Positions 1-19,162 of a DNA stretch of 19,162 nucleotides are shown here, piece after piece. The DNA comes from a virus (Duplodnaviria > Heunggongvirae > Uroviricota > Caudoviricetes). The notes under the pieces were generated by a model that worked only from the letters and a program-made list of their open reading frames with translations, ran no database searches and was not told the DNA's origin. Positions within the stretch are counted from its first letter, which is position 1. The number at the start of each line of letters is the position of its first letter. The DNA lies in the IMG/VR virus record IMGVR_UViG_2734482785_000012, positions 1-19,162 of that record. One strand, 5' to 3'. The position numbers were made by a program, and so were the translations under genes.

Positions 1-429
1 GCAGGGAAAGTTCTTCCTGAGGTATTTGCTTCCGGTAAAAATGCAGAAGTTTGGGCCGCAGGTCTGAAATATGACGCTAACAACATTTACCTGGCCACTA
101 CCTATTCTGAAACCCAGAATATGACTGTATTTGCTGATCACTTCGTTGCTAATAAAGCCCAAAACTTCGAAGCTGTTGCACAATATCAGTTCGATTTCGG
201 TCTGCGTCCGTCCGTTGCTTACCTGCAATCTAAAGGTAAGGATCTTGGAGTATGGGGCGATCAGGACTTAGTCAAATATGTTGATGTAGGTGCAACCTAT
301 TACTTCAACAAAAATATGTCTACTTTCGTTGATTACAAAATCAACCTGCTTGACAAAAATGATTTCACCAGAGGTCTTGGTATAAACACCGACGATATTG
401 TTGCTGTTGGTATGGTTTACCAGTTCTAA
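1..429 (+). CDS. Outer-membrane general porin, OmpC/NmpC family (3' part; 5' end is outside the window)
   Basis: Frame 1 is open from base 1 to the stop at 427-429. Translation carries porin motifs ([59 protein letters not shown]) and ends in the C-terminal Phe typical of general porins (GMVYQF). Convergent with Q, as for phage-borne porins of the nmpC/lc type. Confidence 0.85.
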
Positions 430-481
430 TCTTTTTATTAAAAAGATATGTTGTGAGGAGATATTTATCTCCTCACAACAT
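430..481 (-). terminator. Rho-independent terminator for minus-strand transcripts (tR'-like position downstream of Q)
   Basis: Near-perfect 16-bp inverted repeat atgttgtgaggagata / tatctcctcacaacat (448-481). On the minus strand it is followed by a T-run (reverse complement of 430-447 reads atctttttaataaaaaga). Confidence 0.5.
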
Positions 482-510
482 GTGGGTGACGCCCTCACGT
501 CACTGCATTA

Positions 511-538
511 AGAAAGACATTTTTGTCTTTTCTTTTTT
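511..538 (+). terminator. Possible intrinsic terminator (imperfect hairpin plus T-tract)
   Basis: agaaagaca-ttttt-tgtcttttct followed by ttttt. Stem is imperfect. Confidence 0.35.
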
Positions 539-571
539 AAACCTTCTGTTATTTTTTTACCATAAACTTCC

Positions 572-597
572 GGGGCGTTTTTACGCCCCTCTTTTTA
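572..597 (+). terminator. Rho-independent terminator downstream of the porin gene
   Basis: GC stem ggggcg / cgcccc (572-577 / 584-589) with a T-rich loop, followed by tcttttta. Confidence 0.5.
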
Positions 598-621
598 TTC
601 AACTTTGTTAGCTAACGTTAG

Positions 622-1005
622 TCAATTACACCTGCCAACTTCAGGATCCATCTCAAGGCGCACTCCCAATGCCATCAACATCCCCTCGACTATTCCTTCA
701 GCCTTCTGAAGTCTTTTTCCTATATATCCATCAGAACAATGATGCTTACGGGCCAGCGCCATAAACGTCATACCAGCCACATAATAATCTACCAGCAAAT
801 CATGCAAATCACTGTTGTTCTTTTTCAAGCGAGCCATACACCCACAAATAACCATTGCATCATCATCACTACATTGCGGACGTGATTTAACCTTTGGAGG
901 AATAAGCCCCTTGAATCCGGCGGCAATAGATGGCCAGGTAACATCCTCGTGGTTATTTACCACCCATGCTCCCCAACGCTCAAGAACCATCTGAATATCA
1001 CGCAT
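622..1005 (-). CDS. Lambdoid late-gene antitermination protein Q
   Basis: 127-aa ORF. ATG at 1005..1003 is preceded by GGAGG (reverse complement of 1006-1022). The translation ([24 protein letters not shown]...CGCMARLKK...) matches my recollection of Q-family antiterminators of the phage 21/82 (QuuD-like) type. Position is as expected: last gene of the early-right operon, just upstream of the late region. Confidence 0.8.
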
Positions 1006-1247
1006 CAGCGCAACACCTCCTGCACCAGCTTTTCAAACTTTCCAACTCTGGTTTCCAGCTCTGCCACACAGTCCACCAGCTCATCCACCGCTTTTTGTGC
1101 GCGATGTTTCACCTGCATCAGTTCCCTGAGCGCTGGAACCACATCCCGACGAATGGCATCTTTTGTTACACCCGTCTTTTCCAGTTGTTCAGCATGACGC
1201 AACATTTCCTGTGCCTGTTTACGTAATTGCTCAGGGGTAAAAGTCAT
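1005..1247 (-). CDS. Hypothetical small phage protein (about 80 aa, predicted helical/coiled-coil)
   Basis: ORF ends with TGA overlapping the Q start (tgATG). First ATG is at 1247..1245, 12 nt after the helicase stop; the track used an upstream TTG at 1262. No strong SD, so likely translationally coupled. Confidence 0.45.
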
Positions 1248-1258
1248 TGTCTGGTTGT

Positions 1259-2650
1259 TCAAAAGAAACGCTCCATCTTACTGCTGTCAGTTCGTTTGTT
1301 GCTGTATCTGCGCGGCTGGGGCTGCTGCATTGGGGTGGAAAGAATCTGTGCGCTTTCCTGATCCACAGGCAGAAAATGTCCGTTATAAAAACGCCGGTAA
1401 ATCGTCCCCAGAGAACCGTTACGTTGTTTCGTGATATTGATTTCTGCGATGCCCCTGGCCTGCGTATCCGGGTTGTACACTTCATCCCTGTAAAGCATCA
1501 GAATGATGTCTGCATCCGCCTCTATTTCTCCGGAATTTTTCAGATCTGAGTTCATAGGTCGTTTATTGGGCCTGGACTCCACACCACGGGAAAGCTGGCT
1601 TAGCGCAATCAACGGAAAACCACCGGATTTTGCCAGGCCTTTAAGCCCCTTTGAGATTTCACCCACGGCAAGGTCATGACGTCCCGTGGTTCGGGTTTTT
1701 ATCAGCCCGAGATAATCAACCACCACCAGCGCCGTTTCCGGATGTTTAATCAGGTGGTGTTTCGTTGTTGCGCATATCTCATCAATCGTCAGGTTCGCCT
1801 GGTCCACCATCCAGATATTGCGCCCGGTCATCCGCCCCACCCCTTGTGAGAAACGTGCCCAGTCTTCGTCTTCAAAGTGAGTGACAGATTTCAGGCGTGA
1901 TACCGGCATTCCTCCAGCCGCAGATACCATGCGTTCACCAATCTGGATGTTCGCCATTTCCATTGTGAACAGAAGAACACCATGCCCCTGCTCAGTTACC
2001 TTGTCGATGATATCCAGCGCCAGTTCGGTTTTGCCCATTGACGGACGAGCCGCAATGAACACCAGGTCGCCGGGTTCCATGCCGCCTGTTTTTGCGTCCA
2101 GTTCATCAATACCGGTCATCAGTGTCCTGGATTTCTCCTGTCCCTGATTCCGGCATTCAACACGCTCAACCACTTCCGGAAGCACATCATCAATATGTAC
2201 CGGCTGAATAGCGCCCTTTTCCGTCGACAATGAAGCCATCATGTTCTGCGCATCCTTCAGGGCATCTTCAGCTGCTTCACAGGTATGCGCATCACGTAAT
2301 TTCTGCAGCGCCTCATTCAGTGTTTTTTCTGCATCACGCAATGCAGCATTGCGCCGCAACGCTGCAACATAGTGCTCCAGTGAAGACTTCACCCAGGTTT
2401 TACGCCCGGTATCAGTAATCACCGGGGCAAGTTCCGGCATCTCATTACACAACAGCACAGGGTCAATCACGCCTGAAACACGGGCCTGTCTGCAGATGCC
2501 TGTGTAGATATCCCGATACGCTCGTACAGAAAAAACGTCTGCCGGCAATGTGGCCAGAATATCCATCACTTCATGATCTGCCCCACGCAGAAAGAACGCG
2601 CCAATGACAGCGCCTTCCAGATCATCGTTACGCCAGACTGGTGTTGTCAT
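1259..2650 (-). CDS. DnaB-family replicative DNA helicase
   Basis: 463-aa ORF with Walker A in the DnaB context (AARPSMGKTELAL), a Walker B-like VVVDYLGL, and a DnaB-like N-terminal domain. Start ATG overlaps the stop of the upstream loader gene (ATGA). Confidence 0.85.
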   Translation of the reverse strand: MTTPVWRNDDLEGAVIGAFFLRGADHEVMDILATLPADVFSVRAYRDIYTGICRQARVSGVIDPVLLCNEMPELAPVITDTGRKTWVKSSLEHYVAALRRNAALRDAEKTLNEALQKLRDAHTCEAAEDALKDAQNMMASLSTEKGAIQPVHIDDVLPEVVERVECRNQGQEKSRTLMTGIDELDAKTGGMEPGDLVFIAARPSMGKTELALDIIDKVTEQGHGVLLFTMEMANIQIGERMVSAAGGMPVSRLKSVTHFEDEDWARFSQGVGRMTGRNIWMVDQANLTIDEICATTKHHLIKHPETALVVVDYLGLIKTRTTGRHDLAVGEISKGLKGLAKSGGFPLIALSQLSRGVESRPNKRPMNSDLKNSGEIEADADIILMLYRDEVYNPDTQARGIAEINITKQRNGSLGTIYRRFYNGHFLPVDQESAQILSTPMQQPQPRRYSNKRTDSSKMERFF

Positions 2651-3525
2651 GCAGCCACACCTCTGATACGAGAACGATAGCTGGGCCAGTTAAACGACAA
2701 CCAGTTGCGTCCCCCGTCTGTGATCCTGTCGGCAATGCGGGGGCTGATGAACGCCCACAACTCTTCCGGTGAAAGGTTGCTGATCAGGATCGTGGGCAAG
2801 ATACTTTCGTACCGGGCATTGATAATTTCCTGCAAAATAGCCATTTCAGCCGCGCTGCCAAACTGAACGCCGACTTCGTCGATGATCAGCAAATCCATTG
2901 ACGCATAATGCTCAATAACTTCATCCGCTGTTTTTTCGCTGTCATTCCGCCAGCAGTTTTTCACAGCACGGGTAAGGCGCATCACATCGGTGATCTCCAC
3001 ACTGGCCAGATAGTTACGGATGATGTGTTTTGCCATTGATACCGCCAGATGATTTTTCCCGGTTCCGCAACTACCAGTCATAACAAGACTGGTACCGTTC
3101 TCCAGCATATCTGGCCAGTTCTCCGCATAGCGGCGACAGGCCGCAAGATTTCTGGCTGCGTCAGGATTAACCTCCAGATAATTATCAAACTCGCAGTCCC
3201 GAAAACGCAGGGCAATTCCGGCGTTATCAGTCAGCTCTTCCGCCTTGATGGACGACAGCCCCATGGTCAAATCGTTGGCCTCAGCGATCAAGCAGTCAGG
3301 GCAGCATGAAATTTTTTCTCTGTCCTCGCCATTGCGATCGCTCCACACCAGTATATGCGTATGGTATTTACCATGTTTTTCGCAATACCCGTGACCTTCA
3401 CGCATCAGGCAGGAACGATAAGTCCATGGCTTTTCGCCCTTCTGAGCAAATGCAATCTCTGCCCGTAACTCATCCATTCGCGCCTGTAGTCTTGTTTGTT
3501 TCTCACGCTGGTTAATCGTCATCAT
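2647..3525 (-). CDS. DnaC/IstB-like AAA+ helicase loader with N-terminal Cys-rich (zinc-ribbon-like) region
   Basis: Walker A MTGSCGTGKNHLA and Walker B LLIIDEVG. N-terminal C-x-n-H and CCPDC motifs. Likely start is ATG at 3525..3523, preceded by GAGGTG overlapping the stop of the O-like gene; the track used GTG at 3534. Confidence 0.8.
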   Translation of the reverse strand: MMTINQREKQTRLQARMDELRAEIAFAQKGEKPWTYRSCLMREGHGYCEKHGKYHTHILVWSDRNGEDREKISCCPDCLIAEANDLTMGLSSIKAEELTDNAGIALRFRDCEFDNYLEVNPDAARNLAACRRYAENWPDMLENGTSLVMTGSCGTGKNHLAVSMAKHIIRNYLASVEITDVMRLTRAVKNCWRNDSEKTADEVIEHYASMDLLIIDEVGVQFGSAAEMAILQEIINARYESILPTILISNLSPEELWAFISPRIADRITDGGRNWLSFNWPSYRSRIRGVAA

Positions 3526-3535
3526 CGCTGTCACC

Positions 3536-4462
3536 TCAGAATGTCAATTTGTCACTGGATTTACCGAATTTGTCAGACATGGCTCCCAGGCCAGCCAGGA
3601 CATCGACCTGTCGCTGTCGCCCACCTCCGGGAGCGGCTGGCTGTTGCCAGAAATCTTCGAAGTGACGATCGGGTCCAAAGAACGTCGCAGCCTGCTTCAC
3701 GAACTGTGTGCCGGTATTTCCTGTAGCACGTACCCAAGCGGCATAACGTCTCACACCATCAAGCATGGTCTCCGGTTTTATTCCCTCCCTGAGACGGGCT
3801 TTCCAGGCTTTGAAGGCTGCCGACTTGGAATTACCACCAGCACGTTTGGGATATTCCTGCCAAGCCTGTTCAAATTCCGGTGAATATTCCTGTCGGGCAG
3901 AGCGCGCTGGTGCAGACGCGTCAGCGGATGCGCCAATATCTTGCGGATCATGTTTTGAATTTACTTGCGGATCATGTTTTAAACCTTGTGGATCTGGGGC
4001 CAGATTCTGAAGGGTCAAAACCGTTTTTTTGCCAGAATCTGAAGGGTCAAACACACCTGAACATTCAGATTCTGACGGGTCAAATTTTGAAGGTTCAGAT
4101 TCTGACGGGTCACGTAATACTGAAAGTCTGCGTTGCTGTTTCAGTTCAGCGACCTTATCCCGCTCCGTTCTGGCAAGCTGCTCAAGCCGATCAGCATTCA
4201 GATGATAAAGATTGGACGTATTACGATTACCTTTGCGACGTGACTGACGCGTCAGCCAGCCATCAGCCTCCAGCTCTGAAATTGCCGTTCTTACTGTGCT
4301 TTCTCCCAACCCAAGCTGTCGGCATATTGTTTCAACACCGGGATAACACACCCCGTCATCATTCGAATAATCAGCCAGACGCGCCATGATCATCAGCTTT
4401 GCACCTTTGACTCCATACGCGGCACATGCATCCCAGACGTTACCGAGAATTTTGCTACTCAC
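3536..4462 (-). CDS. Replication initiator (lambda O-like position) with N-terminal helix-turn-helix and internal repeats
   Basis: 308-aa ORF with GTG start preceded by GGGAGG. N-terminus is HTH-like (GESTVRTAISELEADGWL). The central region has peptide repeats (DPSESEPSKFDPSESECSGVFDPSDSG; KHDPQVNSKHDPQD) encoded by the DNA iterons. Sits immediately upstream of the loader and helicase. Confidence 0.65.
   Translation of the reverse strand: MSSKILGNVWDACAAYGVKGAKLMIMARLADYSNDDGVCYPGVETICRQLGLGESTVRTAISELEADGWLTRQSRRKGNRNTSNLYHLNADRLEQLARTERDKVAELKQQRRLSVLRDPSESEPSKFDPSESECSGVFDPSDSGKKTVLTLQNLAPDPQGLKHDPQVNSKHDPQDIGASADASAPARSARQEYSPEFEQAWQEYPKRAGGNSKSAAFKAWKARLREGIKPETMLDGVRRYAAWVRATGNTGTQFVKQAATFFGPDRHFEDFWQQPAAPGGGRQRQVDVLAGLGAMSDKFGKSSDKLTF
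3941..4113. repeat. Putative phage origin of replication: iterons inside the initiator gene
   Basis: Four copies of cagaWtctgaMgggtca at 4001-4018, 4033-4050, 4066-4083 and 4096-4113 (spacing 30-33 bp), each containing the palindromic tcaga/tctga. Upstream are two copies of ttgcggatcatgtttt (3941-3956, 3965-3980) plus a degenerate third (3986-4001). Confidence 0.6.
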
Positions 4463-4682
4463 ACGGCACCTCCCAGGCGTTTAAACATTTTTCCGGACTG
4501 AAACACCGCCAGAGGGTAACTGATGGTGTAGTTACGCCCCAGTAATTCACACACAACTTTCTGGCTTTCGATACTGACCAGACAAACCCGCAGAACGTGA
4601 CCATTGCTGGTGGTGAACCACTGCCCCACACGGGGCAACGGTTGTATCGGTGATACAGAGAATTCACAACGCGACGAATCAT
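4455..4682 (-). CDS. Hypothetical small protein (75 aa, Trp/Cys-rich)
   Basis: ATG at 4682..4680 preceded by GGAGGTG. Stop overlaps the initiator start by 8 nt. Confidence 0.45.
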   Translation of the reverse strand: MIRRVVNSLYHRYNRCPVWGSGSPPAMVTFCGFVWSVSKARKLCVNYWGVTTPSVTLWRCFSPEKCLNAWEVPCE

Positions 4683-4873
4683 GGACGCACCTCCGCCGTA
4701 GTTACGTATTTAACCGGGCTACCTTTCATTGAGATGGTTTCACACATCTCTGCCGCTTTGCGTTCCGCCGTTTTTCTGGATTTATAGCGGCGGTGCCAGA
4801 CAGATGTATCTGTGCGAACTGATACATCGTTTCTGTATTCCGTTGTGGAAATAATAATTTCGTAACTAATCAT
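4679..4873 (-). CDS. Hypothetical small protein (64 aa)
   Basis: ATG at 4873..4871 preceded by GGGAGG, with near-identical start context to the next gene (tcATGgacgcRcctcc). The track began at an upstream ATG at 4888 that lacks an SD. Confidence 0.4.
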   Translation of the reverse strand: MISYEIIISTTEYRNDVSVRTDTSVWHRRYKSRKTAERKAAEMCETISMKGSPVKYVTTAEVRP

Positions 4874-5232
4874 GGACGCGCCTCCCATTGATTACGGCGG
4901 AAAGCGGTATGACTGAGGCTGTTTTCTGCCTCATGGAATGCTTCAATGCAGCTCTCGTAGTACCGCATTGTGCGCAGACTTAACCCAAGCTGAAGCATCA
5001 TCAGGCCATCAAGGGTGATGTAATAACCACGCAGAGAATCACCATAGATGTGATAAGTGCACGGTATGAAATTGCGGGTAAAAAACTCGCGCGAGCAGTT
5101 CAGATACTCGATTTTGTCGACGATGTTCTGGTGCATGCGCTTAAAGTGGCAGGCAACATGCAGGGAGAAAATAACAGCTTTGCAGTTGACGACTTCGATT
5201 TTGAGGAATGGGGAAGTTGGGACTGTAGCCAT
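4870..5232 (-). CDS. Hypothetical protein (121 aa from the ATG at 5232; the same frame stays open to an ATG at 5532, giving 220 aa)
   Basis: ATG at 5232..5230 is preceded by GGAGG and the codon usage looks coding (TTC, ATC, AAC, GAA). The N-terminal extension 5233-5532 is GC-rich with rare codons, and its start lacks an SD, so the longer model is uncertain. Confidence 0.4.
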   Translation of the reverse strand: MATVPTSPFLKIEVVNCKAVIFSLHVACHFKRMHQNIVDKIEYLNCSREFFTRNFIPCTYHIYGDSLRGYYITLDGLMMLQLGLSLRTMRYYESCIEAFHEAENSLSHTAFRRNQWEARP

Positions 5233-5556
5233 GATGGCAGCCTCCGTATGCAATGGATAACTTCCACCACCGGAGGTTCCAAGCTCGCTGGTGGCGGACT
5301 GAACAGGGTTGGAACGACCGGCGCATACGGAAACCGGCGAGCCTTTCGGCTCCCCTGCCCAGCCCACCATAATTCTGGCGTGCGTGAGCGCGGACGATAA
5401 AAAAGACGCTGGCGCGTCGTATATCGCCGTATGCAATTCCGAGGTTCCAATCCCGGCACCCGCTTTATAAGGTGCGGAGACAGTGTAGCGTCCCGAAATT
5501 GCAGAATCAATATTTAGGCTTGAAACATTCATATGCTTACTGGTATTTTTACTAAC

Positions 5557-5647
5557 GCAAATGTTCTTGGATGTTACTGGCTTACTTCTTTTGTGAAGTT
5601 GCCTTTACTAACGTTGAGCGAGCCGGGTCACTCCCCGGCTTTTTTTC
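5557..5647 (+). ncRNA. Putative short antisense RNA (lambda oop-like arrangement) ending at a plus-strand intrinsic terminator
   Basis: Plus-strand hairpin agccggg-tcactc-cccggct (5621-5640) followed by tttttt (5641-5646); no plus-strand gene ends here. Candidate promoter ttgaaa (5520-5525), 18-bp spacer, tatttt (5544-5549). Predicted RNA of about 90 nt, antisense to the Rha 3' end and the intergenic region. Confidence 0.3.
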
Positions 5648-6395
5648 ACCGCTGCCAACCAATAACCTGAAATAACCCCATTTTCGGGTGATACCAGCGA
5701 GTCCCTCGCGGTTCTACTTCCTCCATAACCCGATAAAAAGCAGCCATAAACGGTTCCACAGCAACAATTGCGCGACGTGACAACAATCCGTCCGGCGTCA
5801 TGAACTCATGTGTGTCTGTAGGAATTTGATAGGCGTTCACCAGATTGCGGCATTTATCATCTGACAAACCGGTTTTCGCTTTCAGTTGGCGATATCCGGC
5901 ATAGCCCTCACGAATGGTGCCCTTTTTGATTTGCTCAACTGTTTCGGCAACGTGGCTGACTTTTTCTTCCACCTGAGTGATCCGTTTCTGCTGACGAACA
6001 GCTTCAAGAGCCATCGCAGCAACCATTTCGATTTCGCTCATTGGTTTACGGATCTGTTCTTCCAGTTCGCGCCAGCGATCTACCAGGCGAGCAGTGAATT
6101 CAGGACAGAGCTGTGCGACGACAATGATGCTGTCGCGCTTACCTTGTTCTCCTTCAAACAGGTAATGCTCATATTGAACTTTAAAACCTAAGTTATTGAT
6201 TCTTTCGGAAACCTCAATTTGAGGAGACCGGACAACGCCACCTTTGGCTAATGTTTCAATAGTGCGTTTCACATTGTCATGACGTTTACCCACCAGCTCT
6301 GCAATTTCAACGCTGGTCATGGATACTTTGCCGTTAAAAATTGCGGTGTTCACTACCATCTCCTTACGGATAAATTCTTTTAAAATTCCGCACAT
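5646..6395 (-). CDS. Phage regulatory protein, Rha family (N-terminal Rha domain plus C-terminal domain of unknown function)
   Basis: Translation contains the Rha-type motif VEIAELVGKRHDNVKRTIETL. True start may be an internal GTG or ATG near 6353-6359, which is preceded by AAGGAG; the ATG at 6395 lacks an SD. Confidence 0.65.
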   Translation of the reverse strand: MCGILKEFIRKEMVVNTAIFNGKVSMTSVEIAELVGKRHDNVKRTIETLAKGGVVRSPQIEVSERINNLGFKVQYEHYLFEGEQGKRDSIIVVAQLCPEFTARLVDRWRELEEQIRKPMSEIEMVAAMALEAVRQQKRITQVEEKVSHVAETVEQIKKGTIREGYAGYRQLKAKTGLSDDKCRNLVNAYQIPTDTHEFMTPDGLLSRRAIVAVEPFMAAFYRVMEEVEPRGTRWYHPKMGLFQVIGWQR

Positions 6396-6472
6396 TCGTA
6401 CTTGTTGGTGTCGAACCTTTCTTCAGTTATCCTTTTGATCCCTATAAACAAAAGAACCAAAGGAGGTTCGAC

Positions 6473-6940
6473 ATGACTTTAAAATCAGTTCACAAGCTGC
6501 TAAAAGAGCATCTTTATACTCTGTATTCGGTTTTGCCTGCGTCCACGAAAGCAATTGAACTTCGAAATCGAACTAGTTGTCGCGCTATTGCTTTAACTTT
6601 TCTTTACCAAGCAATCATGGATTACAAACGCAACCATGCACTGCTAGGCTTATCTTCCCGAGAAACAATCATTCACATGCTTTACGAGGATGCAAAACTT
6701 ACAATTACTGACTTGGAACAAATTCAGCTTTCGCTTGTACTGAAAATTCTTGCTCCCCGTTTTGCGCGAATAGAAGCCAGTGTTTCTCCCGATTTTTCTG
6801 CAATGGTTCAAGACATGACTCAATGGCTTGAAGACAACTCCGAATGGATTTCGAGGTCTCATGAAGCAACTTCAGATCTTCCTGAATTAAAATGGTCAGA
6901 TCTTCCGAACGAGTTGTTTCCACTAACTCTAGGTAAGTAA
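6473..6940 (+). CDS. Hypothetical protein (155 aa)
   Basis: ATG at 6473 preceded by a near-perfect SD, AAAGGAGGT, 7 nt upstream. On the opposite strand to the surrounding early-right operon. Its 3' 236 bp overlap the convergent ORF 6705..7124. Confidence 0.5.
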   Translation: MTLKSVHKLLKEHLYTLYSVLPASTKAIELRNRTSCRAIALTFLYQAIMDYKRNHALLGLSSRETIIHMLYEDAKLTITDLEQIQLSLVLKILAPRFARIEASVSPDFSAMVQDMTQWLEDNSEWISRSHEATSDLPELKWSDLPNELFPLTLGK

Positions 6941-7124
6941 TTTTTTTCGACATATCGTCAAGTACATCTCGTAAACCGTCAGCTAAGGAAGGCAGACGGT
7001 TTACGGCATACCGTAAAGGTCCACCAGAATCCATCTCTTCAGCCGCTTCCGCTAACTCCTTGAGGTAAAGATTTATTTGACGATCAGTCATTCCAGTCGC
7101 ACTAATTTTGATTTTGTTATCCAT
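6705..7124 (-). CDS. Hypothetical protein (139 aa) immediately downstream of cro (cII/YdaT position)
   Basis: ATG at 7124..7122 preceded by GGGAGG. C-terminal part overlaps the plus-strand ORF 6473..6940, so the true 3' end is uncertain. Confidence 0.45.
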   Translation of the reverse strand: MDNKIKISATGMTDRQINLYLKELAEAAEEMDSGGPLRYAVNRLPSLADGLRDVLDDMSKKITYLELVETTRSEDLTILIQEDLKLLHETSKSIRSCLQAIESCLEPLQKNREKHWLLFAQNGEQEFSVQAKAEFVPSQ

Positions 7125-7160
7125 ATTTCCTCCCGCAACCTGCTAAAACAAATCCGTTCA

Positions 7161-7406
7161 TCACTTCTCATCCTCTATATGCGCTAAGCTTGGGTGTGGG
7201 AAAAGTTCTGGTAGATCTGGACGAAATTCATACGCCTGGATCTTTCCGTCGACAGCTGCAACCAATAACGGCACAAATTCGGGTGAAATTTTGTTCTTGC
7301 AGTTAAGCCAATCACAGACTGTTGATTGAGCCTTTCCGCATCGCTTGGCTAAGGCTTGTTGGCTCCCAAGAATCTCAATGGCTTTCTCTATAGCTTTATG
7401 TTTCAT
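7161..7406 (-). CDS. Cro-like HTH regulator (YdaS/Cro family)
   Basis: 81-aa product from the ATG at 7406..7404, preceded by AGGAG. HTH segment LGSQQALAKRCGKAQSTVCDWLN. Divergent from the CI-like gene. The track's longer model starts at 7478. Confidence 0.65.
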   Translation of the reverse strand: MKHKAIEKAIEILGSQQALAKRCGKAQSTVCDWLNCKNKISPEFVPLLVAAVDGKIQAYEFRPDLPELFPHPSLAHIEDEK

Positions 7407-7525
7407 AATCGCATCTCCTATTGACGACATAATATCAATAGGTAATTCGATATTCAACGTTAAACCTAGAAGTTTCATCGGAAAGCCGATAAACTGCCCA
7501 ATATAGAGAGGAGAGGAAGATCACA
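7407..7525. promoter_or_regulatory. Divergent immunity-region promoter/operator (OR-like) between the cro-like and CI-like genes
   Basis: Palindrome cctattga-N10-tcaatagg at 7417-7442. Candidate minus-strand PR: -35 ttgaat (7457..7452), 17-bp spacer, -10 tattat (7434..7429), overlapped by the palindrome. Second palindrome atcgg-aaag-ccgat near 7477-7490. The motif AATAGGTAA recurs at the promoter at 8287-8315. Confidence 0.5.
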
Positions 7526-8218
7526 ATGACATTTTCAGAACGACTTGATTTAGCTATGCGCAACGCAAAATTTACGCAAGGCAGGCTAGCCAAAGAAGTA
7601 GGTATGGCCCAGTCAAGCGTCAATCAATTACTTAACAAAGCCAACGGCTCTAGGAAAACAGTTGAAATAGCAAAAGTTTTGGGCGTTAACCCGGAATGGC
7701 TCGCATCTGGTGTCGGCCCAATGGAAATCGAGACCTCTGCAGACTCACACCAAATACGTAACATTTCAGAAGACAGAGTTACTGATTCGTATGTCGTGGA
7801 TGTTTTAGACATCAGATACAGTTGCGGACCTGGTAGTTATAACTCTGATTTTCCAGACATTGTCAGATCTATAGCGATAGAACCAGGATACGCATCAAGA
7901 GTTTTTGGCGGCAGACCAGCATCAGCAATCAAAGCAATAAACGCCCACGGCGACAGCATGAAAGGCACAATAAACCCTGAGGACTTGGTGTTTGTTGACG
8001 TATCAGTTCGCTCATTTAATGGCGATGGTATATACGCTTTTACATACTCTGGAACATCGCACATCAAAAGGCTTCAAAAAATCAAAGATACCCTAACAGT
8101 GATCTCAGACAATCCAGCTTACAAAGATTGGGCTATCGAACAAGATGACTTCGAGCAACTTCACATTGACGGAAAAGTAATCGTAAGTTGGCCTATGACG
8201 CTACACCGTTTCGCATAA
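7526..8218 (+). CDS. cI: CI-like prophage repressor (N-terminal HTH, C-terminal LexA/S24 peptidase-like autocleavage domain)
   Basis: 230-aa ORF with SD gagaggagagg upstream. HTH segment QGRLAKEVGMAQSSVNQLLN. C-terminal Ser/Lys dyad motifs GDSM and KRL. Confidence 0.85.
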   Translation: MTFSERLDLAMRNAKFTQGRLAKEVGMAQSSVNQLLNKANGSRKTVEIAKVLGVNPEWLASGVGPMEIETSADSHQIRNISEDRVTDSYVVDVLDIRYSCGPGSYNSDFPDIVRSIAIEPGYASRVFGGRPASAIKAINAHGDSMKGTINPEDLVFVDVSVRSFNGDGIYAFTYSGTSHIKRLQKIKDTLTVISDNPAYKDWAIEQDDFEQLHIDGKVIVSWPMTLHRFA

Positions 8219-8240
8219 GCGATAATTATTTAACACCCCG

Positions 8241-8265
8241 CCCACTCCACGAGTGGGTTTTTTTT
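8241..8265 (+). terminator. Rho-independent terminator after the CI-like gene (possibly bidirectional)
   Basis: Stem cccactc / gagtggg with loop cac, followed by tttttttt (8258-8265) and flanked by an A-run on the other side (8266-8274). Confidence 0.65.
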
Positions 8266-8286
8266 GAAAAAAAATCGACAAACCGA

Positions 8287-8315
8287 TTGACACCACAAAT
8301 AGGTAAACCTATTAT
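8287..8315 (+). promoter_or_regulatory. Strong sigma70-type promoter with embedded palindromic operator (PL/OL-like)
   Basis: -35 TTGACA (8287-8292), 17-bp spacer, -10 TATTAT (8310-8315). The spacer and -10 contain the palindrome AATAGGT-AA-ACCTATT (8298-8313). Confidence 0.6.
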
Positions 8316-8364
8316 CATGACATAAGTATCGAACTCACCAAAACAATTATAGAGGATGAGGAAA

Positions 8365-8775
8365 ATGTCATCGTATATGGGGTTACCAACAAATCAACAC
8401 GATGTTCTTGAGAATATTCAACTCTTAGTAGGGGCTGGAGCACTACTGTATAGCAGCAATAACCCAGAGTTAGTTGAACTTGCCAGCTCCATCCTAGCTG
8501 TAACTCAAAAATATAGCCTCGCTGCGTCGCGTTCATGTAAACAAAATTTAGCTATTAATTCACGGAATCGGATTCGTATCCAACGCGAAGCCTGCGGCTT
8601 AACAACCGCCGAACTCGCCAGGCTGCTCGATCTCGATGAAGAAATCATCATCCAGTGGGAGAGCGGAGAGTATGAACCAACTATCAGTATGCTTATCCCG
8701 CTGGCAAATGTTCTTGGTTGCGACCCGATGTGGCTGTTAACCGGTAAACCAACAGCTGAGGATACTTGCGCATGA
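8365..8775 (+). CDS. Helix-turn-helix (XRE/Cro-C1-type) DNA-binding protein, first gene of the early-left transcript
   Basis: C-terminal HTH region GLTTAELARLLDLDEEIIIQWESGEYEPTISMLIPLANVLGCDPMWLLTG. ATG at 8365; the track started at 8356. Stop overlaps the next start (ATGA). Confidence 0.55.
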   Translation: MSSYMGLPTNQHDVLENIQLLVGAGALLYSSNNPELVELASSILAVTQKYSLAASRSCKQNLAINSRNRIRIQREACGLTTAELARLLDLDEEIIIQWESGEYEPTISMLIPLANVLGCDPMWLLTGKPTAEDTCA

Positions 8776-9137
8776 AAAAGTTCGAAAACATAACTGTTCT
8801 CCATGTTGATGAATTTGATTATACAAACCAGGAATTTCTCCCGGAGGTTATAAAAGCAATAGAAGTTGCCGATATAGTGTTTAGAGGAAAGAGAATTGTC
8901 AAAAACAGGCTCGCATGCACTTCAGGAGCAATGACAGAAACAACCTCACAACAAGATGATTATGAAGGCATTTGTCTGGAGCCTGATTCATTTGCGGTAA
9001 ATGTTTATCATTTATTGCATGCAACACAGGTATTACATATGTCCAGTAATCACGAGACAAAAACACTTGGCAGCGAAATTCTGAATTTTGCATGTGAATA
9101 TGCAAAAGCTGCTGCCGAAAAAGAATTAGCACAATAA
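8772..9137 (+). CDS. Hypothetical protein (121 aa), translationally coupled to the HTH gene
   Basis: ATG at 8772 overlaps the upstream TGA. GAGGA lies 9 nt upstream. No motif recognised. Confidence 0.5.
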   Translation: MKKFENITVLHVDEFDYTNQEFLPEVIKAIEVADIVFRGKRIVKNRLACTSGAMTETTSQQDDYEGICLEPDSFAVNVYHLLHATQVLHMSSNHETKTLGSEILNFACEYAKAAAEKELAQ

Positions 9138-9217
9138 CAACAAACATGCCCTGAACGTTTATTACGGTTTTATCGCCGGGGATTGTTACAACCTTTATTC
9201 ATAGAGGGAACTCAGTT

Positions 9218-9331
9218 ATGACTTTCCTGAAAAATAAGGCATCGTATAAAACTGCCTGCCTCATTGCACAACATGGAGATTCTTATCTTCATATAGCCAA
9301 CCTGTATTTGCGCAAAGCATATGGGAGATAA
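9218..9331 (+). CDS. Small ORF (37 aa)
   Basis: ATG at 9218 preceded by agaggg. Stop lies 4 nt before the next start. Too short to judge on composition. Confidence 0.3.
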   Translation: MTFLKNKASYKTACLIAQHGDSYLHIANLYLRKAYGR

Positions 9332-9335
9332 ATAA

Positions 9336-9524
9336 ATGGAAGAAAAACAACAGAACATAACACATGAAAAAGTAAGAGTGTTGCTAACCATTGAAAATGG
9401 GAAAGTAATTTACTCAAAACATCTGTTGGATAATGAATTCGTTGGTTGCATGGATACATTTCTGTGGATGGCAAAAAGAGCTGGCTACACGATTATTCCA
9501 CCAGCAAAGGAGCAAACATTATGA
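9336..9524 (+). CDS. Hypothetical small protein (62 aa)
   Basis: ATG preceded by GGGAGA. Stop overlaps the next start (ATGA at 9521-9524). Confidence 0.45.
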   Translation: MEEKQQNITHEKVRVLLTIENGKVIYSKHLLDNEFVGCMDTFLWMAKRAGYTIIPPAKEQTL

Positions 9525-10102
9525 ATCATTCAGAGTTCCGACCAGTGGTTACGCCACATGGCATAAAAATTGGCAATACAACCATTGATTATGTTGAGGC
9601 CGTACAGCGGCTTAATAATGGTGAATACGATTATCCAAATTCTCACGGTTTAAGAATTATGCAATGTATTGCTGAAGCCGATGATGCCGGATTACTGGGA
9701 CGATTTTCAGTCGATATGAAGGTTGCTCAATGGCGATGGCTGTATGTGACAACATTTATAAATGAAGAGGAAGACAAGAACGGCACTGTTGATATCCCTA
9801 ACGATAATGGAACTACAGCTCGCGCAGTTATTTATAAAGGGAAATATGGTTGTATGGGTATCTACCCAGGATCAATTCGAATTGCCCTGCAAAACCATGT
9901 CGAACGGGGATTTATTGAAAAATATGGCGAAGCTGAAGGCATGGGGCGAGTTCTGTTTCTCTATCAAAAAATGCTCATCGTAGATCCAGGCAATGGCTTC
10001 ATTACCTCTACTATGGGACGCGAAGGACTTGAACTCCTTCTGGATGAAATGATTCACGATCTGAATACTCATGGTATGCCAGAAGCGCCAGTGACACATT
10101 AA
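9521..10102 (+). CDS. Hypothetical protein (193 aa), AT-rich accessory gene
   Basis: ATG at 9521 preceded by AAGGAG (8-nt spacing). The track's longer model starts at 9446. No motif recognised. Confidence 0.55.
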   Translation: MNHSEFRPVVTPHGIKIGNTTIDYVEAVQRLNNGEYDYPNSHGLRIMQCIAEADDAGLLGRFSVDMKVAQWRWLYVTTFINEEEDKNGTVDIPNDNGTTARAVIYKGKYGCMGIYPGSIRIALQNHVERGFIEKYGEAEGMGRVLFLYQKMLIVDPGNGFITSTMGREGLELLLDEMIHDLNTHGMPEAPVTH

Positions 10103-10109
10103 ATATTAA

Positions 10110-10134
10110 GAAGAATATAATTCTTCCGTTTTTT
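10110..10134 (+). terminator. Rho-independent terminator
   Basis: Stem gaagaat / attcttc with loop ata, followed by cgtttttt. Confidence 0.6.
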
Positions 10135-10147
10135 ACTAACCGTTTAT

Positions 10148-10255
10148 ATGAAAAGCAACCGTGAATTAAGCAGAGTAAAACTGCTTTTAATCCTTGCCAC
10201 AGTACTGACACTAACAGAAATCATTATTCTCTTTATTGCGCTGTCAGTCAGTTAA
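10148..10255 (+). CDS. Small hydrophobic peptide (35 aa, single predicted transmembrane helix)
   Basis: Translation MKSNRELSRVKLLLILATVLTLTEIIILFIALSVS. No clear SD, and shorter than the ORF-track cutoff. Confidence 0.3.
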   Translation: MKSNRELSRVKLLLILATVLTLTEIIILFIALSVS

Positions 10256-10278
10256 AAATATCGGGATGCAACAAACCA

Positions 10279-10467
10279 ATGAGATTGTATTTCAGAATAG
10301 TAATTTTACTGGCAATTATCGCATGCATTTACGGACTACTCGTCCCGTTCCTTATATCCATGAAGGATACGGTAGCAGTCATTTCCGGTTTTGCACTGGC
10401 GTTTCTGACCCCGCCCTGCATTTATGCCATTTACAAGGGTCTTTCTTTCACTAAGGATAAAAGATGA
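10279..10467 (+). CDS. Small membrane protein (62 aa, two predicted transmembrane helices)
   Basis: Hydrophobic segments IVILLAIIACIYGLLVPFLI and VAVISGFALAFL. Stop overlaps the start of the SPFH gene (ATGA). Confidence 0.4.
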   Translation: MRLYFRIVILLAIIACIYGLLVPFLISMKDTVAVISGFALAFLTPPCIYAIYKGLSFTKDKR

Positions 10468-11291
10468 AAAAAGTTATTTTTGCTTTAGCCATTGTTCTTC
10501 CGACCATTGGCCTTGTCGGTTGCGATCGCGTTGAACCAGGTAATGTTGGCATTAAGGTAAATAAACTGGGCGACGACAAAGGCGTCGGTGAAGTGGTTGG
10601 CGTTGGCCGCTACTGGACCGGCTGGAATACTGAAGTTTACATCTTCCCGACCTTCAAACAAATGAAGACCTACGATGAACCGTTCAGTTTCCAGATGAGT
10701 GACGGTACAACCATCGGCTATCACATCGGCGTGGCCTACAAGGTTGATCCATCCAAAGTTACCACGGTGTTTCAGACTTACCGCAAAGGCGTGGATGACA
10801 TAACCGATACCGACCTGCGTCAGAAGATCGCCGACGCACTCAACCGACTGGCCAGCAAAATGACCACCGACAAATTTATCGACGGCGGGAAGTCTGAACT
10901 ACTGGATGCAGCTCTTAAAGACATTCAGGAGGAAATGACCCCCATCGGTATTCAGGTAATGAGCCTCTCATATGTGGGTAAGCCGGAGTACCCGTCAACC
11001 GTTATCGACAGCATTAATGCCAAAGTCACGGCGAACCAGAAAACCCTGCAACGCGAACAGGAAGTAAAACAGCGCGAAGCGGAAGCCAACATGTTGCGCG
11101 CGGAAGCTGCCGGACAGGCAGATGCAATTCGCACAAAAGCCCAGGCCGAAGCCGATGCTATTCGTTTACGCGGTGAAGCTCTGCGCCAGAACCCCGGAGT
11201 TATGGAACTGGAAGCCATCAATAAATGGAACGGCATACTGCCGCAATACATGACCAGCGGTGCTAATACACCATTTATCCAGGTTAAATAA
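10464..11291 (+). CDS. SPFH/band-7 (prohibitin/stomatin-like) domain lipoprotein
   Basis: Signal peptide with lipobox LVGC (MKKVIFALAIVLPTIGLVGC). Central SPFH-like domain and a C-terminal Ala/Glu/Gln-rich coiled coil (QREQEVKQREAEANMLRAEAAGQADAIRTKAQAEADAIRLRGEA). SD AAGGA upstream. Confidence 0.75.
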   Translation: MKKVIFALAIVLPTIGLVGCDRVEPGNVGIKVNKLGDDKGVGEVVGVGRYWTGWNTEVYIFPTFKQMKTYDEPFSFQMSDGTTIGYHIGVAYKVDPSKVTTVFQTYRKGVDDITDTDLRQKIADALNRLASKMTTDKFIDGGKSELLDAALKDIQEEMTPIGIQVMSLSYVGKPEYPSTVIDSINAKVTANQKTLQREQEVKQREAEANMLRAEAAGQADAIRTKAQAEADAIRLRGEALRQNPGVMELEAINKWNGILPQYMTSGANTPFIQVK

Positions 11292-11331
11292 CTTATACGC
11301 CCGGCAGGGCGCCGGGCTAAGGAAAGAACAG

Positions 11332-11703
11332 ATGAACACCCAGAATACTCAACAGCAAATAATGAACTATGACCCAAATCTGACGTCGTGCGGACGCATG
11401 GCAAAACAAACCGTTCGATTAACTTTCGGACTATGGGAATACCGCGAAACATTCGAAGTTACTGTCGGTGGCAATCTGACCGGACTGGATGTTATCAGTT
11501 GCGCTATTGAAAGCCTGTACGCAACGCTGCCTTATGAAGAAGTCGAGGATGAGCGCACAGGGGAAACAGATATCATGGCCACCATTAATATTGGCGAACT
11601 GATATGTCAGGATGAAGACCTGTCTGGAGAACTCTGGCTTGCCGGGATGCTTATCTCAGCAGAAATTATCAGTATTGAACCCGCTACAAACATACGGCTC
11701 TGA
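11332..11703 (+). CDS. Hypothetical protein (123 aa)
   Basis: ATG at 11332 preceded by aaggaaag. The track's longer model starts at 11260. Preceded by the GC stem-loop gcccggc-agggc-gccgggc (11299-11317). Confidence 0.5.
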   Translation: MNTQNTQQQIMNYDPNLTSCGRMAKQTVRLTFGLWEYRETFEVTVGGNLTGLDVISCAIESLYATLPYEEVEDERTGETDIMATINIGELICQDEDLSGELWLAGMLISAEIISIEPATNIRL

Positions 11704-11734
11704 AGTTCTCATTATTCAGAGAGCAGGAGAAAAA

Positions 11735-11977
11735 ATGTTCGCTTTGATTAATCAAGGACAACTGTATACCGACAGTGCAGGTTACCCGGTAAAAATTATT
11801 CGCTGCATAAATAACACTGTGTTGTACAGAAGAATGGATGGGCGAACACAGTCGGTAAAACTAAACGATTTTAATGAATTGTTTGAACGGCTCGATCACC
11901 AGGAATACCGACAAATTCTGGCAGAAACAGAACAGGAAACTCATCTGAAGAAATTACGAGCCATGCAAAGGAAGTAA
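11735..11977 (+). CDS. Hypothetical protein (80 aa)
   Basis: ATG at 11735 preceded by gcaggag. The track's longer model starts at 11612. Confidence 0.5.
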   Translation: MFALINQGQLYTDSAGYPVKIIRCINNTVLYRRMDGRTQSVKLNDFNELFERLDHQEYRQILAETEQETHLKKLRAMQRK

Positions 11978-11980
11978 AGA

Positions 11981-12127
11981 ATGAATAAAGCGTTTGAGCT
12001 ATGGGTACGCCAGCGTTACGGCAATCGCTATGACCTGACGCGAGATGTTGACGGTTTCTACTGCCGTGAAATTGTGAAACGAATGTTTGAAGTGTGGTGC
12101 CACTGCCGTGGACTGAATGTTGTGTGA
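11981..12127 (+). CDS. Small ORF (48 aa, Cys/Trp-containing)
   Basis: ATG at 11981 preceded by aggaag, 3 nt after the previous stop. Translation MNKAFELWVRQRYGNRYDLTRDVDGFYCREIVKRMFEVWCHCRGLNVV. Confidence 0.35.
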   Translation: MNKAFELWVRQRYGNRYDLTRDVDGFYCREIVKRMFEVWCHCRGLNVV

Positions 12128-12135
12128 GGTGAACT

Positions 12136-12345
12136 GTGGGGCTGGATTGCGTACCTATATCAACCTACTGCCGCAACGCGGGAGAAACGGTTGATGCCGT
12201 TAACAAACGGATACAAAGAGGAATATGGAAAGAAGGGGTACATGTATTAAAAGTCGACGGGGTTAAAGAACGTTGGGTCGACTTAATGGAGATTACAAAA
12301 TGGGCAAGAAAGAACAAGGATCATTATCTCTCCCCAGAGGAGTAA
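12136..12345 (+). CDS. xis: Excisionase-like DNA-binding protein (Xis position)
   Basis: 69-aa ORF with GTG start preceded by GAGGTG. Winged-helix-like pattern (ETVDAVNKRIQRGIW...VKERWVDLMEITKW). 3' end overlaps the integrase start by 46 nt, as in xis-int pairs. Confidence 0.55.
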   Translation: MGLDCVPISTYCRNAGETVDAVNKRIQRGIWKEGVHVLKVDGVKERWVDLMEITKWARKNKDHYLSPEE

Positions 12346-13472
12346 CTATTCGGCAACATAAAACTGGTAGCACTCTGGTTATCACTTTTACATATAAAGG
12401 GGTTCTGTGTCGGGAGCCCCTCTCCAGAATGGAAGTAAACGCGCGCGGTGTGAAGTACGCCGAGCGTCTGCTGGGAGAAATAAAAAATCAGATTATCGAT
12501 GGTACCTTCGAATATGCAAAATACTTCCCCAACTCCCAAAAGCTGAAGTTGTTCGGGGGAGTGAAAAAAAACAAAAATATAAAATCTTACCTGGATGAAT
12601 ACCTGATTATCTGCCAGAACCGTAACCTGTCACCATCGACAATTAGAGGTTATGAAAAATGCCTGTCGGCGCTGTCAGCATTGCATAAATTTCATGTATC
12701 AGAACTGACACCTGCAGTACTAAAAAACTGGATCGCCAGCAGAAAAACAAAACTGAAAACGATCCGCAATAATCTTTCGTTTCTGCGCAGCGCCATAGAT
12801 GAGGCGGTGACCGATGGTTTGTTAACAATAAATCCTGTCACGCTAGTCAGCGCCAGCCGATATCACGTATTAGACAACACACCAGGCAGTGATGATTACG
12901 AGGTCGATCCTTTTACGCCAGCGGAGACAGCAGCAATCTATGACGCCTGTCATTACCCGGAATGGCGAAATCTATTTCGCTTCGCCTTTAATACCGGGCT
13001 GCGCAGCTCGGAATTGTGCGCATTGCGCTGGACAGATATAGACTTCATCGGCAACACAGCGCATGTCCAGACTGCAAGTGTAGTCGGGGTAATCAAAAGC
13101 ACCAAAACAAAAGCCGGCACTCGCAAAGTACAACTGAACAGCGAAGCGCTGGCAGCTCTTCAGGCACAAAAGCCCTACACGGCGCTAAAAAGCGACTTTA
13201 TATTCAGCGATCCAAAAACTCGCGCCCCTTGGGCAAACGCGGACGCGATCCGAAAAAAAGCCTGGGTGCCGACCCTTAAAAAGGCTGGTGTACGCTATCG
13301 CAATCCGTACCAGACACGCCATACGTTCGCCACTCGGCACATTAGCCAGGGCGTTAACCTGTTCTGGCTTGCTGGTCAGATGGGGCATAAAGGACCGGAA
13401 ATGCTGTTCAGACATTACGGCTCTTACCTTGCAGAATACGATGGAAAAACGGCGATTTCTGCAGCCCCGTAA
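12300..13472 (+). CDS. int: Prophage tyrosine integrase (site-specific recombinase)
   Basis: Catalytic-domain motifs (TGLRSSELCALRW; HTFATRHISQGVNLFWLAGQMGHKGPEMLFRHYGSY with the R..H-x-x-R..Y signature). ATG at 12300; the track used an upstream TTG at 12273. Lies next to the attachment core. Confidence 0.85.
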   Translation: MGKKEQGSLSLPRGVTIRQHKTGSTLVITFTYKGVLCREPLSRMEVNARGVKYAERLLGEIKNQIIDGTFEYAKYFPNSQKLKLFGGVKKNKNIKSYLDEYLIICQNRNLSPSTIRGYEKCLSALSALHKFHVSELTPAVLKNWIASRKTKLKTIRNNLSFLRSAIDEAVTDGLLTINPVTLVSASRYHVLDNTPGSDDYEVDPFTPAETAAIYDACHYPEWRNLFRFAFNTGLRSSELCALRWTDIDFIGNTAHVQTASVVGVIKSTKTKAGTRKVQLNSEALAALQAQKPYTALKSDFIFSDPKTRAPWANADAIRKKAWVPTLKKAGVRYRNPYQTRHTFATRHISQGVNLFWLAGQMGHKGPEMLFRHYGSYLAEYDGKTAISAAP

Positions 13473-13604
13473 CGGCAAAATATTTCAAAATGTTGTACAG
13501 AATCAGGACGTTACAGGGACAGCAATATGTACGTAAAATGCACATAATTCCTTGTTTGAAAAAATAAATCGTTCATATTCAATAAATTGGATTAATCACG
13601 ATCA

Positions 13605-13631
13605 CGGGTTCAACTCCCGCCAGCTCCACCA
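13605..13631 (+). other. ssrA: Attachment-site core: 27 nt matching the 3' end of tmRNA (ssrA); a fragment, not a complete gene
   Basis: cgggttcaactcccgccagctccacca matches the 3' terminus of the E. coli tmRNA as I recall it. Sequence upstream of 13605 diverges from ssrA. Lies between the prophage int and the P4-type integrase. Confidence 0.65.
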
Positions 13632-13796
13632 CTTTTTAGTTGTTTGAAGTTCAATGAAGTCTACTAAGCCCACACAGCACAAGCTCTGCGGGCTTTTTTA
13701 CGTCTATTGTCGTCCAGTGAGAATTGCTGAGAACTACGAGTTATGGCACCCTGAATGGGACCCACTAAGAAGGGTCCAAAAACCGAGGGTCCCAAA

Positions 13797-15026
13797 ATGG
13801 CAAAAATCGCTAAGAAGCTCACTGACACTGAAATCAAAAGCACCAAGCCAGCCGATAAAGAAATCAACTTGTTTGACGGTGATGGTCTGATTCTACGAAT
13901 CGCTCCTTTGGCGAAAGGAGGCAAGAAAAATTGGTATTTCAGGTATGCAGTACCAGTGAGCAAGAAAAGAACCAAAATGAGCCTTGGGACATATCCTCAC
14001 CTTACCCTTGCAAGAGCCAGAGCCTTACGTGATGAATATCTCTCCTTTCTGGCAAATGGTGTTGATCCCCAAATCCATAACAACGATAAGGCGAAGGCAT
14101 TAAAGAGTGCTACTGAGCACACTCTCCAAGCCGTAGCGCGGAAATGGTTAGATGAGAAGGTAAAGACATCAGGTATCTCACAAGACCATGCAGCAGACAT
14201 CTGGCGCAGCTTAGAGAGAAATGTCTTTCCCGGTCTGGGTAATGTCCCTATCAATGAGATCCGACCTAAGCTCTTAAAACAACACCTTGATCCTATTGAG
14301 CAACGAGGCGTATTGGAAACTCTACGCCGTATCATTTCACGTCTGAATGAAATCTTCCGGTGGGCAGCTACTGAAGAACTTATTGAGTTCAACCCGGCTG
14401 ACAACCTTGGTCAAAGATTCAGTAAACCAAAAAAGCAAAATATGCCTGCCCTTCCCCCAAGCGAATTGCCAAGGTTTATGGAATCTTTGACGAATGCGTC
14501 AATCCGGTTGGAAACACGTATGCTAATTGAATGGCAATTGTTGACATGGGTTCGTCCGGGTGAAGCCGTTCGCGCAAGGTGGTCTGATATTGATACAACC
14601 AACAGCATTTGGAACATTCCTGCTGATTTCATGAAAATGAAAAAGCTTCACAAAGTTCCTTTGAGTAAAGAAGCTTTGCGCATCCTTGAATTAATGAAAT
14701 CAATAAGTGGGCATAGAGAATGGGTTTTCCCCAGCATAAAAGCGCCTCTTAATCATATGCATGAACAAACAGCCAACGCAGCTATCATCCGAATGGGGTT
14801 CGGAGGCGAGCTTGTAGCTCACGGTATGCGTTCTATTGCACGAACAGCGGCAGAGGAGTCTGGTAAATTCAGAGCTGAAGTTCTTGAGGCAGCGCTTGCC
14901 CACTCGAAAAAAGATGAAATTATCGCAGCATACAATCGTGCAGAATATCTGATAGAGCGACAGAGTTTGATGCAATGGTGGAGTGATTACGTTCAAGCTC
15001 AAAGATCAAATGCTCTGGTAGCCTAA
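13797..15026 (+). CDS. P4-type (IntA/CP4-57-like) tyrosine integrase
   Basis: N-terminus MAKIAKKLTDTEIKSTKPADKEINLFDGDGLILRIAP is typical of P4-family integrases. Catalytic region has R (VRPGEAVRARW), HGMRS and Y (AAYNRAEY). ATG at 13797; the track's longer model starts at 13755. Lies directly downstream of the tmRNA 3'-end core. Confidence 0.85.
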   Translation: MAKIAKKLTDTEIKSTKPADKEINLFDGDGLILRIAPLAKGGKKNWYFRYAVPVSKKRTKMSLGTYPHLTLARARALRDEYLSFLANGVDPQIHNNDKAKALKSATEHTLQAVARKWLDEKVKTSGISQDHAADIWRSLERNVFPGLGNVPINEIRPKLLKQHLDPIEQRGVLETLRRIISRLNEIFRWAATEELIEFNPADNLGQRFSKPKKQNMPALPPSELPRFMESLTNASIRLETRMLIEWQLLTWVRPGEAVRARWSDIDTTNSIWNIPADFMKMKKLHKVPLSKEALRILELMKSISGHREWVFPSIKAPLNHMHEQTANAAIIRMGFGGELVAHGMRSIARTAAEESGKFRAEVLEAALAHSKKDEIIAAYNRAEYLIERQSLMQWWSDYVQAQRSNALVA

Positions 15027-15064
15027 GTATCAGAATAGCTAATATAATCCTGAAGGTAAAGAAA

Positions 15065-15481
15065 ATGGAAACCCTATTCAAAGTTTTTGAAAAATTTAGT
15101 TCCAGACCACTTTTTTTTATTTTTTTCGGACTCTCACTTTGTGAATTTTTTCAGAAACAATCTGTTCTGATGAATCCATCAGCAGATAACATCGCGAAAT
15201 TATTCGCAGCCATGATATTAGTTGTTTTTTTTACTTGGGGATTTGAATGGCTAATCTTCAAGTTCAATGTAAACCTTGAACCTCATGATCAAGGCGATAT
15301 TGGACCAACAATTGGAACGGCTACTTTAGCTGTATACTTAGTTTATGCCTTTCACTTTCTCAGTGAAAATCCTGAAGCATTAAATTTAAAGTTATTAACT
15401 AACTCTGGCTTTATATACAGCACAACTCTATTATTATTCTCATTAGAATGCATGAAGCTTAGAAGACTTAAACAAAAATAA
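15065..15481 (+). CDS. Hypothetical integral membrane protein (138 aa, 3-4 predicted transmembrane helices)
   Basis: AT-rich. Hydrophobic segments PLFFIFFGLSL, LFAAMILVVFFTWGFEWLIF, TIGTATLAVYLVYAFHFL, FIYSTTLLLFSL. Convergent with the receiver-domain gene. Confidence 0.5.
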   Translation: METLFKVFEKFSSRPLFFIFFGLSLCEFFQKQSVLMNPSADNIAKLFAAMILVVFFTWGFEWLIFKFNVNLEPHDQGDIGPTIGTATLAVYLVYAFHFLSENPEALNLKLLTNSGFIYSTTLLLFSLECMKLRRLKQK

Positions 15482-15552
15482 ACAACATCATTGTGATGAT
15501 AAATATAAAATAGGCATGGCGAAAAAAAATCACCACGCCTAAAATATAATAA

Positions 15553-17301
15553 TTATGGTAGCATCATTGATACATAATCCACACCAATCCTTGAGCTATA
15601 CTGAGACGCTATAGCCTGATATCTTTCTGCATAACCAGTTCTCAGTTGAGATTTAAGTTTGAGTCGGACAGGAACATTTTGCACGTTGCCATCCATATTA
15701 CTTAAAAACACGGCAGAAATAATATTTTTTTCTTCGCCATCAACTGTTGTTCCATGATTCAACACCACCATATAATCAACAACAGGAAGCGTTTTATCCC
15801 CTTCGAAAATAGAGAGATATTTTCTTTGATTTTTATGCATTACATATATATATTTCGAATGTTCAGCAAATGGCAATGCTTTACTCTGACTGGCGTTAAA
15901 AAGCTCCAGAACTTTAATGAGCCTGTGCGGACTTAATCTTACATGGTGAGGGTCGTTACCCTGAGTAGGAACCAAATCACATGCCGCAGATACACATAAA
16001 TACCATTTGTTCGACTCTGTATCAAAGAAAATAGTGCCAGTAGAAATATGACCATCTTCAAAATTCTTTGAAGACAAATTCATATTTAAAGCATGATACA
16101 TTTCGTGATAAGTATCATTATTTGATGGCAGATCCATTTTTGAAGAGCAATATTGGAGCAATGCAGCAACTCCGCTGTTAGCGTATTCATTTGAATAGCT
16201 ATCAAAAACACTTTTGATAAATTCATCCAGCGTATTATTATTTTTAAGTCTTTGATAAAGCTCTTCTGATAAATTACCAAATACAAAGTCAATATTTCTA
16301 CATCTAATATCAGGCGAGTCTGATTTTAATATCTCATTTAACCACGCAGCTTGACCGTAATGATCGTTAGCCAAATGATTTACAAAAGATAAAGCCTCAG
16401 CTTCGATTGCATTCTGAATTTCAGATTTTATTAACTGATAATAAGATGGTTTCCATTCAATGAGAGAATCATTGAGAGTTTGCCAAATCCTATCTCCATC
16501 GTTTTCATGATCATCTTGAACCTTATGAAATAGGGAGACAAAGATATTACCACATTGAATCCATTTTACTCCGCTTTCATCACCCCGAATGACATTGCCA
16601 GATGTGTTGCTAGAAATAATTGCATTTCTAGACACAGCATATTCTGCAATCATTTTTGCAATGAAGTTTTTATCCTTTTGATCCTCCAACACAGCATCAT
16701 CATGTATTAATCTTTTAATTCTTCTACAAGGCTTACTGTCTTTAATATAGGCTATTGTTTCATCTCTTGTGAGAGCTTTATTACCATTATCATTTAAGTT
16801 CGGTAATACAACGTCTTCCCAATAACTTTGGACATCTTCATTATCGTAGTCAATGATCAAGCTGTTGATATCCAGAGCACCTTTGAGAGTCGATGATATC
16901 TGCATCCAAACCGTTTCTAAATTCTCTCTAGTATATATTACAATCATATTTAAATGATCGGAGTCTTTCAAATCTTGTAATAGTTTAAGTGTTTTATCAG
17001 GTGCATTATTATCAAGATGATAATCTACAATAATAAGATCTGATTTTCTAATCCGATCCACATCGAAATTAACAGAACCATTGTCAACATCACAAATCAT
17101 ATTTTTAGATTGAAAAAAGCTCTCAAGAGTAGCGGCTCGTTTAGATGAGTCAATTTTGTTGTAGTCTAAATCAACTTCGTTATTCAACGCCCTGATTGAT
17201 TCAGAATACGTCAGAAAATCGTCATCAATCATGACAACGGAACGAATTGCATTTTCGCAGAAAGTTTTCTGGACAAGAGAATTATAATTTGCCACTGTCA
17301 T
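15553..17301 (-). CDS. Receiver (REC) domain protein with large C-terminal domain of unknown function (about 430 aa)
   Basis: N-terminal REC signature in the correct order and spacing: VVMIDDD (acidic pocket), LIIVDYHL (phospho-acceptor Asp), MIVIYT (conserved Thr), TLKG (Lys). ATG at 17301..17299 preceded by GGAG, 1 nt after the kinase-like gene stop (TAA-T-ATG); the track's model starts at 17319. About 30% GC. Confidence 0.7.
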   Translation of the reverse strand: MTVANYNSLVQKTFCENAIRSVVMIDDDFLTYSESIRALNNEVDLDYNKIDSSKRAATLESFFQSKNMICDVDNGSVNFDVDRIRKSDLIIVDYHLDNNAPDKTLKLLQDLKDSDHLNMIVIYTRENLETVWMQISSTLKGALDINSLIIDYDNEDVQSYWEDVVLPNLNDNGNKALTRDETIAYIKDSKPCRRIKRLIHDDAVLEDQKDKNFIAKMIAEYAVSRNAIISSNTSGNVIRGDESGVKWIQCGNIFVSLFHKVQDDHENDGDRIWQTLNDSLIEWKPSYYQLIKSEIQNAIEAEALSFVNHLANDHYGQAAWLNEILKSDSPDIRCRNIDFVFGNLSEELYQRLKNNNTLDEFIKSVFDSYSNEYANSGVAALLQYCSSKMDLPSNNDTYHEMYHALNMNLSSKNFEDGHISTGTIFFDTESNKWYLCVSAACDLVPTQGNDPHHVRLSPHRLIKVLELFNASQSKALPFAEHSKYIYVMHKNQRKYLSIFEGDKTLPVVDYMVVLNHGTTVDGEEKNIISAVFLSNMDGNVQNVPVRLKLKSQLRTGYAERYQAIASQYSSRIGVDYVSMMLP

Positions 17302-17302
17302 A

Positions 17303-19021
17303 TTAGAACTCCACTCCATTGAACTGGATCACAAAATTAGCGCCATCTTTTATTAAATAGTTATCGCCTTCATCAGGTTCTGAATACCATATTTTATGAT
17401 GTGCAACAGCAAGGTTTTCTCGACATAGATACAGACCTACCCCATGTCCATTTGCTCTTTTGCTATAAAATAGTTCAAATAGTCGCGGGATATCATCGGT
17501 ATCAATTGCCGGACCAGAATTTGCTATGATAACCAAAGAATTCACAAAACCAATCTTTATGAGCCTATTATTTGACAGACTGACCCAATACATTGCATTG
17601 TTGATAATATTAGTAAAAACAGGATAGATCCTTGATGGTATATCTGTTATTGCGATTTGCTTAAACTCTTCACTAAATTCAATAGTTATTCGTTGCCGTT
17701 CGAAACGCTCCCCAAAGAACTTCAGGACATAATCCATGATATTTTTTCCAGTTATTCTCTGCCTGGATTGATAACCTGATATTTTCAAAGGTGATAAGAA
17801 ACGTATTTGTTGAGTAAGCGATCTGTGAGCATTTAACGCCAATGAAAAACCAGGGTGTTCTTTTACAGAAGTAGGAAGAGAGTTTAGTCCTCTGGTTACC
17901 ATAGAATCCATTTCTTCAAGTTCATGAGATATTATCTCAACACTAATACCTAACTGTGCAAGCGCGTTTAAACTTTTAGCTTTTTCTTCAAAATATGAGC
18001 GTTCTTCTTCAGATAATGAGAATGCTGAATCTAAGTTTATACCTTCAAATAATCTATCGAGACCTTTTATTATTGATTGATATTTGAAAGTTAGGGTATC
18101 AACTGACTCAACATATAAACTATCGAGCAAATTAAACACATTTTCAATTTGTGAATCATTATCTATTGAATCAACAACTGATATAGTTTTAGCATAATAA
18201 TCACTTCGATCAACCTTTATTTCATCGGCCCATTTTTTTAAAAGAGAATGTATCTTCTCCTCTATCGTGTTATTAAACTTAGTTAGTTTAGAATTAATAA
18301 TACCTTGATTTTTTTCAAGGTGATTTTTCGCTGACAATGAAGGCTCAAGTTTATTTAATTCAGAATCAAGTTTATTAATTGCTAACTTCATTTGTAGAAT
18401 ATACGCAGAGAACTCATTAAATTTATCTCTGTAGTCTCTATATTTCTCTTCATACATTCCAAGTTTTGGAGGTTTGATAGGCGTTTTAATTTCACTGCGC
18501 AACGCATCTAAGTTTGTAAGATCACTGTCTATAATTTTAAGATAGTTTAAATCTAACGAACCATCAGTTTTATCAAGCTTAGTTTTCAGCCTTTTAACAG
18601 CCTCCAAGGAAGCATCAAGAACTGGTGTCTGATTCTTCAAAGCTTCTGAAAAACTTTTTTGTGTTGATTTTCGAGCTTGTTGTTGAGCAGATTTTCTTAA
18701 CTCTTTTTCACGCTTAACTTGTTCTAAAAGCTCTTTACGGTCATCAGAACGTGAACCAAAAAATCTATCAGCAAGTTCAGTTAACAAATTAGATATAATA
18801 GTTTTCAGTTCTCTTGCAGCCTGGTTTCTTATGAATCCCTCTCTCCCCGACTTATCTTTCAGCTCTTTATTACTGGATTGAGTAATTCCAATATAACCAA
18901 AAATCCTTCTATTAGACCAATAATATCGCCCTGCATTCCATGAACGTCTTTCTTCTATCTGGAAGAAATCATTATCTACTCGACCATAAGGTAATACTCT
19001 CAAGCTATCCCTAAAAATCAT
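17303..19021 (-). CDS. Cytoplasmic histidine-kinase-like protein (HisKA H-box plus GHKL/HATPase_c core) with coiled-coil-rich N-terminal region; reading frame open upstream to 19147
   Basis: H-box ISHELEEMDSM, N-box FTNIINNAMYW, G1 ANSGPAIDTDD, G2 GHGVGLYLC. No hydrophobic transmembrane segments. The frame continues without a stop or start codon from 19021 up to 19147 (…FDLKAKKYAGL before the Met), so the annotated Met may be internal. Confidence 0.7.
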   Translation of the reverse strand: MIFRDSLRVLPYGRVDNDFFQIEERRSWNAGRYYWSNRRIFGYIGITQSSNKELKDKSGREGFIRNQAARELKTIISNLLTELADRFFGSRSDDRKELLEQVKREKELRKSAQQQARKSTQKSFSEALKNQTPVLDASLEAVKRLKTKLDKTDGSLDLNYLKIIDSDLTNLDALRSEIKTPIKPPKLGMYEEKYRDYRDKFNEFSAYILQMKLAINKLDSELNKLEPSLSAKNHLEKNQGIINSKLTKFNNTIEEKIHSLLKKWADEIKVDRSDYYAKTISVVDSIDNDSQIENVFNLLDSLYVESVDTLTFKYQSIIKGLDRLFEGINLDSAFSLSEEERSYFEEKAKSLNALAQLGISVEIISHELEEMDSMVTRGLNSLPTSVKEHPGFSLALNAHRSLTQQIRFLSPLKISGYQSRQRITGKNIMDYVLKFFGERFERQRITIEFSEEFKQIAITDIPSRIYPVFTNIINNAMYWVSLSNNRLIKIGFVNSLVIIANSGPAIDTDDIPRLFELFYSKRANGHGVGLYLCRENLAVAHHKIWYSEPDEGDNYLIKDGANFVIQFNGVEF

Positions 19022-19142
19022 TAGTCCTGCATACTTTTTGGCCTTAAGATCAAAGTGGGAATGTTCACGTTCAGTATGTGATGTATTTTGTGAAAGGAAT
19101 TCAAACGTTCCTATCTGAAGCTCAAATGGGCCGACCCCTGCG

Positions 19143-19162
19143 TGATCCTACCCACGTAATAT
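19143..19162. mobile_element. Probable terminal inverted repeat of an IS3-family insertion sequence (element continues beyond the window)
   Basis: tgatcctacccacgtaatat has the TGATC-TACCCA terminus typical of IS3-type inverted repeats. The first in-frame stop upstream of the kinase-like ORF (cta at 19148-19150) lies inside it. Confidence 0.45.

Follow-up and report, generated by a model that had tools for sequence, protein, structure and literature searches.

The segment 3940-4113, which carries two families of repeats inside the replication initiator gene (minus strand, 3536-4462), is very likely the vegetative origin of a phiP27-like lambdoid prophage, placed within the linker-coding part of its own initiator gene. 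We infer the origin function from the repeats, their constraint, their co-variation with the initiator and analogy with known systems. An earlier note, made from the letters of the DNA, had proposed a lambda-style iteron origin with two repeat families inside the initiator gene. The comparisons presented here support this proposal at the level of sequence: the repeats are conserved, they track the N-terminal domain of the initiator and they occupy a lambda-like position. The relevant features of the window (the whole stretch analysed, 19,162 nucleotides) are:

1259-2650, minus strand: DnaB-family replicative helicase, 463 aa
2647-3534, minus strand: DnaC/IstB-like AAA+ helicase loader, 295 aa
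3536-4462, minus strand: replication initiator gene, 308 aa, GTG start, from the open reading frame list
3536-3938, minus strand: coding region of the C-terminal domain
3938-3939: mosaic junction; C-domain-side matches cover query 1-403 only (alignment A2; L008 repeats)
3940-3999: second repeat family, in gene orientation GATCCACAAG-N11, GATCCGCAAG-N14, GATCCGCAAG
3946-3949, 3970-3973 and 3991-3994: GATC sites in the second family
4000-4010: iteron core 5, TCAGAATCTGG, translated as LTLQNL in another frame than the DPSES of the remaining cores
4017-4030: stretch from core 5 to core 4 with A4/T7 tracts, visible in the sequence itself
4032-4042: iteron core 4, TCAGATTCTGG
4065-4075: iteron core 3, TCAGAATCTGA
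4080-4090: iteron core 2, degenerate palindrome TCAAAATTTGA; relatives have TCAAAATCTGA
4095-4105: iteron core 1 (cores numbered in gene order), TCAGAATCTGA, a perfect palindrome
4121-4462, minus strand: coding region of the N-terminal DNA-binding domain, approximately aa 1-114

The initiator matches Pfam HTH_36 (PF13730) over residues 23-70 (E=9e-12, 45.1 bits against a cut-off of 25) and PHROG 270, 'replication initiation protein' (E=3e-79), and is 97% identical to L17 of phiP27. Comparison with solved structures yields only weak FadR/PaaX winged-helix matches. Phage_rep_O (PF04492) is absent from its Pfam matches at E<=0.01, and BLASTP finds no similarity to lambda O (best E 0.038 over 27 aa) or to P22 gp18 (E=1.8). 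The term 'O-like', which the earlier note had applied to this gene, comes from PHROG labels only and describes a functional analogue, as the protein is of the HTH_36 winged-helix type and lacks homology to either of these initiators. A single-sequence AF2 model of low confidence (pLDDT about 51), used for the outline of domains and linker only, has helix and wing elements at residues 1-116, no secondary structure at 117-194 and helices at 195-296; with a pLDDT of 51.5 it was too poor for a fold search. In this outline the linker, encoded by the origin segment, is probably unstructured. The N-terminal domain is the candidate specificity partner of the iterons, and the C-terminal domain presumably recruits the phage pair of loader and helicase.

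The loader matches Pfam IstB_IS21 (PF01695; E=4e-15, 56.3 bits against a cut-off of 24.1) and PHROG 50 (E=2e-88). Its score with NCBIfam DnaC (E=1e-37, 129.9 bits) does not reach the equivalog cut-off of 357, and it is therefore a relative, not an orthologue, of Escherichia coli DnaC. The helicase matches Pfam DnaB_C (PF03796; E=8e-73, 245 bits), the DnaB N-domain (PF00772; 25.5 bits) and TIGR00665 (E=9e-94, 314.8 bits, under the equivalog cut-off of 385). Open reading frame coordinates and profile matches thus agree with the previous placement of the initiator gene directly upstream of DnaC-like and DnaB-like genes, and a Q antiterminator and a cI-like repressor nearby complete an early operon context. 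Initiators of this C-domain type are followed directly by the DnaC-like gene at 18 of 18 loci, and by the DnaB-like gene too at 17 of them. Of 5426 complete E. coli genomes, 407 contain this C-domain type. The possession of both a helicase and a loader had been considered notable, but the pair is common, being found in 352 of the same 5426 genomes as well as in phiP27 and many Stx phages, and it has a precedent in SPP1 (PMC5737612).

The first repeat family comprises four copies of 18-19 nt on the plus strand (4000-4017, 4032-4049, 4065-4082 and 4095-4112), each with the 11-bp palindrome TCAGAWTCTGA. Their start-to-start distances are 32, 33 and 30 bp, so the spacing is roughly, not exactly, even. 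An extra degenerate core, TCAAATTTTGA (4080-4090), is located between copies 3 and 4 and is palindromic nonetheless. The cores therefore total five, four good and one degenerate, spaced at 15, 15, 33 and 32 bp in gene orientation. From the original description of four evenly spaced 18-bp repeats, the four good copies are retained; the strictly even spacing is not, and the fifth core had been overlooked. All five cores are situated within gene nt 358-463, between the HTH_36 domain and the C-domain, and core 5 starts at gene position 452, i.e. 2 mod 3. The A4/T7 tracts (4017-4030) are possible candidates for intrinsic-bend elements. Repeats are present at 3941-4113, where the earlier note had placed them, far above chance: the first-family 19-mer has three matches with up to 3 mismatches against 0.01 expected, and the 11-mer core, if one mismatch is allowed, occurs four times in the origin and once elsewhere, against 0.45 expected for the whole window. 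In Tandem Repeats Finder both repeat families are the top-scoring arrays of the window, which contains no further sizeable tandem array or iteron-like cluster.

The second family consists of two exact copies of 16-17 nt (CTTGCGGATC...) at 3940 and 3964 and a third, partial copy, CTTGTGGATC, at 3985. With spacings of 24 and 21 bp they form three GATCC-containing, AT-rich units. A second repeat in two or three copies had been reported to precede the iterons; the number is borne out by the two exact copies and the partial one, but the order is reversed in gene orientation, where the second family follows the iterons because the host reading frame is on the minus strand. All family members keep it as two to four units. 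AT content at third codon positions is 0.82 in the second family vs 0.50 in the N-domain and 0.42 in the C-domain (77 of 77 genes), with no AT change at codon positions 1 and 2, and this enrichment argues for selection on the DNA itself. Over 51 bp its AT content is 63%, and the segment forms the least stable 50-bp stretch of the initiator gene, though not that of the whole window. Its duplex stability ranks among the least stable 12-18% of windows of this sequence, and its AT-richness is far less extreme than that of the lambda AT-rich tract. We regard 3940-3999 as a candidate DNA-unwinding or helicase-entry element.

Conservation was followed in 86 full-length homologues, 77 of them distinct, that were drawn from IMG/VR, phage and E. 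coli records and have N-domains 61-100% identical. A comparison set in advance, of repeat conservation at the DNA level with synonymous variation, finds TCAGAWTCTGA-like cores in three to seven copies at gene nt ~300-470 in 86 of 86 homologues, while synonymous sites elsewhere are scrambled; codon identity at shared amino acids of the N-domain is merely 29-53% between groups. Core copy number changes in in-frame steps of 15 bp. Within the linker, S[DEKN]S peptides have TCA for their first serine in 274 of 314 cases (87%, background 16%) and TCT for their second in 294 of 314 (94%, background 10%), counts that do not represent independent events, because the family sequences are related and slippage or gene conversion can homogenise repeats. 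The central W of the core toggles between Glu and Asp, and a G/A position between Glu and Lys, so that the palindrome is retained while the protein is altered. The fixed serine codons, the out-of-frame core and the kept palindrome indicate that the repeats are constrained as DNA beyond coding. Among close relatives 13% of columns vary in the whole iteron array vs 11% in the flanking coding sequence; as judged from these alignments, the conservation signal resides in the cores and across distant groups, not in the array as a whole.

Homologues recovered by the N-domain all carry the same palindrome, and more distant HTH_36 homologues (38-50% identical) have other palindromes at the same gene position. 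SfIV-type proteins go with the same core, and Min27-type ones with a different palindrome. TCAGAWTCTGA cores are combined with at least three types of C-domain. Conversely, the 'O' gene Stx1_14040 combines the same C-domain with an unrelated N-domain and unrelated repeats at the same place. The part of the gene downstream of the mosaic junction (3536-3938) is common to many Stx-phage 'O' genes with unrelated N-domains and repeats. The junction itself (3938/3939) is at the edge of the repeats, 1-2 bp from the end of the second family. In these comparisons iteron sequence co-varies with the N-domain and is independent of the C-domain, as a specificity module would be.

The region encodes a low-complexity, probably unstructured linker in which copy number shifts in in-frame 15-bp steps, and the repeats could thus be a by-product of a slippage-prone disordered peptide (DPSES and DPQVNSKH repeats) with no DNA function, whose Asp-Pro codons (GAT CCN) can also account for the GATC enrichment. 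Such an origin of the repeats is highly improbable: synonymous sites are fixed where amino acids change, a perfect DNA palindrome has no meaning for the protein, one core is out of frame with the others, AT enrichment is limited to third codon positions and the repeat sequence switches with the N-domain type. Moreover, in a sister subfamily, the second-family copies of 50 of 53 genes are spread over more than one reading frame. Sites bound by the initiator might also be mainly regulatory, acting in autorepression, as a roadblock, in titration, handcuffing or incompatibility, with the true origin elsewhere in the prophage. Palindromic sites within a gene could act as operators, plasmid iterons serve copy control as well, and the AT-rich element is weak here. 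Nevertheless, we consider a mainly regulatory role unlikely, as no second iteron-like cluster occurs in the window (which covers part of the prophage), and the position, the order of iterons followed by AT-rich DNA and the modularity fit the experimentally defined origins of lambda, P22 and SPP1.

For the second family alone, a main role as a recombination 'linker' at the module boundary (N-domain and origin on one side, C-domain and helicase on the other), without part in unwinding, is suggested by the mosaic junction next to its end and by the related GAWCC motifs that in many phages separate variable iterons from variable C-domains. A passive crossover point, however, predicts neither the repetition of the motif in two to five copies nor the AT enrichment at third positions nor the constant position right after the last iteron, and this explanation is very unlikely. 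Functional conservation would itself create a recombination hotspot, and recombination here is therefore more a consequence than an alternative.

Returning to the origin reading, the second family is perhaps, and we hold this only tentatively, a distinct and widely conserved origin element with the consensus GAWCCRYMA in two to five copies spaced at 12-24 bp. Related GAWCC motifs follow every iteron type. Directly after the last iteron, HTH_36-type initiator genes in phages of E. coli, Shigella, Klebsiella, Salmonella and Vibrio have the GAWCCRYMA element, whichever of at least 20 palindromic iteron types precedes it and whichever C-domain/helicase system follows. As it does not depend on iteron specificity, it might act as a shared signal for unwinding or helicase entry. 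Another possibility is that it is bound by a conserved surface of the initiator, e.g. through single-strand binding in the DNA-unwinding element (DUE), as is described for plasmid Rep proteins, or by a host factor.

Downstream of the iteron array GATC shows an approximately six-fold enrichment in every one of the 77 distinct genes, which Asp-Pro codons may explain. Control by Dam/SeqA through these sites was rejected: GAT CCN is the usual way to encode Asp-Pro (GAT makes up 79% elsewhere), GAACC replaces the GATC-bearing form in two of three units of close relatives, where the third unit, CCAGATCCACAAGG, is invariant, and GAACC is used throughout the second family of the sister subfamily. The DnaA box consensus TTWTNCACA does not occur in the origin; its sole match in the window (2957-2965) is under the count expected by chance. 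Strings of the type GATCCACA were dismissed as DnaA boxes, having 1-2 mismatches and not being conserved as such. Likewise, GATCATGTTTTGA resembles the oriC 13-mer at only 7 of 11 specified positions, as judged by eye. The stability profile displays a modest minimum only, and a strong DUE was discarded. An RNA explanation was also discarded, since Rfam is negative in the origin and stems of 5 bp closed by 1-nt loops do not make stable hairpins, as was an alternative origin in the window, where no other repeat arrays exist.

Early minus-strand transcription would both yield the initiator and cross the origin. Initiator dimers would bind the 11-bp TCAGAWTCTGA palindromes through the N-terminal HTH_36 winged helix, at four strong sites about three helical turns apart and one weak site between two of them. 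Considering the anatomy and the lambda and SPP1 precedents, the A/T tracts may aid a bent, O-some-like complex. The neighbouring 55-60 bp of GATCC-containing, AT-rich 21/24-bp units would then melt, the initiator C-domain would deliver the phage DnaC-like/DnaB-like pair onto the opened DNA, and host primase and polymerase would complete replication. The prophage could be defective.

The origin-in-initiator design of lambda is documented (PMC7466680; the 'P27' of that paper is a lambda-O-type phage other than phiP27). Shared with lambda are at least four dyad-symmetric repeats inside the initiator gene at the junction of N- and C-domain, an AT-richer stretch on the promoter-distal side, and an N-domain and origin forming one exchangeable specificity module with the C-domain tied to the helicase-delivery partner. 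The proposed parallel with iterons inside O is matched by a near-identical gene position (nt 349-433 of lambda O vs nt 358-463 here). In contrast, the initiators lack sequence similarity, iterons are 18-19 bp long in lambda vs an 11-bp core here, and the AT-rich part is much weaker here and built of the 21/24-bp GATCC units. Furthermore, lambda P hijacks host DnaB, whereas the present phage encodes both a DnaC-like loader and a DnaB-like helicase of its own. P22 has an annotated rep_origin inside gene 18 and its own DnaB-family helicase (gene 12) directly downstream, but gp18 is lambda-O-type and unrelated to the initiator here, a separate DnaC-like loader is lacking and the iterons differ. 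In SPP1, oriL is situated inside gene 38 with iteron 'AB boxes' and an AT-rich DUE, and initiator, loader and DnaB-type helicase (G38P/G39P/G40P) form the same three-part module (PMC5737612). However, its host is a Gram-positive Bacillus and its initiator family (pfam09524) is unrelated. G39P is not known to be an AAA+ DnaC/IstB-type loader.

Genes L17-L19 of phiP27 (NC_003356), whose record lacks an origin annotation, are essentially the same element: the initiator is closely similar, and the DnaC-like and DnaB-like genes are shared. The placement of Rha/Ash genes between cI and the replication genes is similar to the Eru7-type layout of Stx phages; the Eru papers describe the replication proteins of such phages as wholly uncharacterised (PMC8951638). 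In the library of papers searched, none links phiP27 with iterons, the core sequences appearing in unrelated papers only, and the SfIV paper makes no mention of an origin. Multiple initiator-binding repeats adjoining an AT-rich repeat region are a feature of iteron plasmid origins (P1 oriR, pSC101, RK2) as well, and both P1 and oriC have repeats with GATC where the DNA unwinds. In plasmids the iterons are mostly direct repeats between genes, to which Rep monomers bind, with DnaA boxes alongside, whereas here palindromes are located inside a gene and the origin possesses no consensus DnaA box.

In concept, the origin is an ordinary one and does no more than carry the known design of lambda, P22 and SPP1 over to a non-homologous initiator family. 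The result is a concrete, testable predicted origin for a replication module widespread among E. coli prophages and also present in the Stx2e phage phiP27 and many Stx1/Stx2 phages. The comparative data flag a conserved second origin element, and they constitute a natural specificity table for winged-helix/DNA recognition, with many N-domain variants each having its own palindrome. Replication of Stx phages drives toxin gene dosage, and knowledge of the origin and its specificity module would therefore help studies of induction and incompatibility as well as phage engineering.

The 308-codon minus-strand ORF 3536-4462, within which 3941-4113 falls, contains in gene orientation five copies of the 11 bp palindrome TCAGAWTCTGA, followed by the units of a second repeat family:

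4095-4105 (+ strand coordinates), iteron core
4080-4090 (+ strand coordinates), degenerate iteron core, TCAAAATTTGA
4065-4075 (+ strand coordinates), iteron core
4032-4042 (+ strand coordinates), iteron core
4000-4010 (+ strand coordinates), iteron core
3940-3999 (+ strand), second repeat family in three units: GATCCACAAG-N11, GATCCGCAAG-N14, GATCCGCAAG
3946, 3970 and 3991, GATC sites of the second repeat family
3536-4462 (-), ORF with an HTH_36 winged-helix domain at its N-terminus (45 bits in Pfam against a cut-off of 25)
3536-4462 (-), same ORF, match to PHROG 270 'replication initiation protein' (E=3e-79)
2647-3534, DnaC/IstB-like AAA+ protein, directly downstream of the initiator
1259-2650, DnaB-family helicase, downstream of the initiator, with the Q antiterminator next

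The cores are 15, 15, 33 and 32 bp apart, centre to centre. The four 18-nt repeats and the 'ttgcggatcatgtttt' repeat of the earlier note are present where it placed them; its count of four holds for the strong copies and overlooked the weak fifth core. The second family, described there as preceding the iterons, comes after them, because the initiator gene is on the minus strand. Chance does not explain these repeats: the 19-mer has three matches with up to 3 mismatches (0.01 expected), and the core has four with up to 1 mismatch inside 106 bp (0.45 expected for the whole window). Tandem Repeats Finder reported the two arrays of the probable ori as the only sizeable tandem arrays over 19 kb, and the prophage part of the window contains no further clustered direct-repeat family.

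Genes L17-L19 of phiP27, an Stx2e phage, are 97% identical to the replication region, and the phiP27 record has no annotated origin. Upstream of the initiator are Rha/Ash-type regulators, with a cI-like repressor (HTH and Peptidase_S24, 7526-8218 (+)) on the opposite strand. A promoter-like site at 7429-7457 (-) faces the minus-strand early operon, and transcription from it may cross the ori. At 4455-4462, the initiator of both the window and phiP27 begins with GTG (ATG in relatives), and this start overlaps the stop of an upstream 75-codon ORF (GTGTGA), which suggests translational coupling. ORF 4870-5532 (-), with Ash and Rha domains, encloses Rfam matches to C4 antisense RNA (5287-5374 (-), RF01695, 83 bits) and isrK (5399-5475 (-), RF01394, 59 bits), both above gathering score, suggesting that an immunity element of the P1/P7 C4/antirepressor type adjoins the replication genes on their upstream side. 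In the early-left/accessory region of the prophage, 10464-11703 (+) encodes an SPFH/Band-7 protein and a DUF5406 protein. Two tandem tyrosine integrases (12273-13472 (+) and 13755-15026 (+), the second P4-type with Arm-DNA-bind_3) are followed by an AT-rich stretch (15553-19021 (-)) with HEF_HK/HATPase_c and Response_reg_2 proteins, together probably a separate integrative island adjoining the prophage end.

To follow conservation, 80 IMG/VR loci that encode the N-terminal domain were combined with records from phages and E. coli, giving 86 genes of full length (77 non-identical) whose N-domains are 61-100% identical to that of the window. Three to seven TCAGAWTCTGA-like cores occur at gene nt ~300-470 in 86/86 full-length genes, and copy number changes by 15-bp steps. 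The linker was searched with the peptide pattern S[DEKN]S alone, so that codons were not presupposed; TCA encodes the first Ser of the pattern in 274/314 cases (background 16% in the same genes) and TCT the second in 294/314 (background 10%), counts that are not independent events, given the relatedness of the sequences and the possible homogenisation of repeats inside one gene. DNA-level conservation among homologous initiator genes, the check proposed in the earlier note, is thus found in the cores and their Ser codons. The middle base W toggles Glu/Asp and a G/A switch toggles Glu/Lys, so the protein varies and the palindrome stays. Between the window and distant groups just 29-53% of same-amino-acid N-domain codons are identical, so synonymous sites elsewhere are largely scrambled. 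Genes of the window's group have their last core in another reading frame (LTLQNL; DPSES in the other cores). Among close relatives the iteron array as a whole varies no less than its flanks. Taken together, codon use and frame argue firmly that constraint on the cores acts at the DNA level. The homologous loci L002 (Stx2_KH16-043) and L012 carry an extra 15-bp iteron unit relative to the window, TCTGAACCTTCAAAA (initiator gene alignment A1, columns 363-377), and the range of 3-7 cores in 15-bp steps suggests replication slippage inside the origin.

Iterons and N-domain vary together. Many Stx-phage 'O' genes match window 3536-3938 only, i.e. the C-terminal domain, and the match ends 1-2 bp from the repeat edge. 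The Stx1_14040 gene combines a window-type C-domain with an unrelated N-terminus and, at the equivalent position, unrelated repeats (TAYTCTCTG units and GGnTTTCCCnnnTCCGCGG x3). SfIV, SfII, EKP1 and Klebsiella-type genes possess the window's N-domain and cores with different C-terminal domains. HTH_36 homologues at 38-50% identity have other palindromes at the same position (TATGCCATCTGATGGCA, CCTAGTGAC-N5-GTCAC, GGGGCAGGAGCTGCCC), and the scan of this sister subfamily yielded 23 distinct last-iteron sequences. The window's C-domain type is followed by the loader gene in 18/18 loci and by the helicase in 17/18; in groups whose C-domain is of another type, the loader/helicase pair is divergent or absent. 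On this comparative evidence, N-domain and ori behave as a specificity unit, with the C-domain tied to the helicase-delivery partner, as in lambda, where domain-swap genetics established the same modularity. Phage EKP1 (OM284015) is deposited as infecting Elizabethkingia (Bacteroidota), yet its initiator is of enterobacterial type: the N-domain shares 65% identity with that of the window, the TCAGATTCTGA cores and the GATCC units recur, and a toprim primase/helicase comes next; the host assignment looks doubtful.

The iterons lie inside the initiator gene as in lambda, a parallel correctly drawn in the earlier note: lambda iterons are annotated at nt 349-433 of O with an AT-rich tract next (layout in PMC7466680), and the window's cores are at nt 358-463 of the initiator gene with AT-richer units next. 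The 'P27' of that paper, whose O is lambda-type and contains six iterons, is a different phage from phiP27. P22 has its annotated origin within gene 18 and encodes a DnaB-like protein of its own, gp12. In SPP1, oriL (iterons and DUE) is inside initiator gene 38, and loader and helicase are both phage-encoded (PMC5737612). The window initiator has no PF04492 match in Pfam and no BLASTP similarity to O or gp18, which rules out membership of the lambda O family; what remains of the label 'O-like' is the way of working, and by family the protein groups with HTH_36 winged-helix proteins. A loader together with a helicase, thought notable earlier, is not unusual, the DnaC-like and DnaB-like pair occurring in 352/5426 complete E. 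coli genomes. No consensus DnaA box was found within the ori. Our literature search found no description of this origin or its core sequences, and Eru typing papers describe the replication proteins of Stx phages of this kind as unstudied (PMC8951638). The origin design itself is textbook, and the window adds a probable further case.

The anatomy, DNA-level constraint, modular co-variation and co-occurrence of C-domain, loader and helicase genes observed here form the base of a proposed mechanism. Initiator dimers would occupy the palindromes, whose four strong copies are spaced by about three helical turns, A4/T7 tracts lying between two of these copies. The complex would strain and then open the neighbouring AT-rich units; the C-domain would recruit the phage DnaC-like/DnaB-like complex, and host primase and polymerase would finish the replisome. 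In a low-confidence AF2 model, residues ~117-194, the ori-encoded part, are without secondary structure, preceded by the winged-helix N-domain and followed by a helical C-domain.

The second family is present in all family members, with 2-4 units of GATCC-R-Y-M-A-G and then A/T-rich sequence, mostly spaced 24 bp. Over the 60 nt that follow the last core, third codon positions are 0.82 A/T (0.50 in the N-domain, 0.42 in the C-domain), a pattern seen in 77/77 genes, and positions 1+2 stay flat at 0.46-0.49. This rise is a signal at the level of DNA, as would suit an unwinding element accommodated in coding sequence. At 63% AT the element has the lowest stability of any 50-bp stretch in the gene, though not in the window, and as a candidate unwinding element it is weak in absolute terms. 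GATC is about six-fold enriched, which is not relied on because Asp-Pro gives GAT CCN by normal codon use, and because GAACC occurs in two of three units in close relatives and in place of GATCC in the sister subfamily.

In that subfamily, 53/53 distinct genes have 2-4 GAACCAGTCA copies immediately behind the last iteron, regardless of its type; the copies are spaced 17 and 12 bp, and in 50/53 genes they occupy more than one reading frame. Its loci L090-L174 (e.g. L110, nt 1441-1680) have a near-invariant block, CCCAGAACCAGTCACTCTTTTGAACCAGTCA..., after every last iteron. Intermediates between GAACCAGTCA and the window's GATCCGCAAG are GATCCGTCA, which a Klebsiella phage has in three copies spaced 12 bp, and GATCCGTCAG (SfIV group). 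Given a second motif conserved whatever the iteron type, and these intermediates, the second family looks like a separate ori element, independent of iteron specificity. Its role may lie in melting or in the entry of the helicase, or it may be a site for a conserved initiator surface or a host factor, and this conserved, iteron-independent element is the newest lead.

Follow-up and report, generated by a model that had tools for sequence, protein, structure and literature searches.

The interval 5514–5647 of the window (the whole 19,162-nt stretch of DNA that was analysed) has the layout of a small transcription unit read on the plus strand, against the early-right operon of the prophage. Our preferred reading, to which we assign a probability of about 0.45, is that it encodes a candidate cis-antisense small RNA of the sar/oop type, so far undescribed, that would act on PR transcripts reading through from rha, and whose terminator would also shield rha. 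An intrinsic terminator, promoter-like elements, the strict co-occurrence of the two, a characteristic conservation pattern and the boundaries of the module are established.

The window represents the early part of a lambdoid E. coli prophage, whose early-right operon runs on the minus strand (Table 1). The closest complete genome found, TUM9812, is 98% identical across 5380–5760. The initial annotation placed all credible genes on the minus strand, but the cI-type repressor gene, its terminator and a 155-aa open reading frame (ORF) lie on the plus strand. Downstream of rha, two Rfam RNA genes, isrK and C4, occupy the upstream part of the 220-aa ORF, and the local annotation of an “ash family protein” region is corrected by this assignment. 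They are followed by an AnrP-like protein, and the isrK-orf45/STnc1160-anrP locus of Gifsy-1 has a matching arrangement (PMC4825925). The isrK transcription start is placed at 5475 from the promoter read in the sequence and from the 5′ end of the Rfam isrK match. The isrK promoter diverges from the plus-strand promoter described below, with 9 bp separating the two −35 hexamers.

Table 1. Features of the plus-strand unit and its surroundings, in window coordinates
Feature	Position	Strand	Basis or detail
cI terminator	8240-8258	+	
cI-type repressor gene	7526-8218	+	
155-aa ORF	6473-6940	+	strong ribosome-binding site
Early-right operon		minus	order: cro-like gene, unnamed ORF, rha, 220-aa ORF, small ORFs, replication genes
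cro-like gene		minus	faces cI-type repressor gene
Rha/Ant-family regulator gene (rha)	6395..5646	minus	Pfam Phage_pRha; PHROG phrog_63 anti-repressor Ant; ORF list
rha stop codon TGA	5648..5646	minus	
Intrinsic terminator	5620..5646	+	stem 5620-5627/5634-5641, loop 5628-5633, T7 5640-5646
Direct repeat GCTTACT...TTTACTAACG	5535-5557 and 5580-5613	no strand	allele G1 only
Internal stem-loop GGC..ACTTC-TTTTGT-GAAGT.GCC	5579..5603	no strand	G1-specific
10-nt block GTTCTTGGAT	5563..5572	+	5′ end of predicted RNA; kept in all three alleles
Hypervariable island	5548..5612	no strand	body of predicted RNA; three alleles
Predicted non-coding RNA, ~85-92 nt	5556..5646	+	inferred from promoter and terminator
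Extended −10: TG, one base, TATTTT	5541..5549	+	scan; TG 5541-5542, TATTTT 5544-5549
−35 hexamer TTGAAA	5520..5525	+	scan; same in all alleles but rare TTGGAA variant
isrK promoter	5482..5510	minus	−35 TTGATT 5510..5505, 17-nt spacer, −10 TACACT 5487..5482
IsrK-like small RNA	5475..5399	minus	own terminator; Rfam RF01394, 59 bits vs gathering score 50
C4-type antisense RNA (STnc1160-like)	5374..5287	minus	Rfam RF01695, 83 bits vs gathering score 45
AnrP-like Rha-domain protein, 120 aa	5232..4870	minus	downstream of C4; Pfam Phage_pRha, PHROG phrog_995
220-aa ORF	5532..4870	minus	113-nt gap after rha
Replication initiator, DnaC-like loader, helicase		minus	end of early-right operon, after small ORFs

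The most clearly defined element of the unit is its terminator. The arms, GAGCCGGG and CCCGGCTT, enclose the loop TCACTC and form eight pairs, six of them G-C, with a folding energy of −14.8 kcal/mol (z = −3.5); the site ranks third among the terminator-like sites in the window. Read on the plus strand, stem, loop and T-run all fall within the limits used for intrinsic terminators (stem of 5–12 bp, loop of 3–8 nt, at least 5–6 T within 0–2 nt). In the minus-strand reading, A7 comes before the hairpin and CGCUCAACGUU after it, which leaves a terminator on the plus strand only. The hairpin and T-run that the initial annotation had proposed are therefore those of a canonical intrinsic terminator. 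The last T of the run is also the first base of the rha stop-codon complement, and the run is 6–8 nt long in all 90 viral contigs. Among alleles, 1 of 16 stem positions varies, compared with 4 of 6 loop positions (p = 0.009), and the sole stem change, C to T, leaves a G-U pair on the plus strand only. Part of this conservation is shared ancestry, because the 3′ end of rha belongs to the same block of 97–100% identity. A search across alleles for compensatory changes in the terminator hairpin found none, and this comparison carries no information because, apart from the one G-U change, the stem does not vary.

Upstream lies a σ70 promoter-like site, TTGAAA-18-TGgTATTTT (5520–5549), which matches the consensus at 9 of 12 positions. 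Its 18-bp spacing falls within the 16–18 bp usual for this class, and the TG at 5541–5542 makes the −10 element an extended one. The promoter noted earlier about 100 nt upstream of the terminator is thus present, but the quality of the match alone is at chance level, with 32 such sites in the window compared with 37.5 ± 7.1 in shuffled sequence. The comparison of alleles is more informative. In allele G3 the −10 region reads TGaTATCTT, with the TG and T-A-T-x-T-T retained. G1, the allele of the window, and G3 share the −35 hexamer, the TG and five of six −10 positions but differ at 8 of the 16 other spacer positions, so that key promoter positions have changed at 1 of 14 and spacer positions at 8 of 16 (Fisher p = 0.017). 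The site evolves as promoters do and is plausible as one.

The two elements travel together. We compared 93 loci found through the Rha protein, about 90 viral contigs found through DNA patterns and 36 metagenome contigs. Pattern matches in IMG/VR place the promoter in 88 contigs and the terminator in 91, and the two sets coincide; in every contig, 83–94 nt separate the end of the −35 hexamer from the hairpin. None of the IMG/VR contigs has the promoter without the terminator, the terminator without the promoter, or a gene between them, and the co-occurrence also holds in the 36 metagenome contigs. We considered whether the unit is the scar of a lost cargo gene and rejected this, as no contig carries an intervening gene or a single element. 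Of 5426 complete E. coli genomes, ∼237 (∼4%) carry the unit, among them O157:H- 493/89, O55:H7 strains such as USDA5905, O145:H28 strains such as RM13516, O111:H8 strains and ETEC UMNF18; it is also present in several Stx2a-converting phages, for example of the EH2201 type.

The unit also has defined edges. The IsrK module is homologous to other E. coli prophages only as far as ∼5511–5513, just past its −35 hexamer. At the same boundary other prophages carry a minus-strand DUF4222 gene that abuts the −35 hexamer, and strain A34 carries a plus-strand RelE/ParE-HTH cassette. This break in homology, together with the alternative cassettes, identifies 5514–5647 as a separate mosaic piece. With a putative promoter and a terminator of its own, the piece takes the form expected of an independently transcribed insert.

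Between promoter and terminator the sequence is hypervariable and falls into three alleles, G1, G2 and G3, whose bodies are 63–68% identical, with indels, between flanks of 93–100% identity. In a sliding comparison of the window with G2 or G3, identity is 97–100% over the last 500 bp of rha, 47–68% over positions 5528–5625 and 88–97% at the IsrK promoter. The promoters of G1 and G2 are identical, as are their terminators, and divergence starts at approximately position +1 of the predicted RNA. Within the body, the 10-nt block at the predicted 5′ end is conserved. When viral and metagenome contigs were scanned for more alleles with the conserved flanks as anchors, only these three and minor variants of them came back; with only three alleles, the statistical power of such comparisons is low. 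This pattern, in which control elements appear constrained while the body exists in distinct old alleles, fits a plus-strand transcription unit.

The RNA itself is predicted to start 6–8 nt past the −10 element and to end within the T-run. The 92-nt form folds at −31.4 kcal/mol (z = −4.97), a value mostly owed to the terminator and the allele-specific hairpin. Because the alleles differ by indels of 6, 4 and 1 nt, the predicted RNA contains no conserved ORF. We rejected a small protein from the 45-aa plus-strand ORF at 5533–5670, whose start lies upstream of the −10 element and whose frame is broken by indels in the other alleles, and also from the other plus-strand ATGs, whose frames run through the terminator.

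Its position limits what the predicted RNA could pair with. The initial annotation had it antisense to the 3′ end of rha and to the 5′ untranslated region of the next gene. Overlap with rha is confined to the stop codon, and the next unit is the IsrK-C4-AnrP-like RNA and protein module rather than a protein gene with a 5′ untranslated region. Transcripts from the isrK promoter start outside the predicted RNA and do not overlap it, so pairing would be limited to early-right transcripts that read through from rha. A terminator scan of the rha-IsrK spacer found no minus-strand terminator, and PR read-through, the proposed target, is therefore plausible. The RNA covers no supported ribosome-binding site or start codon and no coding sequence, which precludes a block of translation initiation of the sar kind in the window.

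Synthesis of the RNA, its start site and all that concerns its target and effect are inferred from these observations. In the model that we favor, 5514–5647 would be a self-contained plus-strand transcription unit between rha and the IsrK-C4-AnrP-like module. The extended −10 σ70 promoter, back-to-back with that of isrK, would initiate an RNA near 5556, and the strong terminator, with its U-run ending on the rha stop codon, would release it at ∼85–92 nt and with no protein product. This RNA would be fully complementary to the ∼90-nt spacer of PR transcripts that read from rha into the IsrK module. It would most likely act in cis as an antisense RNA, as P22 sar and lambda oop do, with pairing in the spacer leading to cleavage of the duplex or to transcriptional interference. 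As a result, the antirepressor module and replication genes downstream would be expressed less from PR or be uncoupled from it. The terminator would in addition prevent antisense transcription from entering rha.

A simpler account, which we consider unlikely although it survives better than the other alternatives, retains the terminator and discards the RNA. Here the terminator would only stop spacer-born or pervasive antisense transcription, either fired on the plus strand from the AT-rich spacer beside the isrK promoter or entering from the left, that would otherwise cross rha into the plus-strand ORF at 6473; the short RNA would be a functionless by-product. The spacer is indeed AT-rich (G+C of 36%, compared with 43.5% for the window), the terminator is the best-supported element of the unit and the promoter match by itself does not exceed chance. 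The hypervariability of the RNA body, the inconsistency of its plus-strand structure between alleles and the lack of any cis or trans target beyond the spacer in searches of the window would also be expected of a by-product. However, key promoter positions are retained across alleles while the spacer drifts, the 10-nt 5′ block of the RNA is kept in all of them, and three distinct old alleles amid near-identical flanks are hard to obtain from relaxed constraint alone.

The structure of the body bears on a second alternative, in which both hairpins function in the minus-strand early-right transcript and the plus-strand T-run is incidental. They might, for example, stabilize the 3′ end of processed rha mRNA, serve as an RNase III site, or cause pausing or attenuation ahead of the IsrK module. 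Each allele has an internal hairpin at the same place in the body, GGC.CTGC/GCAG..GCC in G2 and GGAGCCGTTT/AAACAGCTCC in G3, and the hairpin is swapped whole between alleles rather than altered by stepwise compensatory change; we found no compensatory changes anywhere in the unit among the three alleles and their variants. With the terminator removed, the folding z-scores of the body on the plus and minus strands are −2.7 and −3.4 in G1, −0.8 and −0.7 in G2, and −0.9 and −3.7 in G3, and on the plus strand only the G1 body folds better than shuffled sequence. The stronger minus-strand folding of G1 and G3 agrees with a role in the sense transcript. So does the G3 hairpin: its minus-strand stem is unbroken over 10 bp, with a U-G pair at the site of a C-A mismatch on the plus strand, and two G3 variants likewise keep their pairing on the minus strand only. 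Three G1 variants, in contrast, lose pairing on the minus strand and retain wobble pairs on the plus strand: an A to G change in the inner stem, a C to T change in the outer stem and a C to T change in the terminator. Given these mixed scores and pairing signals, the strand cannot be told from body structure. A hairpin on both strands is also what would be expected if an antisense RNA and its target both carry it, so minus-strand structure is compatible with the preferred antisense reading, and a role in the sense strand or at the DNA level fits it equally. Against the sense-strand account, a T-run of 6–8 nt is kept in every copy, although on the minus strand it would be an A7 before the hairpin with no role, and the whole 185-nt minus-strand spacer is not unusually structured (z = −1.4). 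On balance we regard a purely sense-strand element as improbable.

At a marginally lower probability, the unit might instead be a moron encoding a trans-acting small RNA of the Hfq type. Host or phage mRNAs encoded elsewhere would be the pairing partners of its conserved 5′ end, GUUCUUGGAU, and pairing in the spacer would be irrelevant. The architecture would be typical of such RNAs: the conserved 5′ block is followed by an internal hairpin, an A/U-rich stretch and a terminator with a U7-8 tail. The autonomous promoter and terminator are moron-like, and the equivalent site in another prophage holds an independently transcribed toxin-antitoxin cassette. Our searches of the window nevertheless returned no complementary site for the conserved block beyond chance, and shuffled sequence pairs with IsrK, C4 or the anrP leader as well as the predicted RNA does. 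A hypervariable body would also be unusual for an RNA with a host target.

About as improbable, in our estimate, is that the antisense RNA confers allele-specific immunity or exclusion. A prophage would then make the RNA constitutively, and it would pair with the early-right transcript of an incoming or induced phage of the same allele, which would be cut or stalled in the rha-IsrK spacer before the antirepressor and replication genes. Selection for escape would keep three old alleles (63–68% identical) amid DNA of 93–100% identity, as between the c4 RNAs of P1 and P7. As the unit is found in Stx2a-converting phages, it could on this reading also modulate the induction of toxin phages. The three-allele hypervariable body would offer a simple test of immunity-like specificity in phage antisense RNAs.

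The direct repeat reported in the initial annotation is real and is confined to one of the three alleles; its parts are GCTTACT (5535–5541 and 5580–5586) and TTTACTAACG (5548–5557 and 5604–5613). Control at the DNA level, in which an allele-specific regulator of the isrK promoter would bind the variable patch with these repeats and the hairpins would be palindromic operators, is very improbable: a repeated 7-mer and 10-mer inside 80 bp far exceeds chance, the isrK promoter has the patch directly upstream of it and the mixed strand evidence suits a feature of double-stranded DNA, but the repeat is missing in G2 and G3, neither the hypervariable DNA-binding segment of Rha nor the C4/IsrK specificity alleles co-segregate with the alleles of the patch, no operator-like word is shared with the cI-cro region beyond chance, and the T-run and the conserved promoter elements are left unexplained. 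The free reassortment of the unit with alleles of Rha residues 37–83 separately rules out the patch as an operator of the adjacent Rha, and its equally free reassortment with the C4/IsrK specificity alleles shows no co-evolution with those specificity loops. Inspection of both strands by eye for nut-like boxA/boxB, LexA or cII boxes gave weak resemblances at most (CGCTCAAC compared with CGCTCTTA).

Returning to the candidate antisense RNA, we compared it with known RNAs. Rfam 15 has no match on the plus strand of 5520–5647; at the gathering threshold the scan returns isrK and C4 on the minus strand only, and the sole plus-strand match is a spurious Vault (E = 1.3, 16 bits compared with a gathering score of 34). 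Topic searches, a full-text sequence search and a 2025 review of phage small RNAs contained no description of the unit or of its expression.

An analogy to lambda oop had been proposed, and at the level of the sequence it holds as far as a separate promoter and terminator set against the PR operon. Like the candidate, OOP is short (77 nt), carries its own promoter and terminator, opposes the early-right operon and lies between a regulatory gene and replication genes. OOP is proposed to act by pairing with PR transcripts and RNase III cleavage (PMC12197685). The analogy extends neither to homology nor to location. Local alignment with oop scores 16, compared with 13.5 ± 2.2 for shuffled sequence (p = 0.17), and only the generic terminator aligns. 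OOP overlaps cII by ∼50 nt, as inferred from the oop sequence within the cII coordinates, whereas the candidate overlaps a stop codon only, and the neighbors are cII and O for OOP but rha and IsrK for the candidate.

A group of RNAs that includes c4 of P1/P7, CI RNA of P4 and IsrK/STnc1160 of Gifsy-1 shares with the candidate its neighborhood, the theme of antirepressor control by RNA and allelic specificity regions. These RNAs differ from the candidate in lying on the opposite strand and in a separate mosaic module. STnc6030 of BTP1 is a prophage antisense RNA with its own promoter that is directed against a lytic operon and mediates superinfection exclusion (PMC7067206). It is a precedent for RNA-based exclusion, but it is a late-region RNA, much longer and unrelated in sequence, and expression and function have been shown for STnc6030 only.

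The layout of the candidate is closest to that of P22 sar as annotated. In P22, sar occupies 15090..15021, its promoter 15125..15097 lies inside ant, and the arc stop codon is at 15020–15022. Both sar (68–70 nt) and the candidate run against an operon with an antirepressor unit and span an intercistronic region, and in both a 5′ hairpin would precede the terminator hairpin. At its 3′ end, sar covers 2 nt of the arc stop codon, and the T-run of the candidate ends at 5646, on the rha stop codon. The resemblance is one of arrangement: local alignment with sar scores 15, compared with 15.7 ± 2.4 for shuffled sequence. Unlike the unit in the window, sar covers the antirepressor ribosome-binding site and has its promoter in the first codons of that gene. 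In contrast to sar, the downstream unit here is the IsrK RNA, transcribed from a promoter that the predicted RNA does not reach.

In phiP27-type relatives, the same rha stop codon is directly followed by a reverse hairpin of unrelated sequence, GGCCGG-N8-CCGGCC, whose tail is T-rich. Beyond the hairpin are a ribosome-binding site and the GTG start of an Ant gene (PHROG phrog_130), and TTGATT-18-TGaTATTGT lies on the antisense strand inside the first ant codons. The unit in the window has no homology to this rha-ant junction, which would reproduce the full sar layout from unrelated sequence; we treat it as a lead and not as a finding.

If the RNA of the window unit is real, it would join IsrK and C4 as a third RNA player in the antirepressor control region, and it would provide a second, unrelated case of the layout represented by P22 sar.

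The region surrounding the predicted RNA, a candidate plus-strand non-coding RNA, is mosaic. The C4/IsrK region occurs as many alleles across the window and the compared loci L017-L186, and these reassort freely with the neighbouring modules. Loop sequences differ between C4/IsrK alleles as matched sets, such as GGAGGTTC with GGTTGGAAC, GGAGCTGC with GGTTCGCAG and GGAAACGC with GGTTGGCGT, a pattern that looks like P1/P7-type specificity switching. The six bases from the isrK promoter -10 element to the start site also vary widely between otherwise identical sequences. A second hypervariable island corresponds to amino acids 37-83 of Rha, within its winged-helix domain. It comprises at least eight alleles, with flanks that are ∼97% identical, and these alleles reassort independently of the sequence downstream of rha.

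In the E. coli A34 prophage (L188, 1250-2000), a plus-strand cassette encoding a RelE/ParE toxin and an HTH antitoxin takes the place of the candidate small RNA unit, directly upstream of the isrK promoter. Within the window, the sequence GCAAATGTTCTTGG is present twice as a 14-nt direct match, at the 5′ end of the predicted RNA and in the 3′ part of a plus-strand HTH gene. By our own estimate, the chance expectation for such matches is ∼0.02, and the match is specific to G1, the allele of the predicted-RNA body that the window carries.

Two overlapping ORFs, one on each strand, lie between rha and the cro-like gene. No family match was found for the 155-amino acid plus-strand ORF, and a related prophage carries a different plus-strand gene in its place. 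The window also contains two further strong terminator-like hairpins on the plus strand, one of which is probably the terminator of the cI-type repressor gene that it follows.

Positions of features in the window
Feature	Position	Strand	Remarks
Terminator-like hairpin	572-589	+	Near left end of window; no assigned gene
ORF over IsrK and C4 RNA genes	4870-5532	-	
C4/IsrK region	5233-5475	-	
Rfam IsrK and C4 RNA genes	5287-5475	-	
isrK -10 element to start site	5476-5481		Variants, as read on the + strand, GGAGAC, AGAGAC, CTGAAC, CAGAAC, TGGAAC, AGGGAC, TTGGAC
14-nt match, first site	5557-5570		
Rha hypervariable island	6145-6285		
155-aa ORF	6473-6940	+	ATG preceded at 7 nt by strong ribosome-binding site AAGGAGG
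139-aa ORF	6705-7124	-	Good ribosome-binding site; weak PHROG match phrog_37051
Terminator-like hairpin	8240-8258	+	22 nt after cI-type repressor gene
HTH gene	8356-8775	+	
14-nt match, second site	8704-8717		

The Rfam IsrK and C4 RNA genes are overlain by an ORF on the same strand, which RefSeq names either “ash family protein” or “Rha family phage regulatory protein.” Its Pfam Phage_ASH match (amino acids 16-107) covers the same stretch as the two RNAs. In each of the 77 distinct alleles that were examined, this ORF remains open and shares its frame with the Rha-domain part downstream; indel lengths are multiples of three. This maintenance of the reading frame suggests that the ORF may be partially translated. 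The Gifsy-1 locus, where orf45 overlies STnc1160, provides a parallel for such translation.

A further candidate RNA maps to the junction between rha and ant in phiP27-type phages. In phiP27 (L187, 3585-3700), a reverse hairpin whose tail is T-rich adjoins the rha stop codon, and the same features are found in L017, L018, L060, and L074. The antisense strand carries a promoter-like site, TTGATT-18-TGaTATTGT, within the first Ant codons. Together, the hairpin and promoter-like sequences predict an RNA of ∼60 nt that would cover the ant ribosome-binding site. The layout of this putative RNA matches that of P22 sar, although the sequences are unrelated.

Follow-up and report, generated by a model that had tools for sequence, protein, structure and literature searches.

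The DNA analyzed here (19,162 bp in total, in the following referred to as the window) most likely carries, judging from its sequence, the immunity switch by which a phiP27-like lambdoid prophage of E. coli would choose between lysis and lysogeny. The switch is built in the manner of phages 434 and lambda and has candidate 16-bp operators shared by its two control regions. Switches of this kind are already well known, this one follows the logic of 434 and lambda, and no new biological question is raised. A cro-like gene on the minus strand and a divergent cI-like gene are followed by a terminator, a PL-like promoter at 8287-8315, and an operon extending to xis and int. The two regulatory genes are:

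7161-7406, minus strand: cro-like gene encoding 81 amino acids with an HTH of the YdaS family, first gene of the PR-like operon
7526-8218, plus strand: cI-like repressor gene encoding 230 amino acids with a 434-type HTH (residues 1-66), a Cys100-Gly101 linker, and an S24 domain with Ser144 and Lys181

The polarity of the region is fixed by the genes on either side. According to profile searches, the cro side continues into Rha/Ant, O-like replication, DnaC-like, DnaB, and Q genes, the PR operon closing with a late antiterminator gene of the Q type (ORF 622-1005; PF06530, E 7.2e-53), and the PL side continues into xis (phrog_2917, E 1.5e-40) and int. The early-region ORFs are all intact. A cII-type regulator was not found after cro, where ORF 6705-7124 lacks a Pfam match and matched only phrog_37051 (function unknown). 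The PR operon also holds two Rha/Ant-like genes, a C4 antisense RNA, and an isrK module, and the segment from 6400 to 7160 is unlike that of the relatives. The prophage, of which 19 kb are seen, may be defective. No toxin-antitoxin genes are attached to the switch, and the whole window contains no tRNA genes.

Both divergent genes, which an earlier note on this DNA had recognized as cro-like and CI-like, were recovered by profile matches at 7161-7406 (minus) and 7526-8218 (plus), and the S24 autocleavage domain that it had assigned to the CI-like protein was confirmed, alongside an HTH domain, by Pfam Peptidase_S24 (PF00717, residues 127-219, E 2e-17, 63.4 bits against a cutoff of 23.3). The full-length protein matched phrog_4 (E 2.5e-54). 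Its N-terminal domain matched that of the 434 repressor weakly (E 3.7e-4), and matches to Pfam HTH_19, HTH_3, and Phage_CI_repr stayed under the curated cutoffs. The S24 domain is matched by UmuD and UmuD' in the PDB: aligned with 8gmt_B (query 133-209, chain 49-124), Ser144 (GDSM) falls on UmuD Ser60 and Lys181 (KRLQ) on Lys97. Both residues, and Gly101 too, are invariant in an alignment of five sequences. The Cys100-Gly101 linker (YSCGPG) aligns with SAGPG of the related prophage loci L007-L009; the CI of phi467 likewise has Cys-Gly (SCGDG). Ala-Gly is the canonical scissile site, and Cys-Gly is the variant found in UmuD. The protein thus has the make-up of a LexA/CI-type repressor combining HTH and S24 domains, with the predicted dyad and scissile bond both in place.

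The Cys-Gly bond also bears on how the switch would be flipped. Within the same architecture, CI could be resistant to cleavage or slow, and a Rha/Ant/Ash-type antirepressor, maybe that of another prophage, could flip the switch in a Gifsy-like manner. This is unlikely. The replacement of Ala-Gly by Cys-Gly and the presence of two Rha/Ant-like genes, the C4 antisense RNA, and the isrK module in the PR operon would fit such a device, but Ser144, Lys181, GDSM, and KRLQ have all been preserved and align with UmuD, which is itself cleaved at Cys-Gly. Moreover, the resident ant-like genes lie downstream of PR and hence under CI control, so that they could not start the induction of their own prophage.

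The cro-like product was identified by Pfam YdaS_toxin (PF15943, E 7.6e-15, 54.9 bits against a cutoff of 30) and by phrog_35 (transcriptional repressor; E 8.8e-23), matched solved Cro proteins weakly (3bd1, E 0.008), and is annotated as the same 246-nt CDS in RefSeq relatives. Its HTH is identical to that of CI at 12 of 24 positions (50%), including AQS(S/T)V. With a recognition helix so closely similar to that of CI, and by analogy with known systems, the Cro-like protein is proposed to bind the same operators. The use of a YdaS-family protein as Cro is not new and has experimental precedent. In CP-933P of E. coli O157:H7, such a protein acts as Cro at OR and at the PL/OL analogue; YdaS and the repressor leave footprints on overlapping PR/PRM operators, and both repress the PL analogue, which has OL sites (PMC8630535). 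CP-933P (PaaR2/YdaS/YdaT) and Rac (RacR/YdaS; PMC5700373) resemble the window in that a YdaS-family protein takes the place of Cro and is encoded divergently from the repressor. In contrast to the window, their repressors PaaR2 and RacR are not of the S24 type, the operators of CP-933P are 18-bp repeats with the consensus GTTTAGTAA, and ydaS is followed there by a gene for YdaT (CII-like), whereas Pfam searches gave no YdaT or CII match for the ORF next to the cro-like gene here.

The candidate operator unit is a 16-bp pseudo-palindrome, wATMG-N6-CKATw, with the 4-N6-4 geometry of phage 434. Its core, ATMG-N6-CKAT, has five exact matches in the 19,162 bp, all inside the two control regions (7407-7422, 7437-7452, 7476-7491, 8273-8288, and 8298-8313), and all five sites fit the 434-type geometry, with natural variation in the N6 center and at the M position. 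Five matches compare with 0.99 expected, and none of 200 shuffles reached five, although this in-window statistic is inflated since the pattern was defined after inspection of the window. The independent test is therefore provided by the relatives.

In the loci L007-L010, whose CI proteins are approximately 50% identical to that of the window but have an identical recognition helix (VGMAQSSVN), 14 of 15 motif matches lie in the control regions. Among 69 related control-region haplotypes from IMG/VR, the core pattern is approximately 40-fold enriched upstream of cI: it occurs 14.9 times per kb there, 5.3 times per kb in the 300 bp after cI, not once within cI coding sequences (47.7 kb in total), and 0.38 times per kb elsewhere, where the matches are mostly pairs 25 bp apart, further downstream. 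A weight matrix made from the L007-L010 sites alone did not single out the sites of the window, which scored 7.3-13 against a mean top shuffle score of 11, probably because the half-sites of those loci extend to ATCGC/GCGAT. The top match of this matrix, 8209-8224 (TTTCGCATAAGCGATA, over the cI stop codon), was rejected as an operator, as it is not kept in most close relatives.

The earlier note had proposed operators shared by the OR and PL regions, built from the half-site AATAGG/CCTATT. The sharing and the core AATAG/CTATT were upheld, and the palindrome reported at PL is the site here called OL1. The longer 7-bp half-site was not: AATAGGT is mildly enriched in the window (5 against 2.06 expected), and a search for the full 7+7 palindrome AATAGGTNNACCTATT with up to three mismatches matched OL1 alone, which shows that 7 bp is too long and led to the core being cut to 4-5 bp. 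The tally of sites was also incomplete, lacking one at OR (7476-7491) and one at PL (8273-8288), and the palindrome reported at OR did not hold up as an operator, as discussed below.

Three exact core matches lie in the 119-bp cro/cI intergenic region, which contains the following features:

7407-7422, unstranded: candidate operator OR-a, AATCGCATCTCCTATT, exact match at about +1 to +16 of the PR-like transcript, over the cro Shine-Dalgarno sequence
7417-7442, unstranded: CCTATTGA-N10-TCAATAGG, composed of the facing halves of OR-a and OR-b on either side of the PR -10; not in itself an operator
7429-7457, minus strand: PR-like promoter from the consensus scan, TTGAAT (7457-7452), 17-bp spacer, TATTAT (7434-7429), with TGn; predicted start near 7422
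7437-7452, unstranded: candidate operator OR-b, AATAGGTAATTCGATA, exact match filling the PR spacer between the final base of the -35, which it includes, and a point 2 bp short of the -10
7455-7470, unstranded: degenerate site OR-c, CAACGTTAAACCTAGA, one mismatch per core half, in positional homology to site C of L007, L009, and L010
7467-7495, plus strand: candidate PRM-like promoter, TAGAAG-17-TAAACT, weak (7/12); predicted start near 7502
7476-7491, unstranded: candidate operator OR-d, CATCGGAAAGCCGATA, exact match in the PRM-like spacer, an OR3-like candidate target for autorepression or Cro

The PR-like hexamers are kept in relatives, and the positional equivalent in L009 and L010 is TTGACA-17-CATAAT (11/12). 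OR-a is invariant in all close relatives, a conservation confounded by the cro Shine-Dalgarno sequence and start codon, and its equivalent in distant relatives reads AATCAcctcagCTATT. OR-b has the same register as site B of L007, L009, and L010, and in the majority haplotype a change of ATAG to ACAG weakens one of its half-sites. OR-c is almost invariant in close relatives and has TAAACCTA in common with OL1; distant relatives carry a full site at its position, overlapping the PR -35. Owing to the half-site mismatch of OR-b in the majority haplotype and the degeneracy of OR-c, the number of functional OR sites is uncertain. The core of OR-d is invariant in close relatives, and almost all of the 69 haplotypes have an equivalent whose distance ahead of the cI ATG is 43 to 49 bp. 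The putative PRM-like promoter stayed under the threshold of the consensus scan, which found no better plus-strand promoter for cI in the window; from its predicted start, cI would have a leader of approximately 24 nt with a Shine-Dalgarno sequence. Its equivalents in L009 (TTGCCA-17-TACTAT) and L010 (TTGCCA-17-TAGGAT) were found by the scan, and in all three a 16-bp site starts 3 bp after the PRM -35 and overlaps the -10 by 2 bp. The register of the sites at PR, PRM, and PL is thus fixed in the window, L009, and L010.

The palindrome highlighted at OR by the earlier note does exist (CCTATTGA at 7417-7424, N10, TCAATAGG at 7435-7442) and overlaps a minus-strand promoter as had been described, the scan having independently reported TTGAAT-17-TATTAT at 7457-7429. 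It consists, however, of the right half of the 7407-7422 site and the left half of the 7437-7452 site. That the 26-bp element is itself the OR operator, a single unit for a CI or Cro dimer or tetramer, is quite improbable, even though its 8+8 symmetry is perfect and exactly centered on the PR -10 and a weaker dyad reaches arms of 34 nt with 71% complementarity. In most relatives the right arm is ACAACAGG, which leaves 6 of 8 bases symmetric despite identical CI residues 1-40 (the whole CI N-terminal domain and the Cro HTH were checked in five fetched E. coli loci and are identical); in all, the palindrome is degenerate in approximately 20 relatives whose repressor DNA-binding domain is the same. 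The half-sites of the palindrome face outward with centers 18 bp apart, whereas those of OL1 face inward approximately 10 bp apart, so that one dimer geometry cannot fit both. Distant relatives have the 16-bp sites but no equivalent of the palindrome. Palindromes of this size are also not rare: perfect inverted repeats with arms of at least 8 and loops of at most 20 nt occur at approximately 14 loci in the window against approximately 7 expected, and the OR palindrome alone is unremarkable. A role as RNA element was rejected as well, as Rfam gave no match there and transcription from PR is predicted to begin near 7422, within the downstream arm, which would leave the hairpin out of the transcript.

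The 16-bp sites, in contrast to the 26-bp palindrome, are kept in the relatives. Within the window's lineage, the core half-sites and promoter hexamers are almost invariant, and variation is found in the N6 centers, at the M position, and in the flanks. CI and Cro are nearly identical across approximately 25 E. coli genomes, and the intergenic flanks vary; near-invariance of cores and hexamers amid varying flanks is a signature of purifying selection. These observations, together with the intact early-region ORFs, argue against a decayed remnant in which the motif copies would be inherited relics in a defective prophage lacking a working switch. Such decay is very unlikely, although the prophage is visible in part, OR-c is degenerate, the PRM-like -35 is poor, and the segment 6400 to 7160 differs from the relatives. 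Among 5,426 complete E. coli genomes, approximately 25 have the immunity type, and Klebsiella phages have it in a more distant form. No deposited phage with this immunity cassette was found by megablast of 6400-9400, which gave a phiP27-like match right of 8573 only, and when genome contigs were scanned using CI by itself, nothing but a distant S24 protein of Pseudomonas (L006) was recovered, which did not help with footprinting.

Downstream of cI, the second control region comprises:

8240-8266, plus strand: intrinsic terminator after cI found by the scan, 8-bp stem with 5 GC pairs and a T7 run
8273-8288, unstranded: candidate operator OL2, AATCGACAAACCGATT, exact match sharing 2 bp with the start of the PL -35
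8287-8315, plus strand: PL-like promoter, TTGACA (8287-8292), 17-bp spacer, TATTAT (8310-8315), 11/12; predicted start near 8322
8298-8313, unstranded: candidate operator OL1, AATAGGTAAACCTATT, exact match overlapping the first 4 bp of the -10, the PL palindrome of the earlier note
8356-8775, plus strand: first gene of the PL operon, encoding an HTH_3 protein of 139 amino acids (Pfam HTH_3, E 1.1e-11) that is not N-like

Stem changes of the terminator in relatives preserve pairing (CACTCCACGAGTG to CACTCTTAAGTGGG). The near-consensus promoter that had been noticed after it, containing AATAGGT-AA-ACCTATT (8298-8313), is present in every detail and is the best sigma-70 match to the consensus in the whole window. 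In 19 haplotypes its hexamers are almost invariant (one base differs in two of them), and variation is free in the 4-5 bp that separate the -35 from OL1. In relatives, changes to OL1 are confined to the M position (AATAG to AATCG) and the N6 center, those to OL2 to the center (C/T). The two lie 25 bp apart in nearly all related haplotypes, and the CGAT-TGAC junction of OL2 recurs in L007, L009, and L010.

The first gene after PL, which starts at an ATG at 8365 in RefSeq relatives, matched phrog_4836 (CII-like regulator; E 2.2e-48) and also follows cI in phiP27 (L10) and phi467 (annotated as DicA). As had been noticed before, an HTH gene stands here in place of an N-like one; neither an N antiterminator nor nut was found as first PL function, with no Rfam family in 8200-9000, and no plus-strand terminator-like site was found between PL and int (8259 to 13680). 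Many lambdoid phages lack N, so that its absence does not exclude membership in the wider group. That the motif is read by another regulator, such as the 8356-8775 protein autoregulating PL and cross-regulating OR, is extremely improbable, for in spite of its good HTH_3 domain and the annotation of similar genes as DicA repressor or CII-like regulator, the C-terminal part with the HTH is approximately 92-94% DNA-identical to the phiP27 and phi467 genes, whose OR/OL repeats and cI alleles differ, and L007, L009, and L010 have the motif and the same CI recognition helix but no such gene after PL.

For a CI/Cro switch acting through the 16-bp sites, we infer binding of the sites by both proteins, the order of occupancy, cooperativity or looping, promoter activity, and CI cleavage from the arrangement described above. 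In the lysogen, CI on OL1 and OL2 would occlude the -10 and -35 of the strong PL-like promoter and thereby shut off the leftward operon, which starts with the HTH gene and extends to xis and int. Bound to OR-b, within the PR spacer, and to OR-a, at +1 to +16 and over the cro Shine-Dalgarno sequence, CI would shut PR and keep cro, the Rha/Ant and replication genes, and Q silent. The supply of CI would come from the weak PRM-like promoter at 7467-7495, with OR-d in its spacer serving negative autoregulation by CI and shut-off by Cro. Upon DNA damage, RecA* would stimulate self-cleavage of CI at Cys100-Gly101 through Ser144 and Lys181, freeing PR and PL.

This layout has much in common with phage 434. 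The operators of 434 have 14-bp cores, ACAA-N6-TTGT, in which the outer 4 bp are conserved and the central 6 bp variable. The window likewise has 4-N6-4 operators, here ATMG-N6-CKAT, a CI N-terminal domain that aligns with the solved 434 repressor DNA-binding domain, helix residues common to repressor and Cro, divergent cI and cro, and operators inside PR, PRM, and PL. It differs from 434 in its half-site and recognition helix (AQSSVNQ against QQSIEQ), in the spacing of its OR sites, which are 30 and 39 bp apart instead of three tightly packed ones, in the one site at +1 to +16 over the cro Shine-Dalgarno sequence, and in its Cro, which is of the YdaS/lambda-Cro and not of the 434-Cro type. 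With lambda, the window shares a PR operon of cro, replication genes, and Q, followed by cI, terminator, and a PL operon to xis/int, as well as an S24 repressor with a Ser/Lys dyad, operators common to OR and OL, and a Q antiterminator. Unlike lambda, it has no N or recognizable nut after PL (a 40-nt leader leads to the HTH gene), no plus-strand terminator-like site between PL and int, and no recognizable cII after cro. Its cI leader bears a Shine-Dalgarno sequence whereas lambda cI is leaderless, OR and OL are approximately 0.85 kb apart as compared to 2.4 kb in lambda, and the cleavage site is Cys-Gly.

The same CI recognition helix is found in the Klebsiella phages ST13-OXA48phi12.5 and Mulock and in L007/L009-type prophages of E. 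coli, along with a Cro approximately 75% identical and the operator core and register of the window at PR, PRM, and PL. Their CI is only approximately 51% identical overall and has Ala-Gly instead of Cys-Gly, their half-sites extend to ATCGC/GCGAT, a full site lies over the PR -35, some lineages have three OL sites, cro is followed by cII (annotated in L007, L009, and L010), and gam-type genes follow PL. We tentatively consider it possible that wATMG-N6-CKATw defines an experimentally undescribed lambdoid immunity specificity of E. coli and Klebsiella prophages, with an OR that would be rewired in the window's lineage (decay of the -35-proximal site and, 30 bp away from the site in the spacer, a full one that covers +1 to +16 and with it the cro ribosome-binding site), a UmuD-like Cys-Gly bond, possibly altered kinetics, and possibly an allele-matched first PL gene. 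If true, a block of promoter escape together with slower induction could set the switch kinetics apart from those of 434 and lambda. The gain in practice is modest and consists of an explicit operator definition that can be tested (a consensus and the coordinates of five sites), of use for prophage annotation, prediction of heteroimmunity, and orthogonal repressor/operator pairs for synthetic circuits.

The Stx2e phage phiP27 and phi467 have the same layout, with cro-like (minus), cI-like (plus), and HTH (plus) genes and, further on, SPFH lipoprotein, xis, and int, and their DNA is 92-94% identical to the window from position 8573 rightward. They carry another allele of the immunity cassette, which comprises cro, cI, OR, OL/PL, and approximately 70 codons at the start of the HTH gene, and their OR/OL repeats differ, being of the GTATCA type in phiP27 and of the ATCAAG type in phi467. 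If the specificity proposed above is real, the mosaic joint near 8573 might mean that the N-terminal part of the first PL gene matches the immunity allele.

The immunity region of the lambda-like prophage contains the following elements, in order along the window.

7161-7406, minus strand: cro-like gene, 81 aa (YdaS family, 54.9 bits against a cutoff of 30; phrog_35 match)
7407-7422: candidate operator AATCGCATCTCCTATT (core-pattern match)
7457-7429, minus strand: PR-like promoter TTGAAT-17-TATTAT with extended -10 TG (consensus scan)
7437-7452: candidate operator AATAGGTAATTCGATA (core-pattern match)
7467-7495, plus strand: PRM-like promoter TAGAAG-17-TAAACT (assigned by position only; below the scan threshold in the window)
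7476-7491: candidate operator CATCGGAAAGCCGATA (core-pattern match)
7526-8218, plus strand: cI-like repressor gene, 230 aa (Peptidase_S24, 63.4 bits; phrog_4 over its full length, E 2.5e-54)
8240-8266, plus strand: terminator, stem and T-run (consensus scan)
8273-8288: candidate operator OL2, AATCGACAAACCGATT (core-pattern match)
8287-8315, plus strand: PL-like promoter TTGACA (8287-8292)-17 bp-TATTAT (8310-8315) (consensus scan)
8298-8313: candidate operator OL1, AATAGGTAAACCTATT, the perfect palindrome AATAGGT-AA-ACCTATT (core-pattern match)

The domain scores agree with the divergent cro-like and S24 CI-like genes of the earlier note, and the OR palindrome, terminator, TTGACA-17-TATTAT promoter and PL palindrome that it described are all present. 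The minus-strand promoter predicted over the OR palindrome was reported independently by the consensus scan, and the near-consensus promoter after the cI terminator is the top sigma-70 match (11/12) of the entire 19-kb window. The cro-like product is weakly similar in sequence to Cro proteins of known structure, and the N-terminal 65 residues of the CI-like repressor align with the DNA-binding domain of the 434 repressor. Its C-terminal domain aligns with UmuD such that Ser144 (GDSM) falls on the catalytic Ser60 and Lys181 (KRLQ) on Lys97, and the sole candidate scissile bond is Cys100-Gly101, aligned to Ala-Gly in related repressors. Cys-Gly (FSCGDG) also occupies this position in the CI of phage phi467 (locus 932-1621), which is of another immunity allele; Cys-Gly scissile sites may be common among P27-like repressors.

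On the minus strand, cro is followed by genes for Rha/Ant-like and Ash/Rha proteins, an O-like replication initiator, a DnaC-like loader, DnaB helicase and Q antiterminator, whereas the plus strand downstream of the 8287-8315 promoter carries an HTH gene, several unknowns, an SPFH protein, an excisionase and an integrase. This gene content fixes the polarity of the region, and since the layout is that of a lambdoid early region, the labels OR, PR, PRM and PL fit. Computable hallmarks of an S24 repressor, a YdaS/Cro protein and a lambdoid OR/OL arrangement were found. No recognisable cII was detected in the region, and no N-like gene follows PL, where the first gene encodes an HTH protein, as the earlier note had remarked. 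Antitermination may be dispensable on the PL arm, since no terminator-like site was found on the plus strand between PL and int.

Comparison of the sites that persist across relatives yielded a 16-bp pseudo-palindrome, wATMG-N6-CKATw. Its 14-bp core has exactly five matches in the window, all within the two control regions (0.99 expected; 0 of 200 shuffles reached five); the pattern was defined on the window itself, so that the relatives serve as the real tests. A shared operator motif at OR and PL had been proposed, and AATAG/CTATT is indeed common to both palindromes, but the operator boundaries and number required revision. The PL half-sites face inward with centres approximately 10 bp apart, whereas those of the OR palindrome (CCTATTGA at 7417-7424, 10 bp, TCAATAGG at 7435-7442) face outward with centres 18 bp apart. 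Given the five core sites, the OR palindrome consists of the inner halves of two of them, the right half of 7407-7422 and the left half of 7437-7452, flanking the PR -10. Five aligned E. coli relatives match the window exactly in the CI N-terminal domain and in the Cro HTH; four of them have ACAACAGG as the right arm, and the perfect palindrome is a minority haplotype in a wider set of close relatives with identical CI residues 1-40. Palindromes of this size are also not rare within the window. The 7417-7442 palindrome is unlikely to be an operator unit in itself.

The individual sites differ in their conservation. For 7407-7422, the cro SD and start codon confound the comparison, and one half of 7437-7452 is weakened in most relatives. 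A site at 7455-7470 is degenerate in the window, whereas distant relatives have a full -35-proximal site at the equivalent place. A matrix derived from the operators of the distant relatives did not discriminate the window's sites.

These distant relatives, three E. coli prophages and a Klebsiella phage, have repressors approximately 51% identical overall with the same recognition helix (VGMAQSSVN) and Cro proteins approximately 75% identical. Of their 15 core matches, 14 lie between cro and cI or immediately beyond the cI terminator. A scan of IMG/VR yielded 80 loci representing 69 distinct control-region haplotypes. Their core matches are densest in the 150 bp preceding cI (14.9 per kb), followed by the 300 bp beyond it (5.3 per kb). 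The 47.7 kb of cI coding sequence contain none, and all other DNA has 0.38 per kb. These remaining matches are mostly displaced OL pairs, situated further downstream and spaced by exactly 25 bp. The sites keep a fixed register. At PL, the site ending in CGAT-TGAC shares 2 bp with the -35, and the one ending in CTATTAT or CTATTGT shares 4 bp with the -10. The PR spacer is filled by a site starting at the last base of the -35, and on the cI side a site starts 3 bp past a -35 and reaches 2 bp into a -10. In two of the distant relatives (L009 and L010), scanning the immunity region gave exactly three promoter-like sites, namely PL, PR and the cI-side promoter. Within the window's own lineage, OL substitutions affect the loop of the terminator, the A-run, the N6 centres, the 4-5 bp that separate the -35 from OL1, and the M position, where AATAG becomes AATCG; the ATxG/CKAT cores and promoter hexamers are almost invariant. 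Phages phiP27 and phi467 keep the cro/cI/HTH-gene layout with other cI alleles and other repeats shared by OR and OL, which indicates that the repeats travel with the repressor allele and not with the conserved HTH domain of the post-PL gene.

CI dimers on OL1 and OL2 would occlude PL, and PR would be blocked by CI bound in its spacer and at +1 to +16. The site within the PRM-like promoter would mediate negative autoregulation and would also be a Cro target, and induction would follow when RecA stimulates cleavage of the Cys100-Gly101 bond. Between CI and Cro, 12 of 24 HTH positions are identical, among them AQS(S/T)V where the recognition helix begins, which suggests operators common to both proteins, as in phage 434, whose CI and Cro HTHs are likewise similar. 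In CP-933P, a YdaS-family protein was shown experimentally to act as Cro at OR and the PL/OL analogue (PMC8630535). The predicted elements support the immunity-switch interpretation with corrected operator boundaries and number. The element would operate in the manner of the 434 and lambda immunity regions, as an immunity allele of its own that involves no new principle.

Two further sites were observed. The majority haplotype of close relatives has an extra exact match, AATAGCTTTCTCTATG, at 7377-7392 inside cro (codons 5-10), 30 bp left of the 7407 site, in the same haplotypes that have the weakened PR-spacer site; the window has a one-mismatch version (AATGGC...), giving with 7407 and 7437 three sites at 30-bp intervals. 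The window's top match to the distant-relative matrix, TTTCGCATAAGCGATA at 8209-8224 over the cI stop codon, could be a weak OL3; most close relatives do not conserve it and have TTTTGCATAAGCAAAA there.

Of 5,426 complete E. coli genomes, 27 carry the immunity region (91-99% identity), each time on the chromosome. It was found in no deposited phage, phiP27-like phages matching only right of 8573, and the nearest deposited repressors (51% identical) are from Klebsiella phages. The 92-94% similarity to phiP27, PhiR49_2 and phi467 has a sharp left edge at approximately 8573 (8573-8582 across these phages), within the first PL gene (8356-8775), so that its approximately 70 N-terminal codons belong to the immunity cassette and its HTH domain to the conserved backbone. 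This boundary may be a simple mosaic joint; alternatively, the N-terminal codons may form a matched set with the immunity allele.

The 6400-7160 segment, which separates cro from the Rha-like gene, differs from the E. coli relatives, whose similarity begins at approximately 7159. It contains two overlapping candidate ORFs on opposite strands, 6473-6940 (plus) and 6705-7124 (minus), neither resembling CII or YdaT and only the minus-strand one with a weak PHROG match, and a perfect 11-bp inverted repeat at 6970-7005. Rfam detected a C4 antisense RNA (83 bits; 5287-5374, minus) and an isrK Hfq-binding RNA (59 bits; 5399-5475, minus) back to back within the Ash/Rha family ORF (4870-5532; Pfam, RefSeq), just downstream of the Rha/Ant-like gene. 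The pair looks like a P1/Gifsy-type antisense control module for an antirepressor-like gene of the PR operon, and the 'ash' ORF may partly represent RNA and not protein. No tRNA genes were found in the window. A second, P4-type integrase (13755-15026) directly follows the prophage integrase (12273-13472), and beyond it lie two large minus-strand genes with HEF_HK and HATPase_c, and Response_reg_2 domains; 13755-19021 looks like a separate integrated island with a putative conflict- or defence-type two-gene system. ORF 121-429 (plus), which lies past the Q gene (622-1005, minus), ends in ...GMVYQF; its translation resembles the C-terminal part of an OmpC/NmpC-type porin, placed as in DLP12-type prophages.

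Follow-up and report, generated by a model that had tools for sequence, protein, structure and literature searches.

A conserved five-gene block with a modular helix-turn-helix protein in the probable early-left operon of phiP27-like lambdoid prophages of Escherichia coli

Introduction

The leftward early (PL) operon of phage lambda (N, ral, sieB, kil, cIII, gam, bet, exo, xis, and int) comprises many small early genes, set closely one after another, which are transcribed from an operator-controlled leftward promoter next to the repressor gene; xis and int are its last members. Its products Gam, Ral, and Kil inhibit host functions, and lambdoid phages carry a recombination module in the left operon. 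In lambda and P22, the interval between cI and the recombination genes holds exclusion genes, among them rexAB and sieB. In imm21-type hybrids, the first PL gene, N, partly belongs to the immunity module.

Genes orthologous to those studied here are present in the Stx2e phage phiP27 (NC_003356), where L10, L08, L07, and L06 lie between the repressor gene and the genes for an SPFH lipoprotein, excisionase, and integrase. In the phiP27 record, L10 is a "helix-turn-helix domain-containing protein", L06 to L08 are each a "hypothetical protein", and all are noted as "unknown"; these genes go undiscussed in the papers mentioning phiP27 that our search found.

Two further kinds of system offer points of comparison. 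In HigBA, HipBA, MqsRA, and the paaR-paaA-parE module of O157 prophages, as in the locus described below, a small helix-turn-helix (HTH) gene carried by a prophage overlaps the next gene, and HTH proteins of the XRE type are common antitoxins. The second is the SinR/SinI pair of Bacillus subtilis, which consists of an HTH repressor and an antagonist sharing the same helical oligomerization domain.

In this work, we describe a computational analysis of five adjacent genes at positions 8365-10102 of a 19,162-nucleotide stretch of tailed-phage DNA (IMG/VR record IMGVR_UViG_2734482785_000012; hereafter, the window). A preliminary description had presented them as an AT-rich accessory cluster of candidate toxin-antitoxin or superinfection-exclusion genes. 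Our analysis supports this description in part: its account of the layout holds, and its functional proposal is not supported. On balance, we think that the segment probably opens the PL operon of an E. coli lambdoid prophage resembling phiP27 and holds its promoter-proximal genes. New here are the modular architecture of the HTH protein and its hairpin, the paralogy of that hairpin with part of the neighboring protein, a 193-aa protein family lacking a structural match, and a real 37-aa gene that two annotated records overlook.

Results

Gene layout and composition of the segment

The five open reading frames of the preliminary description are present on the plus strand and encode an HTH protein of 136 aa (8365-8775) and proteins of 121 aa (8772-9137), 37 aa (9218-9331), 62 aa (9336-9524), and 193 aa (9521-10102). 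The TGA stop of the HTH gene overlaps the ATG of the 121-aa gene in the sequence ATGA, the 62-aa and 193-aa genes overlap in the same manner, and a 4-nt gap separates the 37-aa and 62-aa frames. An ATG at 8356 is also open for the HTH frame; public annotation takes the 136-aa form. The lower GC content noticed earlier is borne out, with 41.1% in the five-gene segment versus 51.2% in the replication module (1259-4462).

Upstream of the segment, the cI-like repressor gene (7526-8218) is followed by an intrinsic terminator on the plus strand (8240-8266; stem 8240-8258, then a U8 run) that was rated good (-12.6 kcal/mol, z -2.8). Just 3' of this terminator is the PL-like sigma-70 promoter that had been claimed, TTGACA-17-TATTAT (plus strand, 8287-8315), which matches 11 of 12 consensus positions. 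The plus-strand gene string ends with the excisionase and integrase genes (12273-13472). This arrangement, in which genes of one strand extend from a promoter just 3' of the repressor gene as far as xis and int, is the layout of a lambdoid early-left operon, and the same xis/int-ending layout is found in phiP27 and in E. coli E423. Close spacing and 4-nt overlaps are the norm across these operons and so carry little specific meaning. A hairpin does follow the 193-aa gene, where the block had been said to end at a terminator (plus strand, 10110-10134; a 7-bp AU-rich stem at 10110-10126, then CGUUUUUU), but it is weak and only terminator-like (-4.9 kcal/mol, z -1.4, with equal folding in 17 of 200 shuffles), and a consensus terminator scan made no call. 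Rfam gave no RNA family inside the five-gene segment.

The ratio dN/dS was 0.09 for the 37-aa gene, 0.14 for the 62-aa gene, 0.17 for the 193-aa gene, 0.22 for the HTH gene, and 0.30 for the 121-aa gene, which points to purifying selection on all five and marks them as real genes. The proteins are predicted to be soluble: membrane segments are absent from all five, and the 19-residue Kyte-Doolittle average peaks at 1.47. Searches of Pfam, NCBIfam, PHROGs, and PADLOC with all five returned only generic HTH matches and PHROGs of unknown function, and every name given to public copies of the block is "hypothetical" or "HTH"; the earlier remark that none of the products was recognizable thus still applies, as no characterized homologue was found for any of them. 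Just downstream of the block, at 10148-11291, the window encodes a membrane peptide of 35 aa, a membrane protein of 62 aa, and an SPFH lipoprotein (19-residue Kyte-Doolittle averages of 1.9-2.9).

Conservation of the block among related phages

All five genes occur in the same order in 80 IMG/VR viral contigs with six repressor types, and members of other Enterobacterales genera carry the 37-aa and 193-aa genes as well. DNA matching the block was found in 347 of 5426 complete E. coli genomes (about 6%), and its carriers include Stx2e-, Stx2a-, and Stx2d-converting phages. This conservation across immunity types and genera indicates that the block is a conserved backbone and not a movable accessory cluster.

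In phiP27, the orthologues L10, L08, L07, and L06 show 85-97% protein identity and stand in the same order and place. The two phages differ in their immunity regions, the cI proteins being 34% identical over a partial match and the HTH proteins having N-terminal domains of different types. Furthermore, phiP27 carries a 577-bp two-gene insert exactly at its HTH/121-aa junction, with the repeat CATGAAAAA on its flanks, and its record has no annotated 37-aa gene. Compared with the lambda PL operon, the block encodes no homologue of any lambda PL product, and instead of an arginine-rich RNA-binding antiterminator its first gene specifies an XRE-type HTH protein with an acidic pI, although this gene, like N of the imm21-type hybrids, lies partly in the immunity module.

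The promoter region and its candidate operator

A candidate OL operator, the palindrome ATAGGTAAACCTAT at 8299-8312, overlaps the PL-like promoter. Its half-site ATAGG(T) was found again in the cI-cro intergenic region (7417-7468), and in phiP27, which has another immunity type, both regulatory regions again have a motif in common, in this case CCAAAGTATCA. In two immunity types, therefore, type-specific motifs are shared by the cI-cro region and the region 5' of the HTH gene. The full 14-mer, at up to three mismatches, occurs four times in the window versus 1.3 expected, and is not commoner there than in shuffled sequences, 15 of 200 of which reach four. The promoter scan found this single promoter for the block and no autonomous promoter for either the HTH/121-aa or the 62-aa/193-aa pair. 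Because the short half-sites of the promoter palindrome recur in the cI-cro region, the five genes may be silent in the lysogen, the very state in which genes for exclusion or addiction would have to function.

These observations bear on the proposal that the block comprises genes for superinfection exclusion or lysogenic conversion, which the prophage would express to protect the lysogen. The block is AT-rich relative to the replication module, and its position is that of rexAB and sieB in lambda and P22. Against these points, the only promoter found is overlapped by the operator-like palindrome, and the genes form a backbone common to different immunity types and genera. The membrane or lipoprotein character of products of the SieA/SieB, Sim, Imm, and Cor/Llp types is absent from all five proteins, and the membrane and SPFH lipoprotein genes just downstream would be better candidates. 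PADLOC-DB 2.0 returned no defense protein for the four non-HTH products and nothing beyond generic HTH matches for the first. We consider an exclusion function quite improbable.

The HTH protein

The 136-aa protein is the counterpart of phiP27 L10 and belongs to phrog_4836. It consists of a variable N-terminal helical hairpin domain (plus strand, about 8365-8538) and a conserved HTH core resembling those of 434 repressor and P22 C2 (plus strand, about 8572-8736). The core matches Pfam HTH_3 (PF01381) over residues 70-124 (1e-11; 44.9 bits versus a cut-off of 23), and among PDB sequences the protein matches the DNA-binding domains of P22 C2 and 434 repressor (E of about 1e-5). The five-helix HTH_3-type domain places it in the XRE/Cro-C1 family, and it appears to be a modular DNA-binding regulator, acidic in composition (pI 4.6). 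A search of conserved intergenic regions for the DNA target of the conserved HTH gave no convincing inverted repeats.

Comparison of relatives revealed seven N-domain types, each associated with a single cI cluster, with two related types sharing one cluster. The HTH core is 88% identical between N-types, whereas the other N-domain types are only 17-32% identical to that of the window, and the C-terminal tails reassort freely among the types. The link between N-domain and cI type could reflect physical linkage alone, because no homologous sequence for recombination lies between cI and the N-domain. Some relatives carry a tandem second HTH, which fits a need for two DNA-reading heads; the single-HTH form would dimerize. 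In some relatives, the repressor gene is followed by a gene for a hairpin-bearing protein devoid of any HTH, so the hairpin may act independently of DNA binding.

A second copy of the hairpin in the 121-aa protein

In the 121-aa protein (phiP27 L08, phrog_5451), a disordered linker joins a poorly constrained N-terminal part to a C-terminal helical hairpin (plus strand, about 8952-9125), which AF2 modeled at a pLDDT of 77-93. By hhalign, residues 61-118 of this protein align with residues 1-58 of the HTH protein (probability 97.5%, E 6e-12), phrog_4587 matches both proteins, and in tblastn comparisons the hairpin is 36-45% identical to N-types 3 and 4. By these sequence comparisons, the protein bears a second copy of the regulator's N-terminal hairpin. 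A hairpin frame was found in 78 of 79 relatives. Three types of the free hairpin are mixed among the seven N-types and show no co-variation with the regulator's N-domain, which is awkward for a specific heterodimer.

The N-terminal part is less certain. It yielded a poor structure model, and dN/dS was 0.59 over the first 50 codons versus 0.22 over the C-terminal part. Among the NCBI records are 68-aa forms beginning with an internal Met of the 121-aa frame, about 30 related phages have only a 66-aa version, and the true start of the gene is uncertain. Direct coupling to the HTH gene was seen in only 13 of 79 relatives, inserts of 129-1392 bp breaking it in the other 66; the junction is an insertion hot spot.

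An XRE-type HTH joined to a two-helix domain, next to a gene for a second two-helix copy free of HTH, recalls SinR and SinI. Here the domains stand in the opposite order, with the hairpin N-terminal to the HTH; no SinI domain is among the Pfam matches of either protein at E up to 0.1; the shared hairpin forms a family of its own (phrog_4587); and its free and fused copies do not co-vary. The likeness is an analogy of mechanism only, and the interaction between the two proteins is hypothetical.

The 62-aa protein and the search for a toxin-antitoxin pair

The 62-aa protein corresponds to phiP27 L07 and matches phrog_340 at 5e-25. The upstream in-frame start of the phiP27 gene is closed by a stop codon in the window. 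A weak match to the C-terminal part of an anti-repressor PHROG (6e-4) raised the possibility of an anti-repressor domain; this was rejected, as profile comparison with Rha and Ash of the window and with the ORF6N family gave a probability below 1%. In 80 close relatives, the gene is never more than 6 nt from the 193-aa gene.

This pairing and the stop-start overlaps that join the HTH with the 121-aa gene and the 62-aa with the 193-aa gene are what could be expected of a toxin-antitoxin or abortive-infection module, with the HTH or 62-aa protein as antitoxin and the 121-aa or 193-aa protein as toxin. The HTH protein matches the antitoxin models HipB, MqsA, and spr1629 and the PADLOC HTH components RmrA, HTH_VI, and capH, but the antitoxin matches are weak and far below the family cut-offs, and all involve the generic HTH region only. 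The equivalent operon of Citrobacter, Yersinia, Phytobacter, and Pantoea includes a gene that codes for a ParE-like toxin domain (PF24732, E 7e-19) and is sometimes placed directly 3' of a 62-aa-like gene. There are also 62-aa-like genes that stand apart from both the ParE-like and the 193-aa gene, and a search of the window for remnants of the ParE-like, F2, and F3 genes of related operons found none. No window protein matches a toxin family in Pfam, NCBIfam, or PADLOC (RelE/ParE, HipA, MqsR, Doc, PIN, and others). Neither pair behaves as a cognate pair: the HTH/121-aa adjacency is lost in 66 of 79 relatives, the 62-aa/193-aa pairing is constant only in the close E. coli lineage, and across genera the upstream neighbor of the 193-aa gene comes from at least five unrelated families. 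The locus departs from HigBA, HipBA, MqsRA, and paaR-paaA-parE in these respects and in having no promoter of its own for either pair in the scan. A toxin-antitoxin function is improbable in our judgment.

The 37-aa and 193-aa proteins

The 37-aa protein is basic (pI 9.8) and has the lowest dN/dS of the block. Citrobacter, Phytobacter, one unclassified Enterobacterales genome, and two metagenome contigs encode homologues with 41-76% identity in this operon, and the exact sequence occurs on 837 contigs. These data mark it as a real gene, despite the missing annotation in the two records examined, where no CDS stands at its place (the RefSeq record of phiP27 and E. coli E423).

The 193-aa protein (phiP27 L06, phrog_1515) is predicted to be a soluble alpha/beta protein with a conserved disordered C-terminal tail, the last residue of which is histidine. 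Its structure model is confident and has no structural match in PDB or BFVD, so that the family appears to have no detected fold relative. Comparison of the 121-aa, 62-aa, and 193-aa proteins and of a 40-sequence profile of the 193-aa family with PDB sequences likewise gave nothing meaningful. Neither the remote homology searches proposed in the preliminary description nor the structure search with the 193-aa model yielded a characterized relative of the 121-aa or 193-aa protein, and the predictors of defense systems and toxin-antitoxin families (PADLOC, Pfam, NCBIfam) assigned none to the 121-, 37-, 62-, and 193-aa proteins; ordinary characterized phage proteins, the outcome that would have spoken against its proposal, were looked for among the homologues and not found.

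The 193-aa gene lies in a same-strand gene string at 15 more distant loci (12 of them from named genomes of 10 genera), which include the 37-aa gene in six cases, and no constant partner was seen there. A cI-like gene, where recognizable, is 2.2-3.5 kb upstream. As this position in the left operon matches that of the lambdoid recombination module, the protein might be a divergent single-strand annealing recombinase in place of bet, erf, or recT, and its model holds a beta-beta-beta-alpha element at residues 89-135. The match of this element, over 59 aligned residues at 3% identity, stands at rank 13 in a list of generic helical matches; Rad52 and Red-beta are both absent among the 60 structural matches listed; and profile searches of PDB sequences at E up to 10 and of Pfam found no annealing protein or recombinase family. 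Neither sequence nor fold matches the annealing core of Rad52, Sak, or Red-beta, and we rejected this candidate as very unlikely on the structural matches and the PDB-sequence profile search.

It is also conceivable that three of the proteins (37, 62, and 193 aa), possibly joined by the 121-aa one, form an anti-defense or host-takeover cassette that inhibits host defense, repair, or division early in infection, with the HTH protein as a dedicated cassette regulator like Aca of anti-CRISPR loci. Consistent with such a role, these are early-left genes behind a strong promoter, their products are small soluble proteins free of enzymatic family signatures, the 193-aa protein combines a fold lacking a detected relative with a disordered C-terminal tail that is conserved and resembles a docking peptide, and the left arm of these phages has no recognizable gam, kil, or recombination genes. 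Anti-defense genes are usually patchy and fast-evolving, whereas the 37-, 62-, and 193-aa genes evolve slowly (dN/dS 0.09-0.17) and show wide synteny. We give this reading a modest chance at best; it overlaps with the explanation as part of a PL operon and does not exclude it.

Discussion

We favor assignment of the segment to the promoter-proximal part of a PL operon, whose products are most likely early regulatory and host-interaction proteins. In the proposed mechanism, the strong promoter 3' of the cI terminator, with its repressor-type palindrome, would keep the genes off in the lysogen, presumably through cI, and infection or induction would switch all five on. The first gene would supply an XRE-type regulator with an HTH core constant across immunity types and an N-terminal hairpin that differs by immunity type, and the second would supply another, free copy of the hairpin. 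Since the hairpin is likely a self-association or partner-binding module, we infer that the free copy co-assembles or competes with the regulator; by analogy with SinI and SinR, it would tune the regulator's DNA binding. The 37-, 62-, and 193-aa genes, which stay together in close E. coli relatives, would make up a packed set of soluble early proteins acting on host or phage proteins in early development, and the 193-aa protein may dock via its conserved C-terminal tail.

The variable N-terminal hairpin might further be a second determinant of immunity specificity, with each type recognizing its own repressor or Cro and coupling it to the universal HTH. The hairpin would then act, for example, as a type-specific anti-repressor or co-regulator that locks the lytic decision once PL fires, and the free hairpin protein would buffer its effect. 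We see only a small chance that this is so; if it is, the lambdoid immunity regions of this lineage would hold three matched specificity elements, not two.

The stop-start overlaps and low GC content behind PL are normal operon features and no mark of a toxin-antitoxin or exclusion system, of which the block bears no sign. It is common in E. coli, yet only its first gene carries a name, a generic HTH or transcriptional regulator. The 193-aa family and the conserved 37-aa protein offer clearly delimited starting points for functional study. Should the HTH and hairpin proteins act in the lysis-lysogeny decision, they would have a bearing on the induction of these toxin-carrying prophages.

Genomic Setting of the Five-Gene Block

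The window is an E. coli prophage of the lambdoid, phiP27-like type, whose region 8200-10200 shares 93% identity with the Stx2e phage phiP27 (NC_003356) and was matched in 347 of 5426 complete E. coli genomes, with a chromosomal location in every case. The cI repressor gene of the LexA/S24 type (7526-8218) is followed by a good terminator (8240-8258, then U8), a near-consensus promoter (8287-8315), and, 3' of this promoter, five plus-strand genes (8365-10102) that encode an HTH protein of 136 aa (8365-8775) and proteins of 121 aa (8772-9137), 37 aa (9218-9331), 62 aa (9336-9524), and 193 aa (9521-10102). The preliminary description gives the gene coordinates, both ATGA overlaps, and the 4-nt gap exactly, and the lower GC content of the cluster compared with the replication module was likewise confirmed (41.1% vs 51.2%). 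A hairpin is indeed present at the cluster end, but as a terminator it is weak (-4.9 kcal/mol, z -1.4).

Downstream lie genes for a membrane peptide of 35 aa, a membrane protein of 62 aa, and an SPFH lipoprotein, several small genes, and the excisionase and integrase genes; the small uncharacterized genes are called DUF5406, DUF4222, or hypothetical in the record of the related E. coli E423. On the minus strand, the Cro-like gene at 7161-7478, with a probable start at the ATG at 7406, matches the Pfam family YdaS_toxin (PF15943, 54 bits). Judged by its position, it is the Cro of the phage, and the word toxin in the family name is not evidence for a toxin here.

Conservation and Synteny of the Block

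Scanning viral contigs with a profile identified 80 loci encoding a protein 65-92% identical to the 193-aa product, among which the order of genes for the HTH protein, a hairpin protein (the 121-aa protein or a short form), and the 37-, 62-, and 193-aa proteins is constant wherever the contig is long enough. The dN/dS values are 0.09 for the 37-aa, 0.14 for the 62-aa, 0.17 for the 193-aa, 0.22 for the HTH, and 0.30 for the 121-aa gene; the five are real genes that constitute a conserved block. No CDS is annotated for the 37-aa gene in E423 (PGAP) or in the RefSeq record of phiP27, where L07, the orthologue of the 62-aa gene, is extended upstream over the end of the 37-aa gene. The exact 37-aa sequence was found on 837 contigs, and its homologues in the same operon of other genera are 41-76% identical.

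We also examined 15 more distant loci, 12 from the genomes of 10 genera (Rahnella, Yersinia, Citrobacter, Phytobacter, Pantoea, Atlantibacter, Raoultella, Providencia, an unclassified Enterobacterales bacterium, and Paenochrobactrum, a genus outside the Enterobacterales) and three from metagenome contigs. The 193-aa gene lies within a same-strand string of small genes in all 15; a cI-like gene was recognized 2.2-3.5 kb upstream on the same strand in six, an unrelated S24 or HTH repressor gene occupies the cI position in two others, and an integrase gene was recognized downstream in five. Other uncharacterized genes are interleaved in these loci, and the immediate upstream neighbor of the 193-aa gene switches between unrelated families. 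Therefore, the block is a backbone of the early-left operon, neither a movable cassette nor a set of fixed pairs.

The coupling of the HTH and 121-aa genes, previously described as a coupled set, is incidental, as their ATGA overlap occurs in only 13 of 79 loci, the spacing in the others being 129, 186-204, 577, or 1392 bp. In phiP27 (6200-6780) and E423 (about 9575-10152), a 577-bp insert, bounded on both sides by the direct repeat CATGAAAAA, lies exactly at this junction and contains two ORFs, an 80-aa one on the plus strand (phrog_23054), with a start that overlaps the stop of the HTH gene, and a small one on the minus strand (L09). This junction is a hot spot for insertions, and the window carries its empty form.

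Modular HTH Protein and a Free Hairpin

The C-terminal half of the HTH protein contains an HTH_3 domain (44.9 bits) similar to the DNA-binding domains of P22 C2 and the 434 repressor. The 79 relatives share an HTH core of 55 residues with 88% identity between types, and seven types can be distinguished in the N-terminal 60-90 residues, those other than the window's type being only 17-32% identical to it. Each N-type corresponds to a single upstream-repressor cluster, with two related N-types sharing one cluster, and the N-type tracks the cI type. The C-terminal tail, which can be short, 49 aa long, or a whole second HTH domain, is independent of the N-type and reassorts freely. In the DNA alignment with phiP27, a mosaic boundary falls inside the HTH gene, at the junction of the N-domain and the HTH domain; together with the tracking of cI type by N-type, this shows that the N-domain is inherited with the immunity region. 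The linkage may have a functional cause or may reflect only the absence of homologous sequence for recombination between cI and the HTH core.

Residues 1-57 of the HTH protein and 57-121 of the 121-aa protein both match PHROG 4587. In a profile-profile comparison, the N-domain and the 121-aa hairpin were related with a probability of 97.5% (E 6e-12), and the hairpin is 36-45% identical to N-types 3 and 4 by tblastn. By these comparisons, the 121-aa protein contains a second copy of the N-domain of the HTH protein. In its AF2 model, the N-terminal part is weakly predicted, residues 49-67 form a disordered linker, and residues 71-120 form a confident two-helix hairpin, for which the fold search returned generic hairpins only. 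A hairpin ORF lies between the HTH and 37-aa genes in 78 of 79 loci; the protein is only 66 aa long in about 30 of them, and a 68-aa form is annotated in some NCBI records. No co-variation is seen between the three free-hairpin types and the seven N-types, and some distant relatives have a longer hairpin protein without an HTH domain, placed after the repressor gene. An IMG/VR contig (L036) encodes a 176-aa fusion, evidently the product of a deletion, in which the long tail of the HTH protein is joined directly to the final 17 residues of the 121-aa protein (...SREALNFACEYAKAAAEKELAQ).

The 193-aa Protein

For the 193-aa protein, AF2 gives a confident model (pLDDT 89, pTM 0.84) of an alpha/beta fold with a disordered C-terminal tail, and the structure search proposed in the preliminary description found no detectable fold relative in the PDB or BFVD. 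In an exhaustive profile search, the family comprised no more than 135 clusters at 50% identity, most of them single-domain proteins 190-210 aa long. The tail carries the motif G-x-P-x-x-P-V-x-H with a nearly invariant terminal histidine and is possibly a docking peptide. A relationship to recombinases was considered and rejected.

Regulation and the Toxin-Antitoxin Hypothesis

A palindrome, ATAGGTAAACCTAT, overlaps the PL-like promoter, and its half-site reappears in the cI-cro region; phiP27, which has another immunity type, likewise has a different 11-mer, CCAAAGTATCA, common to its two regulatory regions. The statistics of the operator-like motif of the window taken alone are weak. The shared motifs are compatible with a block that is under repressor control and silent in the lysogen, the palindrome being a candidate operator.

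The cluster had been proposed to be a toxin-antitoxin or superinfection-exclusion system. This reading is not supported: the five proteins include no passing match to toxin, antitoxin, or defence models and no membrane segments, no fixed gene pairs occur across the relatives compared, and no promoter separate from the PL-like one was found. The one lead in its favor comes from the equivalent operons of other genera, which include a gene encoding a ParE-like toxin domain (PF24732, E 7e-19), right behind a 62-aa-like gene in three loci; however, this gene is absent in the window, and its pairing with the 62-aa family is inconsistent. The ParE-like gene (72-75 aa) was found in Citrobacter, Yersinia, Phytobacter, and Pantoea prophages (loci L087-L092, e.g., L091 4370-4591) and in a metagenome contig (L085 3327-3554), usually between uncharacterized 115-125-aa and 137-aa genes and immediately upstream of the 193-aa homologue.

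The adjoining membrane module (10148-11291) offers better candidates than the five genes for a role in lysogenic conversion or exclusion; it comprises the 35-aa hydrophobic peptide, the 62-aa membrane protein (phrog_1130, 'moron'), and the SPFH/Band-7 lipoprotein (phiP27 L05), the genes of the latter two overlapping by 4 nt.

Other Features of the Window

Within or adjoining the Ash/Rha-family gene at 4870-5532, Rfam matches on the minus strand correspond to a C4 antisense RNA (5287-5374, 83 bits) and the Hfq-binding sRNA isrK (5399-5475, 59 bits), which points to an anti-repressor-like module of the rightward operon that is under RNA control of the P1/P7 immI or IsrK type. The C-terminal half of the Rha-family protein encoded at 5652-6056 (minus strand) is 71% identical to that of ORF6N-domain proteins (L090 4888-5637), whose genes in other genera lie directly downstream of the 193-aa homologue; this similarity indicates domain shuffling between anti-repressor-like proteins.

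Past the prophage integrase (12273-13472) and a second integrase (13755-15026), an island of 34% GC carries two large minus-strand genes, encoding a 588-aa protein with a Response_reg_2 domain (PF19192) and a 572-aa protein with HATPase_c and HEF_HK domains (PF19191). The region 13755-19162 looks like a separate integrated island with a conflict or defence-type gene pair.

Proposed Model

We propose that the block is early and repressor-controlled, that its first gene encodes a modular XRE regulator, and that the 37-, 62-, and 193-aa products are three conserved soluble early proteins probably acting on host or phage proteins; we consider this general picture, including the free hairpin, somewhat better than an even bet. 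As a copy of the regulator's own domain, the free hairpin may co-assemble or compete with the regulator. Its likeness to SinI/SinR is an analogy and not a family assignment, and the hairpin-competition step appears rather unlikely. The evidence would also accommodate an anti-defence or host-takeover role of the last three genes.

Databases have listed the genes as 'unknown' since the sequencing of phiP27, and the lambdoid early-left operon is a well-known kind of feature. The new elements are the domain dissection of the regulator, the paralogy of the hairpin, the association of N-domain type with immunity type, the model of a 193-aa protein with no detectable fold relative, and the demonstration that the 37-aa gene is real.

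Follow-up and report, generated by a model that had tools for sequence, protein, structure and literature searches.

The stretch analysed here (the window, 19,162 nucleotides) belongs to an E. coli prophage of the phiP27-like lambdoid type. A prophage of E. coli strain WAT is 97.8% identical to it and phage phiP27 94.5% identical, in agreement with the prophage location suggested by an earlier sequence-only reading. That reading had also described three consecutive open reading frames (ORFs), the last two overlapping by ATGA, and all of these were recovered:

10148-10255, plus strand: 35-aa hydrophobic ORF, of doubtful coding status and outside the conserved module
10279-10467, plus strand: gene for a 62-aa two-helix partner, predicted to lie in the inner membrane (ORF, hydropathy, phrog_1130)
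10464-11291, plus strand: gene for a 275-aa SPFH (prohibitin/HflK/C-like) lipoprotein (Band_7, phrog_200, AlphaFold2 model)
10464-10523, plus strand: signal peptide with lipobox L-V-G-C (from the sequence; Cys20 invariant)
10995-11189, plus strand: long single helix, residues 178-242, the putative coiled-coil wall element of SPFH cages (DSSP on the model)

The 62-aa and SPFH genes lie between a LexA-type repressor gene (7526-8218) and the integrase gene (12273-13472). The TGA stop of the 62-aa ORF (10465-10467) overlaps the ATG start of the SPFH gene (10464-10466), and an AAGGA Shine-Dalgarno sequence for the SPFH gene is found at 10453-10457, within the 62-aa ORF. Both proteins matched PHROG families, phrog_1130 for the 62-aa protein (7.9e-24) and phrog_200 for the SPFH protein (6e-113), which are annotated only as 'membrane protein' and 'lipoprotein', respectively. 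An Rfam scan of 9900-11500 at E <= 1 gave zero matches.

The SPFH protein starts with MKK and a hydrophobic stretch followed by L-V-G-C20. From this N-terminal sequence, MKKVIFALAIVLPTIGLVGC-DR, the lipobox is LVGC, as previously noticed, and it fits the consensus [LVI][ASTVI][GAS]C. Cys20 (codon 10521-10523) showed no variation across the SPFH alignment (A1) and a lipobox-like motif was present in 108 of 150 family representatives. The residue at +2 is Asp (10524-10526), which in the sorting rule of E. coli lipoproteins is the inner-membrane retention signal. Pfam Band_7 (PF01145) matched residues 22-208 over model positions 2-176 of 176 (1.8e-30, 106.8 bits against a gathering cut-off of 23.6). 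An AlphaFold2 monomer model with a mean pLDDT of 78 was obtained from a shallow alignment of 18 sequences, 63-95% identical to the query, since further large protein searches gave mostly the same close relatives. The model displays an SPFH alpha/beta domain, with strands within residues 20-175, then one helix of 65 residues (178-242), which corresponds to the C-terminal coiled coil proposed earlier. After the long helix comes a KWNGxLP motif near the C-terminus (residues 254-260), whose K254, W255, G257 and P260 are all invariant in A1. Foldseek returned full-length structural matches to SPFH cage subunits with probability 1.0, including HflC/HflK (7vhq), prohibitin (8rrh), erlin, stomatin, flotillin and QmcA (8z5g), and a profile search of PDB sequences recovered prohibitin (2.5e-10) and HflC (2.7e-07). 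The NCBIfam equivalogs for HflC (TIGR01932, 24.4 bits) and HflK (TIGR01933, 23.7 bits) stayed below their cut-offs of 134.4 and 159.4. The SPFH fold, whose absence would have counted against the sequence-only reading, was thus seen by both sequence and structure prediction, and on these two grounds the lipoprotein is an SPFH protein. Two other identities were discarded. The 'serine protease' label found in Stx-phage records does not hold, as Pfam finds no protease domain in the protein. A two-component spanin (i-spanin/o-spanin) was rejected in view of the 275-aa SPFH size, the Asp at +2 and a locus between repressor and integrase, not in a lysis cassette.

The hydropathy scan, in line with the helices first described, delimited two hydrophobic segments in the 62-aa protein and one in the 35-aa peptide. 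The 62-aa protein is predicted to adopt an N-in/C-in topology, with a short periplasmic loop carrying a conserved P23..S27 motif. Residues P23, S27, V34 and G37 are invariant down to 19% identity in the family alignment (A2). No internal stop was found among 24 variants of the ORF, and the variable sites were distributed 15:11:25 by codon position. This absence of stops, together with the bias to the third codon position, establishes the 62-aa ORF as a coding sequence.

The two genes are found together far beyond the window. The hairpin and SPFH genes are neighbours in E. coli phage backbones of four unrelated kinds, namely lambdoid, P2-like, P1-like plasmid and SSU5-like plasmid; a two-helix ORF lies directly upstream of the SPFH gene in a Serratia phage and a Pseudomonas phage, and in a Klebsiella phage one gene separates them. 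The partner was upstream of the SPFH gene in 80/80 IMG/VR loci, and a member of the 62-aa family was immediately upstream in 173 of 197 loci. After clustering at 80%, it was adjacent in 16 of 24 clusters and within 1 kb in 3 more; family-like hairpins were also recognised by eye at loci missed by the HMM. The 4-nt overlap occurs at 103 loci. The two proteins also exist as natural fusions, 15 by HMM and about 19 by alignment among 150 distant representatives, in which the chain runs from the hairpin through a basic linker and a hydrophobic stretch to the invariant lipobox Cys and the SPFH domain (alignment A6). One P1-like fusion (P0002) was recovered from two independent samples, and its model shows three N-terminal helices ahead of the SPFH domain. 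The basic linker fits an N-in/C-in hairpin joined to a periplasmic SPFH domain. Since the fused precursor keeps the invariant lipobox cysteine, it may be split by signal peptidase II. When fused proteins were used to scan viral contigs, six loci were obtained, with a separate partner in two and none detected in four; in the genome collection, a scan with the fused protein P0186 yielded a single weak locus. Taken together, the gene order kept in many phage lineages, the natural fusions and the bias of variation to the third codon position identify the 62-aa protein as a conserved partner, and by comparative sequence analysis the 62-aa hairpin and the SPFH lipoprotein are a real, conserved pair.

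The association is not uniform across the family. The partner was undetected at some distant SPFH loci (L202-L205 included), and in Staphylococcus (MbpS) and Caulobacter phages other small membrane proteins lie upstream of the SPFH gene. The mature SPFH proteins of the lambdoid, P2-like and P1-like copies are 91-92% identical and their partners 19-27%, so any specific contact must rest on very few residues. The weakest alternative is that the small ORFs do not function as partners, the 62-aa ORF being a translational-coupling leader only or a hitch-hiking neighbour. In its favour, the partner evolves much faster (19-34% identity against 80-92% for SPFH) and some distant SPFH homologues lack it, but invariant residues survive across 19-35% identity, a like hairpin is retained across several host genera and four backbones of unrelated type, multiple independent in-frame fusions have evolved linkers and the 62-aa ORF varies as a coding sequence does, which together make this explanation barely credible.

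The 35-aa ORF behaves differently. The sequence ahead of it contains no Shine-Dalgarno motif, and Pfam and PHROG searches gave zero family matches. It was present in 25 of the 207 loci fetched, and the segment that carries it (query 10103-10466, at least 80% covered) in 133/243 E. coli genomes; homology breaks at about position 10288 of the window. Its frame is intact in every copy, yet we counted 12 nonsynonymous against 6 synonymous changes, and the variable sites (7:4:7 by codon position) gave no clear coding signature. On this sequence record, the 35-aa ORF is confined to a subset of close relatives and is not a member of the module. The proposed coupling of small membrane peptides to the SPFH protein consequently stands for the 62-aa protein, with its adjacency, fusions and codon bias, and falls for the 35-aa peptide, which is absent from most contexts, lacks a Shine-Dalgarno and shows the 12:6 changes.

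Signals for transcription were searched on both sides of the module:

8240-8258, plus strand: predicted terminator after the repressor gene (scan)
8287-8315, plus strand: strong predicted promoter TTGACA-17-TATTAT with the palindrome ATAGGTAAACCTAT in its spacer (scan)
10091-10134, plus strand: weak hairpin GAAGAAT-ATA-ATTCTTC, then a T run, 3' of the upstream gene (RNA fold -4.9 kcal/mol)
11299-11317, plus strand: GC-rich hairpin with a 7-bp stem and a 5-nt loop, without a U tract, right after the SPFH stop

The palindrome half-site recurs at 7408-7451, beside the repressor start, and the 8287-8315 element is probably a repressor-controlled early-left promoter transcribing towards the module, with the palindrome as its putative operator. 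A candidate promoter matched by consensus (GTGACA, 19 nt, TATAAT; 10091-10121) overlaps the weak hairpin. Folding of 11288-11330 gave -17.1 kcal/mol. As the module lies downstream of a promoter with an operator-like palindrome, it is probably made early after infection or induction, a timing read from consensus scans. Placement in a repressor-controlled early operon appears to be shared by the window (operator-like palindrome), the P1-like plasmids (documented C1 operator) and probably the P2-like elements (putative Pe), where the module follows the preceding gene after an 11-nt gap. Such early-operon placement, as opposed to that of obvious lysogen-expressed morons, weakens a classical lysogen-immunity reading and is still compatible with exclusion during lytic growth. 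Prophages of the Pseudomonas phage Hali type have no terminator-like site between the repressor gene and the module, so expression in the lysogen is possible there. In P1-like plasmids the pair occupies the trnT-trnI slot of the ban operon, which is under C1 control. P1 has tciABC in this slot, genes annotated as 'tellurite or colicin resistance'; in some of the P1-like plasmids the pair stands in place of plp-upl-tciABC between trnT and trnI. P1 plp was considered as an SPFH homologue and rejected, being a 125-aa lipoprotein on the opposite strand and not SPFH.

SPFH proteins (prohibitins, stomatins, flotillins, HflK/C) are universal; their cage structures have been solved recently and their function is debated. 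The earlier reading had suggested a comparison with NfeD-SPFH operons, and at the level of architecture the likeness to E. coli QmcA (YbbK)-YbbJ (8z5g) is genuine, with a small membrane protein gene and an SPFH gene adjacent, co-oriented and conserved across lineages, and with the SPFH fold of QmcA matching the lipoprotein model (Foldseek rank 37). Homology of the partner to NfeD was rejected and the analogy retained: the phage protein has only two helices, is too small for an OB domain, gave no match to the NfeD Pfam domain at E up to 0.1, and its family profile aligned to E. coli YbbJ by hhalign with a probability of 10.9%. The present module is also phage-borne and its SPFH protein is predicted to be lipid-anchored and periplasm-facing; the cage formed by QmcA points the other way, into the cytoplasm (PMC13086221). 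That source, citing Tan et al. 2024, gives the QmcA-YbbJ cage as 26 SPFH-partner heterodimers at 1:1.

HflK/HflC in complex with FtsH (7vhp/7vhq/7wi3) is among the best structural matches to the phage SPFH protein and forms a periplasm-facing SPFH cage on the inner membrane, the arrangement predicted here; the phage has only one SPFH gene, with a lipobox instead of the N-terminal transmembrane helix, and it fails the family cut-offs. HflK/HflC have a historical link to phage lysogeny. The prohibitin PHB1/PHB2 cages (8rrh, 9o9z, 9urz) gave the best sequence-profile match among solved structures (2.5e-10) and share a length of about 270 aa and the order anchor, SPFH domain, long helix and C-terminal cap, but are eukaryotic mitochondrial hetero-oligomers with a transmembrane anchor and without a small hairpin partner. 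Among phages, MbpV-MbpS of Kayvirus (Staphylococcus phage K group) comprises an SPFH protein 24-25% identical to ours with a small membrane gene directly upstream; it differs in that MbpS appears to have an N-terminal transmembrane anchor, MbpV combines a single helix with a long charged tail and shows no detectable relation to the 62-aa family, and lysis genes adjoin the pair.

On these grounds we propose that the pair encodes the two subunits of a phage membrane scaffold. The 62-aa protein would insert in the inner membrane as an N-in/C-in helical hairpin, and the SPFH protein would be exported, lipid-modified on Cys20 and held on the periplasmic face of the same membrane. Translation of the two would be coupled through the ATGA overlap and the Shine-Dalgarno inside the upstream ORF, with expression from the early-left operon soon after infection or induction. 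By analogy with the solved SPFH assemblies, both subunits would come together at about 1:1 as a large ring or cage of the kind formed by HflK/C, prohibitin or QmcA-YbbJ. The hairpins would supply the membrane-spanning fence that is missing from a lipid-anchored SPFH protein; lipidation, inner-membrane location and stoichiometry are all points that we infer. By fencing off or stabilising areas of the inner membrane, the cage would make the infected cell resistant to further insult to this membrane. The leading case would be genome entry by superinfecting phages, analogous to T4 Imm and Sp. T4 Imm and Sp, P22 SieA and HK97 gp15 are small inner-membrane or periplasmic superinfection exclusion proteins acting at the inner membrane; none is an SPFH protein and a relation in sequence or fold is not expected; the analogy is functional only. 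Taken as a whole, with its assembly, early expression and membrane-protecting role, we regard this scheme as evenly poised between right and wrong. Protection of membrane patches by the cage is its least certain step and, taken singly, a doubtful one. With the three proteins and five neighbours, PADLOC-DB 2.0 (E up to 0.1) gave only generic HTH matches for 8356-8775, which speaks against an exclusion role. Among possible roles we nevertheless favour protection of the membrane or exclusion of superinfecting phages, with modulation of FtsH ranked next.

Modulation of FtsH would follow if the module mimicked HflK/C, its cage enclosing or titrating host FtsH and thereby changing how fast membrane proteins or phage regulators (CII-like, Xis) are turned over. 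The periplasmic domain of FtsH sits inside the HflK/C cage, and lambda CIII is encoded in the early-left operon; the module would then be the membrane counterpart of CIII. The structural kinship with HflK and HflC in complex with FtsH, the weak NCBIfam matches to both and the same predicted membrane side all speak for this possibility, as does an operon common to the module and a PHROG 'CII-like regulator' (8356-8775), with xis and int nearby. A lysis-lysogeny link of the HflK/C type has moreover been suggested for the SPFH protein of a Pseudomonas satellite prophage (PMC4936722). The equivalog scores of about 24 bits are, however, far under the cut-offs of 134-660, and there is a single SPFH gene in place of a K/C pair, with a lipid anchor replacing the transmembrane helix. 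The distribution of the family is a further obstacle: virulent phages commonly carry it, as do P2-like and P1-like elements, in which CII plays no part, and it is present in haloarchaeal viruses, whose hosts are not known to have FtsH. We therefore consider FtsH capture unlikely.

A scaffold serving the phage's own membrane events, either holin-lysis timing or Sec-dependent export of envelope enzymes, is quite improbable. It draws on Kayvirus, where mbpS (SPFH) and the small holin-like mbpV lie between the endolysin and transglycosylase genes; MbpV/MbpS have been suggested to aid Tgl export, and flotillin-type scaffolds are known to support secretion complexes (PMC7150955). MbpV has no detectable relation to the 62-aa family, and the pairs of the window and of the P2-like, P1-like, SSU5-like, Serratia, Klebsiella and Pseudomonas elements sit with early genes or genes of the lysogeny region, a long way from lysis cassettes.

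Still less probable is a lysogenic-conversion lipoprotein, made in the lysogen, released in vesicles and directed at the animal host rather than at phages, either as an agonist of TLR2 or as a virulence factor. The precedent is the HflK/C-like PM0222 of a Pasteurella multocida prophage, which is made in culture and found in outer-membrane vesicles, signals via TLR1/2 and attenuates virulence when deleted (PMC9872710), and which we liken to the SPFH lipoprotein by description only. The possible local promoter at 10091-10121 would allow such expression, but retention in the inner membrane is the favoured outcome, given the Asp at +2 and a partner, separate or fused, in that membrane. In virulent phages of environmental bacteria and in archaeal viruses, where the family is common, effects on an animal host would make no sense, and TLR2 activation is generic to lipoproteins.

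The SPFH gene occurs in about 14% of complete E. coli genomes (737/5426) and the family extends to virulent, Gram-positive and archaeal viruses, haloarchaeal ones included, which suggests a general rather than an invader-specific function and so counts against an exclusion role. The two-gene phage module is widespread; no work on the function of a phage SPFH protein turned up in our literature search, and the role of the SPFH lipoprotein in phages has been called unknown (PMC13239085, PMC7760394). That phages of many lineages carry a dedicated periplasm-facing hairpin-lipoprotein SPFH cage to control the host inner membrane, as a generic exclusion or protection device or by FtsH capture, is a speculative extension to which we attach low confidence. 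With only two genes, the module is compact enough to be cloned and directly tested for exclusion, FtsH control or membrane protection, and the pair offers a minimal system in which to study how SPFH cages would assemble on the periplasmic face of this membrane. If the extension is true, it would give a viral SPFH protein its first defined biological role and would open the working of SPFH cages to simple genetics.

The window is a lambdoid E. coli prophage of the phiP27 type, with 97.8% identity to strain WAT and 94.5% identity to phiP27 itself. An ORF scan of it recovered on the plus strand all three consecutive ORFs proposed by the sequence-only reading. They are given here with the surrounding features.

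Features of the module and its surroundings
7526-8218, plus strand: LexA-type repressor gene
8240-8258, plus strand: strong terminator after the repressor gene
8287-8315, plus strand: strong near-consensus promoter with the palindrome ATAGGTAAACCTAT in its spacer
between this promoter and the module, plus strand: HTH 'CII-like' gene and several small genes
10148-10255, plus strand: hydrophobic 35-aa ORF (ORF scan)
10279-10467, plus strand: gene of the 62-aa protein (ORF scan)
10464-11291, plus strand: gene of the 275-aa SPFH protein (ORF scan)
10509-10523: onset of DNA similarity with the P2-like, P1-like and SSU5-like copies
3' of the module, plus strand, in this order: DUF5406, DUF4222, excisionase-like ORF, integrase

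The predicted ATGA overlap is confirmed, being made up of the 62-aa stop codon and the 275-aa start codon, and since the AAGGA Shine-Dalgarno sequence of the larger gene lies within the 62-aa ORF, translation of the two genes is probably coupled. The 275-aa protein also has the proposed lipoprotein-type N-terminus (MKKVIFALAIVLPTIGLVGC-DR), in which signal peptide and lipobox are followed by Asp at +2. By the E. coli sorting rule, Asp at this position retains a lipoprotein in the inner membrane. Directly 3' of the SPFH stop and just 5' of the DUF5406 Shine-Dalgarno sequence, a perfect 7-bp GC-rich hairpin without U tract (11299-11317; fold of 11288-11330, -17.1 kcal/mol) may stabilise the mRNA or take part in its processing.

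The 275-aa protein matched Pfam Band_7 at 1.8e-30 (106.8 bits, cut-off 23.6 bits). Its AlphaFold2 model (mean pLDDT 78, built on a shallow alignment) consists of an N-terminal helix, an alpha/beta domain (20-175), a 65-residue helix (178-242) and a poorly defined C-terminus. Foldseek searches of the PDB matched this model, all with probability 1.0, to HflC and HflK (7vhq), prohibitins, erlins, stomatin, flotillin, the major vault protein and QmcA-YbbJ (8z5g), the alignments with SPFH cage subunits covering nearly the full length. A profile of ten phage homologues recognized the PDB sequences of prohibitin (2.5e-10) and HflC (2.7e-07), as well as erlin, HflK and QmcA. All these results agree on an SPFH fold, whose absence from structure prediction had been named as an outcome that would overturn the proposal.

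Orthology with HflK or HflC was rejected, as NCBIfam equivalog scores were ~24 bits against cut-offs of 134 and more. Many records of Stx-converting phages (LC567818-LC567842, AJ298298) name the gene 'serine protease'; no protease domain is detectable, so that this label was probably inherited from the old name 'membrane protease subunit, stomatin/prohibitin homologue'. One IMG/VR subgroup (loci L113-L123) has an N-terminal hydrophobic anchor instead of the lipobox cysteine and still carries a two-helix partner gene directly 5'.

The 62-aa and SPFH genes form a genuine, conserved and sometimes fused pair, and for the 62-aa protein the suggested partnership of a small membrane protein with the lipoprotein is upheld by conserved adjacency and fusions. 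In E. coli, the SPFH gene is carried by four unrelated backbones, namely lambdoid prophages, P2-like prophages, ~97-kb P1-like phage-plasmids and ~110-kb phage-plasmids taken to be SSU5-like. In all four, an ORF for a 62-78-aa protein lies immediately 5'; these proteins each have two hydrophobic helices and have a motif in common (forms such as LYGLLVPxLIS and LYVGVLPRMISS). The P1-like record carries no annotation for this ORF. Residues P23, S27, V34 and G37 are invariant in the partner alignment, down to 19% identity. Serratia phage Spe5P4 and Pseudomonas phage Hali also have a family member directly 5' of SPFH, and in a 143-kb Klebsiella phage it is one gene away. A partner-family HMM placed a member immediately 5' in 80/80 IMG/VR loci retrieved with the SPFH profile and, once the set had been widened by relatives of two Pseudomonas phage proteins, in 173 of 197 loci. 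Clustering of the SPFH domain at 80% gave 24 clusters, of which 16 have the HMM-detected partner adjacent and a further 3 have it within 1 kb; several apparent misses show an obvious hairpin of the same type, e.g. MNATQIALVVFILLANYLVLVPALLSTS.... The 62-aa ORF is free of internal stops in all 24 of its close DNA variants compared; variable sites were distributed 15:11:25 over the codon positions, and 29 changes were synonymous and 34 nonsynonymous, the pattern to be expected of a moderately constrained coding sequence.

Fusions were detected by HMM in 15 of the 150 best cluster representatives of the SPFH search, 14 with an N-terminal hairpin and one with a C-terminal hairpin, while the alignment shows ~19 N-terminal fusions among the same 150. 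The aligned fused proteins (A6: P0167-P0307, P0002) are 33-48% identical to P0186, the first sequence of that alignment, and the P1-like fusion P0002 was found in two independent samples. Such fusions are the classical kind of evidence for hairpin and SPFH products working together in one membrane. The linkers vary in length (up to ~45 residues) and are basic, and their basic character agrees with a hairpin oriented N-in/C-in and an SPFH domain that is then exported to the periplasm. Ahead of the SPFH domain, A6 fusions have a third hydrophobic stretch and then an invariant lipobox cysteine, and the P0002 model shows three N-terminal helices at low confidence. On this cysteine one may speculate that the precursor is lipid-modified and internally cut, yielding equal amounts of both parts. 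The C-terminal hairpin of P0175 corresponds to the reverse gene order read through, and may have arisen by genuine permutation or merely by loss of a stop codon. On L199, a P1-like contig with a fused module, the next called gene (4729-5304) has a Tad2-like (Thoeris anti-defence) Pfam match.

The 35-aa peptide, by contrast, had been counted in the module and was removed from it: the ORF occurs in 25 of 207 fetched loci, always intact and all close relatives, lacks a Shine-Dalgarno sequence, and shows 12 nonsynonymous versus 6 synonymous changes with third-position bias absent. We treat its coding status as uncertain. No family match was found for it. The segment holding it (query 10103-10466 covered at least 80%) is present in 133 of 243 E. 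coli genomes having the 62-aa gene; in the remainder, homology begins at about 10288. The 176-nt AT-rich spacer in which it lies contains a weak hairpin and a candidate promoter (GTGACA, 19 nt, TATAAT). Two promoter-like sites on the opposite strand (10251-10220) fall inside its 3' end, a layout reminiscent of a type I toxin with antisense RNA; Rfam gave no match for this region (9900-11500).

The comparison with NfeD-SPFH operons, also put forward earlier, was apt for gene layout, which resembles that of the phage module, but not for the partner, which in those operons has an NfeD domain. Membership of the 62-aa protein in the NfeD family was rejected, since no NfeD domain was matched in Pfam and comparison of the family profile with YbbJ gave 10.9% probability. 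The module is a kind of SPFH-partner operon with a non-NfeD hairpin partner. PMC13086221, citing Tan et al. 2024, describes E. coli QmcA-YbbJ as a cage of 26 heterodimers. By analogy with solved SPFH cages, lipid-anchored phage SPFH subunits would assemble as a ring or dome on the side of the inner membrane that faces the periplasm, and the hairpins would be membrane-spanning elements round the enclosed patch. The non-NfeD hairpin partner, the fusions and the predicted periplasmic lipid-anchored topology were not found described in the literature searched.

Between the window and the P2-like, P1-like and SSU5-like copies, identity is 92%, 91% and 80% for mature SPFH and 19%, 27% and 34% for the partner. 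DNA similarity begins at nt 46-55 of the SPFH gene, shortly ahead of the codon for the lipobox cysteine, and G+C is 0.51-0.56 in the SPFH gene versus ~0.39-0.41 in the partner gene. The simplest reading of these sequences is that the mature SPFH part has been exchanged or homogenised among co-resident phages while partner lineages are old, which suggests exchange separate from partner and signal peptide. If so, the hairpin-SPFH contact would have to rest on few residues or on general helix packing.

The module of the window is unexceptional within its family, which is very common in phages and already labelled in databases 'SPFH domain-containing protein' and 'hypothetical protein'. Of 5426 complete E. 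coli genomes, 737 contain SPFH-gene-like DNA, with chromosomal and plasmid-borne placements in roughly equal shares. Tblastn with the SPFH protein retrieved 701 phage records, including Staphylococcus Kayvirus (MbpS), Pseudomonas Bruynoghevirus, haloarchaeal tailed viruses and Caulobacter, Erwinia, Klebsiella and Burkholderia phages. When 1.84 billion cluster representatives were searched exhaustively, the yield was 223 clusters at E ≤1e-30 and 959 at E ≤1e-10.

In the window the module holds the position of a lambda-type early-left operon, 3' of a repressor-type promoter. The half-site of the ATAGGTAAACCTAT palindrome recurs as an inverted pair (7408-7451) beside the divergent repressor/cro-like promoters; both are likely operators of the prophage's own repressor, which would control the module. 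Its expression is probably early. P2-like prophages carry it inside the early operon, 11 nt after the preceding gene; P1-like plasmids have it in the C1-controlled ban operon, where it is flanked by trnT and trnI; and in virulent phages it is found among small early genes. Hali-type prophages of Pseudomonas show no terminator-like site between repressor gene and module, which would permit its expression in those lysogens. In the window, another tyrosine integrase (Phage_int_M, Arm-DNA-bind_3) begins 280 nt after the prophage integrase, followed on the minus strand by an overlapping gene pair encoding a 588-aa protein (Response_reg_2, PF19192, 3.7e-31) and a kinase-like 572-aa protein (HEF_HK, HATPase_c). 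This region (13755-19021) looks like a tandem integrative island with an unusual two-component-like pair; its genes had no PADLOC match, and no tRNA was found in the window.

The literature calls the function of phage SPFH proteins unknown or speculates, on adsorption or entry (PMC13239085), a link between HflK/C and lysogeny (PMC4936722) or Sec-dependent export (PMC7150955); no experiment on the role of the module was found in the literature searched. An HflK/C-like protein of a Pasteurella multocida prophage is made in culture, vesicle-borne and needed for full virulence (PMC9872710). No PADLOC model matched the module. We tentatively rank first the idea that the module protects the inner membrane and, as part of this, keeps out superinfecting genomes, because of its probable early expression and its predicted site at the membrane that incoming genomes must cross. 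Modulation of FtsH, which comes second and which we consider doubtful, would agree with the resemblance to HflK/C and the neighbouring CII-like and xis/int genes, but loses weight because virulent, P2-like, P1-like and archaeal viruses carry the module too. Roles as a lysis or secretion scaffold or in lysogenic conversion rank lower still. Membrane protection is also favoured by the P1 slot, shared with colicin- and tellurite-resistance-type genes, and by the PHROG category of the 62-aa partner, 'moron/host takeover'.

Follow-up and report, generated by a model that had tools for sequence, protein, structure and literature searches.

Elements inserted at ssrA

The tmRNA gene ssrA is the most enriched target of islands, and tandem arrays have been catalogued, in which, by the Islander definition, every member brings an integrase and a tDNA fragment of its own (PMC4383910). 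The gene also appears among the listed insertion sites of both Stx and non-Stx phages (PMC3491183, PMC8112680). P4-type elements at ssrA are marked by a 14-nt block (table in PMC10107115), and excision of one of them, CP4-57 of E. coli K-12, deletes T357 and disables tmRNA (PMC10107115). In phage P4, according to the summary of Piazzolla et al. 2006 in PMC2951348, repeated Int sites lie at the start of int, and Int binding represses the gene.

Within the window, by which we mean the whole 19,162-nt stretch of DNA analysed, positions 12136-15026 are very probably the attR junction of a phiP27-like lambdoid prophage that integrated site-specifically into the 3' end of ssrA, in front of a former ssrA-linked islet. 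The locus resembles the ssrA-inserted elements described previously (Williams 2003, as relayed in PMC10107115) in that a tyrosine-integrase element occupies the ssrA 3' end with the gene restored, the far boundary is marked by a co-oriented displaced fragment and a second integrase element directly follows. With the lambdoid prophages that occupy ssrA in pathogenic E. coli it has the target gene and the kind of phage in common, and it differs from them in its phiP27-like early region. The initial annotation had described a tandem occupation of ssrA, and two adjoining integrase elements are indeed present; the prophage alone has both an integrase and an ssrA fragment, whereas the islet has an integrase and no distal ssrA fragment, so that the strict Islander definition of a tandem array fits the pair only by half. 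The arrangement is an ordinary and well-known type of tandem insertion, which illustrates a textbook mechanism and reveals no new one.

The attachment module of the prophage

The prophage side of the junction comprises the following features.

1-12130, no strand assigned: partial phiP27-like lambdoid prophage with its early, immunity and replication region, assigned by phiP27 homology, the late genes being outside the window
12136-12345, plus strand: xis, excisionase of 69 aa with a GTG start (phrog_2917, E=1.5e-40)
12300-13472, plus strand: prophage tyrosine integrase of 390 aa (Pfam Arm-DNA-bind_2, 2.8e-19, and Phage_integrase, 1.8e-19)
13473-13604, plus strand: attR-side P arm of the prophage, colinear with its counterpart in the uninterrupted LMessi attP
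13525-13543, plus strand: tandem octamers ATATGTAC (13525-13532) and AAATGCAC (13536-13543), 11 bp apart, candidate arm-type Int sites
13577-13589, plus strand: IHF-consensus-like site ATTCAATAAATTG beside the core, by resemblance only
13605-13631, plus strand: core, the displaced ssrA copy, comprising 4 nt of T-stem, the T-loop, T-stem, the acceptor 3' strand and ACCA

Positions 963-12130 are colinear with the Stx2e phage phiP27 in five pieces at 94.5% identity (63% of the query), and relatives name the genes of this region as a Q antiterminator, a helicase, a DnaC-like loader, a LexA-family repressor and Rha; the window contains no toxin gene. The phiP27 match stops at 12130, just ahead of xis, which suggests that the integration module has been exchanged. 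The phage phiP27 itself integrates at yecE.

Relatives likewise have xis annotated there, and neither Pfam nor NCBIfam gives a match for it. The gene overlaps int by 46 nt, the start of int being taken at 12300 whereas the mechanical open reading frame begins at TTG 12273. The Arm-DNA-bind_2 domain of this integrase is its N-terminal arm-binding domain, the putative motif residues assigned by pattern are R235, Y337-x-x-R340, H363 and Y373, and the protein is 88% identical in amino acids, end to end, to the integrase of phage LMessi. Some relatives carry a frameshifted int. The xis-int-attP region matches LMessi, phi467, PhiR12 and phiES15 at 79-84%, and in complete genomes an Stx2f/CdtI prophage and an LT-II prophage were found to carry an identical xis-int-attR module. 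A single portable xis-int-attP module thus takes phiP27-like phages and phages carrying LT-II or Stx2f/Cdt to ssrA.

Between the int stop at 13472 and the core lie 132 nt, close to the distance of about 130 bp noted initially, and at 31% GC against 43.5% for the window this spacer is as AT-rich as had been remarked. In the free phage LMessi the attP is found in one piece as P arm, core, CTTTT and P' arm, colinear with the window P arm plus the P' arm of the relative NZ_CP141863 and interrupted by single-base gaps only. The octamer pair recurs at -106 and -95 from the CCA end in the window, in LMessi and in the Superficieibacter, Erwinia and Trabulsiella loci, while the flanking bases diverge, and additional copies, two direct and one inverted, occur in the P' arm of attL and attP. 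At the IHF-like position TCAAT(N5)TT is kept in five of six aligned P arms; the match of ATTCAATAAATTG to WATCAANNNNTTR was read by eye and is a resemblance only. To judge from these comparisons, the octamers are probably integrase-binding sites, and they and the IHF-like site may be intasome sites. The layout parallels the lambda intasome in the separate Int arm-binding domain, the xis-int overlap, the AT-rich arms, the IHF-like site by the core and the short words repeated in both arms (two in P, three in P'). Differing from lambda, the arm domain belongs to Arm-DNA-bind_2 and not to the lambda type, an RNA gene contains the core and the site assignments are comparative only.

The displaced ssrA end and the empty site

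The core, CGGGTTCAACTCCCGCCAGCTCCACCA, aligns with the last 27 nt of K-12 ssrA at 27 of 27 positions, as had been proposed for 13605-13631. It is the sole match in the window even when up to three mismatches are allowed, no match was obtained in 200 shuffles, and the chance expectation for exact 27-mer matches is about 2e-12. The fragment is co-oriented with full ssrA in the relatives NZ_CP141863 and NZ_CP027550. ARAGORN and Rfam returned no tmRNA in the window, which is expected and uninformative for a fragment of just 27 nt. The identity between the window core and attL runs on through CTTTT to 13636; the 27-mer therefore stands as the shared junction suggested initially, while the repeat common to attL and attR in this background is 32 nt (the 27-mer plus CTTTT) and not 27 nt only. 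All positions given in that annotation proved correct to within a few bases.

The distal prophage end was seen in relatives, that of the window itself lying beyond the 19,162-nt stretch. The best complete-genome match to the window reached 96.7% identity over 87%, the source genome being absent from the set searched. In the closest genome, NZ_CP141863 (98.5% identity over 12100-15100), an intact 363-nt ssrA adjoins smpB at the far prophage boundary about 46 kb away, and in NZ_CP027550 an intact ssrA lies beside smpB at the far prophage end about 41 kb away. The full gene anticipated at the other end was thus found in both relatives.

The empty site was searched with a 600-nt synthetic junction, in which K-12 ssrA was joined to window positions 13632-14031. 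This junction occurs at 100% identity over 600 nt in many E. coli genomes and is covered to at least 80% in 959 of 5426 genomes. The comparison with prophage-free strains proposed at the outset accordingly shows ssrA running straight into the sequence from 13632 onward without a mismatch, and in the prophage-free strain 503025 the order is smpB-ssrA-int-hyp-RR2-HK-IS3. The P arm with the core is present in only 28 of the 5426 E. coli genomes. Matches to prophage-bearing genomes with another downstream context stop exactly at 13631; in ETEC4085, for instance, the core is followed by ypjA-side sequence, which also follows the right end of CP4-57 in K-12. In all, the phage attachment module was found beside three different downstream contexts.

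These findings are best explained by the following course of events. The attP would be laid out as int, P arm, core and P' arm, its core being equal to the 27 nt at the ssrA 3' end. Recombining with ssrA, it would leave the gene intact at the far end, where attL (ssrA plus P' arm) is predicted to read ...GGACGCGGGTTCAACTCCCGCCAGCTCCACCACTTTTGA..., and would yield attR as xis-int, P arm and core, the displaced 27 nt being carried to the near end. The crossover would presumably fall inside the 7-nt T-loop between the CGGG and CCCG stem halves. The sequence to the right of 13631 would be the former direct 3' neighbour of ssrA, a small P4-type integrase island from which come the ssrA terminator, a promoter region containing candidate repeats for integrase binding, int and the two-component-like cargo genes; with the right end of the island lost, its excision would be impossible. 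Since the displaced 27-mer is free of mismatches, precise excision of the prophage should leave ssrA wild-type, in contrast to the excision of CP4-57 with its disabled tmRNA. The resulting precise map of the prophage boundary (attR, core, candidate Int and IHF sites, former ssrA terminator) is of use for prophage typing and for the design of excision and occupancy PCR.

The P4-type integrase islet

The islet side of the junction comprises the following features.

13632-13796, plus strand: left end of the islet, directly 3' of ssrA in prophage-free strains (junction 100% identical in prophage-free genomes)
13666-13701, plus strand: intrinsic terminator hairpin and T-run (scan match 13681-13695 plus T-run; centroid fold pairs 13666-13695)
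13757-13793, plus strand: three-copy motif GGGACCC (inverted)/GGGTCC/GGGTCCC, directly upstream of the islet int and overlapping its Shine-Dalgarno sequence
13797-15026, plus strand: P4-type tyrosine integrase of 409 aa, intact (Arm-DNA-bind_3, Phage_int_M and Phage_integrase)
15065-15481, plus strand: islet gene of 138 aa (phrog_6556, unknown function, E=1e-70)
15553-19021, minus strand: islet cargo, a two-component-like gene pair assigned by Pfam
15553-17319, minus strand: Response_reg_2 protein (PF19192, 3.7e-31)
17303-19021, minus strand: HEF_HK/HATPase_c protein (PF19191, 1.2e-5, and PF02518, 1.8e-11)

The islet integrase was taken from ATG 13797, as in its RefSeq relatives, the mechanical open reading frame beginning at 13755. 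It thus starts 165 nt after the core, in agreement with the earlier estimate of about 165 bp, which had implied a start near 13796. The spacing from CCA to int is 165-167 nt in the closer Enterobacterales relatives and 183-195 nt in a group of about 50% identity. The protein scores 440.6 against NCBIfam PRK09692 (cutoff 434) and is 48% identical to K-12 IntA over its full length; its candidate motif residues, read from the sequence, are R253, H342-x-x-R345, H369 and Y379. The left end at 13632-13796 is homologous to the ssrA-intA spacer of CP4-57.

Downstream of the integrase, the gene at 15065-15481 has no match in Pfam, NCBIfam or PADLOC, and PADLOC gave no convincing defence-system match for the cargo. 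The Response_reg_2 and HEF_HK families (PF19192, PF19191) have been described in PMC8011034. The same cargo genes lie 3' of the integrase in prophage-free strains. No domain of an AlpA/Vis-like recombination directionality factor was found in the open reading frames scanned at 15065-19021. A second ssrA fragment, sought as a 14-mer with up to two mismatches in the correct context, was found neither in the window nor in the 10 kb 3' of ssrA in a prophage-free strain, the search returning unrelated two-mismatch matches within genes and nothing else. In E. coli the islet ends on the right at an IS3 and a ygaQ remnant. Without its own ssrA fragment and ending at IS3, the islet is a stranded remnant.

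In its integrase architecture, its position after ssrA, its homologous terminator hairpin and its three-copy repeat before int, the islet resembles CP4-57 (K-12, intA). Contrarily, it is about 6 kb long and not 22 kb, carries different cargo, has no alpA that could be found and no right-end psaA fragment, shows the repeat word GGGTCC instead of AGGCCCA, and is split from ssrA by a prophage.

The islet int of the window is preceded by the 27-nt fragment only and not by an intact ssrA. Among 32 relatives belonging to other species, 27 have an intact tmRNA gene upstream of int according to ARAGORN, with its end some 166 nt before int in the closer ones and some 184-194 nt before it in the group of about 50% identity; such a gene also precedes int in prophage-free E. 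coli, so that the state of the window is the derived one. The other five loci have only an ssrA fragment upstream; in four of them, each from another genus, an integrase of the prophage family points at the fragment, which measures 24-30 nt and is followed some 166-192 nt further on by a related P4-type int.

Order of arrival

The initial annotation held that the prophage had integrated into ssrA and displaced an older islet. The integration is borne out by the empty site, the ssrA at the far end and the LMessi attP, while "older" is a matter of population counts and not of proof. The anatomy does not reveal which element arrived first; most likely the islet did and the prophage followed, because the attachment module of the prophage is rare (28/5426) and lies beside three different downstream contexts.

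The reverse order, in which the prophage arrived first and the P4-type islet then inserted into the 27-nt fragment at attR as a secondary attB, draws on the presence within the 27-mer of the complete 14-nt P4-type core, CGCCAGCTCCACCA (cf. K-12 psaA), and on the integrase module 13605-15657, whose 97% identity in Klebsiella and Raoultella indicates that the family is still moving between genera. It is very unlikely in the face of the counts, by which the islet on full ssrA is 34 times commoner than the phage module (959 vs 28 genomes), and the junction between islet and ssrA in islet-only genomes is 100% identical to that of the window. Moreover, the decay of the islet is alike with and without the prophage (no right-end fragment, an IS3 end, neighbour genes lost), pointing to one old, fixed insertion, and the same phage module is also found without the islet.

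Integrases of the P4 type are typically found in phage satellites, and prophage and islet are adjacent and co-oriented in several genera, so that the islet could be imagined as a satellite or passenger belonging to the prophage and moving with it. Such a composite element is extremely improbable and was rejected: hundreds of genomes have the islet but no prophage, the prophage is likewise found with no islet beside it, the LMessi attP closes with a P' arm and not with the islet, no distal repeat exists for joint excision, and no primase, AlpA-like regulator or capsid-redirecting gene was seen among the islet open reading frames scanned. That the 27-mer is a chance match or the relic of a local ssrA duplication, for which the shortness of the match speaks and nothing more, has next to no probability and is refuted by the low chance expectation, by the same block in a free-phage attP with homologous arms on both sides and by the junction of hundreds of genomes, which is restored when the interval between the copies is deleted.

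The former ssrA terminator and the three-copy motif

With the islet read as the former neighbour of ssrA, the hairpin at 13666-13701 is predicted to be the ssrA terminator of islet-bearing strains, now located 3' of the phage int. Its mean column conservation is 0.91 across 38 distinct relatives, and it is homologous to the K-12 hairpin after ssrA. The fold of 13632-13705 is no more stable than those of shuffled sequences (z = -0.86), and the terminator call accordingly draws on form, T-run, conservation and K-12 homology, not on energy.

Ahead of the islet integrase, an inverted repeat gggaccc/gggtccc had been noted. It is present, ending at 13793 and not at 13795, and forms part of a motif in three copies: GGGACCC at 13757-13763, GGGTCC at 13772-13777 and GGGTCCC at 13787-13793. 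Three of the four occurrences of GGGTCC in the 19 kb fall in this 36-bp stretch, and the columns of the motif are conserved at 0.98-1.00, against 0.73-0.84 for the intervening spacers. Other integrase lineages carry other words at the same positions (GAGGGAG, GGnTACT, GGTGC and TTGGTAYACG; AGGCCCA in K-12). The three copies are probable binding sites of the islet integrase. Lying at the start of the islet int, they recall the repeated Int sites of phage P4 as that system is summarised in PMC2951348, and by this analogy the GGGTCC triplet may serve as an Int arm-site or as an operator for autoregulation.

As the 14-nt core is nested in the 27-nt core, which now stands at both ends of the prophage, the islet integrase, intact and almost the same in different genera, might be other than inert and act on the prophage junctions. 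It is a long shot that this enzyme could help or block excision there, or capture further P4-type elements at either core copy, with the lineage-specific words as a recognition code. If so, the three-copy words would constitute a readable code by which P4-type arm domains recognise their sites on the DNA.

Layout of the Prophage-Islet Junction

The ORF list and the sequence of 12000-15200 match the order described in the initial annotation, in which a prophage xis-int pair, a copy of the ssrA 3' end and a P4-family integrase follow one another:

12136-12345, xis, a 69-aa ORF (PHROG phrog_2917 excisionase, E=1.5e-40)
12300-13472, prophage tyrosine integrase of 390 aa with Arm-DNA-bind_2 and Phage_integrase catalytic domain, overlapping xis
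13473-13604, spacer (P arm) of 132 nt, 31% GC vs 43.5% for the window
13605-13631, core 27-mer CGGGTTCAACTCCCGCCAGCTCCACCA
13797 (ATG)-15026, islet integrase of 409 aa, P4-type (Arm-DNA-bind_3, Phage_int_M, Phage_integrase)

The islet integrase starts 165 nt past the 27-mer, exceeds the cutoff of NCBIfam PRK09692 and is 48% identical to K-12 IntA. The core is the final 27 nt of K-12 ssrA at full identity, as had been proposed; it has a single match window-wide even at three mismatches, was matched in none of the shuffled sequences and has a chance expectation of ~2e-12. By the known structure of tmRNA, it runs from four T-stem bases through the T-loop, the other half of the T-stem and the 3' acceptor strand to ACCA. 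No tmRNA was found in the window by ARAGORN and Rfam, as expected, since only an ssrA fragment lies there.

Integration of the Prophage into ssrA

The reading of this region as a prophage end in ssrA is supported by four independent tests that agree. For the empty site, a 600-nt query made of the 3'-terminal 200 nt of K-12 ssrA followed by window 13632-14031 was compared with 5426 complete E. coli genomes; many matched it in full at 100%, and 959 of the 5426 covered at least 80%. In such prophage-free strains ssrA is joined straight to the sequence from 13632 onward, and strain 503025 has the order smpB, ssrA, the same islet integrase, a 138-aa gene, a two-component-like pair, IS3, a ygaQ remnant and glaH. 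For the far end, the full ssrA anticipated there was located in two relatives: the closest genome, NZ_CP141863 (98.5% identity across 12100-15100), carries a prophage of ~46 kb ending in an intact 363-nt ssrA adjoining smpB, and the ~41-kb prophage of NZ_CP027550 is likewise bounded at its far end by intact ssrA and smpB. For attP, the free phage LMessi, whose Int shares 88% amino-acid identity with that of the window prophage, holds int, a 132-nt arm, CACGGGTTCAACTCCCGCCAGCTCCACCACTTTT and a further arm as one uninterrupted piece, colinear with the window spacer, the core and the post-ssrA sequence of NZ_CP141863 with single-base gaps only. For the boundary, the match to the window stops precisely at 13631 in genomes whose prophage has another neighbour. 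In ETEC4085 the ypjA-side sequence directly follows the core, and in K-12 it comes after the CP4-57 right-end fragment.

Both the phage arm and the islet start with CTTTT after CCA in the window's background, which brings the sequence common to attL and attR to 32 nt; in other backgrounds just the 27 nt are common, which confines the crossover to those 27. The initial observation is confirmed and its interpretation supported, with minor corrections.

The arrangement is ordinary and well understood. ssrA is listed among the insertion sites that Stx and non-Stx lambdoid phages use (PMC3491183, PMC8112680), no other island target is as enriched as the tmRNA gene, with tandem arrays catalogued (PMC4383910), and P4-type elements at ssrA have been tabulated (PMC10107115). 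Whereas excision of CP4-57 removes T357 of ssrA (PMC10107115), the copy displaced by the window prophage is perfect, so precise excision of this prophage should leave ssrA intact.

Order of Arrival and Recurrence

The prophage is most likely the later arrival, having displaced an older islet as first suggested, since the islet joined to full ssrA is 34 times as frequent as the phage module, the right end of the islet is equally decayed with and without the prophage, and the phage module adjoins three different neighbours. The reverse order, in which the islet entered an existing prophage end, would accord with the retention in the 27-mer of the 14-nt block that P4-type elements use, but that frequency and shared decay make it very improbable.

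Upstream of the P4-type integrase, an intact tmRNA gene was present in 27 of the 32 loci tested and an ssrA fragment alone in five (ARAGORN). In four of those five (Photorhabdus, Superficieibacter, Erwinia and Trabulsiella), the upstream ORF is an integrase of the window-prophage family directed toward a 24-30-nt fragment. The tandem layout recurs across genera and is not peculiar to the window's strain. In the loci from these four genera (L015, L018, L064 and L085, ~2100-3000 each), a related P4-type integrase lies 166-192 nt past the fragment.

Attachment-Site Arms

Two candidate octamers, ATATGTAC (13525-13532) and AAATGCAC (13536-13543), stand at 11-bp spacing in the P arm. In the window, LMessi and the Superficieibacter, Erwinia and Trabulsiella loci the pair keeps its position, -106/-95 from the CCA end, although the flanks diverge, and the P' arm has two further direct copies and an inverted one. 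This comparison favours the earlier suggestion that the int-core spacer holds arm-type Int sites, for which these octamers are candidates. ATTCAATAAATTG (13577-13589) fits the IHF consensus less one mismatch, and the position of the word is kept in five of six aligned arms. A terminator hairpin is present in the P' arm; its stem sequence is unlike between two phages while the hairpin is kept, and it probably stands in for the ssrA terminator in lysogens.

The island-free sequence 3' of ssrA in E. coli (ATCATGATTGGACGG..., ypjA side; locus L007 19066-19200; locus L089 273-440, K-12 2777972 onward) is a diverged lookalike of the P' arm, with GGAC words, AAAAACAG and GACCAGACGGTGA and then a terminator, and may have been left behind by an earlier phage from the ssrA-phage family.

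The Islet and Its Relatives

Window 13632-13796 is homologous to the CP4-57 ssrA-intA spacer and shares with it the hairpin and T-run (13666-13701). Scanning species-representative genomes for relatives of the islet integrase returned 80 loci, in which the distance from the ssrA 3' end to int is 165-169 nt for closer relatives (176 nt in L053) and 183-195 nt for the ~50%-identity group; a few loci, mostly truncated, lack an ssrA end upstream. Between genera, homology spans the core, spacer and int (to ~15014, in some to 15657) and goes no further, so the islet cargo is variable; the integrase module is still mobile between genera, with exchangeable cargo. Loci of Klebsiella oxytoca and Raoultella lignicola (L046, L051 2809-4857) share the core-spacer-int-hyp module with window 13605-15657 at 97% DNA identity and carry unlike cargo past it. 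No distal ssrA fragment of the islet was found in E. coli, with or without the prophage; the islet stops at IS3 and is a stranded remnant.

Its cargo (15553-19021, minus strand) encodes a Response_reg_2 (PF19192) protein and a HEF_HK/HATPase_c (PF19191, PF02518) protein, a two-component-like pair reported in association with restriction-modification and paraMORC systems (PMC8011034). PADLOC gave no convincing match for the pair, and in the closest genome the receiver-domain gene carries a frameshift. The islet also appears on short contigs titled Bacteroidales MAG (L009, 99.96% DNA identity to the E. coli islet) and Clostridiaceae MAG (L027, integrase 91% identical in protein), most likely through binning contamination.

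Repeat Words Upstream of the Islet Integrase

Of the four GGGTCC copies in the window, three lie at 13758-13763 (inverted), 13772-13777 and 13787-13792; the inverted repeat noted before the second integrase is present, as part of three copies and not as one simple pair. Across 38 distinct relatives these three words are 0.98-1.00 conserved vs 0.73-0.84 for the intervening spacers. More distant integrase lineages have other repeated words instead: GAGGGAG, GGnTACT and GGTGC, which occupy the same positions with one copy inverted and two direct, and TTGGTAYACG, like AGGCCCA in K-12, with two direct copies and then an inverted one, set further upstream of int. A repeat word that shifts with the protein is, judged from sequence comparison, a signature of specific protein-DNA contact, and the likeliest candidate to read it is the integrase itself, through its arm-binding domain. 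The third copy and the ribosome-binding site overlap, so that occupancy of the repeat would repress int, which would fit the repression by binding reported for phage P4 int (Piazzolla 2006, as summarised in PMC2951348). Just 5' of the three copies, the block TTATGGCACCCT (13714-13756) is near-invariant across integrase lineages despite the changing word, and could be the int promoter -10/start region or a shared core-type site.

A Portable Integration Module

The Stx2e phage phiP27 is 94.5% identical to window 963-12130, and this homology ends six bases before xis; the xis-int-attP module is closest to LMessi, phi467, PhiR12 and phiES15 (79-84%), which indicates that the integration module was exchanged. 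Such exchange is usual among lambdoid phages. The phage P arm with core is rare (28 of 5426 genomes), and the ssrA-targeting xis-int-attR module sits on phages with differing cargo: LT-II enterotoxin A/B genes in the NZ_CP141863 prophage (L002 11272-12417), and Stx2f with cytolethal distending toxin type I (CdtI) in that of NZ_CP027550 (L008 6874-8973, 32128-33363).

In the immunity/antirepressor region of the window prophage, Rfam places a C4 antisense RNA (5287-5374, minus strand, 83 bits) adjoining an isrK Hfq-binding RNA (5399-5475, minus strand, 59 bits). The pairing suggests that this phiP27-like phage controls an ant gene by antisense RNA in the manner of P1/P7.

What the first reader, a model, noticed from the sequence alone, without database searches (positions are those of the whole stretch)
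15553..19147. Tightly linked cytoplasmic histidine-kinase-like and receiver-domain gene pair on an ssrA-associated islet: candidate two-component-type defence or signalling module
Seen in sequence: the upstream gene carries the H-box (SHEL), N-box (NIINNAMYW), G1 and G2 (GHGVGLYL) of a histidine kinase and has no transmembrane segment. The downstream gene starts 1 nt after its stop and carries REC motifs (DDD, VDYHL, T, K), followed by about 430 aa with no DNA-binding or other motif I recognise. The region is about 30% GC and sits between a P4-type integrase and an apparent IS end. Established knowledge: Detocs-type defensive two-component systems pair a cytoplasmic kinase-like sensor with a receiver-domain effector, usually with a separate receiver-only buffer protein, which is not seen here. 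Inference: a phage-sensing or abortive-infection module with an uncharacterised effector; the convergent membrane protein (15065-15481) may belong to it.
Basis: partly seen in the sequence, partly recalled or inferred. Interest (0 to 1): 0.85.

Follow-up and report, generated by a model that had tools for sequence, protein, structure and literature searches.

The report
IS3-truncated remnant of methylase-kinase-receiver system
The kinase-like and receiver-domain gene pair is real, but it belongs to a gene-pair family already described by computer analysis in 2021, and this E. coli copy is a leftover whose partner DNA methylase gene and the front third of the kinase gene were removed at an IS3 insertion.

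Summary

This is the HEF_HK/Response_reg_2 "TCS-like" pair described computationally by Bellieny-Rabelo et al. 2021 (PMC8011034). It is not Detocs.

All 8 independent non-E. coli loci examined carry a three-gene set: a C5 DNA methylase, a ~980-994-aa kinase with an N-terminal MORC/MutL-like GHKL ATPase, and the receiver protein. They ride on an integrative mobilisable element, an ICE and Tn7.

In the window an IS3 end (19143-19162) cuts the kinase gene. The first 374 aa (the GHKL module), the methylase and the operon's 5' region are gone. All ~560 E. coli genomes carrying the gene have this same truncation.

Best reading: a decayed remnant of a restriction-modification-like, phosphorelay-gated mobile-element system. 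The defence function is inferred, not shown. Interest in this window is low to moderate.

The parts
15553..17301 (-). Receiver-domain effector gene (582 aa from the ATG at 17301; an alternative ATG at 17319 overlaps the kinase gene by 17 nt). It is intact.
   Evidence: Identical to RefSeq WP_000214990. Differs from the intact Salmonella locus by 7 synonymous and 2 non-synonymous codons.
16516..17247 (-). Split receiver (REC) domain, aa ~19-262. Acidic pair D26/D27, phospho-acceptor D93, T124 and K260, with a ~100-aa helical insertion (aa ~141-237) before beta5.
15556..16515 (-). C-terminal output module, aa 263-582: a helical bundle followed by a beta-rich domain. Conserved motifs are HALN (403-406), TGT (421-423), CVSxACDxVP (436-445), PHR (458-460), QLRxxYAxR (552-560) and RIGVD (571-575). 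Activity is unknown.
17303..19142 (-). 3' remnant of the kinase-like gene, corresponding to aa 375-988 of the 988-aa full-length protein. The annotated 572-aa ORF starts at the ATG at 19021, inside a conserved middle domain.
   Evidence: Full-length relatives P0003, P0005 and P0006 are 99% identical over the shared part.
17780..17956 (-). DHp-like HEF_HK domain with the H-box (ISHELEE; His at aa 408 of the 614-aa frame).
   Evidence: Pfam PF19191 E=1e-5, above its cut-off. The His is invariant.
17363..17638 (-). Catalytic ATP-binding domain (HATPase_c) with N, G1 and G2 boxes.
   Evidence: Pfam PF02518 E=2e-11. PDB sensor-kinase catalytic domains, E=9e-12. Invariant N513, N517, G545, G567, G569 and G571.
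19143..19162 (.). Terminal inverted repeat of IS3 (reverse complement TGATCCTACCCACGTAATAT), running off the window end. This is the point where the kinase gene is cut.
   Evidence: Homology to the full-length Salmonella gene stops at ~19142. The annotated IS3 transposase is adjacent and co-directional in strain 94-3024. Junction alignment.
15511..15541 (-). Terminator-like hairpin (12-bp stem followed by a T run), 12 nt after the receiver gene's stop.
15065..15481 (+). Convergent 138-aa hydrophobic protein. It is a lineage-specific neighbour, not a core component.
   Evidence: Present at 100% identity in L002-L004 and 81% in L013. Absent from L005, L008-L011, L014 and L015.
13755..15026 (+). 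P4-type tyrosine integrase of the ancestral ssrA-integrated element.
   Evidence: The same integrase (Arm-DNA-bind_3, Phage_int_M, Phage_integrase) flanks the intact system in Salmonella L002-L004. ssrA lies directly upstream of it in E. coli 94-3024.

Best explanation
The window holds the decayed end of an ssrA-integrated mobilisable element. Its cargo was a three-gene operon: C5 DNA methylase, then a paraMORC-type GHKL ATPase fused to a histidine-kinase core, then a receiver-domain effector.

Shown. An IS3 element sits at the break point. The methylase, the operon's 5' region and kinase residues 1-374 (the MutL/MORC-like GHKL module) are missing. What remains is a kinase stub (part of the middle domain, coiled coil, DHp and catalytic domain) translationally coupled to an intact receiver-effector gene. 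The same truncated allele is fixed in about 10% of complete E. coli genomes.

Inferred, for the intact system. The methylase marks host DNA. The GHKL/clamp module of the kinase reports DNA lacking that mark, or another invasion cue, by ATP-dependent dimerisation. The His in SHELE is autophosphorylated and passes the phosphate to D93 of the receiver. This releases the C-terminal output module, a toxin or nucleic-acid-targeting effector with a possibly MazF/CcdB-like barrel. On this view the kinase plus receiver protein act as the 'restriction' half of a restriction-modification-like defence or addiction module.

Inferred, for the window copy. With no sensor, no methylase and no promoter of its own, it is most likely inert. 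At most it is expressed weakly by read-through from IS3.
For: Family identity: Pfam HEF_HK, HATPase_c and Response_reg_2, all above cut-off. These families were defined in PMC8011034, which reports 91.6% linkage, upstream C5 methylases and no experiment.

Truncation: full-length relatives of 988 aa at 99% identity carry an N-terminal HATPase_c_3. Homology breaks at window ~19142, against an IS3 inverted repeat. IS3 is annotated there in strain 94-3024, with a chromosomal pseudogene on its other side. In the distant-mode search, 560 of the 561 E. coli genomes that hold the gene match at 99% identity or more (the other at 95-99%), none extends past the junction, and all lie on the chromosome.

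Triad: the methylase is adjacent in 8 of 8 independent non-E. coli loci. Receiver-protein identity to the window ranges from 25% to 99%. The loci sit on an IME with a relaxase, on an ICE, as Tn7 cargo and in chromosomes. The genes overlap or abut. One locus has a convergent methylase plus an HTH controller-like gene, as in classical type II systems. No separate nuclease gene is conserved.

Phosphorelay residues are invariant, the receiver fold is confirmed and the catalytic domain matches solved sensor kinases.

Precedent: a paraMORC3-type GHKL ATPase gates a nuclease in the validated anti-phage protein VcSduA (PMC12137116). paraMORCs are linked to R-M operons (PMC2292703).

A single deletion removed the methylase and the kinase's sensor half together. 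That is what is expected if losing the methylase alone were harmful.
Against: No experiment on any member of this family was found in the library. Defence, self/non-self discrimination by methylation, phosphotransfer and effector toxicity are therefore all inferred.

PADLOC-DB v2 has no model for either protein.

The receiver gene in the window is intact, with 7 synonymous to 2 non-synonymous changes against Salmonella. Some retained function cannot be excluded.

Whether IS3 itself caused the deletion is inferred from the junction only. IS3-less variants exist and look secondarily derived.
Confidence: 0.6

Rival explanations
1. The two genes as they stand in the window are a working two-component defence or abortive-infection module. 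The kinase core, now free of its sensor, still phosphorylates the receiver effector.
For: The H, N and G boxes and the whole receiver-effector gene are intact. The genes are translationally coupled. IS3 lies upstream and co-directional, so read-through transcription is possible. The allele is retained at 99% identity or more in ~560 genomes.
Against: The annotated ORF begins inside a conserved domain. The sensor ATPase, the operon's 5' region and the methylase are gone. No promoter-like excess was found (16 sites against 18 expected). The kinase remnant shows 5 non-synonymous to 4 synonymous changes against Salmonella, compared with 2 to 7 in the receiver gene; these counts are small. High identity across E. 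coli reflects recent shared ancestry, not selection.
Confidence: 0.12
2. The suggestion made in PMC8011034. The pair is a regulatory two-component system that controls restriction-modification or other genes and is not itself an effector.
For: It has canonical phosphorelay residues and is linked to R-M genes. The receiver protein's helical region could bind a partner.
Confidence: 0.13
3. The triad is mainly an addiction (post-segregational killing) module that stabilises mobile elements. The methylase acts as antidote and the kinase plus receiver-effector as toxin. Phage defence would be incidental.
For: It is always cargo of an IME, an ICE or Tn7. The toxin-like fold is a lead. The methylase and the kinase's sensor half were lost together in E. 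coli. In a K. pneumoniae locus the kinase gene is frameshifted while the methylase is kept.
Against: This cannot be told apart from the defence reading with sequence data. Classical R-M systems do both. The frameshift could be a sequencing error.
Confidence: 0.15

Closest known systems
HEF_HK / Response_reg_2 'two-component-system-like' gene pair (Bellieny-Rabelo, Pretorius & Moleleki 2021, Genome Biol Evol; PMC8011034; Pfam PF19191 and PF19192)
   Same: Both Pfam families hit above their cut-offs. The genes are adjacent and co-directional, the kinase is soluble, and the H-box His and the receiver Asp/Thr/Lys are conserved. E. coli members were already in that study's data set.
   Different: The window copy lacks the N-terminal HATPase_c_3 present in 83% of the family, and lacks the upstream C5 methylase. 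Here this 'group 2' architecture is shown to result from an IS3 truncation, not to be a native variant.
Detocs (DtcA kinase, DtcB buffer receiver, DtcC receiver-PNP effector; from my own knowledge of Rousset et al. 2023)
   Same: The logic is similar: a cytoplasmic kinase-like sensor phosphorylates a receiver domain fused to a non-DNA-binding effector, carried on mobile or defence DNA.
   Different: There is no receiver-only buffer gene and no PNP effector. The kinase's sensor is a MORC/MutL-like GHKL ATPase. A C5 DNA methylase is an obligate partner in intact loci. No PADLOC model hits meaningfully.
paraMORC/MORC GHKL ATPases of restriction-modification operons (Iyer, Abhiman & Aravind 2008, PMC2292703), including the validated paraMORC3-type Shedu protein VcSduA (PMC12137116)
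   Same: Full-length relatives have an N-terminal MutL/MORC-like GHKL domain (HATPase_c_3; weak matches to PMS2 and MutL). They are linked to cytosine methylases, and elsewhere to Vsr. A GHKL module gating a downstream effector has experimental precedent.
   Different: Here the GHKL module is fused to a DHp plus catalytic kinase core, and the effector is a separate receiver-domain protein. The effector is neither a fused PD-(D/E)xK nuclease nor a helicase partner. In the window the GHKL module itself is deleted.
Type II restriction-modification systems
   Same: Intact loci have a C5 methylase tightly coupled to the other genes. In Acinetobacter there is a convergent methylase plus an HTH controller-like gene. 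The methylase hits PADLOC MTase_II models.
   Different: No recognisable restriction endonuclease is present. Its place is taken by the kinase and receiver-effector pair. The window has no methylase at all.
MazF/Kid/CcdB toxin fold
   Different: Sequence identity is 5-11%. Foldseek and HHalign give no support. The catalytic residues cannot be mapped. This is a lead only.

Membership tests
HEF_HK / Response_reg_2 TCS-like pair (PMC8011034) | Kinase-like protein with a HEF_HK (DHp-like) domain carrying the core His, next to a C-terminal HATPase_c | tested here: met
   PF19191 26.2 bits (cut-off 24.1). PF02518 44.7 bits (cut-off 26.4). His invariant.
HEF_HK / Response_reg_2 TCS-like pair (PMC8011034) | Adjacent gene encoding a Response_reg_2 receiver domain | tested here: met
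   PF19192 109 bits (cut-off 27). A 1-nt intergenic gap.
HEF_HK / Response_reg_2 TCS-like pair (PMC8011034) | N-terminal HATPase_c_3 (paraMORC-type GHKL) on the kinase-like protein (83% of the family) | tested here: not met
   Absent from the window. It is present in the 99%-identical full-length relatives, and was lost here at the IS3 junction.
HEF_HK / Response_reg_2 TCS-like pair (PMC8011034) | Neighbouring C5 cytosine DNA methylase | tested here: not met
   None in the window or in E. coli 94-3024. Present in 8 of 8 non-E. coli loci.
Classical two-component system | Kinase H, N, G1 and G2 boxes, and receiver DD/D/T/K residues on a CheY-like fold | tested here: met
Classical two-component system | His-to-Asp phosphotransfer between the two proteins | not testable with these tools
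   Needs in vitro phosphorylation assays. No published assay was found.
Classical two-component system | A sensor input domain on the kinase | tested here: not met
   The N-terminal 374 aa, which occupy the sensor position in full-length relatives, are deleted.
Detocs | Three genes including a receiver-only buffer protein (DtcB) and a receiver-PNP effector (DtcC) | tested here: not met
   No third receiver gene in the window or in any related locus. No PNP or other family on the effector. No meaningful PADLOC hit. Whether PADLOC-DB v2.0.0 contains Detocs models was not verified.
Type II restriction-modification system | A methyltransferase together with a cognate restriction endonuclease | tested here: not met
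   No methylase in the window. No recognisable endonuclease domain in the window or in intact loci.
MazF/CcdB toxin superfamily (effector domain) | Significant fold or profile similarity with mappable catalytic residues | tested here: inconclusive
IS3-disrupted pseudogene / island remnant | An IS terminal repeat abutting an internal point of a gene that is longer elsewhere, with unrelated DNA on the far side of the IS | tested here: met

The most novel reading that the evidence does not exclude
The intact ancestor of this islet (C5 methylase, paraMORC-histidine kinase, receiver-effector) could be an uncharacterised class of methylation-keyed immunity or addiction system. In it, a DNA-clamping GHKL ATPase would convert 'unmarked DNA' into a His-Asp phosphorelay that unleashes an effector of a new, possibly MazF/CcdB-like, fold. 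That would be restriction without a classical restriction enzyme. A weaker corollary is that the E. coli stub plus intact effector still has some activity.
Probability: 0.35. Interest if true: 0.7.

Novelty: already known. Interest (0 to 1): 0.3.

Why it matters
For this window, the result mainly corrects annotation. The E. coli "ATP-binding protein" (572 aa) and "response regulator receiver domain" genes occur in about 10% of complete genomes, including O26:H11, O111:H8, O104:H21 and O178:H19 strains. They are the stump of a larger mobile element and should not be counted as an intact two-component or defence system.

It also suggests that the "HEF_HK + HATPase_c only" architecture class in the 2021 description includes broken genes.

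More broadly, the constant methylase-kinase-receiver triad on an IME, an ICE and Tn7 is a clean, untested candidate for signalling-gated restriction. The full-length Salmonella, Klebsiella or Serratia alleles are 99% identical to the E. coli remnant, which makes them convenient for experiments.

Tried and rejected
Detocs or any other catalogued defence system. PADLOC-DB gave only noise for the window proteins (E 0.003-0.03, unrelated models). It gave nothing for the full-length kinases or a distant receiver protein.

NCBIfam gave only sub-threshold matches to generic sensor-kinase catalytic domains.

PHROGs contains these proteins only as function-unknown families.

MADS and other later-named systems. 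Literature searches found no experimental paper on this pair.

MazF/CcdB homology was tested and not confirmed by Foldseek or HHalign.

The membrane protein as a fourth component was rejected as core.

A tmRNA gene inside the window was not found. ssrA association is shown only through the identical islet in strain 94-3024.

Codon-level comparison with the Salmonella allele has too few differences to decide on selection.
Full report
**1. What is in the sequence**

The region holds two minus-strand ORFs. The upstream one runs 17303..19021 (572 aa from its first ATG). Its frame stays open back to 19147, where an in-frame TAG lies at 19150-19148. The downstream one runs 15553..17319. RefSeq starts the downstream gene at the ATG at 17301, one nucleotide after the upstream TAA. 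A GGAG sits 8 nt before that ATG.

- In the upstream protein: SHEL, NIINNAMYW and GHGVGLYL.
- In the downstream protein: DDD, VDYHL, the Thr of VIYT and the Lys of FHK.

Neither protein has a hydrophobic stretch compatible with a membrane segment. GC content is 34%.

**2. Are the domains real?**

Yes.
- Pfam scores the upstream protein above cut-off for HATPase_c (E=2e-11) and HEF_HK (E=1e-5). It scores the downstream protein for Response_reg_2 (E=3.7e-31).
- A profile of the kinase family matches the catalytic domains of solved sensor kinases: ThkA 3a0t (E=9e-12), FixL, SrrB and ZraS.
- In an alignment reaching 34% identity, the H-box His and the N, G1 and G2 residues are invariant.
- In 39 receiver-protein homologues reaching 23% identity, D26, D27, D93, T124 and K260 are invariant.

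The conserved Lys (K260) lies after a ~100-residue helical insertion, so the receiver domain spans about residues 19-262. The unassigned C-terminal part is therefore about 320 aa, not 430.

**3. It is a known family**

HEF_HK (PF19191) and Response_reg_2 (PF19192) were created from exactly this gene pair by Bellieny-Rabelo, Pretorius and Moleleki (Genome Biol Evol 2021; PMC8011034). That paper reports the following:
- 91.6% linkage of the two genes across 644 regions;
- soluble kinases;
- an N-terminal HATPase_c_3 in 83% of them, implying a paraMORC relationship;
- C5 DNA methylases frequently located upstream of the pair;
- enrichment of restriction-modification genes nearby.

E. coli members were in its data set. 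The work is purely computational and proposes a regulatory link to R-M systems. I found no later experimental paper in the library. PADLOC-DB v2 has no model for either protein.

**4. The window copy is truncated**

The closest relatives of the kinase-like protein are 988 aa and 99% identical over the shared part. They come from Salmonella, Klebsiella and Serratia. They carry HATPase_c_3 at residues 28-137, which the window lacks.

Aligned to the Salmonella gene, homology stops at window ~19142. The remaining 20 nt (19143-19162) are the terminal inverted repeat of IS3.

In E. coli 94-3024 the gene order is ssrA, integrase, 138-aa gene, receiver gene, kinase stub, IS3 and then a chromosomal amylase-like pseudogene. 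The IS3 transposase is co-directional with the kinase stub. The rest of the island is therefore gone: kinase residues 1-374, the methylase and the mobilisation genes.

The annotated 572-aa ORF starts at MIFRDSLRVLPYGRVDNDFF, in the middle of one of the most conserved blocks of the family.

In the distant-mode search, 560 of the 561 E. coli genomes that hold the gene match at 99% identity or more, and the other at 95-99%. Every match is chromosomal and none extends past the junction. A few strains lack IS3 and also lack ~24 nt of its right flank, so they look secondarily derived.

**5. What the intact system looks like**

I examined eight independent non-E. coli loci, with receiver-protein identity to the window from 99% down to 25%. 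In every one a C5 DNA methylase is adjacent to the kinase-receiver pair.

- Seven loci have the order methylase, kinase, receiver protein, co-directional, with overlapping or abutting genes:
  - a Salmonella integrative mobilisable element with the same integrase and 138-aa gene plus a relaxase (L002-L004);
  - an E. coli ICE (L005-L007);
  - a metagenomic contig (L008);
  - a distant genome (L009);
  - K. pneumoniae (L013);
  - Pantoea (L014);
  - a second K. pneumoniae lineage (L015).
- In the Acinetobacter Tn7 cargo version (L010/L011) the methylase is convergent and paired with a small HTH_3 gene, the layout of a controller-protein type II R-M system.

No restriction endonuclease gene is conserved with the triad. 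The methylase hits PADLOC type II methyltransferase models.

**6. The output domain**

The C-terminal 321 aa modelled on their own (pLDDT 85) form a helical bundle followed by a beta-rich domain. The strongly conserved motifs are HALN, TGT, CVSxACDxVP, PHR, QLRxxYAxR and RIGVD. They are rich in Arg, His, Asp, Thr and Tyr.

- Sequence searches find no family.
- A scan of 1.84 billion representative proteins finds the domain in 344 clusters, essentially always at residues ~260-600 of ~560-660-aa proteins. It is therefore dedicated to this receiver.
- Foldseek finds nothing (best E 0.038).
- HHalign against MazF or CcdB gives 0.1% probability.

I therefore treat "toxin-like barrel" as a lead only.

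**7. Mechanism**

Shown: the anatomy, the truncation, the constant triad and its carriage on mobile elements.

Inferred: the triad works like a restriction-modification system whose "R" function is a phosphorelay.
- The methylase marks self DNA.
- The MutL/MORC-like GHKL module of the kinase acts as the DNA-facing sensor. It matches PMS2 and MutL weakly.
- The His-Asp relay activates the effector.

Precedents. paraMORC ATPases are embedded in R-M operons (PMC2292703). A paraMORC3-type GHKL ATPase gates a nuclease in the experimentally validated anti-phage protein VcSduA (PMC12137116).

In E. coli a single deletion removed the methylase and the sensor half of the kinase together. This fits the idea that losing the methylase alone would be harmful, but it does not prove it.

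The remnant has no recognisable promoter and could at best be read through from IS3. A strong terminator-like hairpin follows the receiver gene. Against the Salmonella allele, the receiver gene shows 7 synonymous and 2 non-synonymous codon changes, and the kinase stub 4 and 5. These counts are too small to decide on selection.

**8. Rivals**

This is unlikely given the missing sensor, methylase and promoter, but it is not excluded.
- A purely regulatory two-component system is unlikely. The output has no DNA-binding signature, and the conserved unit contains nothing to regulate but the methylase.
- An addiction-module reading overlaps with the R-M-like reading and cannot be separated from it computationally.

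**9. Verdict**

The Detocs analogy captures the logic (a kinase-like sensor feeding a receiver-fused effector) but not the membership.

The pair is already described as a family, and the copy in this window is an IS3-truncated relic. The interesting object is the intact triad in other Enterobacterales, which remains experimentally untouched.

Noticed in passing
window 1-13700 (C4 antisense RNA 5287-5374 -, isrK 5399-5475 -, integrase 12273-13472 +): The left 13.7 kb is the early/immunity end of a prophage with its own integrase. It lies in tandem with the older ssrA islet. ARAGORN and Rfam find no tmRNA gene inside the window, so the 'ssrA-associated' label rests on the identical islet in other E. 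coli genomes.
   Followed up: partly
L013 5734-8719 (K. pneumoniae CP141543.1): The methylase is kept, but the kinase gene is split by a 1-nt insertion into a 314-aa HATPase_c_3 piece and a 572-aa HEF_HK/HATPase_c piece. Many 572-aa entries from other genera (Pectobacterium, Shigella, Salmonella, Yersinia, Morganella, Serratia) suggest recurrent breakage, or annotation of broken genes. The 'group 2' architecture of the 2021 paper may be partly made of pseudogenes. A sequencing error is not excluded.
   Followed up: partly
L012 5330-5345 versus L001 16163-17400: Some E. coli (for example 2011C-4251) lack IS3 at the junction. There the kinase stub is fused directly to the amylase-like pseudogene, and ~24 nt of the IS3 right flank are also missing. 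This implies a second deletion, not an ancestral IS-free state.
   Followed up: partly
L010/L011 5050-11104 (Acinetobacter junii, Tn7 tnsBCDE cargo): In this version of the triad the C5 methylase is convergent and preceded by a 71-aa HTH_3 protein. This resembles controller (C) proteins of type II R-M systems.
   Followed up: partly
window 16516-17247 (-): The receiver domain is interrupted by a ~100-aa helical insertion between alpha4 and beta5. The Pfam Response_reg_2 model (aa 25-181) stops before the conserved Lys (K260).
   Followed up: partly
window 15065-15481 (+): The 138-aa hydrophobic protein is 100% conserved next to the intact system in Salmonella and 81% in K. pneumoniae, but absent from more distant loci. 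It may be a lineage-specific accessory or merely a syntenic passenger.
   Followed up: yes
L015 8042-9815: In a K. pneumoniae lineage the triad is followed by a 168-aa unknown protein and a protein with a weak HEPN_RiboL-PSP match. This points to a defence-island-like neighbourhood.
   Followed up: no

Follow-up and report, generated by a model that had tools for sequence, protein, structure and literature searches.

The window analysed here, a stretch of 19,162 nt presented as one strand, has close to its end a kinase-like gene whose 5′-end raises a question: is the Met annotated at 19021 the start of a complete gene or, if the gene extended further, what removed its beginning and is the remainder still of use to the cell? 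The preliminary description, made from the sequence alone, proposed that an IS3-family element had interrupted the gene and that the product was truncated, expressed from an internal start or inactivated.

The 5′-end of the kinase-like gene

The kinase-like gene is the largest minus-strand ORF at the window end; as listed by the program it encodes 572 aa, extends from 19021 to 17303 (−) and has the Met at 19021 as its first start. Read codon by codon, the minus strand has 42 sense codons between a TAG at 19148–19150 and this Met (in order, ATA TTA CGT GGG TAG at 19150–19148, then GAT CAC GCA GGG ... GGA CTA, and ATG at 19021–19019). None of the 42 is ATG, GTG or TTG and the sole near-cognate codon is one ATA, which bears out the preliminary report of a frame open for 42 codons 5′ of the Met with no alternative start. 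That frame was also judged to look protein-like, and it is: in a database search the open frame of 612 aa is 99% identical, over all 612 residues, to 988-aa proteins from Salmonella, Klebsiella and Serratia. Forty of the 42 upstream codons (19141 down to 19022) correspond to residues 377–416 of these homologues, and the two nearest the stop (GAT CAC) are IS3 sequence, as is the in-frame TAG (−) that closes the frame, which lies inside the IS3 inverted repeat. Alignment to intact alleles positions the boundary of native and IS3 DNA between 19142 and 19143, ±1 nt. The segment at 19022–19142 (−), with residual codons 377–416 plus 1 nt, is startless native coding sequence; from the breakpoint on, its differences from the intact L002 and L005 alleles are few or none.

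The first native codon in the window specifies A377, the annotated Met is M417 and the break falls at N376|A377. What keeps the frame open upstream of Met 19021 is thus its coding nature: the start has been lost, and the kinase-like gene of the window is 5′-truncated, as had been suspected. The N-terminus that was to be sought by alignment to uninterrupted homologues comprises codons 1–376, the N-terminal GHKL ATPase domain among them. In alignment with the intact proteins P0003 and P0006, the 572-aa 'ATP-binding protein' (17303–19021, −) corresponds to residues 417–988 of a 988-aa protein, and the 572-aa 'gene' is simply read from the first ATG in a beheaded frame.

If Met 19021 were instead the natural start, the frame upstream would be non-coding and open by chance. 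The abundance of the short annotation speaks for this, as RefSeq annotates a CDS of 572 aa for >2000 E. coli sequences and for several further genera, but we assign it a negligible probability, given that the 40 upstream codons match residues 377–416 of intact proteins and that, among species-representative genomes, 13 of the 13 homologous loci of other species with enough upstream DNA encode ~988–1005 aa rather than a protein starting at the position of Met 19021. A Salmonella '572-aa' protein, moreover, sits in an open 994-aa frame. The intact homologue in question (L029, 3729–6719; Salmonella Bareilly, GCA_009302835.1) is aligned by tblastn over residues 1–994 in one frame with no stops, and its annotation from an internal Met leaves 1.25 kb of seemingly 'empty' DNA past the methylase gene. 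Wrong start calls elsewhere may have been modelled on the truncated E. coli protein, which is abundant. A 14th locus with upstream sequence (L016) was set apart as a copy of the truncated E. coli locus. This 5.6-kb contig (DAIPZW010000118.1), from a MAG named 'Bacteroidales bacterium CTOTU14813', has the same remnant, the same 42-codon leader and the truncated gene without differences, and is probably a binning contaminant.

What remains of the gene encodes a coiled-coil region (inside 17303–19021, −), a DHp-like HEF_HK domain with a SHELEE H-box (~17780–17956, −; Pfam 26.3 bits, cut-off 24.1) and a HATPase_c domain (PF02518; ~17363–17638, −; Pfam 44.7 bits, E = 2.1e-11). The His-acidic H-box of the HEF_HK domain is present in the window copy (...VEIISHELEEMD...), and the HATPase_c domain also matches the catalytic domains of solved sensor kinases, for example 3a0t. 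The intact protein has, by Pfam, HATPase_c_3 (residues 28–137), HEF_HK (772–830) and HATPase_c (878–969). HATPase_c_3, a MORC/MutL-type GHKL ATPase, is without a counterpart in the window copy, which keeps only the other two domains.

Starting 2 bp past the end of the kinase-like gene is an intact partner gene that encodes a receiver-like Response_reg_2 protein of 582 aa (15553–17301, −). Beyond it are a gene of the same island for a hypothetical protein of 138 aa (15065–15481, +), a P4-type tyrosine integrase of an ssrA-integrating island (13755–15026, +, with the RefSeq start at 13797; Pfam Arm-DNA-bind_3, Phage_int_M and Phage_integrase) and a repeat of the ssrA attachment core (13603–13631, +), ~29 nt that match the end of ssrA in KSC207 base for base and bound the island remnant on its left. 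The 138-aa gene, called also in L002, L005 and L008, has no Pfam, NCBIfam or PADLOC match; it adjoins the response-regulator-like gene in intact islands too. A P4-type integrase is located directly past ssrA in KSC207, 98207, Serratia and Salmonella.

In Serratia and Salmonella, a 99%-identical allele is present in an island adjoining smpB-ssrA, and the end of a C5 methylase gene overlaps the start of the 988-aa gene by 20 bp. The order in intact islands is P4-type integrase, 138-aa gene, Response_reg_2 gene, 988-aa gene and C5 DNA methylase, then a relaxase and further integrases. The window has this same order up to the break (integrase, 138-aa gene, Response_reg_2 gene), with no C5 methylase or other R-M neighbour in the window or beside the remnant in E. 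coli. Intact alleles compared with one another have a dN/dS of ~0.05 in the N-terminal part. Positions 1–13600 of the window are a lambdoid prophage segment between ssrA and the island remnant, with an integrase at 12273–13472 and genes for a DnaB-like helicase, a DnaC/IstB-like loader, Rha/Ash regulators, an S24 repressor and an SPFH protein. E2865 has a different prophage at the same place, with only 81% identity over the integrase region, and KSC207 and 98207 have none.

IS3 and the deletion it marks

The sequence at 19143, initially described as resembling an IS3-type terminal inverted repeat, is the right end of IS3 itself. On the minus strand the window's final 20 bases read ATATTACGTGGGTAGGATCA. 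The segment at 19143–19162 (−) has the 5′-TGATC... of an IS3 terminus and constitutes the terminal 20 nt of the IS3 right inverted repeat (IRR), the end that follows orfB; K-12 IS3C ends in the identical 20 nt. The window stops inside IS3 and the full element was traced beyond base 19162 in related genomes. In strain E2865 a full-length IS3 follows the junction, 1258 bp long and with two mismatches to K-12 IS3C. Including E2865, 484 genomes with this junction have such an element past the end of the window (~1258 bp, with orfA/orfB and the programmed frameshift). The transposase genes, beyond the window, lie on the minus strand, as does the truncated gene, and so point toward that gene. The junction copy has the right end and the orfA/orfB organisation of K-12 IS3 (IS3 family, IS3 group; for example IS3C in DLP12).

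Most other sampled strains have an intact transposase in the junction IS3. The copy in E2865 (L001, 6744–8001) has a TGG>TGA nonsense change in orfB, the copy at the same site in O111:H11 8D is flagged 'internal stop' and two more sampled copies are flagged partial or frameshifted. Inactivation of the junction IS3 is lineage-specific.

Of 5426 complete E. coli genomes surveyed, 561 have a match of ≥99% identity to the last 763 bp of the window, on the chromosome in every case, and 484 have the exact junction of the kinase gene with IS3. Roughly a tenth of complete E. coli genomes therefore have the remnant, and its junction is a clean clade marker, found in strains labelled O26, O103 and O111 and in E. 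coli KO11FL. The remnant occurs at 100% identity in NZ_CP026085.1 (1165190–1168779; H119), a record labelled 'DH5alpha'; K-12 MG1655 has CP4-57, ypjA and ileY there, and the record is possibly mislabelled.

A simple insertion of IS3 would have split the gene, with the N-terminal part just past the element and a 3-bp duplication around it. A true IS3 end does lie precisely where the gene breaks off, but the far flank of IS3, rather than the 5′-part of the kinase gene, is native ygaQ, from 1145 bp into that pseudogene, and then glaH-lhgO-gabD. The flanks (...CTGCG|IS3|AGATAA...) belong to the kinase-like gene and to ygaQ, and with GCG on one side and AGA on the other there is no 3-bp target duplication. 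A deletion or recombinant junction would lack such a duplication, and its absence leaves the identification of the element as IS3 unaffected. A query from one of the intact loci, consisting of the methylase gene and the initial 1128 bp of the kinase-like gene, matched none of the 5426 E. coli genomes. No junction of the 5′-part of ygaQ with IS3, which a simple insertion of IS3 at this ygaQ position would have produced, is present in the genome collection. The ssrA-ygaQ interval of K-12 holds CP4-57, ypjA, pinH, ypjBC and ileY, none of which lies between the remnant and ygaQ in the junction genomes.

A simple insertion is thus excluded for the 484 genomes that have the same junction, and we regard it as extremely improbable for the locus. 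With ygaQ as the far flank, no duplication and the 5′-part absent from the collection, IS3 marks a deletion. The description of the gene as 'interrupted' is not supported, since an IS3 end is at the break but the DNA past IS3 is truncated ygaQ; similarly, IS3 transposase genes do follow position 19162 in related genomes, but the anticipated 3-bp duplication does not accompany them. The deletion presumably resulted either from recombination between two IS3 copies or from an adjacent deletion mediated by an IS3 end, and no intermediate that would tell the two apart survives in the genome collection.

The ancestral locus was most probably a mobilisable island at ssrA with a three-gene operon that encoded a C5 DNA methylase, the 988-aa protein and the Response_reg_2 protein. 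The 988-aa protein would have been built from an N-terminal MORC/HgiDII-like GHKL ATPase, a coiled coil, a phospho-acceptor-like HEF_HK domain and HATPase_c. In the ancestor of a large E. coli clade, an IS3-associated event then fused codon 377 to the middle of the chromosomal pseudogene ygaQ. Lost in it were the promoter of the operon and the methylase gene, codons 1–376, whatever else the island held and the chromosomal DNA as far as 1145 bp into ygaQ. The native promoter must lie upstream of the overlapping methylase gene, hence in the deleted stretch.

In 70 genomes, mostly labelled O111, IS3 is gone and the junction is ...CCCCTGCG+CG+CATCTCT, with IS3 and 6 bp of the ygaQ flank lost and 2 bp added, as in O111:H8 02-3334 (L010, 3140–3160, equivalent to 19142/19143 of the window). 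A third junction, on a single Logan contig (L031, 4015–4025), lacks IS3 and ~24 bp of the ygaQ flank. Both retain the kinase-side breakpoint to the base and, since less ygaQ is retained at that same breakpoint, both are derived from the IS3 form. In these IS3-less junctions there is an in-frame ATG 2 or 6 codons upstream of A377 (proteins MRAGVG... and MHGGFPAGVG...), which we regard as a chance occurrence. In E. coli JS316 (L046, 3923–6614) and ~20 other genomes, ygaQ breaks off 356 bp upstream of the breakpoint seen in the window, at a separate IS3 that has the same orientation and adjoins a different island, with type I R-M genes and IS1. This IS3 is independent, and ygaQ has therefore been struck by IS3-associated rearrangements more than once.

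Expression and evolution of the remnant

The strongest evidence on whether the remnant is used is evolutionary. Polymorphism was evaluated in the 3.6-kb HK′-RR region, comparing the window with 17 other E. coli genomes from the low-identity end of the match list; assembly errors may account for some of the differences. The comparison yielded 33 distinct single-base variants, of which 24 are missense, 2 nonsense (R312* in HK′ and Q567* in RR) and 7 synonymous. The resulting 26:7 ratio of non-synonymous to synonymous variants, a non-synonymous fraction of 0.79, equals the neutral expectation (pN/pS 0.97), and an omega ≤0.2 is rejected (p = 3.5e-5); without two indel-rich assemblies the ratio is 22:5. 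Five distinct indels are present in the response-regulator-like gene, one of them a frameshift common to three of the sampled genomes, and RefSeq flags several strains as 'frameshifted' or 'internal stop' at the remnant. Between the window and the intact alleles the counts are 7 non-synonymous and 11 synonymous, which differ from those within E. coli (Fisher p = 0.006). The five amino-acid differences between the window and the intact alleles are at sites that vary in the 83%-identity outgroup used for polarising. Both ORFs are intact in the window and in most of the ~560 genomes, at ≥99.3% identity, but so low a divergence predicts intact ORFs under neutrality as well. Evolution of the remnant and of its response-regulator-like partner is neutral within E. 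coli, and the remnant has most likely drifted since the deletion, with occasional further lesions.

Secondary insertions within the remnant (equivalent to 15000–19142) occur in single strains or small groups (matches H85/H152, H156, H116 and H105/H160). They include an IS3-family element with an AL1L pseudoknot, IS1 and ISVsa5.

Met417 is preceded only by AGGA with a 3-nt spacer. A sequence scan of IS3 and the junction identified 3 promoter-like sites, 2.2 being expected by chance, and no terminator-like site between the IS3 transposase genes and the remnant; read-through transcription from IS3 into the remnant is possible. Given such transcription, or a cryptic outward promoter, the truncated gene might still function from a start at Met417, its product serving as a sensor-less kinase with HEF_HK and HATPase_c, the 'group 2' architecture, that would act on the response-regulator-like partner. 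The intact HK′ and RR ORFs in the window, the retention of the kinase-core domains and the orientation of IS3, directed into the remnant with no terminator between, are in keeping with this, as are the in-frame ATGs that two independent losses of IS3 each left just upstream of the break and the occurrence of an architecture without HATPase_c_3 in 34 of 222 family members (PMC8011034). We nevertheless consider it unlikely, as variation in the remnant is neutral, several lineages have nonsense, frameshift or IS lesions, the methylase and native promoter are gone, promoter-like sites do not exceed the chance number and the Shine-Dalgarno sequence before Met417 is weak. In addition, at least one 572-aa 'short form' elsewhere is a mis-called start on an intact ORF, the 994-aa Salmonella frame, and the short architecture is therefore partly an annotation artefact.

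A more elaborate variant, with a still smaller chance of being correct, is that the kinase core and receiver partner were kept and are expressed, in part of the clade, as a sensor-less signalling or toxin module independent of the methylase. Expression would then come from IS3 read-through or, in the IS3-less O111 strains, from the new ATG, and the changes that recur at codon 448 of the partner, like the two in-frame ATG fusions, would reflect selection rather than drift.

Among the outcomes first considered, expression from the internal ATG, expression from an outward promoter of the IS or inactivation, the last fits best, with promoter and start lost, a weak AGGA and neutral polymorphism. 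Taken as a whole, an IS3-marked deletion that beheaded the gene and left a remnant that is most likely non-functional is the best explanation of the locus, with a probability of roughly 85%. The remnant is a real but ordinary IS-bounded pseudogene, and its main value is in annotation and curation, providing a corrected gene model and a warning about propagated 572-aa annotations: the RefSeq 'ATP-binding protein' of that length, in the >2000 E. coli sequences, is the tail of a 988-aa protein.

Relationship to known systems

The parent of the remnant is a two-component-like system associated with restriction-modification, so far described bioinformatically only. Its defining domains, HEF_HK (PF19191) and Response_reg_2 (PF19192), were introduced by Bellieny-Rabelo, Pretorius & Moleleki 2021 (PMC8011034), whose description, based on comparative genomics only, is of a soluble two-component-like pair encoded by genes that are adjacent in 91.6% of loci. 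The pair is enriched beside C5 methylases and other R-M genes and is related to paraMORC ATPases, and 83% of HEF_HK members have an N-terminal HATPase_c_3, a paraMORC-like GHKL domain (PMC8011034). The remnant shares HEF_HK with its H-box, HATPase_c and the adjacent Response_reg_2 gene with this system, and lacks HATPase_c_3 and a methylase or other R-M neighbour. The intact alleles have the dominant 'group 1' architecture (HATPase_c_3, HEF_HK and HATPase_c) and an overlapping upstream C5 methylase; the window copy only mimics 'group 2', having lost HATPase_c_3 and the methylase through the deletion. Published 'group 2' counts (without the GHKL domain) may include such remnants.

Residues 13–138 of the intact protein match the N-terminal part of NF050001, the family of BbrUII/HgiDII-type restriction enzymes (E = 1.5e-13), but with 50 bits relative to a family cut-off of 550, and only the ATPase domain is common to both. 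As with those enzymes, a C5 methylase accompanies the intact gene; a nuclease domain was not identified in the intact protein, and the shared ATPase region is the part that the window copy lost. A PADLOC-DB v2 search gave no match for the kinase-like protein and only 15.7 bits (E = 0.0028) for its partner, hence no credible defence system, and the literature on MADS/paraMORC defence systems and on ygaQ with IS3 yielded nothing that describes this locus. Plausibly, the methylase of the intact system would mark self DNA and the GHKL module would sense DNA state, with the signal passing by His-Asp phosphotransfer to an effector domain on the receiver protein. Removal of methylase and sensor together would be the kind of loss that a cell can survive. 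In surveys of defence systems the E. coli copy should be entered not as a system but as a dead remnant of a methylase-linked one that is itself uncharacterised.

Pseudogenes bounded by an IS after a deletion are familiar in enterobacteria, where a single IS without a target duplication joins sequences that were not contiguous, and annotation of the shortened ORF then begins at its first internal ATG. Unlike a simple IS3 insertion, the IS3 at this junction lacks a flanking target duplication and joins two unrelated sequences, and in the single IS without duplication and the annotation from an internal ATG the remnant resembles such pseudogenes in general. It differs from them in its wide spread, through ~10% of complete E. 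coli genomes, and in the later loss of the IS in some lineages.
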